Shown: positions 1-64,000 of the stretch, piece by piece
Position numbering within the stretch: position 1 is the stretch's first letter
How the letters are laid out: every line of letters starts with the position of its first letter
NCBI GenBank assembly: GCA_046563655.1
Contig: CM102283.1
Span: forward strand, 6,820,001-6,884,000
From: Yuukianura sp. NJ FZ-2021
Taxonomy: Eukaryota
Direction of reading: 5' to 3'
Length of the DNA stretch: 64,000 nt
Program-made: the position numbers and the translations under genes
Notes under the pieces: generated by a model
What the model was told of the DNA's origin: nothing
Databases searched by the model: none
The model's input: the letters and a program-made list of their open reading frames with translations, nothing else

Positions 1-1874
1 GACAGAACATAGGAGAAAGACGTAGTGGTTGCGAAAAGTGCAAGTACTTCGGTCGCTCGAAGTTTACGAAGGGCTGCTAGTAACAAATAGTTTGTAGCCA
101 ACCATAGGCAGCACAGGGCAGCACATCGTCCCAGAAATTGAACTGAAACCAAAAATTTTTGAAATTTTCAAAAAATTTCAAAAAACATTTTCTGCCAAAC
201 TTTTTTTGACACTTACAGAGTGTCATTCCGCGTTCCCGGAATCCTTGAACAGCATCTGAGATGGCTCTGGACATAGTTTTCGGTCCTTTTCGGCCCATAC
301 AGGAACAGAACCTGACGGTCAACTGATGTACGGGGTAGAAGAACATTGTAGATGCAGTGAGGAGCCATGCTGTAAAAAAGGGGGCGTTATACACTAGTCG
401 GGTGTGGTCAACTGCTGGAGCGGGGGGCATTGTGGTCAGTTCAGTGGTCCTTTGGATACGCAGGTTATAGAGGGAGTTCCCCTCGGGGGACAAGTAGTGC
501 GTGTAGGGAGATATTGTGACCCCATCTAGGTCAGTCGTCGTAGGTTCAACTCCTGTCATGGGGTCAAAGTTCAAGGCGTGGTGATTGGCTGCGAACAGTT
601 CAGTTGTCATGTAAGCTCTCTTGATGGCATGGATAATCGTTGTCCAACAGAAACCAACCACCAGGGACAGAAACGCTCCGCAACATAACTAGGAATATTC
701 AACAAGTTAAACAAATTAGGCTCTTATCGATTTGTAATTTGGCATAATTGACCAATTTGCAAAAAAAAAAATGGAAAGGAAAGAAAAAACGGAAGAAAAA
801 AGTTCGCAGCTTTGAAAAAATCAACCCAGCCGTTTCAAGTGTTTACTATTTTTGTGGAAATTTCGCTAATGGCGAGCTCGACTAAAAATTGGGAAAACAA
901 GTCATCAAAGTTTCAAAATCTTAATTTGCGGCCGTCAAATTGCAAAAAGTAAAATTTTGCAAGAAGACCCACAAAAAAAGTTCAAATAAAGGCATGAAAA
1001 TCATGCAAACTAAAAAATTAACAACAAAATCCCAAAAACTCAAATTTTATCATATGGATTTCTTAAAACAAATTTTCTCACACGGAAATTTAAAAAAAAA
1101 TGAAATTGTGTTACAAATTTTTCAGGACAAATATTTTGTGAATTTTTTAACTAAAATCATGTAAAAAGTGTTACACATCACAAACAAAGTTGAAACAGTC
1201 GAATGAAAAATTCAAAACCGAGAAATTGTGTCACAAAAATCCAGAAATAGCAAAAACTAGCACTGCCAAATATTTTTTCGCACTTTTTTGTTTACCTTTC
1301 TAGCCGTTTTACTGAAAATAGCTCTCCGAATAATTCCGAACGTTTTGGCAATAGGTTTCAAATTGGTATTGTTATTGTTATTATTATTATGATGTCCACT
1401 GTCTCTGCCATCCCTGTGAGGGGGATGACTATGCAGTCCTCTGTCGAACGACGACTGATGAATCAGTGAACTCTCCAGTGTCACAATGGCATTTGTGTTA
1501 CTTTGGGCTTGGACGTCCGCTAACAGTGGAACGCTGGATGCTGACGTGCCAGACCCAGCCGAACTGAGTCCAGTCCGTCGTCCACTAGTACTTTCCCCAC
1601 CACTCATTGGTCCATTAGTCCCACCACCACCAACTGATCTGTCAAATGTAACTGCCCGATGGACGGGATAGTTGTAGTCGTCACCGTCATCGTCCGTTAC
1701 AACTACAGACGGATTCCGTGTCCGTCCATGACTGCCTTCACCAAATAGTTGACTAACAGCAGCCGAATTTCTTCTGAGTTTTCTCGGATTGAAAATTGCT
1801 GAAATCCCTCCAGACACTTCAGAGAGCCGACGAGATCGGCCACCCACTGACGGTTGCTGCCCGTCGTTACTCAT
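1..1874 (-). CDS. SLC35F3/SLC35F4-like (putative thiamine) transporter, 3' end outside the window
   Basis: Exons 1874-1296, 688-217 and 142-<1 splice in frame at GT-AG sites. They give ...IFSKTARK/LCCGAFLSLVVGFCW...YNAPFFTAW...QFLGRCAALCCLWLATNYLLLAALRKLRATEVLALFATTTSFSYVLS, matching SLC35F3/4 motifs (APF..TW; TNYLYL.AL.KL..TDV.ALF). Confidence 0.8.
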
Positions 1875-3235
1875 TTTGTACTCGGAAGAGGCGGACGAGG
1901 GGAGTTCGTTAGGTTCTAATGGGTTTTAGGTTGGTTAGGTTTAGTAGGTTTTGTGTCCAAATGGCTTTTGGCTTGGTCCTAATCCAAATTTTGGCACATG
2001 CTAAAGCTAACAAATGGAACTGGGCTTGAAAAGCCTCTCACTCCAGCTTTTCTCTCGCCTTGGACTTTCTCTTCACGTTCAGTTTTAGTCAGGCGATGCG
2101 ACAGGGACAAACTTTGATGTGTCTTCGACTGTTTCTGGAAGGTCAAGAAAAAAACAAAGGTCAAATGGTTTTTTACGTGATGAACTGCGAAAAAAACAAC
2201 ATGTACATCTCGTGGTTGACTTATCTACAGTTAGGCTGTTAAACTTCAACTTGGAAATGCTTACAAACTTACAATAGAAAGAAAGTAACTTAAAACGCGC
2301 GACTCGTTTAGAATTTGGAACAGGAAATGTCAAAGCCAGAAACACGGAGAATTTGGAGCACAAAGAAACTCCAAGGAGAAAGTTACAAGGCCCTTTTTTG
2401 TGCCAACTTTTTTTCTCAAAACCTTGAAATTCTGCCAAAATCAGCTGTGCATTAGAAAAACAAAACACTTACTTGTTTTATGGCATAAGGATTTCAGCCT
2501 TTCAGCGTCATTTAACTTCAGTCAAACAGTAAATTCCAAATGTTTTCAGTCTTTTTAAAACAACTCTTTGAAAATGTGTTTACAATCACATTTTTTACAA
2601 AGTCAAACTGTCTTGTTCAGACTATTTCAAAACATGTCTCAAGATTTAGGCTAAATACACTCCCTTTTTACTTTTGAAACAAGATTTTCTTTTGGCAAAA
2701 ACTTAAGAAGACAAATGAAGTAAAACTGAATCGGAAAATCGTTTGAAGCACAAAAGCTTTCACTTCTGGACGAAAATCATGATTTATGTAAACAGCCATT
2801 TTGGTTTTCTATTCGATTTTCCTCAGAAAATCAATCACATACCACTTTGGCTGATTCCGAGAAATCGATTATTTGCCAACTCCGGATGTCCATTTTGAAG
2901 TTTCGAAAATCCAAAAACTGAACAACAAAAAGCACTAAAAGTTTTAAACTTTTGATAAAAAGTTTCACTAAAAGTTCAGTCAACTTTCTTCACAGTAAAT
3001 CCAATTCTAACAAACTTTTACAGAAACAGAATTTTTATGTTCAAGAATTCAAAAATCAAGTAAAAATTTCTACTAAACTAAAAAAAATGAAAAGATCGTG
3101 CAGCTTCGTCCACGGCAGAAATCGAACTGAATTGAATTTTAGGTAAAACACGGTACGACTTCTGTTTTAAGAAAATTAGAATTCCAGAAAACGTTCAATA
3201 CTCATCATCATCATTCATCGGAGTCATTTTACGGC

Positions 3236-3267
3236 ATTTACGAATTTACGAATTTACGAATTTACGA
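3236..3267. repeat. Short tandem repeat (ATTTACGA)x4
   Basis: Directly visible: atttacga repeated four times. Confidence 0.85.
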
Positions 3268-5161
3268 CTACTCCCTTGTACTCTATGTCATTTACTGGTC
3301 AATCCACTCCATCTTAATTTCTTCCTTGGACTAGAAGTGTCCAAAGCGTAATGAAACGCAGAATAAAGAAAAATCAAAATTGGCAAGAAAAAAATGTTTA
3401 TGGAAAAACTTTTATCTGGATTGAAAAGCAAATGCCCTTCACATGTTTATTATGCTATGTTTATCATTAGCTTAATTACTGTGTCCAAAAACCAACAATT
3501 TTGTGCCGGGAGAAAGTTAATTTGTAGGTAAAAAGTAAAATTATGCTTCTCTAGTCAAGTGTGGGAAAATCCAGGAGATTTTGAATGGATTTCTAGCGTG
3601 TGAAGTTTTATAGATTGAATTTAGAGATTAATCGAGTACGTTCCTCACCTTGGATTTTTGGATATGCAGGGATTCCAGCATTACAGTGTGCTTCGACACT
3701 CACAGTCTGTGCACTTGAACCAGAAAATTTTCAAGTGTAACTTTGACCTTAAGTTAGTAGGTCACTAGGTCACTTTCACTCTATTCACAAAAGCGGACAA
3801 TGGAGGATATGCGACTATTTCAAAAGTCTAGAAATTTGAAACTGACTAAAATTGCTCTTGTAACACAAAAGTTGTGGAAATTAATGTTGTTGGGGACTGT
3901 GCGTAAAAATAAGAGTAATCGGATGGCCTAAATTCCATTTCTCTTGCTTTGCCAAGCCTTCAAGCACTTTCACTCTCTTGGCATGTCCAAAAAAGTGTTG
4001 TCTGCTGCTGCAAAGTTTCATCTTCATCTTCTGTAGTGTAGAGCACATGCGTTTTAACTTTCACCCAGGAATTGCATGAGACCTGGGATAGGTTAGGTTA
4101 GACCTGGAGAGTTACTTCCGCCAAGGATGTATCCTCTCTCCTGTGTTGCTCAAAATAGCTCTCGTGGAAAGTCTCCTGCTGAGCACTGGGGCGGAGAAAG
4201 CTATTGCGGAAGAGGCTGATTTCGCTAAGATACTTTACCACTACTACTACTAGTACCGTAAAACTTCCAGCACAGACCTATATCCGATTAAAGTCGCTTA
4301 TCTGCTATAACAGACTGAGTGAGATGTAAGGAATCTAAAATTGAATAAATCCCTGCTTTCTAACACAAGCTTGGTCTGGAGGCGGCAAGAATAATTAGAA
4401 GCCCGGGGACCTATTAGAAGTTTTACGGTAAATTCATGGTTCGATGGCATGGAGGACGACGATGGTCGTTGTGAAAATGGAATATCCATTCCCGTCCGCG
4501 ACAGAGACTAAGCTTTCTCTTCCTTTCAATTAAACTTCTCGTTTTTTCCTCAGTTTCAATTACACTTTCTCTCTCAAAATTCAATTATACTTTTCCAACT
4601 TTCGTAAGACTTAGTTTTCGTTATCGTGTAATCTGGAACTTGTAGGAAAGATTTCTTTTTAATACCATGCAAAAAATGGCGATGGCGAAATTTAAAAAAA
4701 TGTATAATTTCGAAAACTTTGTACAGTTGAAATGACTTTCAATTTATAAATCATTTTTACTGGTAGATGAAGCCTTGAAAATCTTAAGAAAACACTTAGA
4801 AAACAGAAGTTTAGATAAAACGAGAACCAAAAAAGTTCTTCTTCTTTTTCAAAATTATTCATGTTTGATTAACCAAAATCCAAACAAGAAAGAAAATTGT
4901 GGAATTGAAACAAAAATGGTAAAGAAGAGACGCGGTGGAGAAAGTTAATACGGAGAAAAGATTTGGATTTTGCTTTCTCTGTTACACTGCCGCCAAATTC
5001 ATATTTTTCTTGAGAAATAAAAATAAAAACATAAATAAATAAAAACTAAAATTTTGAAATTCGGTTTCACATTCGTTTTCGTGTAAGTGGTACTTTGTTT
5101 ATTTTGACATTGATTTTTTTAATTGTCTGTTTACTGATTTATTCTGATTTCTTTTAGGACA

Positions 5162-6111
5162 ATGACACCTCGGTTGATATACCCGTACTTGCGTCATATC
5201 CTCAATTTATCATCGTTATCAGTCAAGTAAGAATGACCAGTTGTCATATTCGGTATTAGTAATCGATTATTCATTCCTGTCGTCACTAATCTTTAACTCT
5301 GTTTGATGGTTTTCGTCTTTAGATCTCATGGTCGAAAGCTAAATTCAACCCCATCAGCGATAATCCAACTGCAGCGAGTCGAACGTGCTCCCAGATTCAG
5401 GAATTACTCTGATGAAGCTGCCGCCGTTTCAAAAGAAGATACAAAACCAGCCGAAGAGCAGCGTGACCCCAAAATCCGTGACCCCACCAAGGAAGTGTCT
5501 GTGGAGACTAGTATGCGATACTTGAAAAGTACTGGTAAGAGGAATAGACCCTAGACAACTATGCATCATGTTAGAAATCGAACGCTTTGAAAATAATTTT
5601 CAACTGATTTGATTTTCAGCATACCGGGACACTTACGGGGGCAACAAGGTTTGGGTCCTTTATCGTCGGAACTTCCCGGGTCAATTTGCGCCCAAGAAGA
5701 CACGAGAAAAGTGCTATGTAAGCCAAGACGTGATTCAATTCTGAAAATACTGCGGACGCTTGAAACGTGTTACCACACAAGTATATTCGTTTGATATTTT
5801 AGATTAATGGGAGGCTGAATACTGGAAACCCTTGTCCAATTTGTCGAGATGAATACCTGGTCCTGGACTACCGGAATGTTGACCTTCTCAAGCAGTTTAT
5901 TTCGCCCTTCAATGGCGCCATTTTGGGATACGACAAAACAGGACTATGCCAGGAGAGGCACTTTAAACTTCTTGTGGAAATTGACAAGGCCAAAGACTAT
6001 GGAACGATTAGTTTTGACGTTCCATTTCGGGAGTTTAATTACGAAGAGTACTATCCAAAGGAGGCACTCCAGAAATTAAGGAGTAATTCAACCAATCCTG
6101 ACGCAAGTTAA
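5162..6111 (+). CDS. mRpS18B: Mitochondrial 28S ribosomal protein S18b
   Basis: Exons 5162-5226, 5323-5534, 5620-5717 and 5803-6111. Protein has VETSMRYLKSTAYRDTYG..VWVLYRRNF..KTREKC..TGNPCPICRD..LDYRNVDLLKQFISP..TGLC, the MRPS18B signature. Confidence 0.93.
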
Positions 6112-6414
6112 TTCACAGTTCCAAAGATTACTAAAAGGAAGTTTTTTGAGTGCAAATATTTCATATGGCAACATAACATACAAAAGTTTGTATTATTTAA
6201 TGTAACTCGATTCTTTTCAGTAACAAAGTATGTTGTGTTTGAACAATTTGACAAGTCAATTTCAAAGTTCGTTTTTTACTTGAAATATGCCGGAATCTTA
6301 GTCAAATGAATTGGTTCTCGGGTAATTCCTTTGCGCGGACGTTGCTATTTATGGTTTCTAGCATAATATGGACGACCACGTTCGTAGGTAAGTTTCACTT
6401 TTCACTATTTTGAC

Positions 6415-7746
6415 ATGTCTATTTTTAAGATTATAACGACTATAACTGTGTTTTTAATTACTTTAGGATGTCTAGTTGAAGAACAATGTGAAGAAGTCAA
6501 AATGGATTCCCAGTATTGTCCGCTCAGGCCTACTTCGTCCTTCCGCATGAATAGAAAGTGGACATTGTCGTACGAAGTTTGTGACTCGGAGATTCTTCCA
6601 ATTTGTGTCACTGCTCCCCGTCGTAAACTAACCGTCACCACAATTAAACCGAAGATAAAGGTTCCTACTACAACCAAAACTACTACTACTACGACTCCTA
6701 AGCCTGTTACCCAAAGCAAAGTAGATCAAGACTGCGAAGAGGTCACAAGTCAATGCGACAATTCCACGACATGGCTAACTTTCAAGACAACAATCGACAT
6801 GGCCAAACTTAAATCTCAAGCACGAAAACAGAAACCTGCAGAAAATGATGAAGGCCCAAAGTGTGAAGAAGTCACAAGCGAATGTGACACGTCCACAACA
6901 TGGCTAACATTCAAGACAACAATTGACATGGCCAGACTTAAATCTCAAGCACGAAAACAGAAGCCTCCAGAAAATGATGAAGGTCAAAAATGTGAAGAGG
7001 TCACAAGCGAATGTGACACGTCAAAAACATGGCTAACTTTCAAGACAACCATTGACATGGCTAAGCTTAAATCTGAAGCTCGCAAGCGGAAGCCTGTCAC
7101 CCGTCCTCCTTTGGTGTCAGAAAAGCCACCAACGGAAGAGGCAACTGAAAGTCAAGAGTGTGAAGAAGCCAGAAGCCGATGTGACATGTCCACGAGATGG
7201 TTAAAATACAAGACAACAATTGACCTTGCATGGCTAAAGTCGAAAGCTCGGAAACCGAAACCAATTGTTACTAAACCTCCGGTTTTATCAGAAACTTCGT
7301 CACAACTTCCGCCGACGAAAGCAACTACAGAGCTACAAAAGCTTGAACCTAAGCCTAACTTGGCGCCGCCGTCGAATTTTAAGGAGCTCCAAGATGTATT
7401 CCGGAATTTCCCTGTGTCCAGAGGGCATTTCGCTGTTCCTGGAGTCCGACAGAACGTTTTCGTCAATCCTGATTCGACTACTAGAGCAAGGACTGGAACT
7501 GACGATGGCCGTCACCAAGCACTCACTGCAGATCATCCACTGGATGTCAATTTATGGAAGGTTCGCAAGACGCTTGCTGATGTTTGGAAGGCAGAGGAGC
7601 GGTTTGAGGTCCTTGCAGCAGCGGCGCAGCAAAAACGACGTCGTATCGAACAAAAAGAAGCTGCTGCACGGCGATTCGCCTCGGGCATGCGCAGACGACA
7701 ACCGGGCGTGAACCTTGAATGGGACTATTTCCATCCCGCGATGTAA
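6415..7746 (+). CDS. Uncharacterised intronless secreted protein (443 aa) with Cys-pair tandem repeats
   Basis: Single ORF with an N-terminal hydrophobic signal-like segment, a Thr-rich linker and four copies of CEE.{4}CD...WL.{2}KTTID.A.LKS.ARK. No recognised family. Confidence 0.8.
   Translation: MSIFKIITTITVFLITLGCLVEEQCEEVKMDSQYCPLRPTSSFRMNRKWTLSYEVCDSEILPICVTAPRRKLTVTTIKPKIKVPTTTKTTTTTTPKPVTQSKVDQDCEEVTSQCDNSTTWLTFKTTIDMAKLKSQARKQKPAENDEGPKCEEVTSECDTSTTWLTFKTTIDMARLKSQARKQKPPENDEGQKCEEVTSECDTSKTWLTFKTTIDMAKLKSEARKRKPVTRPPLVSEKPPTEEATESQECEEARSRCDMSTRWLKYKTTIDLAWLKSKARKPKPIVTKPPVLSETSSQLPPTKATTELQKLEPKPNLAPPSNFKELQDVFRNFPVSRGHFAVPGVRQNVFVNPDSTTRARTGTDDGRHQALTADHPLDVNLWKVRKTLADVWKAEERFEVLAAAAQQKRRRIEQKEAAARRFASGMRRRQPGVNLEWDYFHPAM
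6733..7260 (+). repeat. Coding tandem repeat, 129-bp (43 aa) unit x3 plus a diverged fourth copy
   Basis: First Cys codons at 6733, 6862 and 6991 (period 129), then 7159. Confidence 0.9.
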
Positions 7747-7859
7747 AGGAGATTCCTCCGAGTTGAAATACTATCGCAATCCAGCCGTAAATATTTGCAC
7801 ACGATCCTTACATTTATCTGACTAGACTTTTATTAAATCAATTCAAAACCAATTAAATT

Positions 7860-8129
7860 AAAAAAAAGTAGCACAAGACCGAACCTGTGGTCGACAGCCA
7901 GTTCAGGGTCATCCTTTTTCCATTCGCCACTGTCCTTCCTCAACTAGCCCAACTAGTCCAGCATCCAAATAATAGGTAGAAGACCTATCAGGCCTGTCAA
8001 AGATAGACTGTGGCTTTAAATAGTAAAGGAGGTCGTTTACCGGTAACAACACAACAGACCCAGGCAGGATTCGAACCCGCATCACCACTGTAAACCGGTG
8101 TGCTTTAGATCCACTAGGACACTTGCCCC
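7860..8129 (-). mobile_element. tRNA-derived SINE-like element (head, ~190-bp body, T-run)
   Basis: Minus-strand head 8129-8056 has an A-box-like TCCTAGTGG and a B-box GGTTCGAATCC with a paired T-arm. The acceptor stem is broken. A unique body follows, ending in a T-run at ~7867-7860. Confidence 0.55.
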
Positions 8130-8322
8130 ATACTTAAGATTTTTGGTTCAATAATACTATTTCGAGCATTTTTGTTACGAAATATTTATTTATTTCCCCA
8201 TGCCCGTAATGTTAAGCTAGTAAATATTTCCAGCTTTTTCAGTAAATATTGCATTTATTTAAATATTTCGCTGGTTTTTAGTAAATATTTTTTGCAACCC
8301 TGATTATCACTAATAGACACGA

Positions 8323-8396
8323 AGACCCAGGCAGGATTCGAACCTGCGTCGCATCTGTTTACCGGTGTGCTCTATTCCACTTGGGCAAATTGCCCC
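8323..8396 (-). mobile_element. Second tRNA-derived SINE head / tRNA pseudogene
   Basis: GGGCAATTTGCCCAAGTGG...GCAGGTTCGAATCCTGCCTGGGTCT is homologous to the 8056-8129 copy. The T-arm is perfect; anticodon and acceptor stems are unpaired. Confidence 0.6.
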
Positions 8397-8954
8397 CACG
8401 TGATAGTTTGCCTTCAAGAGATCCACTATTAAGGCTAAAGAAAGATACATCTCGCGTCAGATGAGCTTATTTACATCTTATTCGATTCTGACTAAAATCG
8501 GAATCAGTAAATTCCGATTTGACGTTGAATTGAAAAACAATTACTTATGCAGTCCAATTTCAGAATGGTACACACAAAGATTAGTTGATTCGAATTTTTC
8601 CAACTTCGCTCTTGGTTTTTGTCTTGAACGAAAGACGAACAAAACAAGAAAACAGATTAGGCGAAAATGGTCCCGTATGAGCCAATCGTAGTGCACGCGT
8701 GTTGATGAAGTCTTTTGGTTTCCGTAGCGGGAGAAAAAAATTTAAAACCATCATATGGTTGAGGAGGACCGCGATAGAGTTTTTTTTTATTATTGTTTTG
8801 GTTAAAATAAAAATTTCAAACTGAACAATTACTAATTGATATTGATAATTAATTACTATTTTCATAATTTGCTTTCTGTAATTAGAGGAAAATGATTTTA
8901 CGATCTGTATCATCCGTCTTTTTTAACAATTCATATGCTAGAACATCGAACTGG

Positions 8955-9736
8955 ATGCTGAAAAACTCAAGGTAAAAGTTTTCATTATTTAATTGTTCTG
9001 ACTTTTTTTTGAATCGTTACTCAACTTGTGATGTTTTTACTTTTAGTCGAACGTGGCTGGACGTACCGCTAAAAGCAATAGGATGTAGAACGTTTACGAC
9101 GATTCCCGAGAATACTGGTAACATTGGAAGTGGACCTGCTACTGGCACGACGACTGGAATAGACAAAGCAAGTACTTCAACTACCGTTAGTAAATTCCTC
9201 AGTGACGCAAATTCAACCCTCGCTTCAGAACGGAGGCTTGCTACCGATGACAGTATGTAGAAAATATTTGAATCAAAGTTATGTTTGTGGTTGCATCAAA
9301 CTTAAATTCCGGATTTATCATAATGATTTCAGTGACATCTCAAGACGCTGTACTTCCGGATAAATTGTACAAGACAATTGAATTGGAATTGCTCGCATAT
9401 GAACCAGCAGTGTTAGACAGCTACGAATGGTTCCTGGTCACCGCTGCGTCCCATTTGGGCATTGAAGTGGGAAGAGTCTGGGCACCGCGGAAATCCGACA
9501 AGTATCGATTTCCACTTCTCAAGTCTGCTCATGTCCACAAGAAACATAGAGTCCACTACGAAATCAGAACTTATCACAAGTTTATCACTCTGAAGAAACT
9601 TACTGGCTCCACTGCTTCAACATATTTGGAATACATCCAGCGAAATATTCCTGAAGGCATTGGAATGAAAGTATCCCGATTAGAAGTTCTTCCTAAACCA
9701 TCTTACGTGAGTGCATTATCAAGTTCCGTTAGTTAA
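8955..9736 (+). CDS. mRpS10: Mitochondrial 28S ribosomal protein S10
   Basis: Exons 8955-8971, 9047-9252 and 9333-9736. Protein has DKLYKTIELEL.AYEPAVLDSYEWF...LLKSAHVHKKHRVHYEIRT...LTGSTASTYLEYIQRNIPEG. Confidence 0.93.
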
Positions 9737-10091
9737 ATTATCGTTCTTTGTCTCCTCCGACCCGTCACGTAATGTTTTTCAAGATTAATAAAGTTCTGCT
9801 TGCACAGGGTTCAATCTGTTTGTTCTTGAACTTTTCAAGGACCTAGGCGAAGGACAAGCTATTTGTCTTTCATATTTGTTTAGGGTCCTATAAAATTGTC
9901 TTTCCCTTGACTCATATTGTTTTGGTTCCCATTTCACATGTGTTGTTGACATGGATGAGTTAATTTTAGTTGAACTTCATCTTTCTACTTTTCAAGGCCG
10001 AGCTAGGGATAAAACCCAACTGATTTTGTTTCCGAAATCTCAGTTAGAATTTTTTGAAAAACGGAGACAGTCAGACAAAGTTAAGCTGAAA

Positions 10092-10735
10092 ATGGTTTGT
10101 CACAAAATGATTGGTTTGATGGTTATCATCTGTTTAGCAACTGTTGTAGATGCATTCTCCGTCAGTGGTGAGTCACTCAAATTTTTTTAAATGATCATTT
10201 TTAAAAATTGTCTTTAGAAAAATGATTAATCCTGTTTAATTTTGAGGTTGGAATGGAGGTTCACAATTTCAATCAATTCAGCCTGTAACGAGGTCACAAG
10301 GAAGCGGACGTACTGGTGCCCAATGGGGAAGACCAATTCAGAAACCCATTATCCTTCCATGTGATGGATCGCCTGAGATCACAAGGGCTTGTGACACTTT
10401 CTGCAAGTCGATTCGAGCTGCGGAAGGTGCTTGTGTACCAGTCCAATTAACTTGTGGATGTACTGGAGGAAGTTTGGCAGAACCAGCTCCTGCCAATACT
10501 GGTTAGTTCGTGAAAGTTTAACCGTACTCCGCGCTTTAAACAAAGTACCTCAAATTAAAAAGTATTTTCTATGGTATTTCTTTTAGGAGCTGTTTCACCT
10601 CAAGCTCCACCGGAAAACGGAATTCAGATTGTTCCAGCTCCGGATTTGTCTCAAACTCCGGTAAATCCTGCAACTGAAACAGTTCGTGCTGAACATACCC
10701 GAAAGAGAAGACATTCGCCGTCCTGGAGAGTTTGA
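10092..10735 (+). CDS. Secreted CS-alpha-beta (invertebrate defensin-like) precursor with N- and C-terminal extensions
   Basis: Exons 10092-10167, 10247-10501 and 10587-10735 with phase-1 introns. Encodes a signal peptide, then CDGSPEITRACDTFCKSIRAAEGACVPVQLTCGC (C-x9-C-x3-C-x9-C-x6-C-x-C), then a Pro-rich tail ending RKRRHSPSWRV. Not recovered by the ORF track. Confidence 0.75.
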
Positions 10736-11143
10736 AAATCCTTACTCTGTTACGCCGAGTAACTTACTCTGCATAACTTTCTCCTTTTGATACCTTTCGT
10801 GTCCATGTAACTTTATTAACCTTTGACCTTGTCTATACTTTTCGTTGAGTTTCATGCCTCAGGACACGGGAAGACAATAGAGATAGCATATTTCGTTTTT
10901 CATTTCTGTAACAGAAATTCTGTTCATTTTACAGTTCATGTAATGTCAAGTACCAATCCGAGAAATTGTTCAAATTAGATCACTTATCCCACTTTAGAAT
11001 TTGATTAGGATTAACGTTATCTTCACGAGTGCAAAATTAGTCAATTGGAAATTAATGAGGCAATTCAAAAATAAAATTTAAGTTTAAATTGAGTTGGAAA
11101 TTCCGAACCACAAAGTTTTTCAGTTTTTTTTGAAACAGTCGCA

Positions 11144-13347
11144 ATGATTAGTCTACTTATAGCGATTTTTATTCTTTCCGTTTGCTTCATTTACTTGCGT
11201 GTAAGAAGAGATCCAGATGGACCTCCAGGTAATTGCAAAATTTTATTAGTTTTGACCTACACAAGGTCAAGGCCAAATTGAAAATTTAATTTTTAATTTT
11301 TGAAATTTAGGACCGCCACGGCTACCGATTTTGGGAAACTTACACCAAATGGCACAAGCGCATCCATTCGGCTACAGAGCTTTTCATGAGCTTTCTAAAA
11401 AGTACGGTGACATCATGAGCGTCAAAGTTGGATTTCAGGAAATGGGTAAGCCGAACTTAATTTCTTTTGACATAGTGCATATCGCTTCAAAAAACTTAAC
11501 GTTTGTTCTGTTTTGTACATACGCAGTCGTCCTGTCCTCCTTTGATGTCATGAGGGATCTACTTGCCAAGGAAGAAATGAGCGGCAGACTGTGGAACGGA
11601 TTCTTGGTGGACAGGTCCATGGGCCAGGAAATGGGTAACATGAAATTATTTTGAACTTTTTGAAAAAATGAAATGATTTATGTAATTTATGACTTTTGTA
11701 GGTGTGGCTTTCGCCAGTGGCAAAAAGCAAGAGCAGCTCAAGATTTTTGTGATCAAGGCCCTGAGTGAATTCGGATTTGGGAAACAGTCGTTCATGGAGT
11801 CCACGGTTTTATCTGAACTGGAGTCTGTTAAAGCTCGATTCCGAAGTTTGAGTCAGAAGAATGGCGGCGTGGTGTACATGAAGCGCCACTTTCAACTCAG
11901 TTTGCTCAATGTTCTCTGGGGCATGATGGCTGGAATTCGGTATGACTATGACGATCCCAAGCTAGCCATAATCATCGACACAAGTTCAGCGTGGTTTGAA
12001 ACTGGAAACTTTGGAGCTGGAATTGTCACTGCATATCCGTTTCTAAGATTCATTTTCAAGGACTGGACTGGCTACTACGTTCAGGAAAAAGGAAACAAAG
12101 TTGTCCACACTTTTCTCAGGGTATTAAGTTTAAACAAGATTTTGAACAAAATGAACTTTCACACTTTGCTTTTTAGAGATAAAAATGAAATCCGATTTCG
12201 ATTTTAACATTTTTATTTTTTGAAAATTAGGAGCTCGTAGATGAACATCGGAAGCAGGAGAGCTACAAATTGGAGCCACAGTGCTTCATCGATGCTTTCC
12301 TGAAAGAAATTGACAAGAACAAAGGAAATCAAAACACGCCTTTTACTGGTACTTATAAAAAAAAATATGAACTTTTTTTCTTAACAGAAAGCTTATGCAT
12401 GAAATGTTTTATGATTTTTCATTTGTTTTATGATTTCAGATGAAGAATTCATGATTACGTGCTACGACATGTTCCAAGCTGGATTTGAAACTACGAGCAA
12501 CACAATGGCCTTTGCAGTGTTGCTCATGCTCAGAAATCCTGAAGCTCAAAAGAAAGTTCAGGCTGAACTTGACGAAGTTTTTCCAGCAGGACAATCGCCT
12601 CTTCTGGAAGATAAGGACAAGTAAGCACAATTGATCAGCCAGCATTTGAAAAGTATTCCATTAGTAAAAGTATTTCCAGTTAGTATATTTTTTCTGCATG
12701 TTGTTTTGTAAATGTTGTTTTAGATTATCGTACACTCGGGCAACTGTCCTCGAAGTTTTTCGCATGAGCAATATTCTTCCAATCTCCGGTCCAAGAAAAA
12801 TTATGGAGGACTTCACATACAGAGGCTACAAATTCAAAAAAGTTAGAATCTCATGGAAAATTTTACATTAGCAAAACGTTTTTCTCAATGTTTTAAATTA
12901 ATTAACCTTGAAATGAATTGCCATAGGGTACTGCCGTGAGCTTCAACACTTACAGTGCTATGCGTGACGTAAAAATTTGGGGTGATCCGGACAACTTCCG
13001 TCCAGAACGATTCCTTACTGATGATGGCAAGGGCCTCAACGGTCTTGAGAAATACATCTACATTGTCTTTGGGCACGGTAAGGTTTCAAAATTCAGAAAA
13101 ATTAAGCTTGAGGTTCTTGATTACTTGCTTATTTAGCTAACAATGTTACAATCTGTTGACATTAGGGCGGCGAAGATGTATGGGAGAGACACTGGCACAA
13201 ACTACTGTCTGGATGTACTTTACAACCCTATTACACAACTTCTCCTTTGAGCAAGTTCCTGGAGAACCTTTGCCAACAATGGATCCAATTTTCAGCATTA
13301 TTCTTTCCCCTACACCCTATAACGTTCTTGTCAAATGTAGAAAATAG
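11144..13347 (+). CDS. Cytochrome P450, CYP2 clan (CYP15/303/305-like)
   Basis: Nine exons (11144-11228, 11311-11445, 11527-11634, 11702-12120, 12231-12348, 12440-12620, 12724-12841, 12927-13057, 13166-13347). Has an N-terminal anchor, PPGPPRLPILGNL, I-helix AGFETT, ExxR (EVFR), PERF and heme motif FGHGRRRCMGE. Confidence 0.93.
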
Positions 13348-13692
13348 AGATTAATCAATTAGCTAATCAACGCAATTAATTAAATTCTTTGAAAAAATCG
13401 TACTGTCAACCTCCTTGGTCCTTTACGAAAACTTTTTACTCTAATACGTTGTTATTCTATAAAAGTCAGCACATTGAAGTTGTGCAGAGGAGAGAATGTT
13501 ACAGGAAACAGGAATGAAGTCGACATCGGCTAAAATATTGTTTTTTTCTGGACGTACTGGATAACTGGAATCATAAATTGGAATGCACTATAAAGCGAGT
13601 ATTTGAATGCTTTTGTCTAAAATTAAAAAGCTGGAAGAAGAAGATTCGTTCATGAATGTTTGAGTGAAGAGATGTTGATGCTATGATTAATC

Positions 13693-14562
13693 CTAAAGCT
13701 CTACTGCTGTACGTGAAGACGTTGGTCTAGTTTTCAAACTCATGAACTGCATTCCAATGGCCGCTGAACTGAGGAAAAAGAACTTCTTGTGGTACATTTG
13801 TCTCGTTTCAAATCCTTTTCGATCCAGGAGGTCACGAGCCCTTGAGTGACATTCAGTAATGACAAGTTCAATGGCAACAAAACTTCTGGAATTGCAGAAT
13901 TTGATCACAGTGTCCATTAATTTAGAACCAACGCCTTGATCTTGCCACTCTTTCTTCACGGCTAAACGTCGTACCCAAGCAATCACAGCCGAGTTCTTGT
14001 CACGGGTAACCCCAACAGTACCGATGATTTCTCGTTGTTTAACTGCACCGTAAGTGTTGTTCCAGTCCATTTGTTCAAATTCGGCAAAGCTAACGAAGGC
14101 GATTTGCTTGGGTGCTCCGATTTCAGGTTTCGTTGGAATTGGTCCGTAGGCTTCGGCAACAAAGAAACAAGTTTTGTTGCTAGAAAGATATGTGGATAAA
14201 ATGTCTTTGATGTCGGCAATGTGATGGCGAGCTCTGTAGTAATGGCTGCCAAAAATCACAGCGTAGAATACGACGGTTATTAGAGGAATGGCTGTCAAGG
14301 TCCAGTAAAGTGGGACTCCGAGAAAGATGAACATTATAGCCGCAGTAGAAACGATCGCTTGGAAATATATTTCTCGCATCAAAGCTCGGACAAAGAAGGT
14401 CCCAACCGTTGACATTGTATTCCGGTACAGTATGTCCTGAACGGCTTCGTTGTCTTGTGGTCGAAATGGTCGTATCACGACGAGTGTAGGAGCGGAGTAC
14501 ATTTTGATTAGCTGCTCGAAAAATCTCCGGTTTGCCTCGTTACGTCTAAAACATTGGGTCAT
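13693..14562 (-). CDS. GNAT N-acetyltransferase, NAT8/camello-like (start may be the ATG at 14502)
   Basis: Intronless ORF with VVIRPF.PQD..AV, an internal hydrophobic segment, CFFVAE, IIGTVGV, the acetyl-CoA motif RRLAVKKEWQDQGVGSKL, and ARDLL.RKGF. Confidence 0.85.
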   Translation of the reverse strand: MTQCFRRNEANRRFFEQLIKMYSAPTLVVIRPFRPQDNEAVQDILYRNTMSTVGTFFVRALMREIYFQAIVSTAAIMFIFLGVPLYWTLTAIPLITVVFYAVIFGSHYYRARHHIADIKDILSTYLSSNKTCFFVAEAYGPIPTKPEIGAPKQIAFVSFAEFEQMDWNNTYGAVKQREIIGTVGVTRDKNSAVIAWVRRLAVKKEWQDQGVGSKLMDTVIKFCNSRSFVAIELVITECHSRARDLLDRKGFETRQMYHKKFFFLSSAAIGMQFMSLKTRPTSSRTAVEL

Positions 14563-14833
14563 TATCAGTTTTCCTTCCAGGGACACTTCTTTAGCTTTTT
14601 TCGTTAATATTTTTCTTACTGTTACCTTTGACCAACACCCGCGGCGACCGGGACTAATGCGACCTTTATGTACTTGTCCAGTCCACCTTCTCTCAGAGTT
14701 TGGGTCCGGTAAATTAGTATCTAATTGGTATCCTTGCTGTCAGCCAGCACGGTGACGAAGAAGGTATCGGTTAAGAATTACCTAACTTACCTACCCGAAT
14801 TGTGCTATTAAAATCTTAAGCAGGCACTAATAA

Positions 14834-15512
14834 ATTGAATTCAACTCTAATTCTCAAATTTTTATTCGCGATTGTTTTGACACAGTTGCATGGGGTTTGG
14901 CGCTTGAGATAAGAGTCTCATGTTCCAAGTTTCAGGCTCTCGACAAACAACAAACACAAAAAGAGGAACCTGTTGCACTTTAATCTTCTAATCCAGTCGA
15001 AATTGTTATTTTTGAAGGTAAGATTTCATTCTTGTCTTTCTTTTGTTTACCATTTGGTTAGTTAATGTAATCCACTTCCCTATTTATGGTTTTACAGTTA
15101 TCGGTCTGGTGCTCGTCAGTTAAAAAAACACGGAGTTCGGGTTTGGAGTAAAATGTGGAGGAGTCTCAACATCTGATTGCCGGGGTCACCATCACCACCG
15201 ATCTGCCCAGAACTCTGTCTCCTTCCGAAAATTCCGAGTTGGAATACCGATTTTGTGCCTTACAATTAGATGATGCTGCTTCTAGGAGGGAATACATGGA
15301 ACTTAGCGTTTTCAGTAATACTCATCACATCGTTGATTCGTCTCTATGAAGAGGCCGGTGCGACCGACTATGATACTGGAAATGACAATTGCAGACGAAG
15401 GATCTCCAACGGGACACAAACCGGCTACGAATTAGCGAACAGCTATAGGACTTGTTTCGGTGTCAACCTAACGTATAACTCGAGTACATCCGAACTGGTG
15501 GATCCCAGCAAA
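14834..15512 (+). repeat. Direct duplicate (copy 1) of the smoothened 5' region, 679 bp
   Basis: Aligns base for base with 20386-21064 (offset 5552). The few substitutions seen are all in the non-coding part. Confidence 0.97.
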
Positions 15513-15560
15513 ATAATTACAATGAACCTTATAATGAAATTACTTTGTGGTTTTGAATGA
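15270..15560 (+). pseudogene. Truncated smoothened duplicate (signal peptide plus start of the CRD, 96-aa ORF)
   Basis: First 81 codons are identical to smo exon 1. Identity stops 18 nt before the smo splice donor, and the ORF reads on into unrelated sequence to a TGA. Confidence 0.8.
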
Positions 15561-15566
15561 TTTCAG

Positions 15567-16244
15567 TTTTGCTTGGCCTTCGTTTTCCTTGCGTTGACGT
15601 CAATATTTGCGTACATCAGTACGGACTGTGCCAATTCTGCCTACGTCGAAGTGAGTGGAAACGTCTCATAAATCGTACCTCCTACCTCTGTTTTATTTTT
15701 AGAAGCGTTCTCTCGGGAAAAAAAAATCATTTTCTTTTTCGTTTTCAATTGTTTTTGAATTGACAGGGAATGGCTGGATTTCAAGTACTTCGAAGGAACT
15801 GCCATCTCGAAAGTTGTGATACGACACAAGAGCGGAACTTTGTAAGAATTTTAGTAATCAATCACCAACTTCAATTTCAGCCTAAACTCTGAACTTTCCG
15901 TGGAATTGGAATTTTGAACTCCTTTTAATGATATTTTCCAGATCCATTCGCTGATTGTGAGCTACGCGCCGAATAATCCAATCCAAATTTCAGCCAATGG
16001 TTACTCTGCGGTCAATCGAAGTTTGATTTCGGTCGTAAGTTTAAACCGAACATTTTTTGTCCCATTATTGTACGAATTGAAGCCTATGATTATGATTAGT
16101 AATTAACTGAGTTCCTATTTGTAGGTGATGGTGAATGTGATGGGCTATCTGGTTGCTGCCTACACGTTGAAGCTTGACACGACTCAGTTCTGGACGTATT
16201 ATCGATATGCCAACTTGTATCACAACTCTACCTGTGCCACATGA
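15567..16244 (+). pseudogene. 3' remnant (last four exons) of a gustatory receptor / 7TM chemoreceptor gene
   Basis: Phase-0 exons 15567-15650, 15767-15841, 15942-16034 and 16125-16244 are open and read FCLAFVFLALTSIFAYISTDCANSAYVE/GMAGF...ERNF/IHSLIVSYAPNNPIQISANGYSAVNRSLISV/VMVNVMGYLVAAYTLK... C-terminal phase-0 introns and the I.A.G...VNRSL..TM7 motif are GR-superfamily hallmarks. No 5' exons are visible. Confidence 0.75.
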
Positions 16245-18805
16245 ATTTAGACCAAAATGAAAAAACAGTAAGATTTATTTGTCTTCTCTTATAATTCCAC
16301 AATTTGGTTCTCCTTGTTTCGTCGTTCGCAGGTTGTGTTCAAGGGGTTTGAAGTTTTAAAAATAGGGAGGAGTGCCTCCAATTGATTGTTGAGATGGTCA
16401 TACCCTCCCACAAAACTTGCCCGCCTATAACCTTGTCATAATCGTCTCATGTTGGACTTGGGGAACTGGACGGAGTGGCCTTGAATTGTACATACTTGTT
16501 GTGTTGACTGTTGATGGATTGTTGAGTTGGTTTGTGCATGAGATAAATGATAAATGCAGCATGGATATGGGGTCCTTCCGTATCCCTTTACCACCACCCA
16601 CTATCCCAACACAATTCTCAGCCACCGCCACCATGTCATTTTCTAAGAAAGCGGCGTGGTGTTTGGATGAACTGTTACGTCCAATCTGAAACTAGTGCCA
16701 ATTAATTTAGTTTCATCGTTTCGTGCACGAGCAAGAACATGAATTCTTCACCAAACTTAATTGAAGCTTGTTTAATCAAGCCGGAAGTACTCAACGGAGT
16801 CTTAAACCCTCATGGGTTAACACAACAGGATGGCTTTGTCTTGTTTCAACGATCTCTCATGGATCCACCCCGGCAGACAACCGTGTCTCTGTACAAGTCC
16901 AGGGTCAACTCGAGCGGAACGGGTATTCAGTCACACAAAATTAACCCATAACACAACAATTGTTCCTCGTTGAACCTTAAGGGAGTTTGCGTTATACATA
17001 CATAAATTATAGAACTTATAGAAAGTATGGAATTTATCACTTTTCAAGCTTTTCGGATTTACCAAATTTATAAACAGAATATAAGCTGTATGTAAATGAG
17101 AAAAGTATGGAAAGTGATGTCACAGATTTGAAATCCACCAATCACGGGTTGCTGGGGTAGAAATAAGGGGCGGGAGTTACTAAATTCTTTTAATGATTCG
17201 CAACGCAAAGTCCCTATTACTTTCCTCTTTTTTTTCACCAATGTGTTTCTTGTGTAGAAATGGAGATAAAGGAAATGCTTTTCCGGAGCGTACTTTCACT
17301 TCGCGACGGTGAAGGAACAAGATTGACGCTGAGCAAGAACGTTACAACGCAAGAAGATGAGCTTATCCTGATTCAGTACGGTGTAGATCTTACCTCAGGA
17401 AATAGTTTAGAGGTCGTGCTCAACAAGTTCAGCATCAATTTTGGCAACAGAGCAGGTAAAACTGGAATTCGTTCATGATTTACAACACAATGTGAGTTGT
17501 TCCGGTTTTAACGATTACCAAAAAACTGTTTGATAGCATTGACGAGAGTGCTGAAGGACTTGACAGATTGGGCTGTAATGGGCTACCTGCCTCCGGTTGT
17601 AGTAAGTTGGAATTTGCTTGGTTTGGTTGCAGTCACCTGGAATTGCATCCGTTGTAACCACCAACAAAATGGTGCTGAATTATTTAGTATTTCAATGGGG
17701 GTAAACTCGTTTCAGTTGCCAGCCTTCTTTCGCGAGGTGAGATGCATTTGAGGCGCTTTGGTGCGGTGATGGGGTAGCATTTCCTGTACCTTTTTTTTCT
17801 AACTTTTTGATCCAGAACTAACCTTGAATACTTCGATCTTAAGTTATGCTAATGAAGCTAGCTTTTGTAGATAGGTAAATGCCGTTGGGTAGCCATAGGT
17901 CCGGAGGTATACGTAGACTCCCTGCTACGCCAAACCGTTTCTTTTATTACAAAACCAAATTGTTATTTTCTTTAATTTCTTTTTTTTCGTTTCAACAGAG
18001 CCACAACCGTTTATAGATTTAGTTTCTTCGTATCAGAATCCCGAATTTTCTTTAGTTATAATATTTCTGGTTTTATGAAGGTTTTAAAAAAAGTGACCTG
18101 CTTCGTTTTAAAAAGAGTTCATTTTTATAATATTAGTTCGTTTTGAAATTCTACCAACTGAAACCTCGATTCTCTTCTGCCCAACTCCACTTACTCTATT
18201 TCAAAGGTTATGTCTATGTGTTAAATTGTTGGTTTTGAAATCGCTGTCCGTATCTGTCGATCGTTTTACGGTGAAGATGTGTTTTAACGATCCTCATTGT
18301 ACTCGCACAGTATAGCCACCCGGGCCCTCTTGTGTGTGGCATGTGGTTACAATAGGGGACTACACGTAGCCACTCAAACTTAAAAAAGCGGGAACATAAG
18401 TAGCCGCTGAGCATGGCCACCCATTGTAATCACAAAGTGGCTACACCGTGCGGCAACAATAGTGACGGTGAAACCTTAACCCAACCCATTTTATTTAGCA
18501 ATCATCCCCTCCCCAGCTCTCTCCTCTTTTTAAGTTCTTTTAGCTACCTAATCTTAAAAACTTTCTGCAATCTGCATATGAATCTACTGAATGTCAAAGG
18601 TCAGCTGGCCACTTTGCTGCTTTTTGATCTTCTGTGGTTACTTGAGAGCAGCACTTTTGCATTTCTTATTTCGCACAATCTCTCTCCACGGAATCGGGGT
18701 TCCGAAAGACGAGACGATTACTAATTAATTTAAGTGACTTTGAGGTTTACTTAATTACTTGTTAAGGAGTCCCAACCAAGTTTTTCGCTCACTTTTCTGG
18801 GGAAC

Positions 18806-19993
18806 ATGAATTCGTCGAAGCAAATCTTGATCTACGGGGGGAAGGGCGCGTTGGGATCTGCTCTCGTCACGTACTTCAAGGCGAAGGAATTCCTTACCAT
18901 CAGTGTGGACTTCGCTAAGAACGATGACGCTGATCACAATGTCATTCTTCAACCACACCTAGCACTAGAGGATCAGGTAAGCAACATTTAATTAAATTAA
19001 TTATAGCTGTTAAATTAACTTAAATTAGTCGTAGATACTCTAGCAAGATTGTAGGGGCTACTGGAGATAATCTTCGATAACGATTTGGGGGTGGATGGAT
19101 GGGGAACTAGAGTATCGTCGTTGACATAATATCGGGTTTCACCGTACAGTTTCAGTGTTTTTTTTGTCATTTCAGGCGACGTTGGTGAGTAGCAGCATTC
19201 CAGTGGGGACGTCTTTGGATATAATTGTTTGTGTCGCTGGAGGCTGGGCAGGTGATCTTACGTTTCCTCAAATCAACTAATGAATCAGCCTACCCTATCA
19301 GTTAATTAATATAACACAACACTTTCTGTTGTACTGATTACTGAAAGGTGGCAACGTTGGATCAGCTGATTTCGTGAAGAATTGCGACTTGATGCTTCAA
19401 CAAAGCGTTTGGACTTCATACATTGCTTCCAGCTTGGCTCCGACTCTACTCAAGGAGCACGGAGTATTGGTCCTCACTGGAGCTCAACTGGCTCTCAAAC
19501 CAACTCCAGGAATGATCGGTTATGGAGCGGCCAAAGTAATCCACCAAATAACTCATCAACATTACTTACACATTATCGTCTGATTAAGTAATTGGTTAAC
19601 TGAATTAAGTAATTGATTGATTAATTGAATTCTATAGGCAGCTGTTCATCAATTGGTCAAGTCACTGGGATGTCCAGCAGGAGGGTTGCCAACTGGAGCC
19701 ACTGCTTATGGAATTCTGCCGGTCACTTTGGATACTCCGATGAACCGAAAGTGGATGAAACAGGATGGGACTTGGACTCCGTTGGAACATGTCGCTGAGT
19801 AAGTTCAATTGGCTTACTAAATTTACAACTAAATTTACTTATCTACTAATTAGTTGTTTAAAAGTAGTAACTTGGACTCTAATGTTTTAGAATTGTGGAT
19901 GGCTGGTTGAACAAGGCAGAGTTGCATCCGAATGGAAGCTTGATTCAACTAATCACGAAAGACGGAAAAACGACTCAAGTCGTCGCTGAATAG
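18806..19993 (+). CDS. QDPR: Dihydropteridine reductase
   Basis: Five exons (~18806-18976, 19176-19251, 19348-19535, 19639-19798, 19891-19993). Protein has [44 protein letters not shown] and [14 protein letters not shown]. Confidence 0.96.
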
Positions 19994-20385
19994 AAAACGA
20001 ATCAAAAACGAATCTACAAAATCCAATAATGGCCAAACGACCCGTGGGACCAATTTAGTCAACTTTAGACTTGAATTCTTGAAATTAAATAATTAAGTGA
20101 GAGCTTAATTAATTAACTAATTAATTTGTGGGGCGAGTGGTGGTGCTAAAGTATAGAAGTCCTCGCTAATTGGACAGTACTTACCTGGCCTGCTTTGCTA
20201 CTTATTTCTAAATGATTCTAAAATATAATCATTTCTGCTTAGGTTATAAGTTGCGTATACTTTGTGTCATTTAAGCCAAGAAAAATATGTTAATCAAATT
20301 CAATAAACTAAAACTTGTATGCAACTATCGACCGGTTTTGGATCTTTGGTAAGTTTTTCACTATTGAACTTTGAATTTTTCAATT

Positions 20386-21064
20386 ATTGAATTAAACTCT
20401 AATTCTCAAATTTTTATTCGCGATTGTTTTGACACAGTTGCATGGGGTTTGGCGCTTGAGATAAGAGTCTCATGTTCCAAGTTTCAGGCTCTCGACAAAC
20501 AACAAACACAGAAAGAGGAACCTGTTGCACTTTAATCTTCTAATCCAGTCGAAATTGTTATTTTTGAAGGTAAGATTTCATTCTTGTCTTTCTTTTGTTT
20601 ACCATTTGGTTAGTTAATGTAATCCACTTCCCTATTTATGGTTTTACAGTTATCGGTCTGGTGCTCGTGAGTTGGTCAAACACGGAGTTCGGGTTTGGAG
20701 TAAAATGTGGAGGAGTCTCAACATCTGATTGCCGGGGTCACCATCACCACCGATCTGCCCAGAACTCTGTCTCCTTCCGAAAATTCCGAGTTGGAATACC
20801 GATTTTGTGCCTTACAATTAGATGATGCTGCTTCTAGGAGGGAATACATGGAACTTAGCGTTTTCAGTAATACTCATCACATCGTTGATTCGTCTCTATG
20901 AAGAGGCCGGTGCGACCGACTATGATACTGGAAATGACAATTGCAGACGAAGGATCTCCAACGGGACACAAACCGGCTACGAATTAGCGAACAGCTATAG
21001 GACTTGTTTCGGTGTCAACCTAACGTATAACTCGAGTACATCCGAACTGGTGGATCCCAGCAAA
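20386..21064 (+). repeat. Direct duplicate (copy 2), part of the intact smo gene
   Basis: Near-identical to 14834-15512. Confidence 0.97.
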
Positions 21065-24000
21065 TCCCTCCGTCAGCTTCACGTAAATTCATCATTATAA
21101 CACTTTACTATAAACATATATATTAGCAAATCATATCAAGTATGTAATTCTCACTTTTTCTTCATTTTCAGAGCGACCTGTCTCAATGGGAAGTGTTCAA
21201 AAGGTCACCGAAATGCTGGACAGTTTTGCAACCTCTTTTATGTGCCACATATAAACCGAAATACCACGACGGACTAATCGAGTTACCATCACAAGAACTG
21301 TGTAAAGTCGCTCGGAGCCATTGTCGTCTCATTGTGGAACGAGTTTGGACGAAGTGGCCTGACTTCCTAAGATGCGAAAACCAAAGTAGCTACCCGCCGA
21401 ACTGCAAGGTTAGCTAGCATTAGACTATTAAAAAAAACCCATCCATCTCCTCCTCACAAAACTTAGGATCTAGAAAACGGTCCGAGTATAAATTAGTCTT
21501 TATCTGTGTTCTAAAACATACTGATGCTTAGGTGTAATGCTTTCTAACAGAACAGCGAAATTAGGGAGATGCAAACTACTTTCAGCATTGGAGAATGCAT
21601 GGATCCAATGATTCACGTGAATGATTCGACAAGTTACTACGAGGGCTTCGAAGGCTGCGGTATTCGGTGTCAGGATCCAAAGTTTACTAACGAAGAACAT
21701 ACGAACATGAGCAAGCACATATTCTGTGGATCATTCTTCTTGTTCATTGTTTCCACGTTTATTATCGTAAGTAATTATGAAACAACCTCAAAAACGATTT
21801 TGCACGCCAATTTTTACGAGTTTGACTTGAATTTTTAGTGCACGTATTGCTTGGACTGGAAATCTTCGAGAGGGCTGCCATCTGAAATCATCTTTTATGT
21901 TATCCTCTGCTTTGCTGTAGCAAACTTGGGATGGATGTTGCAGTTCTGGCCAAATGCTAAGACTGAAATCGTGTGTCGTCGTGACGGAACAATACAACGA
22001 AGCGAGTAAGATTTCACTCAAGAACTAGCTAATTCTGCAATTTAATTTTGTTTGATTTCAAATTATGAACTGTTTGGATCATTTCAGATTGGACCAAAAC
22101 TTCTTCTGTCTCGCCGTGTTTTCTTTGGTGTACTTTGGATCTATGACAGCTATGGGTTGGCTTGCTGTATTTGCGTTTGTGTGGAATCTTACTTGCAATG
22201 CCGTTGGTGTAATCCGAGCCCGTGTTGAGAACCAGGCAGCTTACTTCCACTGTCTGATTTGGATTCTTTCAGCGTTTCTCACCATTTTAAGTATTTCACT
22301 GGGAAAAGTGAGTTATGATTCAAGAGATTGTTAAATCTTTTGCTTAAACTAGTGCTGATACTTTCCAGGTAGATGGAAACAGCATGAGCGGCGTTTGTTT
22401 CATTGGATACAAAAACCCAAGTGCCCGAATTGGTTTGGTGGTGGTTCCACTCCTGCTTTCATCGGTCGTTACCTTCTTCTACCTCAGTAAGGGATTGTAT
22501 CGCCTTCATGTTGTTCAAAAATCTGCAGACTTGATTCCGGCTTATGGAAGAAAGCATATCCGAACAGTGTTCCGGCGAGCAGTGATATTCATCAGCCTTG
22601 CAGTGACCATAATTTTATGTTTCTTGGCTACTGAAATCTATCAACTAATTATGTGGCCAGTTTGGAGTCAATCGCTTCAGGATTTTCTCATGTAAGTAAT
22701 TTCCATACCAAACCGTGCAAGGTAAGCTCAATTATTTTTCAGTGCGTTGATAAATTTTTTTTGCGTTTTGTTTAGTTGCAACATGAAACGGACAGCGGAC
22801 ATGGATGACTGCAACATGACCAATCCACCGTCGTTAGGGTTAATCGGACTTAACATTTTCTTATTCCATGCTGGTGGATTCCTTGTTTGCAGTTGGGCTT
22901 GTACTCGAGCTACTATTGACACTTGGAAGAGAAAATTCCCAAGGTATCAAATTAAACTTGCAATTAATAATCTACATTAACAGAATTTTTATGTTAGAAG
23001 TGATCTCATATTCCATGTTTAGATGCTTTGGAACGGCCAAAACCAAAGACCAACGTCAGCGCGTTCTGAAACACCGACTTGTTGCACAAGCATACGAAAA
23101 GAAGAAGAGGTTGAAGATTCCGAGAAACGGAAGCATAAGCCTGACAATTCAAAGTATACATAGAGATCCTATCGGTCTCAATCGCTTATTGGATCCCATT
23201 CAACTCTGCCAGGAATCCAATACTCCAATGAATCAGACAGATGAAGGGGAAGAAGTGAGCAGTGATTGGGTGGGAAATCTTCCGCATCTTCTTGAACGCA
23301 GAAATGCCCTGACAATCCAGGATTCATCGAATAATTCCGTATCTGAGGATGTACAACGTGTTGGTGAAGGCGGGAGACGGCCTTCACACGATTCAAATTC
23401 CGAATTGGACAATAACAAAAAGTAAGTTTGATAATCTACATCAATAGTTCCAATTTGCTACAATTAGCAATTGTCTTCCTTAAGGCGATCCAGACTCAGC
23501 AAGTTGAAGCAGAAACTGGGCAGTAGAAATGGATTTGGAAGAAAAGGACGCCGCGGCAGTATTACATCGTTTGACAGTTCTGAGTTGGGGAGCAAGCAGT
23601 ATCAAAGTTCAAACTCAGAGTTGGATAAAGCTGTTCCTAAATCGTAAGCGATTTCCAGCAAACTTCTCTTAATTGATTTGAAGATTATGTGGTTTAGCAG
23701 TATAACGCAAACGTTTGTTTTGTTGTCTCTCTTCATAGGAAGTCCGGCTTGACCAAAGCTAAGGACAAGTTAGGAAGACGCAACGGGATTGGTTGGCGAG
23801 GGAGATTTGGAAGCCTGTCGTCTCTAGAAAGCAACGGAACAGCAATTCCATTACCGACAATCTCATCCAAGAAGAAAGTTCCTATAAGGACAAAAGTTGT
23901 CAAAGAATCCTGTATCCAGACCAGTTTAGAGCTTTTGCCCTTGGGATCAACAGCTCCAAATCTATCAACTACGAGAATGATGGACAAAGGAATGCAAACC

Positions 24001-24183
24001 AGCATTCAATCACTTTGTCTAAAAGATTTTGGAACTCAAACACGGAAGTCTGCTACTAAAAAGCAGAAGAAACATCGCTCAGATGAAAATCAAACAGAAA
24101 ACAATGAGACTGAAATCCATCCTGCATGCAATCCGTCCGCTCAAGGTCTTGACCCAGTTCTTCAGCTACTTACTCCAGGATAA
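20822..24183 (+). CDS. smo: Smoothened (Hedgehog pathway class F GPCR)
   Basis: About ten exons. CRD PKCWTVLQPLLCA.Y.P, PSQELC, WPDFLRC; linker YEGFEGCGIRCQDP; AYFH..IW; VDGNSMSGVCFIGYKN; SW..TRATIDTWKR; KH.LVAQAY; HRDPIGL; basic, Ser-rich C-tail. Confidence 0.95.
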
Positions 24184-25350
24184 TTTTTTTTAAACTTTAA
24201 AAAAATGGAAAGTAACTCAAGTACTTTAGACTTTTTTGAAACTACGAATCTCTCAAGTTATTCAAGTGCCAACTCTTGCCTTGCCTGTAACTTCATGTAC
24301 AACGAAACTGACATTTCAGCTACAATTTTTTTAGTATTCAGCTGCAATACCTAGGTAAACGAAATATGTTGCAGCGATTAAGCGATTTACACTCTCAAAG
24401 CATGTTTTTTTTTTTTAAATCTGTTAGAATAAGGTTAGACATTAGGTTTTAGATTTTTCAAAAGTTACCAGAACATTGAAAATTTTTTAAACTTGTCCTG
24501 GTCTACTTAAAACTTTAGTGTAGTTAACTCTGAAATGTGCCTTTTCCGTTTTGTATTCAACTTTTTTAACTTTTTGGACACATGACATACAGTAGAATTG
24601 TCAGTACTTGCAACTAATGTCACAAAATGTTGATGTTATTAAAATAATTTAACTTTCAAATACTTCAAAAATCACTTCAAATGTTTCCACCATTTCACTT
24701 TCTTCAAAATAAGTTTATTTGAATGTTGTCGTAATTTAGTCAGCATGCGTCCGAATTGGAAAATTAGGGCCTCAAAAACATTAAACTCAAAGCGTTAGTT
24801 AAAGTAAATACATAGTAGTACTAGCGTTACGTTACGGTTTTCGGCTTATTTACACAGTACAACGGAGCAGTGCGTACAGTATAATAATGAATGCTTAAAA
24901 TGAACGGAATTAACAAATTAACTAAAGCGTCGTTAGGTAACTTGGATACACGACAGTCCCTACATTACCAAAATAGACACATCACAACGACATAGTGGGG
25001 TTAACAGTTAATCACACTTAACTTGTCAAATTCATCAAGTAATTCTATAACACACAAAATCTTGGTTTGACATCGAACAGTGTGTGACATAATCATAAAC
25101 ACATTTGTCAAACTTGTGCAATCGATTTTCTTGTTGAACCATAAAAAAATACACATCGAATGAGCCAATTCGGATATTATAAGCAAGTAGAGTCATTTTA
25201 GGATTTCTTACAAATATTAAATTTCTTGTAACTTGTCTCCCTTGCCCTTTTGCATTGTTACGCAAGCGTTATTTTGCCATTGATTGTTTCAGTTATCTAC
25301 AATCTACAGGTTTTCCTTTCCTCATGCTTTTAAAATTGTTTGAGTTTGAC

Positions 25351-28300
25351 TTATTGACCACCACAACTCGTCTCACTCTTTGAGTCTTCAATATTGGCTT
25401 TGTAGGAGAGAACGGAGCCAGCTAAACCCCGAGTTGATGCTCCTGCGTCATCCATGGAGAGGCAGACGGAAGCTGTTTCACTGCTCAGACTATGTCGCTT
25501 CGTTGAATAATTCACGTCAGCCTGGATTTCAAGTCTAAAAAAAACACATTAATTTGTTTTTTGAAATAGATGATTTCTGATTTTTGAAAATCCATTTCCT
25601 CTTACTTGTGTGAAGGAGCATGACTACTGGAACCCATACTGCCAGTTAAGCTGGCTCCAGCAAGAGCTGCAATACTCGCGGATTCACGGTCTGGACTGTT
25701 TCCACGGTGACTGTGACGACGAGCATTTCCGCCTGCATTGGAGGACACTACGGACACTTCCCCAATCGACGGAGCGCCCCGACTTGATTCAAAATCTGCA
25801 CAATTCAGAACAAAGTTTTACTAAAATGCCAACAATCATGGACATTTAAAACTTCAACTTTTTTTAGTGGACAGCATACCGTTACTCCTCGTCGAGTGTC
25901 TTGTCAGTCTTTTGTGGGTAATGACTGCGGATGGTTCATACGACTCATTGTCTTCGTCAAAATCAAATTTCACTCCAGATGAAGACGTAGTAAGTCCACA
26001 ACCACCAGAACGACACAGCGAAATAGGAACAACGCCATAAACATAAGCCAGGAGAATAGGAACACCTAGGCCAACTGCAAGTCCGGCCAAAACTGGGGAA
26101 ACAATGATAGCTGAAACACAAAAAACCAAAACTTTAATTAATTTTTTCCTAAAATTTCAAAAAACTTCGTAATTTTTTTTAACCAATTACCTGCTACAAC
26201 GCCTCCAGTCACAGCAGCATTTCGTTTTGGCCGTGAAGACATCTTCATCTTGTTATGAATCTTTCGTCCCACCCATACTGGGATCCCTGCAATATAAAAA
26301 AAAACACAAAATGAAGTTCATAAATCGCATTCATTGCGGGAAAAACTAGCAATCATAGATACCACTCGGATCCATTATCATCATAATTTGCAATTAACCG
26401 TGAAAAACAGGATCCTTGTTCTACTCAATTAGTAATCAAGCACATGAATGTTGAATGACAAGAGAAAACTAGTTACTGGGTTTGAAAATTCCCAAGAACA
26501 ATCTTGTTTCAATATTCATACAAGTGAATCCCCTCTCCTTAGTAAGAGAACGTGCTCTCAAAAGTTAATGAGTCTTGCGTAGGCGATATGCTTGAAATAG
26601 AACACAACATAGCCTGGAACGTACCAATTATCATCGCAGGAACTGCAATTCCAGCCACCAAACCGATTCCAACAGGAGCTCCTACATACAAAACAAACTC
26701 ATTTCATTTCTAGTGTTTGATCTTGATGCAAAAACCTGACGAATTACAGTTCGCACTTACCTACTAATGTACCCAATTGCCACATCAATTTCTTCTTCTG
26801 TGACCAAGGTTTTGTTCCCCAAAATGTACAGCCAGAGGGACTAAAACAAAGATTCAATTAAAACCATGACTATTACAGTATTACACGCAAGTAAATTTCT
26901 AAATTAAAACTGATTCATGACAACTTACCTAAGGTAATGTAGATCCGACACTTCCTTCATACATAACCAACAGAACTCTGCTCCACAGACAGCACATGAC
27001 ATGTGATTACATGATCCATCATTCATTTTGACCTGAAACGAATCAAATTAGAAAAATAATAAAAGTTCTATTTTTAATCCCAAAAGAATAGAACCACTGT
27101 ACTAAAAAATTTTTTAGTACTCACAATGAGAACTTGGCATTTGGGACAAGGTTTGATCTCTTCCACGGTGAGTCCTGCTTCCGACAGTTTTGTGGAACTC
27201 GACAGCGTGAAAGGCGGAAGGTAGAGTTGGTCTTGTTCATTTCGTTTCGCCCGTGCAGCGTCACAGGTGAGATTCGGATGCCAAACTTGTTTGCAGTGGT
27301 AACAGAAGGCTAAAAATTAAAAAAAAACACAGTTAAAAACAAATTAAACTTTAGTTTAAAGAAAAACGTTCAAAAAATTGTCATAACTAACCCGTGTTGC
27401 AACCTGGCTTCTCACACAGAATCCTTGGGCAACTCGCACATCCAGCAGCAATTACCGCAAACCTAAAATTTTCACACAAAAACGTCAATTAATTGACGTA
27501 GTAGGGAGTATGAAAGATAGAATCAAGATGAAAAAAAGTGGCCTGCTTTTTGGTAATTACTAAAAATCAGGTCGCTAATTTTTTTTCTCTAAATTTCTTT
27601 TCTTGATTCAACCTTTTACACTTGAAAATCAAAACTTTGGTCTAAGAACTGTGTTAAAAAGTTCATCTTGTGACATACCCACAATCTGGAGCTGGACACC
27701 ATCGTGCGTCGGGTTCCGTTGCTAGGAGTCTTCGTATTGAAAACTCTTCATACTTCCACATCAATTCTCCAGCGTCTCCCAGCAATTCTTTGATGTCTAG
27801 AATAGAAAAACAAAGAAACATGAGAATCGCCACAAATTAATATTCAACTTAAATTAAAAATCTCAAACAAGGGAAACCTCATCACACCAGCATTGCGTTA
27901 TTAAGTAGCCCAACCAAAGTTCATAACAAAGCGTTTGTATTATGATGCTGCTGTTGCGAACCGCCCTTCCTGTCAGGTCATAACATTGTGCAACCGACTC
28001 AGCAAGTAAGACGGAAATACGAGTCAGAATTAATTAGCACACGACAAAGTGCGAATGATTGTCTCTTACTAATTAGTTTCTTCTCTCAATCCACCTTGTA
28101 TTTAATTGAAATGCCGCAATCTAACTATACACCTACGCTGGTAAACATCATTGTGAAAGTCAGTCACAAGTTGCCAAGTTATTACGCTGTTCAAATGTCA
28201 AACTTTTGACATGAATTCAGAATTATGTATTTGAAACTTATGTTTACAAGTTGAGCATCGTCGAAAGTTTAGATTTAGAACAAAGTTAAATTCGTTTGAC

Positions 28301-29841
28301 TTGGTCGCTGCGTCCTCATTAGACAAACAGCTTTGTCGCACTTTGTTCTATTTTCGTATTGATTCCAAGTTTATTTCCATTCCTATTCCTGAGAAATCCT
28401 GATCCTGATCATGAGACTTGTTTTAGCAGACTCAATGAAATGGCTTTCGCTGGGCTGCCTTCACCATTTCCTGCCAACCGCTATTTTCAGTTTACTTGAA
28501 AGTCGAAGGTAAGACCTTAGCATTGGACATTGCAAAAACTGTCTCAAGTTAAGTACCAAGAAAAAATAGTAAAACTAGGTCAATGGTTATGTTTGAGTCT
28601 GAGACAAAGAAAATAAAAATGCAATGAGGATGGGAAGGCAGACGCTTAAATATTTAACATTCTAAATGAAACCAAATGCCCTGACGTCCTTCTAATTCAC
28701 TCGAACTGGAAATGAGTTTCTGAAAATCCTAGAAATCCAATGGCGGAACTTTCTAGTTTGTCCTTAAACTAGAAAAACAGTTACAGTGTCACTGATGACA
28801 TCAGTCGTCTCTGCCACTTCGTTTGGCAACTATAATCAACTTATTTTGATTTTTGAAAAAAAAAGTACTAACTAATGATCCAAACTTTAGTACTACACGG
28901 AACTACTTTTGAATCTTCAGAACAACAGCTGCTTTCTCAAAAAATGTTGGCAGCATTTCAGAAACTACTGCCATATCAGCAAGGTTAAGGCTCTTCTACC
29001 ATCATTACATGCTTGACAAAACCCACGCGCAAGGTCTACGTCCAGACAACTACTTTGCTGTCATAAATATAGATCGTGATGCGCGCTATCCTGAATTTGA
29101 GTCAAAACTTATAAAGTTATCACCCAAAAAATCCTGAAAGTAAAAAGTTTGACATTGTTTTTGTTTACCATTTTGAATTTGGAACTTACCATTTGGATGG
29201 AGTAATTTTGAGCAATGGTAACAAGTAACATTGATTCTGGATTCGGTAATGGAAATTCGCAAGTAGTCCTTCCAGCACTGGGCACAAGCTCGATGGTTAC
29301 AGACGGAGATTTTGAGAAGCGACGGAACAACGGCGTAGCACACTGGGCACTCGTACATTCCATCTGGAAGAGGTTGCGGGTCAACGTAAATGTCAATGAC
29401 GACAGCATCAGACATGTTGTCAGATCCAACTGAACCACCAGCTTTCGACCCGTTCTCGAATCCTGGCTCTGAGTCACTAACTGTATTTACACAAAGAAAC
29501 AAAGGTTAATTAACTTTTGAGCTCATAAACAAAACAACATGCACTTGCTAACAGAGGTCATTGCAAAAATAGTTCAACATCGCTTGTAATTCTCTCTCAA
29601 CACTAAAACTGCACAAAGGTTATAAATTTAACTTACAGTGTCGTCGTTTTGGAGTATAACTGGATGCTGCTGAAGGTGTGGTAAAATTTTCGTTGTTATT
29701 GTAAGCCCCATTCCCACCGCCGCCTGTCAAGAAGCTCGTACTTGTCAAAATATTTCTTAGGGAGAATCGACTGCGCCCAGGTTTCATTTTTGCTCCTGGA
29801 ACATTGGCACTGCTTCCCATTTCCTTTTTCTTATTAGTCAT
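25351..29841 (-). CDS. RNF19: RBR-family E3 ubiquitin ligase RNF19 (dorfin-like)
   Basis: About twelve exons. RING1 [79 protein letters not shown], and two hydrophobic segments ending [14 protein letters not shown]. Stop at 25351-25353. Confidence 0.93.
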
Positions 29842-32800
29842 CTTCTTAAACCCAAGCAAATTTGAACTTTGGATGGATCAAATTTTACTACGGTTTAAAA
29901 ACAGTCAGCACAAAAAGGAACTTGAATAATCTCGTAAAGTGATTCCGCACTATGCGACACAACAGAGCGCTGTTTCTTCGAAAAGCTTCAACTTTCAATC
30001 AGTAAATGGAGAAATTCGATACACTTCCGTTTGTTTTACGTCGTCAAGTCACGAGTCTTGAACTATTCAAATAACGGTACTGATCTGGAAAGCATAAGGA
30101 AAAAAAACTTATGTTATTCAACTCGTAATGTCAAATCGATATGAAATGTAAAACTTAAGAAATAAAAACGTAAGCTTAAATAGCAAATTTTAAATACCTC
30201 AACCTCAACTGCTCAAAAACATAACGTGAGTTGAGGTATTGAATTTCTTAGGAAGATTGTACTAGAAACAGGAAACCGTGGTTTGACATACGGACAAAGT
30301 AAATTGCACGTAACAAATACAGTACATTAGCTTATTGAATAAGCCTTATTCATGAATTCTTGCCATCAAGTAATGATGGTCTGCGTCTGATTCCAACCTG
30401 AATTGAATTAATTCACTCTGAAGAGCTTAATGCCTTTTTAAAGCAATCAACTTTGCCTAACCTAATGAATTTTTCACTTACAAAACGATCTCGCTTGGAT
30501 ATCACGAATCGTTTTAATATCATTCTGGGAAAAAACTTAAAGAAAGTGATGCACGCGTATGACGTATGTTAAGATTCTTGGATAGCTCTCAAGGAAAACG
30601 TTTAAACATTCCCATGAACATGATGTATTCTGCACCAATTAATTAGTTGACGCAAGATTTAGCACCAACATGTCTACATTTTTGAATACATTTGAACAAT
30701 TTTGGCTACATTTTGTACATTTTTCGATAAATTTTAAATTTTTGGATAAACTTTTACATTTTGAAGAGTTCAAACTAACCTGGTAGTGCAAAACACTAAT
30801 ACTTCCGTGCTACTGCCAATTGTTTTTAATCTTACGGTAAAATTGTTAATGTTGGATCAGGTTGTACTTGATTTCAGTATTTCAGTAAGTGTTTTCAGTA
30901 TGCATCACATGACTTAAAACAAGTCGCACCCCATCAGTTAGTAATTAGCACTTGTTTCTGTTCGTGGACTCGCCTGATCCGTGTGTTTAAGTGTGTCATG
31001 TCACACGGAAAATTTTGTAAAGCAAATTCCGACAACATTTGATTGAACTCTGTAAAATGCCACTAATTACAATCAGTGTTTGTTGAAAACAATCGTTTTA
31101 CATTACAAGCGTTGATGACAACAATTGCCTTGGAACTGGGATGTACTCTAATACTAATCAAATTCTACGCTTGAAAATTCTTGCAAAGCGTCAGCGTCGG
31201 AATTCTTACGCCAACACCCTCTTATTTTACGGTTTTAGCAACAAAGGGAATATTAAATTATGTACTGAATCAACTACGGCATGACATGACGTAAGTCACT
31301 GGGAACAGAAAATACGCATGTAATAAACTTTTAACTTTTAAGTTCAGCAGAACAAAGGAAATGGGATTCAATTCAATCTAACCCACTCCTACGGAGGATA
31401 CGCTACGATTTGGTCACGACGAACAACGACAAAGTGTGTAGTCGTTGTTTGAAGTTTAATTGACCGAGGACATGAGCCAATGAGTCATTCCGAATTGAAT
31501 TGAATGAAATGCTGCTGAGATCAGCAAAAAGTGATACTTACATTATGGCTGACACAAATTCGTTGTGGTTTTTGCTGAAGAATAAAATCCACTTCGTCTA
31601 ACGATTGACGAACGTGAACAGAACAGCAGGGAATAGCCAAAAATTGCAAACGTTAGCACAGTGCAGTCATCCTTCTTGTAATTTCTGGTGATTTATGAGA
31701 GATCCAATCGATTTTAGCAGTACTTCATGGTCAAAGATCAGCCACTGTAATTACAAAATAAGGAATAATAATTAGTTTTAACATTTAGTTAATTGGACTA
31801 ACCAAAAACCAAGATAGAATTTAAAACCAAAGTTGTGTTAGGCAACACACTGTATGTCGGAGGTCATTTCGACTACATTTCCAAATATGTGCGTTATCAT
31901 TCAGCGCATATGATTTCCCAAATGAAATTTATCACCAGTACTCAACTAAAAGATTGCCATTTTACACCTTGAATGAATCAAGATTACCTCAAACAATGTT
32001 TTAATTCAGCACGATGATGTGTAAATTCTGATTTTGTGAAAGTTTCACTCACTTTTACACAACTTCAATACAGCGTAACGTAAACGGTGAAAACTTGGTT
32101 AGGTGAGTTGTTTGTTAATCGTCTTGGTTTCTCTTCATGCATCAGCTGGTCCACGTCCAACTGCACTCCTGTACCACGTTAAGGTATAAGTAAGTTTGAT
32201 TAACAAATTGTGTAAATTAACTGGTTGCTTCTGTTTGTAGAAATCGTGAAAGATATGATGTTGAGGTGTTGACTAGCAATGTATAACTGATACCTCCGAA
32301 CCAGAGATGAGAGGATGCTGAGCAGAATTCTCCCCTTCTGGCATGTCCACTATGCCTTCAGCCAGTCATACCAAAAACAAAGCCAGCCTGAGATTAACTT
32401 GGTCCTAAAAGCTACAAACAAGAGACGACACTGTAGAGATTTGTTACAATTTAGTAAACTGTTTTGAGTGGTGACTAACGGAGGAGGTGAGTATACTGTA
32501 TAGTGCGAACTACTACTAAGTTGGTGGTGGTGCGAAGTGGTTAAGTGCTTATAATTTGCATAGGAGATGAGATTCAGTGGGGATACATGCTATTTGCCTA
32601 CCTTACCAATAGCAACTCCAGGGAGAGGACACAAGGACACACGGACACCTCCACCAAACAACAAATAGACAAAGTGAGTTCCTCACCGAGGTTCACTTCT
32701 CAATAAATACCGATTCCGAACTATCATGATCGCTTGTCCGTCGGTTATTACATAAACCGAACGAGAGGGAGATACACTAGACACGTTCCAAGAAAAAAAG

Positions 32801-34450
32801 ACGCTCGTCGGAGACTCGGCTTCTCCGATTTTCGGTTCGGTATAAAATCAGCTCACTCTTCACTCCAGGCCCCTAGAAGTACAGTGTGAGTCCAACTTTT
32901 CTGAGTTCCAGCTTCCGCTGCAATGGGCGCGGGTACTAAAGGGTTCTATTTATACGAATTTCAACGCGAATGACAGTAATCGTACCGTACCCGTACCGCT
33001 AACATGATCTTAAGATGACTTATTTTATGATGAATGACTTGGACCAAAACAATATATCTTCACAGGGTCAAGTTAATGTCAGCCTCAGGTCACGGATGTT
33101 GAAATGAAAGCTGCTTCTTTATGTTTTCAGGTGACGAAGGTTAAAACTTCAGGACGACGATGATGACTAAGCAAAAGAGATAAAAGGGATACGTTCATCC
33201 GTCGCGGAAACAAGACCTCATTGTTCTTCAAGTTACTATATTTATACGAATTCACAACTCCAAGTGACCATGACCAGCATGCTGCAGCTGTAAGTTGCGA
33301 AATCTTTAAAATTAACACAAACTTGCAACCGGTTTGAAATGAAATCGCTAAAATCATGTAATGTTTTTGTACAGAGTTGGTCGCTTCGCTGGATCCTGCT
33401 AAAAATGAGACCCGTGCCCGTTCCAGTCATATTTGAAGAAGGGGATCGGATTTACATATAGCAGAATAAGGAGTAACTGACTGTTGTAGCGCATGTGAGC
33501 TTGCTAACCATTGATCGGTTCCGCATGTACGAGGAAAAGCGACCAGGAAAAAGAAGGAAGAGCGGAGCAGCTTGCTGCCGAAGAAAAGAGAAAACGGGTG
33601 AAAATGTGAAAACGGGACGACACGGGACTTTGGGAGCTTTTTGGTCTTAGGTGTGTCAGTCCAGTCGCAGTCGCAGTCATGAAAAAGTGAAAGAGAAAGA
33701 AGGAAAGTCATGGCGTTTACTACTCCTTCAGCCTTACAACGACTCGTCCTCCGCCACTTGGACATGGCCACTCGAACAGTCCTATTTCATCTGTCGTCAC
33801 TCTAAACGTTGGCAAATCCAAACGGCCTGGCCATTATTTGGCCTCTTCACTACCGGCCATAGTTGTTCGTGACGAACCTGCACATCATTGGTGACACGGA
33901 AGTTTGACTCAAGAGGAAGTACAAGAGATTGGATTGGGCGGGTCACTTCGTCTCCTGGTGGCCAGGTTGACCCAAGGTGTGACGATGTCCCGGACCAGTT
34001 TCGTCCAAGAATGACCTCAGCGGACGGACTCTTGTTGGACTTCAAATGGCCTTCTGCTCAGACTCAAGTTCAAGCTAAGGGCACCGTGGCGGTGAGGTAC
34101 AGACGTAGTGGTGGTGGAGTGACACGGGAGAGGAGACTGGGCATACCCTCTTCTCGTGCTGCTAGTGCTGGCGGTGGGAGTGGTGAAAATACTGGCAGTA
34201 GTCTACGTCGGAGGAGACGTATCCTCCTGCTGGAAGCAACTGGATAACAGACTTAAACTGACATTAACTCATTCTGCTCCCCACTTCCGATAGTGTGTCT
34301 AGAAAGGTCAAGAGGTCACGTAGTAGTGATCTTCTCTACTCGTCTCGTTCTTGTCTTCATCTCACTCTCACATTCTCATTAGTTACACAACCAAACCAGT
34401 GTCTATTGTCAATTAATATCGAAGGACGCTTCAACAACGGCGCAACATAA

Positions 34451-37400
34451 ATGGCTCAACATCATGCGGGGCACCTCTTTGTCAAAAAGACGTTCCACAA
34501 GCCTACGTATTGTCATAGGTAAAACAATTCAAAAAATTAAAACTTAATTTTGCTGAAACTTAAACTGAGTTGTAAATATCGTGTCAATTTTGATTTCCAG
34601 TTGCACTGAATTCATTTGGGGCGTCATTCAACAAGGAAATATCTGTGAAGGTAACAATCATCGGTCTAAATCGAAGCAAATTAATTAAGAATTACCTCAA
34701 TTAGTACTCTACCGACATTCTAATTTGTGTAATTGTGTTTCACAGTATGCAACTTTGTAGTACACGACCGTTGTATCAAGTCTGTTTGTTCACCATGTTC
34801 AACTGTGGCAGTGTCTTATGTCAAGGTAGGCCCATTTCCCGCACTGTCTTAATCACAACATTTAGAACTTTGCGGAATTATTATGAAATTTGCTGTTATT
34901 TGCACATTTGCAGACTCCCGTGGCTCATTGCTGGTCTGAACCTGGTCATTTCAAGAAAAAATTCTGTCAAGTATGTCGCAAGCGTTTGGATGACCACTGG
35001 GCTGTTCGTTGTGAAAGTAAGAAGCTCAATATTCGAACGTGCTTTTTCGATCTTTTCGTTTTTCAAACGAATTAGGCACTTAATAACATTGTGTTTGTTT
35101 CAGTCTGCGAGTACTTTGTTCACGTGGACTGTGTTGAGTTGTCAGTGCCGCACTGCAAGGAATGTGCCACATATTTTCCGGGTCGTGAACTCTCTTCTGT
35201 TCGCCATTTACATCATTGGAGAGAAGGGAATTTGGCCTCGAATTCGAAATGTGCCGTATGTAAGAAATCCTGTTACTCCGATGTGTGTCTTACTGGCTAC
35301 CGGTGAGTCAATCAAAAAAAAATGCCGAAAGATAATTTTTCGAAATTTTGATAACTTTTTTGTTATTTGTGTATTTTTATAGTTGCGAATGGTGCGGAAT
35401 TACTGCTCATGCCACTTGTCACAAATCCTTGAGTCCAGAATGCAACTTTGGGATTTTCGAATCCATTTTCCTTCCACCTCATGCAGTCTCTATTCCAAGG
35501 ACGGAGGTTCCAATGGAAACAATCATCGGCGTGTCGTCGAAGAATCTCAAATCAAAAGACGCTCTTGCCAGGGAATTCGCTTGTCGTAAGTTCACGTTCA
35601 GTTAGCATCTAAGTACCTAGCAACCAACCTAGCAACAGTTTTAACACAATGTTCAATATGCACCACATAACAAGTAATACACGTACTTGCAACATGCATG
35701 CGCCCTTAAACCTTGTCGTTTGTGCTTGCACGATGCAATAATCTCAAATTTTAAAAATCACATGAGATTCTTTGTTGCTTTTCATTTGTTGATTTTGTTC
35801 TTTTTGCATTTTTTGTTGCAATATAGAGTGTATGAAGACCCATTTGTACGAAAAGAGGAAGAAAAGACGCAGATTCTTTCGGTACAAGGGCAAAGGTGAG
35901 AACTTCCAGTTTCTGCTGAGTTTTTTGCTAAGATTTGTCCAGCACATTGCCAAAATGCTTGTTGTCACACTTGCAAACACAGCTTGCTATGATTTTAATA
36001 TTGTAGAGTAGAATCGTAAACCTTTGATTTTGTTGAACACTTTTGCTTTGATTTTTAGCTCGGAGTATATCGGAGGAATTCAGTAGCGGTGACCGTGACA
36101 CGAAGCCTTTGACTAACCGTGGAGATTCAGAAAGCGATTCCTTTGGTGGGGCCTGCTCCACTGCCCCTGCCTCCAGCTCTGCATCAGCTGGAGGTGGGTC
36201 AAGCAGAGGTCATGAGAAGGATGGCAAGGAAAAAGACGAAGAAATGATCAAAGTGTATGACGGGAATCAAGGCGTTAGAAGACGACAGTTTAGAGTGATT
36301 CACATGTCACGGAGTGCAAACACTGATCAGGTCCTGGCCACTGCCCTCAAAGCATTTCACATCACTAAACCAACGAGTAATTACTATTTGACGGATGCTT
36401 ATGACGAGGAAGCAACTGTCACCGATCCCAATCCTCTCGGTAATCTAAAACGAAAAGAAGGCAAGAGACCCGCAGTTTTTCTTCGTTTTCGGTAAATTGT
36501 CACAAAAACTTAGCGCTACTTCGAATTTTTTGCTATTTTTTTTTGAACAATGGAAATGGAACTTTGGACTGATTATTTTTTTAATTTTTCAGTGAGGAAG
36601 AACGCTCTACCGGAGAAGTTCTAGTGTATTCCGGGCGACTTAAAACTGCACAGAGCGTTGCTACCATCCCAGTGACAGACGCAACAACGGTCTCTGATGT
36701 GATTGGTGCCGGTAGGTTACATATCTTCTGTAATGTTTTGAATTTTTGAAAATTTTGAAATTGGTTTTTGAAATTTTAAAATGATGTTTTCTTATTGTAG
36801 CCTTGGATCAGTTCGGACTTGATCCAGGTTCAAAACTCAACTATCGAATGCTAAAACTAGTTTTAGATAAAGGTAAGTTATGATTTTCGATTGAAATGGC
36901 ATAACTGAATCCATTGACCTTAAATGACCTAATACTTTTGAAATTTTTAGGGGGTGTTACGGAGCGTGTCCTTGACTTGGAGGAAAGGCCTTGGTTGATG
37001 CTAAAAGATCATGCGAGAGAATCTGTTCGTCAGATGGAGAATGTGCGATTCCATATGCAATTGGCCGAGGATCCACATGGGCCCACCGTAGCTCTCTTCG
37101 TAGGCAACCTTCCACCGAACCTCAGTCAGCGACAGTATGAAAAATGTTTGATGGACAATCTTGGAGAGGAGAATCGCTTTAGTTCCATTGGTCCCATTTA
37201 CTACGAGTATGGAAGTCTAGTAATTCAGTACGAAGATTCGGCATCCGCCGTAAGAGCTTTTTACATCCTCAGAGAATCAGCCTCCAATCAAGACGAAAAG
37301 AATCTGCTAGTGATGCTTCTGCCCAGCCTTGCACCGACTCTGATTCCACAAGGAGTGACACCTCTCCTTGTTTTTGTCAATGTCAAATCTGGAGGGTGTC

Positions 37401-38959
37401 AAGGGCTGGAACTAGTCACTGCGTTCAGGAAACTCCTCAACCCGTACCAAGTGTTTGACCTTGACAACGGTGGTCCACTTCCAGGTATATTCTTATTTTT
37501 GAATTTCAAAATGAAAAGTTAGTACATTAACTTTGTAGTTTGTAACTTTGAACTATTTTTGTCATAGGTCTCTACGTGTTTCGACATATAGAGTACTACA
37601 GAATTCTGGTATGCGGAGGTGACGGAACGATTGGGTGGGTTCTGCAGTGTCTGGACAACGTTGGACAAGACTCTCAGTGTTCCAGTCCGCCGTGTGCTAT
37701 TATCCCATTGGGCACTGGAAACGACTTGGCCCGAGTTCTGCGATGGGGTTCTGGATACACTGGTGGGGAAGATGCAATGACGCTCCTCAAAGATGTCATT
37801 GACGCTGAGGAGATTCGGCTCGATCGCTGGACTGTCGTGTTTCATCCGGATGAAAAGGCCGAGGAGAAAGTCGTTGTCAATCAAGCACGTAAGTTTACAT
37901 TTTAGGACTTTATATGATGAGATGAGAACAATTCAATGTAGAAGTTGTGTTGTTTCCAGTGCAAATTGTCTCAAACTCACAAAGTGAGGACAACACGGCC
38001 ATTTACGTAATGAACAATTACTTTGGCATTGGAATCGATGCAGACCTGTGCCTCGATTTTCATAATGCTCGAGAGGAAAATCCAAACAAGTTCAATTCTC
38101 GCCTACACAATAAAGGCGTCTATGTCAAAATGGGTCTCAGGAAAATGGTCTCAAGAAAAATGTGCAAAGATCTCCATAAAGAGATTCGAGTAGAAGTTGA
38201 CGGGAAGCTGATTGAACTTCCGCCGGTCGAAGGAATTATAATTCTCAACATTCTCAGGTATGAAAAACCTCAAATAGTTTGATATCCAGGTCAATTTGAC
38301 TAAAAATTGTTTCAATTTCAGTTGGGGCTCTGGTGCAAATCGTAAGTCTCTAATTCAAAATTTTATTTGATTCCAGTTTTTGAAAAACTGGACATTGAAT
38401 TATTGAAATTTGACATTGACGAATTCTTATTTTTGTTTGTAGCTTGGGGTCCTGAGCGTGAGGATCATTTTTCAAAACCCAACCATTGGGACGGAATACT
38501 CGAAGTGGTTGGTGTCACTGGTAAGAAAAATGTGCTAAAATTAAGTAATTAATATAATAACTTAATAATTAACTTATGTTTTGTGTTTAGGAGTTGTCCA
38601 CTTGGGCCAAATTCAATCCGGACTCCGGTCGGCTATTAGAATAGCGCAAGGCGGGCACATCAAGATTCGCATCAACACTGACATGCCTGTCCAAGTGGAT
38701 GGGGAACCTTGGGTACGTTACTCTTCCAACAAAACGACTAAGATGCTTTTCAAGTTTGCAAGTTGTTTTTAAATTGTTTTAGGTGCAAACTCCTTGTGAT
38801 GTCGTGGTATTAAAATCTGCCCTGCGAGCAACCATGCTAAAGAAGACAAAGATGAAACGTCGGAATACGGAGGCCGTGATGTCGCCGTTGGTCGCCTCTT
38901 GCCCCTCTCCCACTCCTCCCTCGTCATCAGCCTCCCATCAACAATCAACTGACGAGTAA
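34451..38959 (+). CDS. DGKQ: Diacylglycerol kinase theta
   Basis: Many exons. Three C1 domains ([36 protein letters not shown]), RA-like regions, RRM-like LFVGNLPP, catalytic [44 protein letters not shown] and PVQVDGEPW. Confidence 0.95.
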
Positions 38960-41489
38960 GCACATTACATCTCCCGATTCAAACTCTGTCAAGCGACGAC
39001 GTCATTCATCTTATAACTTTGAAAACGTTTCATTCTAAAATCATCTCACCTACCTGAAGCAAACATTGGCCATACTAAACAATCATTAACGTTCATTTGG
39101 GTTTTAATGTTGGTCAGTAGTCGTACTTTCCCGCGATTTCCGCCGATTATTAGTCAATCACACGAAACCGACAATGCGAATTTACTCCTCTAGTCACAAA
39201 TCGTTCAACTAACTTTTAAGTTAACTTTGCTTTGACAAATCTTGCTTTTAAGCATTTTACAATCATGAGTCAGGGTTTACTTTTTAATTTAGTAAGCATT
39301 CCATGGTTATACAAAAGTAATACTGAAAGTAACAGGTTATTCAATTTTATAGTTCCAGTTACACTAACAATCGTTAACTTAAAGTTCTCAATCTGAACTT
39401 TTTTTCAAAATCGGTTTTTGAAAAATCTCGTTTTTAGAAATCTCAGTTTGAAATCGGATCTTCACTTAACAAAAGCACTATAATTTGCACTTGTTGAGCC
39501 TATAGTCTTCGTTCTAGTATTTTGGATTAATTGAGTAACAAACTTAAAAGACAATTTCTCCCTTTCCCTTGCTAGCGTGCACCATTTTCAAAAAAAATGC
39601 TAGCTTCCGCAAAGTTTTTAATAACGAAAAAACATAACAAGATGCCAAAATGAGAAAAAATTAACTTTAAAAAAAATAAATTTCAGTATTAACATATTAA
39701 TGTAAAACGGTCAATTCATATTTTTATTCAACTTGCAAAAAAAAAGTTAAAAGGAAATGTGTTGAAAATTGATCTGCTAAATTTGGATTTTATTCAAAGT
39801 TGAGTTAATTTATGATTTCTTATGCTAATAAGCCAACTCAAAATGATTTATTCTTATTGTCAATTATTTATTATAATTATTATTAATCTCTCCTGCACCA
39901 AAACTAATTAATTATTGTTCCTTCCCCTCTCCAAAAAGTAACTTAAGTTAAGCTAAAACGTGTGTTAAATTTAGTTTTAACCCGTATGGTTTCAACTTTT
40001 TTGGGTTTCACTTTTTACAAAGTTAAATCTTCTTAATGAATTGCTTTTAGATATTTAGCTTGTAAGAAATCGTACAATTCAGTCCTTGGATTATTTGGTT
40101 AAATGCCGCAGTTTAATTGTCGGCAAGAAAAGAGCGGCAAAACTTAAAAAATGTCAACGTTTTTTCCATAATGGAAAAGAAAAAAAAGTTTCCCGCCTTT
40201 ACCTGATTTTAATTCGCTCTCATTTTTATTATTTAAAAAATTGACCTGTTCCATAAGGTTAAATCTTAAAAATAACCAAGGGAGTGATTTTTTCTAGTCC
40301 TGGGTCATAGGTCAACTGGACTTAAGCTAATGTCATGCGGGTGGTCACTAACCAAGGGGGCCCTTAAGTGGAGCCCTTGACAAAGTTAAGTGGACCGAGT
40401 AACGTTTCCATAGCCACTGGAATCCGGTGGGGCCTTCGTATTGCCCCACGGCTGATTTCCGGTTAAAATTGTTAAAATCGTTTCTTGAGAATTTGCAGTT
40501 TTCACTTGTGATGGGAAGTAAGGGGCTCAAACTTTTTACTTTCTTCGGCATAGTCAAGATCAATTTGAATTTGGTGGAATTTTGAAAAACTTTTTAAGGT
40601 CAATGACCTCAAAAAAAAAGTTTTTCAGAATGGTTTATGTTTAAAAAATGGTGGGAAATGCGATGAAAGTGAAAAGTATTTACTTTCCAACTACCACTAG
40701 TGAAAACTGTGAACAAGGAATGAAAAATGAACTTTTTTTTTCAAATAATCCCCGATTTCCCGCCAATCCAAAGTTGCCCCCCAATCAAAGGTCAAAGGTT
40801 AACTGACTTTTAGGGCTACAACTTGTATAACGAGACACACAATTCCCTTAAGTTTAATTAATTAAATTAGTTAACAATTAATTCAGAATAAACCCATGAT
40901 CATTACCTAGAGACGAATGGAAGTGGCAAAAACAGTTAAGGTGAAGATGCGAATGGGCCTAGCTAGTGTTAACTTAATCTTAAACCTTACAAAAACTCAC
41001 ATCAGTGTCAATTCTATTTAAATTCTAAACTGAAGCAATTACTTTGTTTAAGGCTTTAGGAAAACGTCTGGAATGAGAGTATTATAAACTTATGAATTAT
41101 TATGATTATTATTATATTAACACAGATATTGCATTACTGTCAAAAATGAAATATTATTACTATCAATTATACAAAACAAAAACTGTAAAACCTAAAAAAC
41201 TTAAGTGGTGAACTTAACTTATTAAAGTCTAGAACAAAATCAGCTTCCATTTCACCTTGCACCAATTTTTTTGTGAGGATTTATTTTAAGAGCTTGCTTT
41301 TACATTTTCATTTTTTCAAGTGAGGAGAATTCGACAATTACGAAATTTTTCATTTTTGATGAAAGTCGAGTATTTGCTCCATTACAAAACATAAATATTG
41401 TCGTTTTTTCTATGTTGAATTTTGAGCCCTTTGATTGGTTGATTTGATGAGTGATTGAGTTGATAATGAAGAGTCGTGGAAGGCAGTGT

Positions 41490-43325
<1,836 letters not shown>

Positions 43326-43626
43326 CCCGTGTGGTTACAAAAACTTAACAAATGTAAAAGTTAAGAGATAAACTAAACGCTTTTTCAGTACATTACAAAA
43401 AGAAGTGATGTTTTCCTCCAGAATATTAAAAAATAGATGGATAAAATTTATTTTGTGTTCTCTTGTGATAAAAAGTCGTCAGGGATTTAAAAAGTTTTTT
43501 TTAAAGTTCTAAAACACCGCTAACTGATTTCACAGTTTGTTGCCACGGCGTTTCAAAACAAATTGGCGCGGTTATTCGAAAAGTGATAAATGCGAATTAT
43601 GCAAACCTCTGAACACATTTTGCGTC

Positions 43627-46600
43627 TTATTTGTTCTTAGGCAGTGCGTCCATGCCATCGTGCATGTCTTGCTCATCGTCACTGCTACTTAGCCTTTCTA
43701 CTGGAATTGGCCAGCGTGTAATTCCAGCAGCAAGGAGCATGGCTCTCATGGATTCTGGCAAATAGGCGACTCCTGGTTCAGGTTCGTGTTGTACCGGATG
43801 AGCAACAATCAGCGGCTTGACATCTTCTCCAGAAAGTCCAGTTTCTGGAGTTATCGTTGAGCTTGGTGGATCGGGATCCGAATTTTCAATTTTGCTTCCC
43901 AAGGCATTAAGATGTCGCAAATCTTGATAGTACAGGGCCAGTATAGACGATGAATCACAAGATATAATTTTGGGAAGTGGAAGACGGAAAGCAGTTTTGG
44001 GTACGTTTGACTCCATTGGCTCCAGCTCATCTTCTGTTATGCTGCAACTGCTGGCTGATTCCGAGTCACTTTCAGCATTGGGTTGCCCAGTTGAAAGTGT
44101 TCTGGGAGATTTTTTGCTAGACTGTGAGGGTGATAGAGTTTGGTCTTCATCAGAATCAGAAGATGAGGCGGATGACTCCGAAGTAGCAAGGCCAGCACGG
44201 TTGTTTCCTCCAAACAGTTCTTGAAGATTCCATATCCGAACAGTATTGTCTTCAAATGCTGCTGCCAGCATGTTTCTAGAAACGGCAAGTCGTCGACAAG
44301 GTGCAGACCCCATTGGACTCGGTAAGTCAGCTTCTGTTTCTCCTCTAGCGATATCCCAAATCCGAATAAAAGAATCCTCGCCTACAATTCAAAAACAAAA
44401 AGGACATGAAACAACAATTCTGGTCTAATTTTTTTGAAAGTTTGTTAAAGTTTGAGATTACCGCCACCAATAATGTATTTCCCGCTTTCATGGAAGGCAA
44501 TTGCTGAGAGTCCACTAGTAGCTCCAGTAAATATCCGAACCAAGTTCCCATCTCCGATAGTCCAAAGTCGAATAGACTTGTCCACCGATCCGGTTGCGAC
44601 GTAGGCTTCGTTTGGATGGAATTTAACACACTACAAAAAATTACAGAAAATTAGGAATTACAGAAACAGCAGCTCCGCCGTTCAACTTGGTTCATTCACA
44701 TCATTGATCTTACATCAATGTCAAAGTAATGCCCGGCCAAAAGACGCACGAATTCCGTCTTCTCCGGTAACCAAATTCGAGCTGACGTGTCCATTGAGCC
44801 GGTGGCTATCATGTGACCTGTATCCGTGATGTCCATGCACCATATTGGAAAGCTATGGCCTCTAAAACACCAAAAATTTCTTTCAATTTACAAGAATTAA
44901 CACTGTTAAATGAATTTCTGATGGTTTTTTGCTTACCGATAGACACAGCGACAACTAAAAGTGTTCAAATCCCATGCTCTGAGAGTGCAATCTTGTCCAA
45001 CTGAAAACAGAAGGCGTGTCCTGGGATGAAACTGCAAGTCATACACTGGTCCCTCGTGTCCAAACATGGAGTTGATCATTTTAGCCTTGGTGTCTTCTGT
45101 TTCCTCATCCGAGGAATCCGATACGTCCAAAGTTGAGGTTCCCGTTCCAAAAGACGTCGCAGTACCATTTTCGTTGTTCATTTCCTTAAAAGTTCGCTTC
45201 CTATGCTTTGACCTTCGTATACTTGATTCGTTTTTTCTCAGGGCCTTCTCCATGTTAAATCGTTCCAAATCCCTTTGTGTCGAAAAACAAACGTTTATCA
45301 CAGACGTGGACATCCCAAACGCAAACATGGTTCCTTGTGCAGAAATCGCAGCAGAAACTGGTCTAAAATCAAAACACAAAAACTTGATTGCAATTTGAAA
45401 GTTTCAAAATTCATCAACCTAAGTTTTAGTTCGAAAAATTACCGTCCATTGAGCGTATGAAGATGAATTGACGGAATATTTGCTTCAACACTGTTTCGTA
45501 AGTGGTATATTGCCTTCCTCGTAGAAAAATTAATAGTTTCGTCTCGGTTCGTCACATTTCCCGCCAGAGCTGCTTGTTCAGCCTTATCAAATAAAATGCC
45601 ACCAAATGGCGGTGGAATTGGATGACGGTCGGGAGTGGTCGGTGTGACTTGCTTCCTTGAAGCAGCCGAATAAGCTACTGATATGTTAGTCGAAATTGAT
45701 TTCGATTCAAGGTCGTACTTCTCAACATCGTCATCTGTCGGTGGCTCATAAATCCTCTCTATCAGCTCAGCAGTTTCCTTAAGTTGAATCACGAATTTGC
45801 AGGCGAAGAGATGTGTGAGAACACGAGACTTGCGTTGAATCAGAAATCGTTTCAGTTTTTCAAAAACAGCTTCACTGAGTATGAAATGAGGCTCATCTGG
45901 CTGAATCTTTTGCAGGTATTCACTGGACTGTATAGCAAAAGCATGACAAACAATTAGTAATTGTATGACAAAAAAGTTATGAAGATTAAAATCGTAGTGA
46001 GATTACCGAGAGTGAGCCATTGTTGACAATCCCAGACAGATTTGTAAAAATGTTAAGCGCTTCTTGAGATCGGTCTTCTTGGAAGAATCGTTTAGCAAAC
46101 GAGGTGAATAATTTTGTTGAAATTTTTGAGATCCCGTTCCGTGAACAATCATAGAAAAAGTATAAAAGCATAGGTACTAAAACTGGTTTCAGTTCTAATC
46201 CATACTGCGGGAATTTTTCTTTTAGTTTTACATAAAACTCCCAGAATCTGTTTAAAAAATCGATTGTTTAGTCAAGTTTAATAAAATTGTTGTCATTTTG
46301 CCACTCGTTTGCATAATGGTGATCTTACCTCTCAATTTCTTCCGGTACTTCTTGGGGTTCATATAGAGGGCCGTACACAATTGAATTTAGCCTGTATACT
46401 TCCGGATTAATTGTGCTTGCGTATATCTCCTTAGAAATTGTTTCTTCCGTGAACTGTAAAAAGTACAAAAGTAACAACATCATTACTGGACTCAATAGAA
46501 GTTTCAAATGTTATGGAAAGTGCTTACATCCCGGATTCCATCTTGTTTTCTTAGGTACTCATCAACATTATCTCGAACGAAATGTTCCAAGGTCTTCTCT

Positions 46601-47238
46601 GGTTCTACATCGTCCATTTTACGTTCTCCAACCTTAGCTTCCACCTTGGACTTGAATCGCTTCCGACGATTTTGCTGTTGTATAGCTTTGTCACTACTAG
46701 CGTTTCTTTGGTTTTGCTGAAGACAAGTCGCATCCTTCGAGCCTTCAGAATCAGTCACCCCGTTCCTGCTCTCGTCGTCAGCAGAAGAGCCACTGTCTTC
46801 ACTGCCTGAAGAGTTGTCATCATCGTCGCTGTTGGAAGAAGATGATGAACTATCCGCTGCCCCATTATTGTTTACTTCCATTGAAGAAGTTATGACTCCA
46901 CTACCAGCAATCACCATAACTTTTTCAACACCGCTCCCCACGTCATCGTAGTTATTTGTCAAAGGGATAAAATATGGTTGCACTCCTTCAGATGCCGGAC
47001 ATGTCTCGACTATCTCTTCGTCTTGATCCATAGGTTCACATTTGTACAATGTAAGCGATTCAGAAGATGGATTCCCAAGGAGAGAGGCTATTTCTTCCGT
47101 TCCAGCATACTGTTGATGGTCGTCAAGAAATCCATTGACATTGACAGCTGAGCCAAACGTTTCTGGATCCGGTATACTGAATTGAAGGATTTGCTCTTCT
47201 TCGCCTTCGATTTTTACACTTATCATTTTATTGGCCAT
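43627..47238 (-). CDS. TAF5/TAF5L-like WD40 protein (divergent, acidic N- and C-terminal extensions)
   Basis: About eight exons. NTD2-like ELKPVLVPMLLYFF, then WD40 repeats GHEGPVYDLQF..QDCTLRAWDL, YRGHSFPIWCMDI..ATGSMDTSARIW, AGH..DIDCVKFHPN..YVATGSVDKSIRLW and GEDSFIRIWDIA.G, all typical of the TAF5 family. Confidence 0.85.
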
Positions 47239-49405
47239 CTTCCCGGTCGGTTCTCGGATCCCTGCAAGTAAAAATCAAAATCAATTAAATTGAGTAAACA
47301 AAAACCAATGTATTCAGACTTCTTACAGAAGTATTTATCAAAAGTAGGTCGATCGCGTGTCGTATATAGTTAGACGATAAATAACGTCTAGTAATAAATG
47401 TGAAATTACCTGTGTACCGTAAGTAATTTATGTTATTAGAGTTTTATCCTACTTGGAGCCATAATGGTTAATCGCTGGTGAGCTTCCTTCATTACTAATT
47501 GCTTGATTTAATTAAAATAACTTTGAATTTTGAAATTATGAATGACAGTTTTACTTTTAACTTCTTTTTTTTAGATTCAACTTTTTTCCCCATTCATTCC
47601 CTATTTTCTCCGTTTGAATCAGCTGAGCCGCGAAATTTCTCAAAACAGAAGGATTTCATGTGTTATTTTTTGCTTTTCCGTTTTTTACATTTTCAATTTC
47701 TAATTTGATCTCAAAAAAGCGAAAAGAGAGTTAATTTTGTTCAAGAATTGACATTTTGGTTGCAGATAAGATCAGCATCAATTTAAATTCCAGTATCACA
47801 GGTGGAAAACGGTGCTGACATTCTTTGCTTGCTTTTATTTCTAACAATAAGAAACCATTGTATTATTTTACCCATTACGTTAGCAGACTTGAATTGCTGT
47901 ATTTAATCGATTTAATAACGTGTCCAATTTCTTATCAACAGATTACATCTCCGGAGGATGTCGTAACTTATTTTCGGTAAACTCATTGCAGTGACTACAG
48001 TCCAACGTTATTCAATTGGAAGAATGGGGTGATCCAAAGCAATGCCAAAAACAGTATACCATCAGACCAGCGACAACGCAAGTACAAAGTAAACAGTAGA
48101 AAGTAAAATAATCAATCGCCTACATTGTGGAGTGGTGGGCACACGCACAGTACCAACATTCATGCATCATTCATCAAGTCCATAAAGGTATGTTTATGTT
48201 TACTGTTTTAGTTATGATTTTGATTTTGTATTTACGTCTCCAACTCCAAGTTGTAACAGTTACGATCGCTGCTAGGAACAGGAGTTACTGCAACGTTTGC
48301 TCTCGAGTCATCTCGGACAGGACGAAATTCATTAGACAAACTGCCAAGTCTGCAGTGTGACAGTGCCAATGTCAGATAACGACGATGACGAATCACTCAT
48401 TCCAGAACGATTTGGTAGTCATTTAGTCCACGATGTCCAAAGCATTTTAGTCAATATGTTTACATTGACTTCAGAACGAGTAATAAGGAAGTGTTTCTTT
48501 ATGTTTGGTTGTTTGTCACCAACTTTGATAAGAAAGAAATGCTTAAGTTGAAGTAACTAAATGGCCATCTCTGTTGAATCATCACGATCATGCTTTCTGT
48601 TAAACTGTAAGTGTCTTCAAGCCCCATGACGCTGACAGCCCAATGATTTTTCTCAAGTTCGTTAAGACATTCACTTCCTTGAGAGAATTTACCTAACCCG
48701 TGTCACGTAGTTTAAAGTTTTAAGTTGCTTTTTCAGCGTCTGTATGATCTTTTGACCTCCAAATCGTACTGGAAATCTGTCCATCCCATTTTTTCTTATC
48801 AATTTTTAGCCATATCAACAATTCCCCCTTGTTGATGCTTCAGCATAACAAAAGTGTTTAGAAGAGCTCACAGAACTGTAAATTGTGTCTGTGGCGAAGG
48901 TTGTATCGAGGACGTCTCAGTAAAAATTCAGTTAAGTTTCCAATCAATCGGTGCCATCCAATTTTTGATAGACAATTTCGTGGAGCAGAATTAATTTGTG
49001 CTTGTCCTTGGTAAGTCTTTCTTTTCTTAACACTGGAAATGTCTAGCTGACACGAAAGTAATATACTGGTTGTTGGACTTTGGATGTAATTAGTCAAAAG
49101 TGAAAAAGTGATTCTGATTTCGTATTTTTTAAGTCAACAGTAGTTGAGTAGTTTGGCCACCATCGCTGGAACTACTAATCTAAAGAGTATCCTAGGAGTC
49201 ACAAGGTTCTAAGTACAAGGATACACGGGAAATAATCAAAATTGATTCTAATATCTTCCATTTTATTCCATTGATTGTAACACTCTGTTCCAGGATACAA
49301 GAAAACTTTTCTCCAATGTTTTAAAACACGAAAGTCAGGGGGTTTGACTTTGAGCAGAACTTCAATTTTCAGTTGTGTCCTTACACGGACTTGCTCCAGA
49401 AAAAC

Positions 49406-49413
49406 CTATATAA
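49406..49413 (+). promoter_or_regulatory. TATA box of NAPRT (putative)
   Basis: CTATATAA about 30 bp upstream of an Inr-like TTAGTT (~49440) and ~140 bp before the ATG. Confidence 0.5.
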
Positions 49414-49548
49414 GCTCCTTTCCCTACGAAATCTGCAGCTTAGTTTGCTGAATTCAAGCGGTCGAATCAGCATCTAGCCTCCAGAGAATTTGTGATTTCT
49501 ACGGTGGTTTTTTCTTTGGTTGACAGCAATTACGGTCTAATTTTCACC

Positions 49549-52019
49549 ATGGCTGAAGGATTTACCAATGGTGGCGGAGGAGCGCGTAGACATGGGAGTC
49601 ACAGTTATCGACAAAACGGCGTAATTCAGCCTCTACTTACTGGTAAATCATAATTCTTAGAACTATCTAATATTTTTAAAAGGTGATTTGCATAATCGTT
49701 GTTCTGATTCCTTGGTTCCAGATTTGTATCAAATCACGATGGCCTATGCATACTGGAAAGCTGGCAAGATTAAGGACACGGCAGTATTTGATCTCTTTTT
49801 CCGGAAGAATCCGTTTGGTGGAGAATTTACAATTTTTGGGGGCCTGGAAGAGTGTTTGAGATTTCTAGAAAACTTTCATTATTCCGATAGTGGTAAAGCT
49901 GAGTTGATTCTATACTATCAGTTCTTTTGAATTTTTTGGAAAACTTGAAATTTATCATTCTGTTCTTAGATATCGTGTATTTGAAGTCAACTCTTCCTAC
50001 GGCCGACGCAGAGTTTTTTGAGTACTTATCCCAGTTGACTGCGGAAGACATCAAAATCTACGCAATTGATGAGGGGTCGGTCGTCTTCCCGCGAGTACCG
50101 CTACTTCGTATCGAAGGGCCTTTGATTGTGGCTCAACTTTTGGAGACGACGCTTCTGACGCTGGTTAACTACGCAAGTCTTGTAGCTACTAATGCTACTC
50201 GCTATCGTCTAGCCAGTGGCCCAAATATTGAGCTGCTGGAGTTCGGCCTGCGAAGAGCTCAAGGTCCGGACGGGGGACTGTCGGCTTCAAAATACGTGTA
50301 TATGGGTAAGTCAAATCAAAATCAGCGATTCAGCGATTTCTTCGAAATCAACAAAGTGTTAAAAACCTTTTTTGAATTTTTCCAAGGTGGTTTTGATGGA
50401 ACAAGCAACGTGTTAGCTGGAAAACTTTACGGAATACCAGTAAAGGGAACCCATGCACATGCGTATGTCTCCAGTTTCTCGGACTTGGATCACTTGCAAT
50501 CGCGCGTCAGTATCGAATTTTTGTTTCTTACATTTTTTTTTATATTTTTTTCTTTTGTTGAAAACGTCTTTTAAAAGTAATTTTCGTTGCTTTTCGATTG
50601 CAGATGCTTGCCCATAGTGATAATCCGGAAGACGTTCGTGATTTTATTCAGCTCTGTAGTGACTGGAAGTCCAAAATTGCTCCGCAACTGAATTTAATTC
50701 TAGAGGAGTCTTCTAACGGAGAATTGGCAGCGTTTGCATCTTACGCCATTGCATTTCCAAACGGTTTCTTGGCTCTGGTCGATACGTACGATACAGTGAG
50801 GTAGATTTTAGTGTGCCTGCTTGCCTGACATTTGACCTTTAAACTGGTTCATTTGTCTTTAGCTGTTTTCTTGTGTTTGTCTTGCCCGCTACAACTAAAT
50901 TCTAAACTACGCTCTTTGTAACATTAGTTTTTCAGATTTTGGTCGTTTCAAAATCTTGCTTGGGAAGCAGAATGCTTCGATATTTGGAGTGTATTGAGCA
51001 AGATTCTGAAGTTTTTTTTCCCTGTTTTTTTTAGGAGTGGGCTTTTGAACTTTTTGGCAGTGGCACTTGCTTTGGATGACCTCAACTACAAGGCTAAAGG
51101 GATTCGAATTGACAGTGGAGACTTGGCATATCTGTCAAACTTAGCACGGAAGGCGTTTACTACTATTGCGGAGAAGTAAGAATTTTTAGTTCACCGATTG
51201 AGTTTGGAAATTTCAACATGTTTGTTTTTGTGTTGTTGTTTTTTTGTGTGTTTAGGTACAATCGGCCCTATTTTCGAGAGTTTATCATTGTGGCTTCAAA
51301 TGACATTAACGAAGAAACGATTTGGTCTCTCAATGAGCAAGGTCATCAAATCAATTGTTTTGGAGTCGGGACGCATCTGGTGACGTGTCAGCGTCAACCG
51401 GCTCTTGGCTGTGTCTACAAACTGGTGGAGATCAACGGTCATCCAAAAATCAAGCTTAGCGAAGACGTGGAGAAAGTGACGCTTCCTGGAAAGAAAGATG
51501 CTTACAGGTAAACCAATTTTTGAAAAAATTGTTGTAATAGTATACTAAATTAGTATATTATTCGTATGTTAAATTTTTTTCTTAGGCTGTTCAAAGAAGG
51601 TCACCCCATTGTTGACCTTATGGTTCGAGCAGGAGAGACGCCACCATCTCCAAAGAAGCGAGTCCTGTGTCGTCATCCGTTCCATGAGGCTAAACGTGGT
51701 TGGGCGGATCCGCACGTCGTTCTTCCGCTATACAAACTGTACTGGGTGAATGGAAATATTTCGGTACCACTTCCGTCCTTGGCGGAAATCAGGCAGCATG
51801 CTCTCACGTCTGTGGCTTCACTCCGTCAAGATTACAAGCGCTATTTGAATCCAACTCCGTACAAGGTACGTCTCCACTCCCACCGAAGAGTATTAGGCTC
51901 TGACATGCGAAACTTTGATTTGATTTGTGTGATTTGTATAGGTTTCTGTGAGTGATAACTTGTTCAACTTTATTCACCAACTGTGGTTGGAGAATGCTCC
52001 GATTGGTGAACTGTCCTGA
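49549..52019 (+). CDS. NAPRT: Nicotinate phosphoribosyltransferase
   Basis: Nine exons. Motifs [92 protein letters not shown] and [11 protein letters not shown]; ends PIGELS*. Confidence 0.96.
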
Positions 52020-52557
52020 CCTACGAGTCCCTTGTTCCCGGCGTCGGAACAAACCTAATCTATTGTTCTGTGCTAAAGTGATGTTGGGAAGTCTTTATTT
52101 TTGTGGAGTGTTTCATCAATATGTTCCTAGTGAGATCGAGATCGTTCCTGTTGCTGCGTTTCTTAGCATTTAGAAAACTTATGTTCATCGTGCATGCTCA
52201 AAGTGTTGAATTGATTAGTTGAAAAGCAATACGACGAGACGTATTGGATGAAAAGATGGTAGGCTAGTTAAAACGTTATAGTCAAAGAAATCGTAGAACG
52301 TTAAAACGAATTTTTGCGTCTAAATATATTTTCTATCGTGTTCTTAGCAATAATGTCAATGAAGTAATGTAAATCATAAATTTTTGGAAAAAATAAAGAG
52401 TTATGCAATGCAGTCTGTAGTTTAGCTAAATAATAAACAATTATTGTAATCGGTCAAAAGTCAGCTGTAGTTGACTTCAAATTGCAAGTTGCAGAAAACT
52501 TCTGCAACGCCATCTATCTCGTCAACCCTAACTTAAGTTTTAAGCGAACCGCCATGG

Positions 52558-52740
52558 CTTCTTTGTTCCACGCACCAATCAGAACGAGTTTTCTTTGTTG
52601 TGGAGTACCAATCACAGAAGGTTTTCTTTGTTCTCTGCGAACCAATCAAACGGGGTTTCTTTGTTCTCTGGGACCAATCACAGGGGTTTTCTTTGTTCTT
52701 GAATAGCCAATGGCCAGAGGCGTTTTGAGAACAAAGAAAA
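52558..52740 (+). promoter_or_regulatory. Tandem ~33-bp array, each unit TTCTTTGTT plus CCAAT (5 units)
   Basis: CCAAT at 52575, 52608, 52642, 52674 and 52707, each preceded by TTCTTTGTT. An inverted copy (GAACAAAGAAA) lies at ~52729. Confidence 0.75.
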
Positions 52741-52875
52741 ATGGAAGCCCTGCGGGCTCTACCCCATTTTGAGGTCTTCATTCTTCTTTCTGCTCTCATG
52801 CTGTACGGACCTCCTCCACGAACTTCCTTAAAATTTCCAAGTATCGCTACTTTTAACCGATTCTTCCCAACAAAA

Positions 52876-54235
52876 ATGGCTTCTCTGACATGCGAAGATG
52901 TTGCCAAACTGCTTGGCTCGATTGATGTTGCCTGGGAGGAGACAATGGCGAATGAAGAGGTCACCGGAGTTCTAGACTCCTATGATGACGACTGGGTCCA
53001 GTCACTCTATGAAATCGTCTTCCCGAGTGAAACTACTCAAAGTACTGATGAAGGTGAATCACAACGTTTATGGATTAATGTTTACTAAACTATATTCGCA
53101 ATTAGTCTGGTTATGTTTTGTTATACAATTCATGATTTACTAAACATTTTAATTAAAAACTTGAATTGTGTTTCACTTTTACCTTACAACTATTTTTTTT
53201 TGTTTCTTTGCAGCTCCATCTACTGGCAACGAACATCTGCCGGAGGCAGAACGAAAGGAAACTCTACCGCTTGCGAACTCCGAACGGTCAATATTTGACC
53301 TGGAAAATTTTGACCCCACCGCTTGTTTTCTAACGGTGAGTGTTTATTCTGGATTGTTTATACTTAAAAAATATAAATATAATAATATATTATAAATGAT
53401 AATTCATAGATAATAGTTTGAATATTTTGAGCTATGTGACCGAAAACTAACGAAGTTCTTGTTGGATTTTTTGCAGTTTGACCTGGGAGATGTGACCCTA
53501 GAAGACAACCCAGAGAACCAGCAAATCTTAGCGTCACTCTACGATGTGGAAAAGCAGTTTCTCGACAACGTTCCCGAAAACCAAGAAGACAATAGTTGCC
53601 TGGACACCGTTGAAGACATGGAACTCGGAGCTGCTGAGGAGGAAATGGAGACGAGATGCCAGAGCACCGCCGTGGCTGACGTTGAAGTCAACACCAGCTT
53701 CGAGAGCAGCGTCGAAGCTGACGTGGATCTCGACACCGTGGAGGTGACATTGCTGTCGTGTCCATGCGGAGACCCTCTTGTACTGCCACCGCCAGCCGAA
53801 GATCTTCTGGACAGCACCGACGCGGAGGACCAACTCATGGAAGATACAACAGCAACTGAAGTCCCTCTTCCAGAAACGATTAATTTTGAGCATCGGGAGC
53901 CTGCTACTGCTGAAGATGTTTTGCCACTCCTGCCTCCCGACGCAGAACTGAACTTGATCGGAGAGAACCTGCAAGCATTCGTGACTGGAAGGACAACAGT
54001 TGACATCTCAGCTACTCAATTCCTCTCCGGCTCCATTGAAGGACTTCTTCGCTACATTTTTGACAAAGTGGGGTACAACTGGGACGGCGAAGATGACATC
54101 CACGCACGACACATCATGCTGGGAATCGACTCGGACAAGGATCTGCGCATGCTTTTCTCCAAAGTGATCATCCCTGGCGCCGGAGTTCCTGTTCGGGTTC
54201 ACAAGTCGTTCTTCGTTCCTTCTGACGGCGCTTAA
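52876..54235 (+). CDS. Uncharacterised acidic protein, 3 exons
   Basis: Exons 52876-53053, 53213-53336 and 53476-54235 splice in frame, with an AAAATGG start context. Highly D/E-rich, with a small globular-looking C-terminus. Confidence 0.75.
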
Positions 54236-54925
54236 TCCTACTTAGGTTAATTTATAATTAATTCAATACTAAGACTAATTAATTTTTAACATTGTATTAC
54301 ATATGCTAGTGGATTAGGTTAGTTTAGTCAGTTTAAGTAATTAGTAGTAAGTTTACTTTAGGTTAAGTTTGTTTAGACTCCAATTAATTCAAAGTTAATT
54401 TTAACCAACTTAATTCGAATTTGATGCATTGTGTCATTTGACGACAAAATTAATTTATACTACTTTGTAAAATTAACTTATAGTAATTTTCATTACTTTG
54501 TAGTTAAGTTATGTTAGTTTTTAGTTTGCAGTTTTTTACAACTCCGTTGTGAGCAATCTGAAATTAATTTGTGATTAGCGTGATGATTAATTTTACTAAA
54601 GGCAAACTAATGAGCTTAAGTCAAGTTACTTTTGTACATTATGTGTGATATTTTATACGTATGCTATTTAGTTTCGCAAACAAATTAATTGACACTGTAC
54701 ATAATTAATTTAAAGTTAGTTCTCACTGTAGTTTTTGGAATTTTTGTTTGGTACTGCTTTACTTTAGTTCTAAAATAAATTTCTACTTTTTTTAAACAAT
54801 TCCGAATATGCGTATGTGTTCCTTTATTGTTGCTTTTTAAGTCGGAGTTTTTGAAAGGATGGTTAAAAATTCAGTGTTTTGGTCAAATTTAAGTTTCTTG
54901 AGTTAGAATTTGAATTTTTTGGGTT

Positions 54926-55401
54926 TTAGAGTTTCCTTGAAGTTGGTTTTTTATTTTTTCCATATTTGTTGAGTAAGTTTTGGTCGACTACTGGAAGTTG
55001 TACTGCTGCGTTGATTCCAGTTGTTCCTGCTGTTTGAGTGTTGGTGGATCCATTTGGCTGCTTTTTGAATTTGATGGATTCTGCGTAGTTGGTATTCAAT
55101 GCAACTGCCCCACCGCCTTTTGTGGCTGTGGCTTCATTGTTGTTGGCAGCGATGTTATAACCACCTTCCAAAACGCCATTGTCGTACGAGTACAAGTTGG
55201 ACTTTGGCAACTAAAAAAAAAGAAACTATTTCTGTATAACGACAAAAAAGTTAACAACAAAACTGAAAAAATGGCAAAAGTTATGCAATTTGTGGTTCCA
55301 AAAGTTGTTTTTTCATCTTCGTTGATTACCGCAACGCCAACAGGAGCCGACCAAACTTCTGCGACGAGGACAACCAAGGTCAAGACTACAAAAAGTTGCA
55401 T
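54926..55401 (-). CDS. Small secreted protein (118 aa), uncharacterised
   Basis: Exon 55401-55330 encodes signal peptide MQLFVVLTLVVLVAEVWSAPVGVA. It joins by a phase-0 intron to exon 55210-54926 (N/G/T-rich, basic tail). Confidence 0.75.
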
Positions 55402-56751
55402 GACGAATTGAAGCGGCGATTTCAAAAAAAAATCAATGAAAAAATATGAAATATGGAGGTGTACAAATTCTTAGCTCGGCTCAATCCACTCTACCTCCAA
55501 TGTTTGTCCAAAACTAAATTTGAGCATACCAAATTGACCAAAATTTTGAAAGTCATTTGCTACTTGATAGTCTCTGAGCTAACGATCCATTAATTACAAA
55601 TGGACTTTCTGTATCCTGGAGTGCTACACTTGAAAAATTTCTTGTCATGTCTTAATTACTTCCAAGGATTTAGGTCCGCGTGTCAAAATCTAAGAAAAGC
55701 TTCAATTCGTTACGAAACGCTGGATTTAAAATTCTCTTTCAAATTTTCATGAATTCAAACGTTATGAGACCTGCTGGAAATTCCATAGTTGAAAACTAAC
55801 AATAAGCCAAAACTGAAAACAAAGTAAAAAGTGTTAAGTTGTGGTTTCACATAATGAAAAACCTTAGTTTCAGTTAACTTACATTTAGTACGTTACAAGG
55901 TGAACAAACTGGCTATTCCCAAATCCCAAGGTCATGACCTCTACACGAGTTAATTAAAGTCAATTAGTAAACTTTAACTAAGGAAACAGGAAAGTTAGAG
56001 GGTCAAGTCTTCCATTACACTGATATTACCTAGAATCTTCTTCCGGAACTTCTTTCCTTCCTGAAATTCAAAAAACCTAACTTCAATTTTCCATTTAAAA
56101 CAAGCGATGAGTCAGAATTTCAAAAAAGTTCAATTTTGGAAATCCATTTCATAGAATTCGCAATGACGCCATGGATTTCACGCGAATGGGAGCACAAATT
56201 CGTCAAACTATTTTTTTTTATAGTAAAATGACGTTTTTTGTTATAAATGTCTATCATTACAGAAAAAAAATAGTCATTAAAAAGTTCTAGTCTCTAAACA
56301 TTTTGTTCTCACGCTCTTTTTTGCATTTAGAATTGAAAATGAAACTGCAAGTGACGCAAATGAGGTGGACGCTATGTGTGTTTCTGGGAACTGAATAAAT
56401 GAACTCATTTAAAATAATTTTTTCAAAATAATTTGGCAATTGTCATAATTTCAAACCTGCAAAAATCCTATTGTTTCTTTTTAGTTTGCATAGGTAGGGG
56501 GCAACCACGTCCGAGCAAGAAAAAAAATGGATGTTTTTTGCAGTAGGTGAAAAATGGAAGGGATTACCTTGAATCCACACGGCGTCTATTACGTGGGCAA
56601 CTGTTGCAAAAAAGTGTAGTAATGAGATGCTAGCAATTTCGCAAATATAAAATCTCAAGATCACTGTCACCTTTACAATCATTCGCAAATTTGCAAGTTC
56701 ATTGTTAAGAACAATCAGTTTCTGCTGGAAATTACTTAAGTTTGGATCAAA

Positions 56752-57478
56752 ATGAATCTCAAAGGGGTCAAACTCAGTTTAGGAATTGTGGCTGCTCTAT
56801 TTGTGGCAACGGCGTTGGCTGCTCCGTATGGTAAGTTTGTAATGTCCGAAAATTTGGAGTTCTTGTTCTGAAATTCTGAAATTTTGAACTTCTTGTTCCG
56901 AAATTCTGGAAAAATTTGTAAAATTTTTTTTATTTCTTTTAGATGCTGGAGGAGTTGTGGATAGCGGAAGCAATGCAAATGCTAAGGCTGATGCAGCCAG
57001 TCAGGGTGGTGGATTCGGTGGTGGGCCGGGATATGGCGGTGGTAAACCAGGATTTGGCGGTGGGCCAGGATTCGGAGGTGGGCCAGGATTCGGAGGTGGG
57101 CCCGGATTCGGAGGTGGGGAATATGGACGCGGTCGTGGCGGACGTGGGCGTGGCTACGGAGGTTACGGTGGTCGTCCAGGCTTCGGAGGTGGGCCAGGTT
57201 ATGGCGGTGGGCCATCATACGGAGGTGGTCCAGGATTCGGTGGTGGGCCAGGCTATGGCGGTGGGCCAGGATTCGGAGGTGGGCCAGGATTCGGTGGAGG
57301 TCCAGGCTACTCTGGAAGCAAAGCCGATGCCTCTGCTTCTTCTCAGAGTGGTGGATTCGGAGGTGGGTCGAAAGCAGACAGTCAAGCTTCTTCTTCTGCT
57401 GGAAGTGGTGGCCATGGCGGAGGCTATAGTCAATCCAGTGCATCGGCTTCAGCAAGTGCTGGAGGATTTGGAGGTTAA
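56752..57478 (+). CDS. Secreted glycine-rich protein with GGGPG(F/Y) repeats
   Basis: Exon 56752-56830 (signal peptide MNLKGVKLSLGIVAALFVATALAAPY) joins exon 56943-57478 in phase 1. Hexapeptide repeats surround an RG-rich core and are flanked by S/A-rich segments. Confidence 0.88.
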
Positions 57479-57721
57479 CCATAAGTGTTAAACTAACTTT
57501 ATGTTGGTAATTAATTTGATCTCAGTTATGAATTTAATTGAGAAGTGATAAATCTCTTGCTACTTACAAACTCTGACACAACTCTGTACGAACATAATTT
57601 AATAAAACACTTTTTAATCAGATTTTTTTTGTGGTTGGTCATGCATTTCTCGTGTTTTCAAAAAAATTTTATGGATTCATCCTGTCAAGATGGTTTTCAT
57701 ATGTCGGAGTTTTGGCGCTGC

Positions 57722-58575
57722 TCATCTGAACAATTGAATCTAAAAAACAACAAATTATTCAAAAACTTCCAGAAATTTTATGTTCTGAAACATGAAATTT
57801 TTATGTTTGAATGTTGAAAATCCGCATTTTTTAAAAAAACGTACCGGTACGTTGTCCGGATACTCTAATGTTGGATACATCCAGACATCATGGAGATGTG
57901 ACCTGTCCAATGGTCCAACATCGATTTCAAATGGTGATCTGTGTCTTTGACCCATGTCAATTTCAAATGGCGATTCACCCATTTCAATTTCATACGGAGA
58001 CGGTTCAAACTCATCCCCTTCTTCTGCTGAATAAAATTCATCTTCTTCATCTTCTTCCTCGACTGGAGGTGGGATGTATCTTGGTGCCAGTACACTGTGC
58101 GATACGTGTTGTGGTCGCATGCGGTCGGCTACAGGTTTTGGTTTTGGTGGAAGGTCAAAGGTCAATCCATTCTCACGTTCTGGAGGTGCGGGTAAAGCCC
58201 GGGACGTTGGATGTGGTAGAGCAACGTTTGGCTTTTGCTCCGGGAGATGGCAAATTTTTTGACCTGCTTCGTTGATTTGCAAACACTGCCCGCCATCTTG
58301 ACACGGGATGAAGCGAATTCGAGCATGATAAACCGCGTTGAAGTTTTCAACGTCTTCCCGTGTCAGGCACTGAGCAAAGGTTCTGATGAACCGGACATCG
58401 TCTGCCTAAAACTCCAGAAAATTACTTTCAGTTTTTTGAATAAATGTTCCAAATCTTCATCATTACTCAAATTAGTACTCACCAAATAGGTAAAGCCCTT
58501 CGGTTGTGGAAAGCAACTGTTGAGGTCAAGGACGCTAGTGATGATCACTAGGAAAATAGCCACAAACTGGAACAT
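57722..58575 (-). CDS. Uncharacterised secreted protein (Cys-containing N-domain, Pro-rich and acidic C-part)
   Basis: Exons 58575-58483 and 58405-57845, and probably 57739-57722. Signal peptide, then ADDVRFIRTFAQC...CQDGGQCLQINEAGQKIC, then a Pro-rich segment, an acidic run and three SP(Y/F)EI(E/D)(M/V)G motifs. Confidence 0.7.
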
Positions 58576-58899
58576 AGCAAATGCAGTCTTGATCTCTGAC
58601 TACTGAAAGCTAGACGACGCTTCGTCTAAAATACTCAAAAGAAATGCGGGGAAAAATCACCACAAAGTTCTAATCGTAATCGTAATTACTAATTACTTCA
58701 ATTAAACCACTAACTAATCAAGTGCTAAACATAGTCGACTCAATAAGTAGTCCAATTTTAGTTACATATTTGCTTCTAAACCATTACAAATGATTCAAAC
58801 ATCAAAAGGTCAAAGGTCAGGTCAAATGAAAATGATCATGATTCTAAAAAAAAGTCGGAAATTTTTAAAGTGTACACATTCTAACCTTTTAACCTGCTG

Positions 58900-59097
58900 C
58901 ACAGTGGGGCCGTTGCTTCAAACCGGCGCCACGGTTGTCAATGGAAACGTTAAGTTGATTTTTAGAAATTACATTAAAAATGAATGCCAAAATCAGGATT
59001 TACAAAAATCAAATCCTCCAAAAATCTCCATTACCTACAGATAACCTGAATATCTTAGAAACGCTTGTCGTTGTTTGAAGCAATCGGCCCCACTGTG
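58900..59097. mobile_element. Non-autonomous Transib-like MITE (198 bp)
   Basis: TIRs CACAGTGGGGCCG-TTGCTTCAAAC and CACAGTGGGGCCGATTGCTTCAAAC differ by one indel. Flanked by a perfect 5-bp direct repeat TGCTG (58895-58899 and 59098-59102). Confidence 0.85.
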
Positions 59098-59243
59098 TGC
59101 TGTCATAACAGCAACGTGAAAAATTTCGGTTTTGTTTAAAACTTACAAAAGGCTTTTTTTCTAGAAAAAATATTAGAAAAATTAATAATTTAACCTAAGA
59201 TGAATTACAACTTATTTGGAATTTTGATTAACGGCGACCAATA

Positions 59244-61802
59244 ATGGGGTTTACGCGGTTGTTTAAGCACATTGAAGAGCATACGCGTGAAGGTGACACT
59301 GTAAGCACATCACAACCGCGCCGAGCAGCAGTTGTCGACACTGGGCAAGAAGGTTACACTTTAGAAACACGTTTTCAAAAAATTATTCTTCAAAAAAGAA
59401 TTTTAAAAAAATGGCACGTCGCTTTTTAGAAACCCGGTCTCACGGTCAAGCCGAAACTCCCAAGGAGTCGACGCAATCAATCTCCAAAAGTGACGAACTC
59501 AAGGGGCGGGAGTTACCAAATTTTGAAGATCAATACAGCTGGGATGATACAGTGCTTCCTGATGACGATCCAAAGATAAGATGGATGCGCCTGTCTCGGG
59601 CAAGTCAACTGCTTTTCCCGGAACCGAATCATCCAACGTCTCTGCCCAAACTAAGATGGACCAAAACTTGGAAATTAATGTTAGCACAAGCAGCAATTCC
59701 AATATTTCTAGCTGGGTGTGGTCTCATATTTGCTGGATACTACCTGTTATTAATGCAGGTAAACTCAATGACCTTTGACCTTTTGTTTAAATACTTACGA
59801 GGGAACATTTCTAACCGGTCATCAAGTTTTTGCATTTAAAAAATACAGTCATATTCCGCATGTCAAAAGAAAATTTTCCGCACTAGTTTCGGTTTCCAAC
59901 GCCAAAAAAAATACCGAATCTACTGCAGAAAATTTTCTTTTGACTACAGAGTATGACTGTATTTTTTTTTAAATTCACAACTTGATGCCCGGTTTGGAAT
60001 GTTCCCTTGTTAACCTAACTTGCTAACTTACTTCAAGTTCGTCTTTGGTTTGTTCATTTCAGAAAACGGCTGCATTCGAAAGGTGGCGGGAACTTACGGT
60101 ACTGGTGACCCCACTGCTAGGAATCAAGGCTCAGTTGGAGTTGACCTCCGTGGCTCGTTTTACGCTCCACCTTAGTTTAGGTCATATTCAAAAACATGAG
60201 AGACTCAACTACTGCGTAGCTGACATGGCCGTTTCACTTGTAAAGTACAAATTAAGTTAGCGTTTTCGTCTCAACAAGTTTAATTTACTCTTTCGCGTCA
60301 ATTTTAATTTTGATGGTGCTCTTTTTAGGTTCAAGCCGTTTTAGCGGGAATTTGCTCTGCGTATTTTGCCATGTTTCTGGTTTGGATTCGCGAGGGAATG
60401 CCGATCCGTTCTGGGAATTCTGACGTTTGGATAATCCTTGCAGTCTCTTGCTCTGCAGCATGTATAACATGTTTTCTAATATGTAAGCTTTCTAAAACAA
60501 AAAATAAGTTCAAATTTCGAATTTCGAAATTTTGTATTTTAATTTTTTTGTAATTTGAAAAGGTATTTTGACAATGGTGAGTACTCTGGTATGCTTCCAC
60601 TACAAAATAGATCCAAACCATGTCGCTGTTTCCATCGTGGCGGGAATCGGAGACATTTCAACTCTTGGATTTCTGGATGTAACTGCTCGATTTCTTCTAC
60701 GTTACGAAGGTATTTCTTAGAAACTGAAAGGTCAAAAGGTCAAATTCAAATCGGAATTTTTTCCAGAACTGTTTTGGATAGCTCCAATGCTAACCGTGGT
60801 TATCCTGGTAATGGCTTTGTTTCTGGCTTATGTCGCCTACAGCCATCCGTCCACCAAATCTTCACTCTGGGCCTGTTGGTTTCCGATTCTGCTCGTAGTA
60901 ATTCTCAGTTGGCAAGACTTTTCCGCTAATTTCGTTTGATTTACTAAAAAAAATTTCTAAACTGTAAAAAATTGTTCGTTTTTTCTTTAGTTTTGCCGGA
61001 ATGCTGCTGGAATTTGAAGGGAAGGAATTCAATAACATGGAATTGTACCAACCGCTGATTACTGGAATTGGTGCGACCATTATAGCCATCCACTATTCAA
61101 CAATCAGCAGCGACTACTTTGCCCAGTGCAAACCAGGGACACTCCCAGGAGATCAACGTAAAGTTTGTTGCTTTCCGACTAACATGTTTTGTCCAAGAAG
61201 TAAGTTTCCGGAGTTGCAACAAATTTTTATGTAATAATATATTACATATTGCTAATATTGCATTGTAATATTAATTAATTATTTATGAATCAATCTAGGA
61301 GTTTACGCCAAGACATATTTGATTGTCCTGGGTGTGGTCGTTGTGGCGCAGGCGTTGTTCTCTTTACTAATCTGGCTCCTGATCCCCAGCCATTCCAAGG
61401 AATGCTACGGAATTTTCTTTTCCTTGTATGTCATCTCATGTCTCGTCCAGGTCAGAAAATAATTCAAGTTGGAAGAAAATTTTAACATTTGAACTTTCAA
61501 TTTTTTAAACCTTTTGAAATGCTACTGTAGTCCGCCATTCTTCTGTACCTTACCCACCTTCTGCTCAACTTTCTGTGGAAGATGAAGGTCGATCCAGGAT
61601 TTTATGGTGGCGTTATACTTTTTAAAAAATAATTTTTTTTTCCAATGAATTCGTTTGTTTTTTTTTTCTTAAAATTTTAATCCAATTTTCAGTGATTCCA
61701 TGCCTTCATGGATTTGGAGATATTCTGGGAACTTTATTTCTACTCATGTGTTGCCAGACATACAAAATTAGATCGTGTGCTGTACAGTCTCCTGGCGAAT
61801 AA
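59244..61802 (+). CDS. SLC41 (MgtE-like) solute carrier, divergent
   Basis: About ten exons. QAAIPIFLAGCGLIFAG, ELTVLVTPLLGIKAQLELT, IDPNHVAVSIVAGIGD, YQPLITGIGA and VDPGFYVIPCLHGFGDILG follow the SLC41A motif order. Confidence 0.85.
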
Positions 61803-62406
61803 AATTTACCATTTTATGTTTTAGAATTAAATGTGACAACTTCCAAATTGTGCAGAAAAAGATTCAAAATTTTGAAAAGTGTACAAATGAAACTCGTTCA
61901 GTCCTTTTTAAATGAGGTTCCTTAACAATTATAAAGGAAATGACAAGCAAAATACAACTAAAAAATAGCACCACTTATTTTGTACTTTTTAGTAGGAATT
62001 TCAAATTACAAATTAACAAAAAGTTCTAAACTGAATTTCATGATTTTCTTCAACAAAAGAAAGAAATTCTTGCAATAAAATAACGGAAATGAGGATTCAA
62101 ATGGAACAATGAAAACTGTTTTTAACCAGATATGAACGTTTTTTTCCCGAAATTTCTTTTTTAAATTACAAAACCCACTATTTGAAAATTAAATATTGTG
62201 ACCTTGACTTTCTTCCTAGCTTATTCAAATCGTGAATCGGAAATGTAACTAAAATTGTGACAAATTCACAATTAATTCAAATTGCTTTGCCAAAATTCAA
62301 AAAATTGAAGTATATAAGTTCGCGACTCAAGTTGATTGGTTTACATCACACTAAAACATTCACAAAAATTCGTTTTTCTAACATCTGAAATTCAATACTA
62401 AAGGAC

Positions 62407-63393
62407 ATGAGTTCCGTAATATTCCTTATTGTTGGCTTATTAAGTCTCTGCGTAAGTAAACTTCCATAGTACTACCTTTTTGTTGAACAATTTTGTATTG
62501 AATTCTTAAAATTTAAAATTTTAGGGAATATGGCATGTTGATGCAAAAGATACGTCACGCATTACATGTCATGACGTTCCGCTAAACACTTCAACTGCGA
62601 AGATGACCGAAATTGATACAGTTTGCTATGCCCAAATGAAGGAGAGGGACCCTAGCCTTCCAGCTCAACCGGCGGCGCCCGGTACTAAAGATGCTAAGAA
62701 AGTTTGGAAACATCCGGTAAAATCACATTTAAAAACTTTTTTTTAAAACGTATTGATTATGTATCGGTGTCTTCAAGAATGTAATTGTTAATGATTTTTT
62801 TTTGAAGTGCTTCAAGGCATGTCTTTTGGAAGTGATCGGAGTGGTAACGATTTGTATTAAAATTTTTTTTTCAATTTAGAAATAATTTTGAAATATTTAT
62901 ATAAATTTTTTTTTTAAATTGTAGCTTACACCCACTGGAGCCTTTTCGCCTAATGCGACAGCTTATGTCAATGCAGTTTACCCTGCGTCTGCTGCACCCG
63001 CCATCATTAGTGGAGTTAAGGCATGCGCTACATGTAAGTTTTTAAATTTTGTGCAATACAAGAGACCGGAATTTTCAAAAAAAAAAAAATATGGCTACTC
63101 AAATTGTATATTTTTGTAGCTAATCCAGCTCTATCCAAAGACGACAACTGCTCCACCTACAAACCATTTTCTAAATGTTACAAGGAAGTTCTAAGAACGG
63201 TACGTAAATTGCCAACTACATATCGAATACATGTTTAAAACAAGGATTTGTTTAAGTTAGCATTCAGTTTCTTGGTTTTTTTTTTTTTTTATATGCATAG
63301 GTTTGTAAAGCCAAACCGACGGCGGCTAGGCGACGTAGAGCTGCTGGTGACCCGACTACGACACCTTCATCATCATCTGAAGAAGAAGATTAA
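62407..63393 (+). CDS. Odorant-binding protein (OBP/PBP-GOBP family), 8 Cys
   Basis: Exons 62407-62451, 62525-62716, 62808-62843, 62925-63033, 63120-63199 and 63301-63393 splice in frame. Signal peptide, then C-x18-C1-x30-C2-x3-C3-x40-C4-x12-C5-x8-C6-x8-C. Absent from the ORF track. Confidence 0.85.
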
Positions 63394-64000
63394 TTGACAA
63401 ATGGAAAAATGGAACTCGGTCATTGACCCCACTGACCTTGGAATTTACATCTTTACTCTCTGTACTACTTGACCTCTATTTTTCAATTTTCAAATAAAAC
63501 TTTCATTGCATGCAAGCTAAAAACTAAAACGCCCGCGGCCTTTGTATTTTTTTCTGAAATAGGCCAACCAAGTTTCCTGATTGACACACAATGTCGAATT
63601 TTCTGCAAATTGCACTTAACTTTTTATTATACGTTTCTTTCCCAATTTTTTGTTCCGAGGAGCATTTGATGACTTTTCTATAAGAATAGAACGACATTTT
63701 GATCTCACAGTTCTGGAGATGAGGCTAAAAAGCTCTAGTAAGCTGTACAAATTTTGTGTTTTTGATGCATGCGCTTCACGTTCTAAATTCTGGTGGATCT
63801 GGATGATCTCGGGAGTTTCATAAAGTGTTGTGTTCAAATCCAGCGTCAGTTTGAGTTCAGAAGGGGGCAGAAGTGGGGCGTGTGTAGTTGGTGGTTTAGT
63901 GTTTTAGGACTTTAGATTCGATTCATTAGTACAATTAATCGAAGTGAAAGAATGGTTAACTTCTAATTAATTGAAGGTGAAACTAACAATGCCAAAAATT

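Follow-up and report, generated by a model that had tools for sequence, protein, structure and literature searches.

Does the DNA between positions 14834 and 16244 hold a young chimeric gene, in which the N-terminus of Smoothened is joined to the C-terminus of a gustatory receptor (GR), or do parts of two genes merely lie side by side there after a rearrangement? The first-pass annotation had raised both possibilities, and we followed them within the window, i.e., the whole 64-kb stretch of DNA analysed, which is eukaryotic, has 39% G+C, contains no N and is characterized by short GT-AG introns.

A truncated copy of the Smoothened 5′ end

When region 14700-16400 was compared with the whole 64-kb window by blastn, a single non-self match was obtained, a 679-bp segment in which positions 14834-15512 (copy A, plus strand) correspond to 20386-21064 (copy B, plus strand) with 98.97% identity. 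Copy B is the parental counterpart and is located within an intact gene 5.5 kb downstream of copy A. When the two copies were aligned pairwise together with 54-108 nt of adjoining sequence, the borders were sharp, with identity dropping abruptly at both ends. A gene-conversion tract in an older duplicate, considered as another source of the 99% identity, was ruled out by the absence of similarity past either border. The seven positions at which the copies differ (14842, 14959, 15117 and 15122-15125) all lie 5′ of the ATG at 15270, and five of them fall within one 9-nt patch, while none of the 243 coding positions (15270-15512) differs. About three to four mutational events separate copies A and B and, because these are so few (seven differences in 679 bp) and leave the 243 coding nucleotides untouched, the duplication is very recent.

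The coding region of the parent extends on the plus strand from 20822 to 24180 (3′ limit approximate), as delimited by Pfam and PDB matches and by reading exon 1. This first exon runs from the ATG at 20822 to 21082 (87 codons) and ends at a phase-0 donor, CAC/GTAAAT at 21083, followed by an 89-nt intron. Exon 2, which carries the Fz domain, begins at 21172; the exons encoding the seven-transmembrane part continue to ~22977 and are followed by C-terminal exons. Among the 39 ORFs scanned against Pfam, the Fz domain was recognized at 21148-21414 (E 5.9e-09) and the Frizzled/Smoothened membrane region in three exons between 22056 and 22977 (E 7.4e-14, 9.1e-15 and 5.1e-04). One 115-aa parental exon matched 21 distinct PDB sequences at E ≤ 0.001, namely 13 Smoothened (best 8.5e-12) and 8 Frizzled sequences (best 3.3e-05). 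Because the PDB matches are both stronger and more numerous for Smoothened, we assign the parent to Smoothened and not to a Frizzled, which bears out the identity that had been given to the duplicate.

Copy A comprises sequence from upstream of Smoothened, the 5′UTR with a putative intron in it, and 243 coding nucleotides of exon 1. The putative intron (15018-15097, plus strand; GTAAGA ... TTTTACAG) is predicted from splice consensus only, and the same sequence is present in the parent. From the Smoothened start codon, an ORF of 96 codons (15270-15560, plus strand) extends to the TGA at 15558-15560; it matches the parental ORF fully up to the break, retaining 81 of the 87 codons of Smoothened exon 1, and then continues with 15 foreign codons before the stop. 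Its product would consist of the hydrophobic N-terminal stretch and the first two cysteines preceding the Fz domain; the 96-aa ORF gave no Pfam match and contains no complete domain. Despite its 99% identity to the 5′ end of the parent, copy A holds just 81 codons and lacks any domain, and it is a gene fragment rather than a Smoothened paralogue. The copy breaks off at 15512, 18 nt short of the parental exon-1 donor, leaving the authentic donor out.

Between the parent and the sequence downstream of copy A lies a dihydropteridine reductase gene (~18755-19990, plus strand, limits approximate), recognized by phmmer against PDB, in which the translation of 19338-19580 matched seven dihydropteridine reductase sequences (best 4e-20). 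An AATAAA at 20303, next to this gene, precedes the start of the duplicated segment by ~80 nt; copy A therefore spans nearly all of the intergenic DNA available for a Smoothened promoter and probably contains that promoter.

Coding character and affinity of the tail exons

An acceptor (TTTCAG, with its AG at 15565-15566) lies 54 nt past the end of copy A, exactly where it had been placed by the first-pass annotation. It opens a series of four exons on the plus strand, here called the tail, which together comprise 123 codons in lengths of 28, 25, 31 and 39; as had also been proposed, all of them are open and in phase 0, with an AG before each of the four and a GT after the first three. Tail exon 1′ (15567-15650, 28 codons; donor GAA/GTGAGT, 8.36 bits) encodes a hydrophobic helix resembling TM6, and tail exon 2 (15767-15841, 25 codons; donor TTT/GTAAGA, 3.03 bits; codon-usage log-odds 0.26 bit/codon) a polar loop. 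The last helix begins in tail exon 3 (15942-16034, 31 codons; donor GTC/GTAAGT, 6.71 bits) and continues in tail exon 4 (16125-16244), in which 39 codons (16125-16241) are followed by TGA and the sequence GYLVAAYTL appears after six codons. The intervening introns (15651-15766, 15842-15941 and 16035-16124) measure 116, 100 and 90 nt, are all in phase 0 and contain 66-70% A+T. Conceptually translated, the tail shows two hydrophobic helices, at residues 1-23 (hydropathy >1.2) and ~75-102, separated by a loop of ~50 residues and followed by a short C-terminus.

For the scoring of codon usage, 26 long ORFs of the window (4541 codons) served as the training set. The four tail exons reached 0.219 bit/codon, compared with 0.263 +/- 0.198 for training exon pieces, a positive set that is not independent of the training data, and -0.023 +/- 0.153 for a null set of 234 short non-genic ORFs located outside the long ORFs; the tail value was attained by 0.1% of random four-ORF null sets (p ~0.001). 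The codon usage of the tail is thus exon-like, and the tail is real coding sequence, now or very recently, for the end of a membrane protein. An AATAAA or ATTAAA was absent from the 800 nt 3′ of the tail stop, and a Pfam scan of all six frames of 16245-20386 recognized no family, a scan insensitive enough to have missed the reductase gene located there.

The beginning of the gene to which the tail belonged is missing from view, again in agreement with what had been noticed before. When the plus-strand frames of 1-14834 were read through their stops and compared with Pfam, which is insensitive for divergent receptors, only P450, S18 and S10 families were recovered, with no match to 7tm_7. A long and otherwise unexplained ORF at 6388-7743 (plus strand) encodes a Cys/Thr-rich repeat protein with, at most, a hydrophobic helix at its N-terminus. 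The 15.5 kb upstream of the tail hold five unrelated genes on both strands; the nearest, a GNAT acetyltransferase gene on the minus strand (13696-14505; Pfam Acetyltransf_1, 7.2e-12; start codon approximate, within an ORF of 13696-14739), adjoins copy A and leaves no space for receptor 5′ exons. No paralogue or parental copy of the tail was found within the window either, the best foreign match of the spliced tail in tblastn having E = 1.9. The window upstream of the tail thus offers no 5′ exons for it.

GRs have seven transmembrane helices and are about 350-450 aa long. In two published descriptions, TYhhhhhQF is given as the GR motif in TM7 (PMC2680840, PMC9998090), located six codons past the last phase-0 intron in nearly all Daphnia GRs (PMC2680840); for insects, the same C-terminal phase-0 intron pattern is described, and variant TM7 motifs are mentioned in some Grs (PMC9998090). 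The tail resembles the GRs of Daphnia and Drosophila in its C-terminal phase-0 introns, in a tyrosine core at the expected register, in its two terminal helices and in its short C-terminus. It departs from GRs in lacking the T, Q and F of the motif, in giving no match to 7tm_7 and in its size, ~123 of some 400 residues remaining. In GYLVAAYTL of tail exon 4, the Y and the five hydrophobic positions fit the motif at the register of TYhhhhhQF, and one of the four specified residues is present; a QF occurs seven residues further on. If such a degenerate motif is accepted, the last intron (16035-16124) occupies the place typical of GRs, being in phase 0 and followed by six codons and the Y core. 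The three tail introns conform to the C-terminal phase-0 pattern, which alone is not specific.

Homology searches with the tail remained blank. The queries were single exons of 28-39 aa, a 62-aa ORF and read-throughs with stops replaced by X. No match to 7tm_7 was obtained in Pfam at E ≤ 10 with five single-exon ORFs and two such read-throughs (100 and 227 aa), a weak test with fragments this short; the only Pfam rows were chance-level ones for UBA_At5g58720 and TPR_17, below their cut-offs. Searches of PDB by phmmer with exon 3, exon 4 and the 100-aa read-through returned no match at E ≤ 10, and an exhaustive HMMER search of 1.84 billion protein representatives with the 227-aa read-through returned none at E ≤ 0.001. 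A word-indexed protein search with the 62-aa ORF confirmed none of 23 candidates, and the same ORF gave 593 pattern matches in metagenome contigs, none of which was confirmed; an exact 24-mer of tail exon 1′ had no match in these contigs, and tail exon 4 found no usable match in the ESM Atlas. The N-terminus of the parental Smoothened and a 452-aa ORF of the window, included as coverage controls, were likewise without matches. Because these controls were blank too, the lineage is poorly represented in the databases, and the blanks obtained for the tail are therefore weak evidence.

Based on the gene structure and the partial TM7 motif as compared with published descriptions, we consider a GR origin of the tail probable, at roughly two in three. 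Of the earlier GR assignment, the phase-0 exon structure has stood, and the tyrosine core is in the expected register, whereas neither the exons nor the read-throughs matched 7tm_7 at E ≤ 10 and the T, Q and F are absent; as the strict motif is lacking, we refrain from classifying the tail as a GR. That it is instead the 3′ end of some other, unrecognised membrane protein gene with at least two passes, its likeness to GRs in intron phase and tyrosine being coincidental, is the less probable view. It would accommodate the blank outcome of every homology test and the single specified residue of TYhhhhhQF, and a run of three phase-0 introns is not rare, no other intron phase being as common. Against such a coincidence stand the Y and five hydrophobic residues exactly six codons past the last phase-0 intron, the position described for nearly all Daphnia GRs, as well as the two helices with their ~50-residue loop and short C-terminus, and the blanks weigh little in a lineage for which a 452-aa ORF and the parental N-terminus found nothing.

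Joining the two parts

The ORF of copy A and tail exon 1′ share the same frame, with one TGA between them, and the 54 nt at 15513-15566 are what is left of the intron that preceded exon 1′ in the tail gene. The first-pass annotation had suggested that a weak phase-0 donor within copy A could bridge the two, and the arithmetic of this suggestion was confirmed: from the ATG at 15270 to 15497 there are 76 codons, and removal of a proposed cryptic intron of 69 nt (15498-15566, plus strand; CTG/GTGGAT ... TTTCAG) would yield an in-frame ORF of 199 codons (76 + 123). As in a chimeric gene, parts of two genes are adjacent, on the same strand and joinable in frame, here via a weak donor.

The strength of this donor was estimated with an unsupervised and noisy matrix built from 75 sites at the ends of 132 ORFs of at least 80 aa. 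The GT at 15498 scored 4.62 bits, corresponding to the 86th percentile of 7467 GT sites but only to about the 11th percentile of the 75 putative donors, while the parental donor at 21083 reached 7.30 bits with the same matrix. Among the 13 GT sites of the copy A ORF it ranks first; two alternative in-frame donors, TCA/GTAATA at 15315 (2.98 bits) and GGT/GTCAAC at 15462 (1.08 bits), were weaker and were set aside. At +4 and +5 the site does not follow the donor consensus, and the parent, as modelled, has this GT inside its exon without using it. At 69 nt, the proposed intron is of typical size, as had been stated; the other five introns that were measured span 80-116 nt. Loss of the real donor could activate the GT at 15498. 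At GR loci, alternative long first exons splice into shared short final exons (PMC6175461) and, because the 3′ exons of GRs are modular in this way, the capture of a foreign first exon would be mechanistically easy.

Origin, rival readings and significance

Together, these observations suggest that a 679-bp segment from the 5′ end of Smoothened came to lie 54 nt before the four terminal exons of a second gene, which would have lost its 5′ exons and would have encoded a multi-pass membrane protein, most probably of the GR superfamily. The surviving part of the receptor would be TM6, an intracellular loop and TM7. The junction 15512/15513 is exactly the one expected from a tandem duplication of the 5552-bp unit 15513-21064, by which the downstream gene would contribute its 5′ part and the upstream gene its 3′ part, as is the case in many chimeric genes of Drosophila. 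Since just the last 679 bp of the upstream unit are present, a second deletion or a template switch must be assumed. The locus might have arisen by tandem duplication, followed by a deletion that took the rest of the unit together with the receptor 5′ exons, or by a single template switch during replication that copied the 679 bp and skipped these exons. A transposon origin was also considered and is unsupported, as neither inverted repeats nor other repeat families were found around the junctions.

Transcription that reaches the tail is plausible and may start from the Smoothened promoter probably included in copy A. With the genuine donor of exon 1 left behind, the 69-nt spacer would by default be retained in the message, whose ORF would terminate at the TGA at 15558 after 96 codons. 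Introns downstream of a stop codon are the usual trigger for nonsense-mediated decay, and this message would be prone to it since the three tail introns fall 3′ of the stop. The in-frame fusion of 199 codons, in turn, would require use of the weak GT at 15498.

With somewhat better than even confidence, we regard the locus as a relic that a very recent rearrangement has left behind, young and probably without function, and composed of a truncated Smoothened duplicate and a decapitated receptor tail, the latter probably of GR type. It is raw material, or a candidate, for a chimeric gene and not an established one, and the GR identity, the promoter activity, the splicing outcome and the lack of function are all what we infer. 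At such an age, a dead gene would keep its ORF and splice sites intact over 123 codons no less than a live one, so that their integrity does not speak for a relic. Fragmentary GR pseudogenes are common and are reported for Daphnia pulex (PMC2680840).

It is unlikely, in our view, that a working young chimeric gene already exists here, in which the copied Smoothened promoter and the cryptic donor at 15498 would yield a 199-aa Smoothened-GR fusion. Such a protein would join the Smoothened signal-peptide region and 50-odd extracellular residues to the TM6, loop and TM7 of a GR, and as a mini-subunit it could enter complexes of full-length GRs, with a modulating or poisoning effect. The tail exons are intact and coding-like, yet with a divergence of only about 0.5-1% their integrity says nothing about selection. 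The fusion through the 69-nt intron is in frame and the GT at 15498 is the best one in the ORF, but this is also the site that is off-consensus at +4/+5 and passed over in the modelled parental exon. The copied segment starts ~80 nt past the AATAAA of the reductase gene that neighbours the parent, with the promoter probably included, and cleavage of a signal peptide would leave the N-terminus outside, so that TM6 would cross the membrane out-to-in and TM7 in-to-out, the orientation of native GRs; however, of the ~10 cysteines in the cysteine-rich domain of Smoothened only 2 remain and would be left unpaired, and the GR identity is itself no more than probable. A precedent is provided by CHRFAM7A, in which part of a channel subunit was duplicated and the product regulates in a dominant negative manner (PMC7949125). 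Quite improbable is the most far-reaching version, that of a newborn and perhaps polymorphic gene whose product, a two-pass mini-subunit of 199 aa keeping the pore and anchor part (TM6, loop and TM7) of a GR in native helix orientation, would be expressed where Smoothened is and would modulate GR channels as an arthropod counterpart of CHRFAM7A.

Two further readings would remove the rearrangement or the loss of the receptor 5′ exons from the picture. Mis-joins classically arise from repeats that are almost identical, such as these two at a distance of 5.5 kb, and if the assembly were at fault, or a haplotype had been mis-joined, the 679-bp repeat and the junction 15512/15513 would be absent as one molecule; we give this a low probability, as the copies differ at seven positions including the five-base patch and hence do not represent a single sequence placed in two spots, the flanks of both junctions are unique and contain genes, and the window is free of N. 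The tail might, on the other hand, still belong to an intact gene with 5′ exons far upstream or outside the window, copy A being an insertion in a long intron. The intact acceptor at 15566 would suit this arrangement, and distant first exons can splice into shared 3′ exons at GR loci (PMC6175461), but the five unrelated genes on both strands of the 15.5 kb upstream, without any 7tm_7 signal, and the measured intron lengths of 80-116 nt render it very improbable.

By analogy, the locus may be placed, in candidate form, with the known class of chimeric genes that result from partial duplication. Among these are jingwei and Sdic of Drosophila, which arose from duplication. A further Drosophila example of a chimera from a partial or tandem duplication is an X-linked gene of the testes (PMC1463047). 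Like the Drosophila chimeras, the present arrangement sets the 5′ part and promoter of one gene beside the 3′ exons of a neighbour after a recent duplication; unlike them, it has lost the authentic donor and contains just 679 bp of the upstream unit, and it is known from sequence alone. In human CHRFAM7A, a partial duplicate of CHRNA7 comprising exons 5-10 is fused to FAM7A, and the product is dominant negative on the alpha7 channel (PMC7949125). If the tail is a GR and the fusion productive, the two cases would share a foreign 5′ end on the pore-containing C-terminal exons of a multimeric channel subunit. They differ in that the families involved are unrelated to each other, and the function of CHRFAM7A was established by experiment, whereas our locus is read from its DNA.

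If the locus is untranscribed, it would be one of the usual side products of segmental rearrangement and would illustrate, on a small scale, the death of GR genes. If it is real and transcribed, a chimeric gene would have been caught within the first ~1% of divergence after its birth. In that case, with both parents or their remains still readable and the donor just lost, it would constitute a natural test of the rescue of gene fusions by cryptic donors, and it would show whether the phase-0 C-terminal exons of chemoreceptors can be captured by unrelated promoters.

Genes of the window

A Pfam survey of the window yielded further genes, at 5803-6108, 9272-9733, 11304-13600, 29089-29505 and 34705-38279: those of ribosomal proteins of the S18 and S10 families and of a cytochrome P450, a RING-finger protein gene on the minus strand, and a gene resembling that of diacylglycerol kinase theta, in which C1, RA, RBD_DGKtheta and DAGK_acc domains were recognised. 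The dihydropteridine reductase (QDPR) gene, which consists of several short exons on the plus strand (18755-19990), was undetected by six-frame Pfam read-through and was detected by phmmer against the PDB (4e-20). Between this gene and the stop codon of the candidate gustatory-receptor tail lie ~2.5 kb (16245-18700) containing several ORFs of 80-106 codons, and the Pfam scan matched no family there. Neither AATAAA nor ATTAAA occurs in the first 800 nt past the tail stop.

A Cys-repeat ORF

A single plus-strand ORF of 452 codons (6388-7743) encodes four Cys-containing repeats of ~45 residues each, together with Thr/Pro-rich linkers, in what appears to be a secreted protein. A Pfam search assigned it to no family and a search of 5.8 billion clusters returned no relative.

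The 5′UTR of the two Smoothened copies

Comparison of the 5′-end duplicate (copy A) with its counterpart in the intact Smoothened gene (copy B) revealed a sole clustered difference, at 15117-15125 versus 20669-20677, coinciding with a consensus donor-like hexamer of the parental 5′UTR, which reads GTGAGT in copy B; the copy A sequence is GTCAGT and then an A-run. Because the parent combines this donor-like GTGAGT with an acceptor-like TTACAATTAG, the 3′ end of which lies immediately upstream of the ATG at 20822, its sequence suggests that parental Smoothened may possess a second 5′UTR intron, which may no longer be spliceable in copy A.
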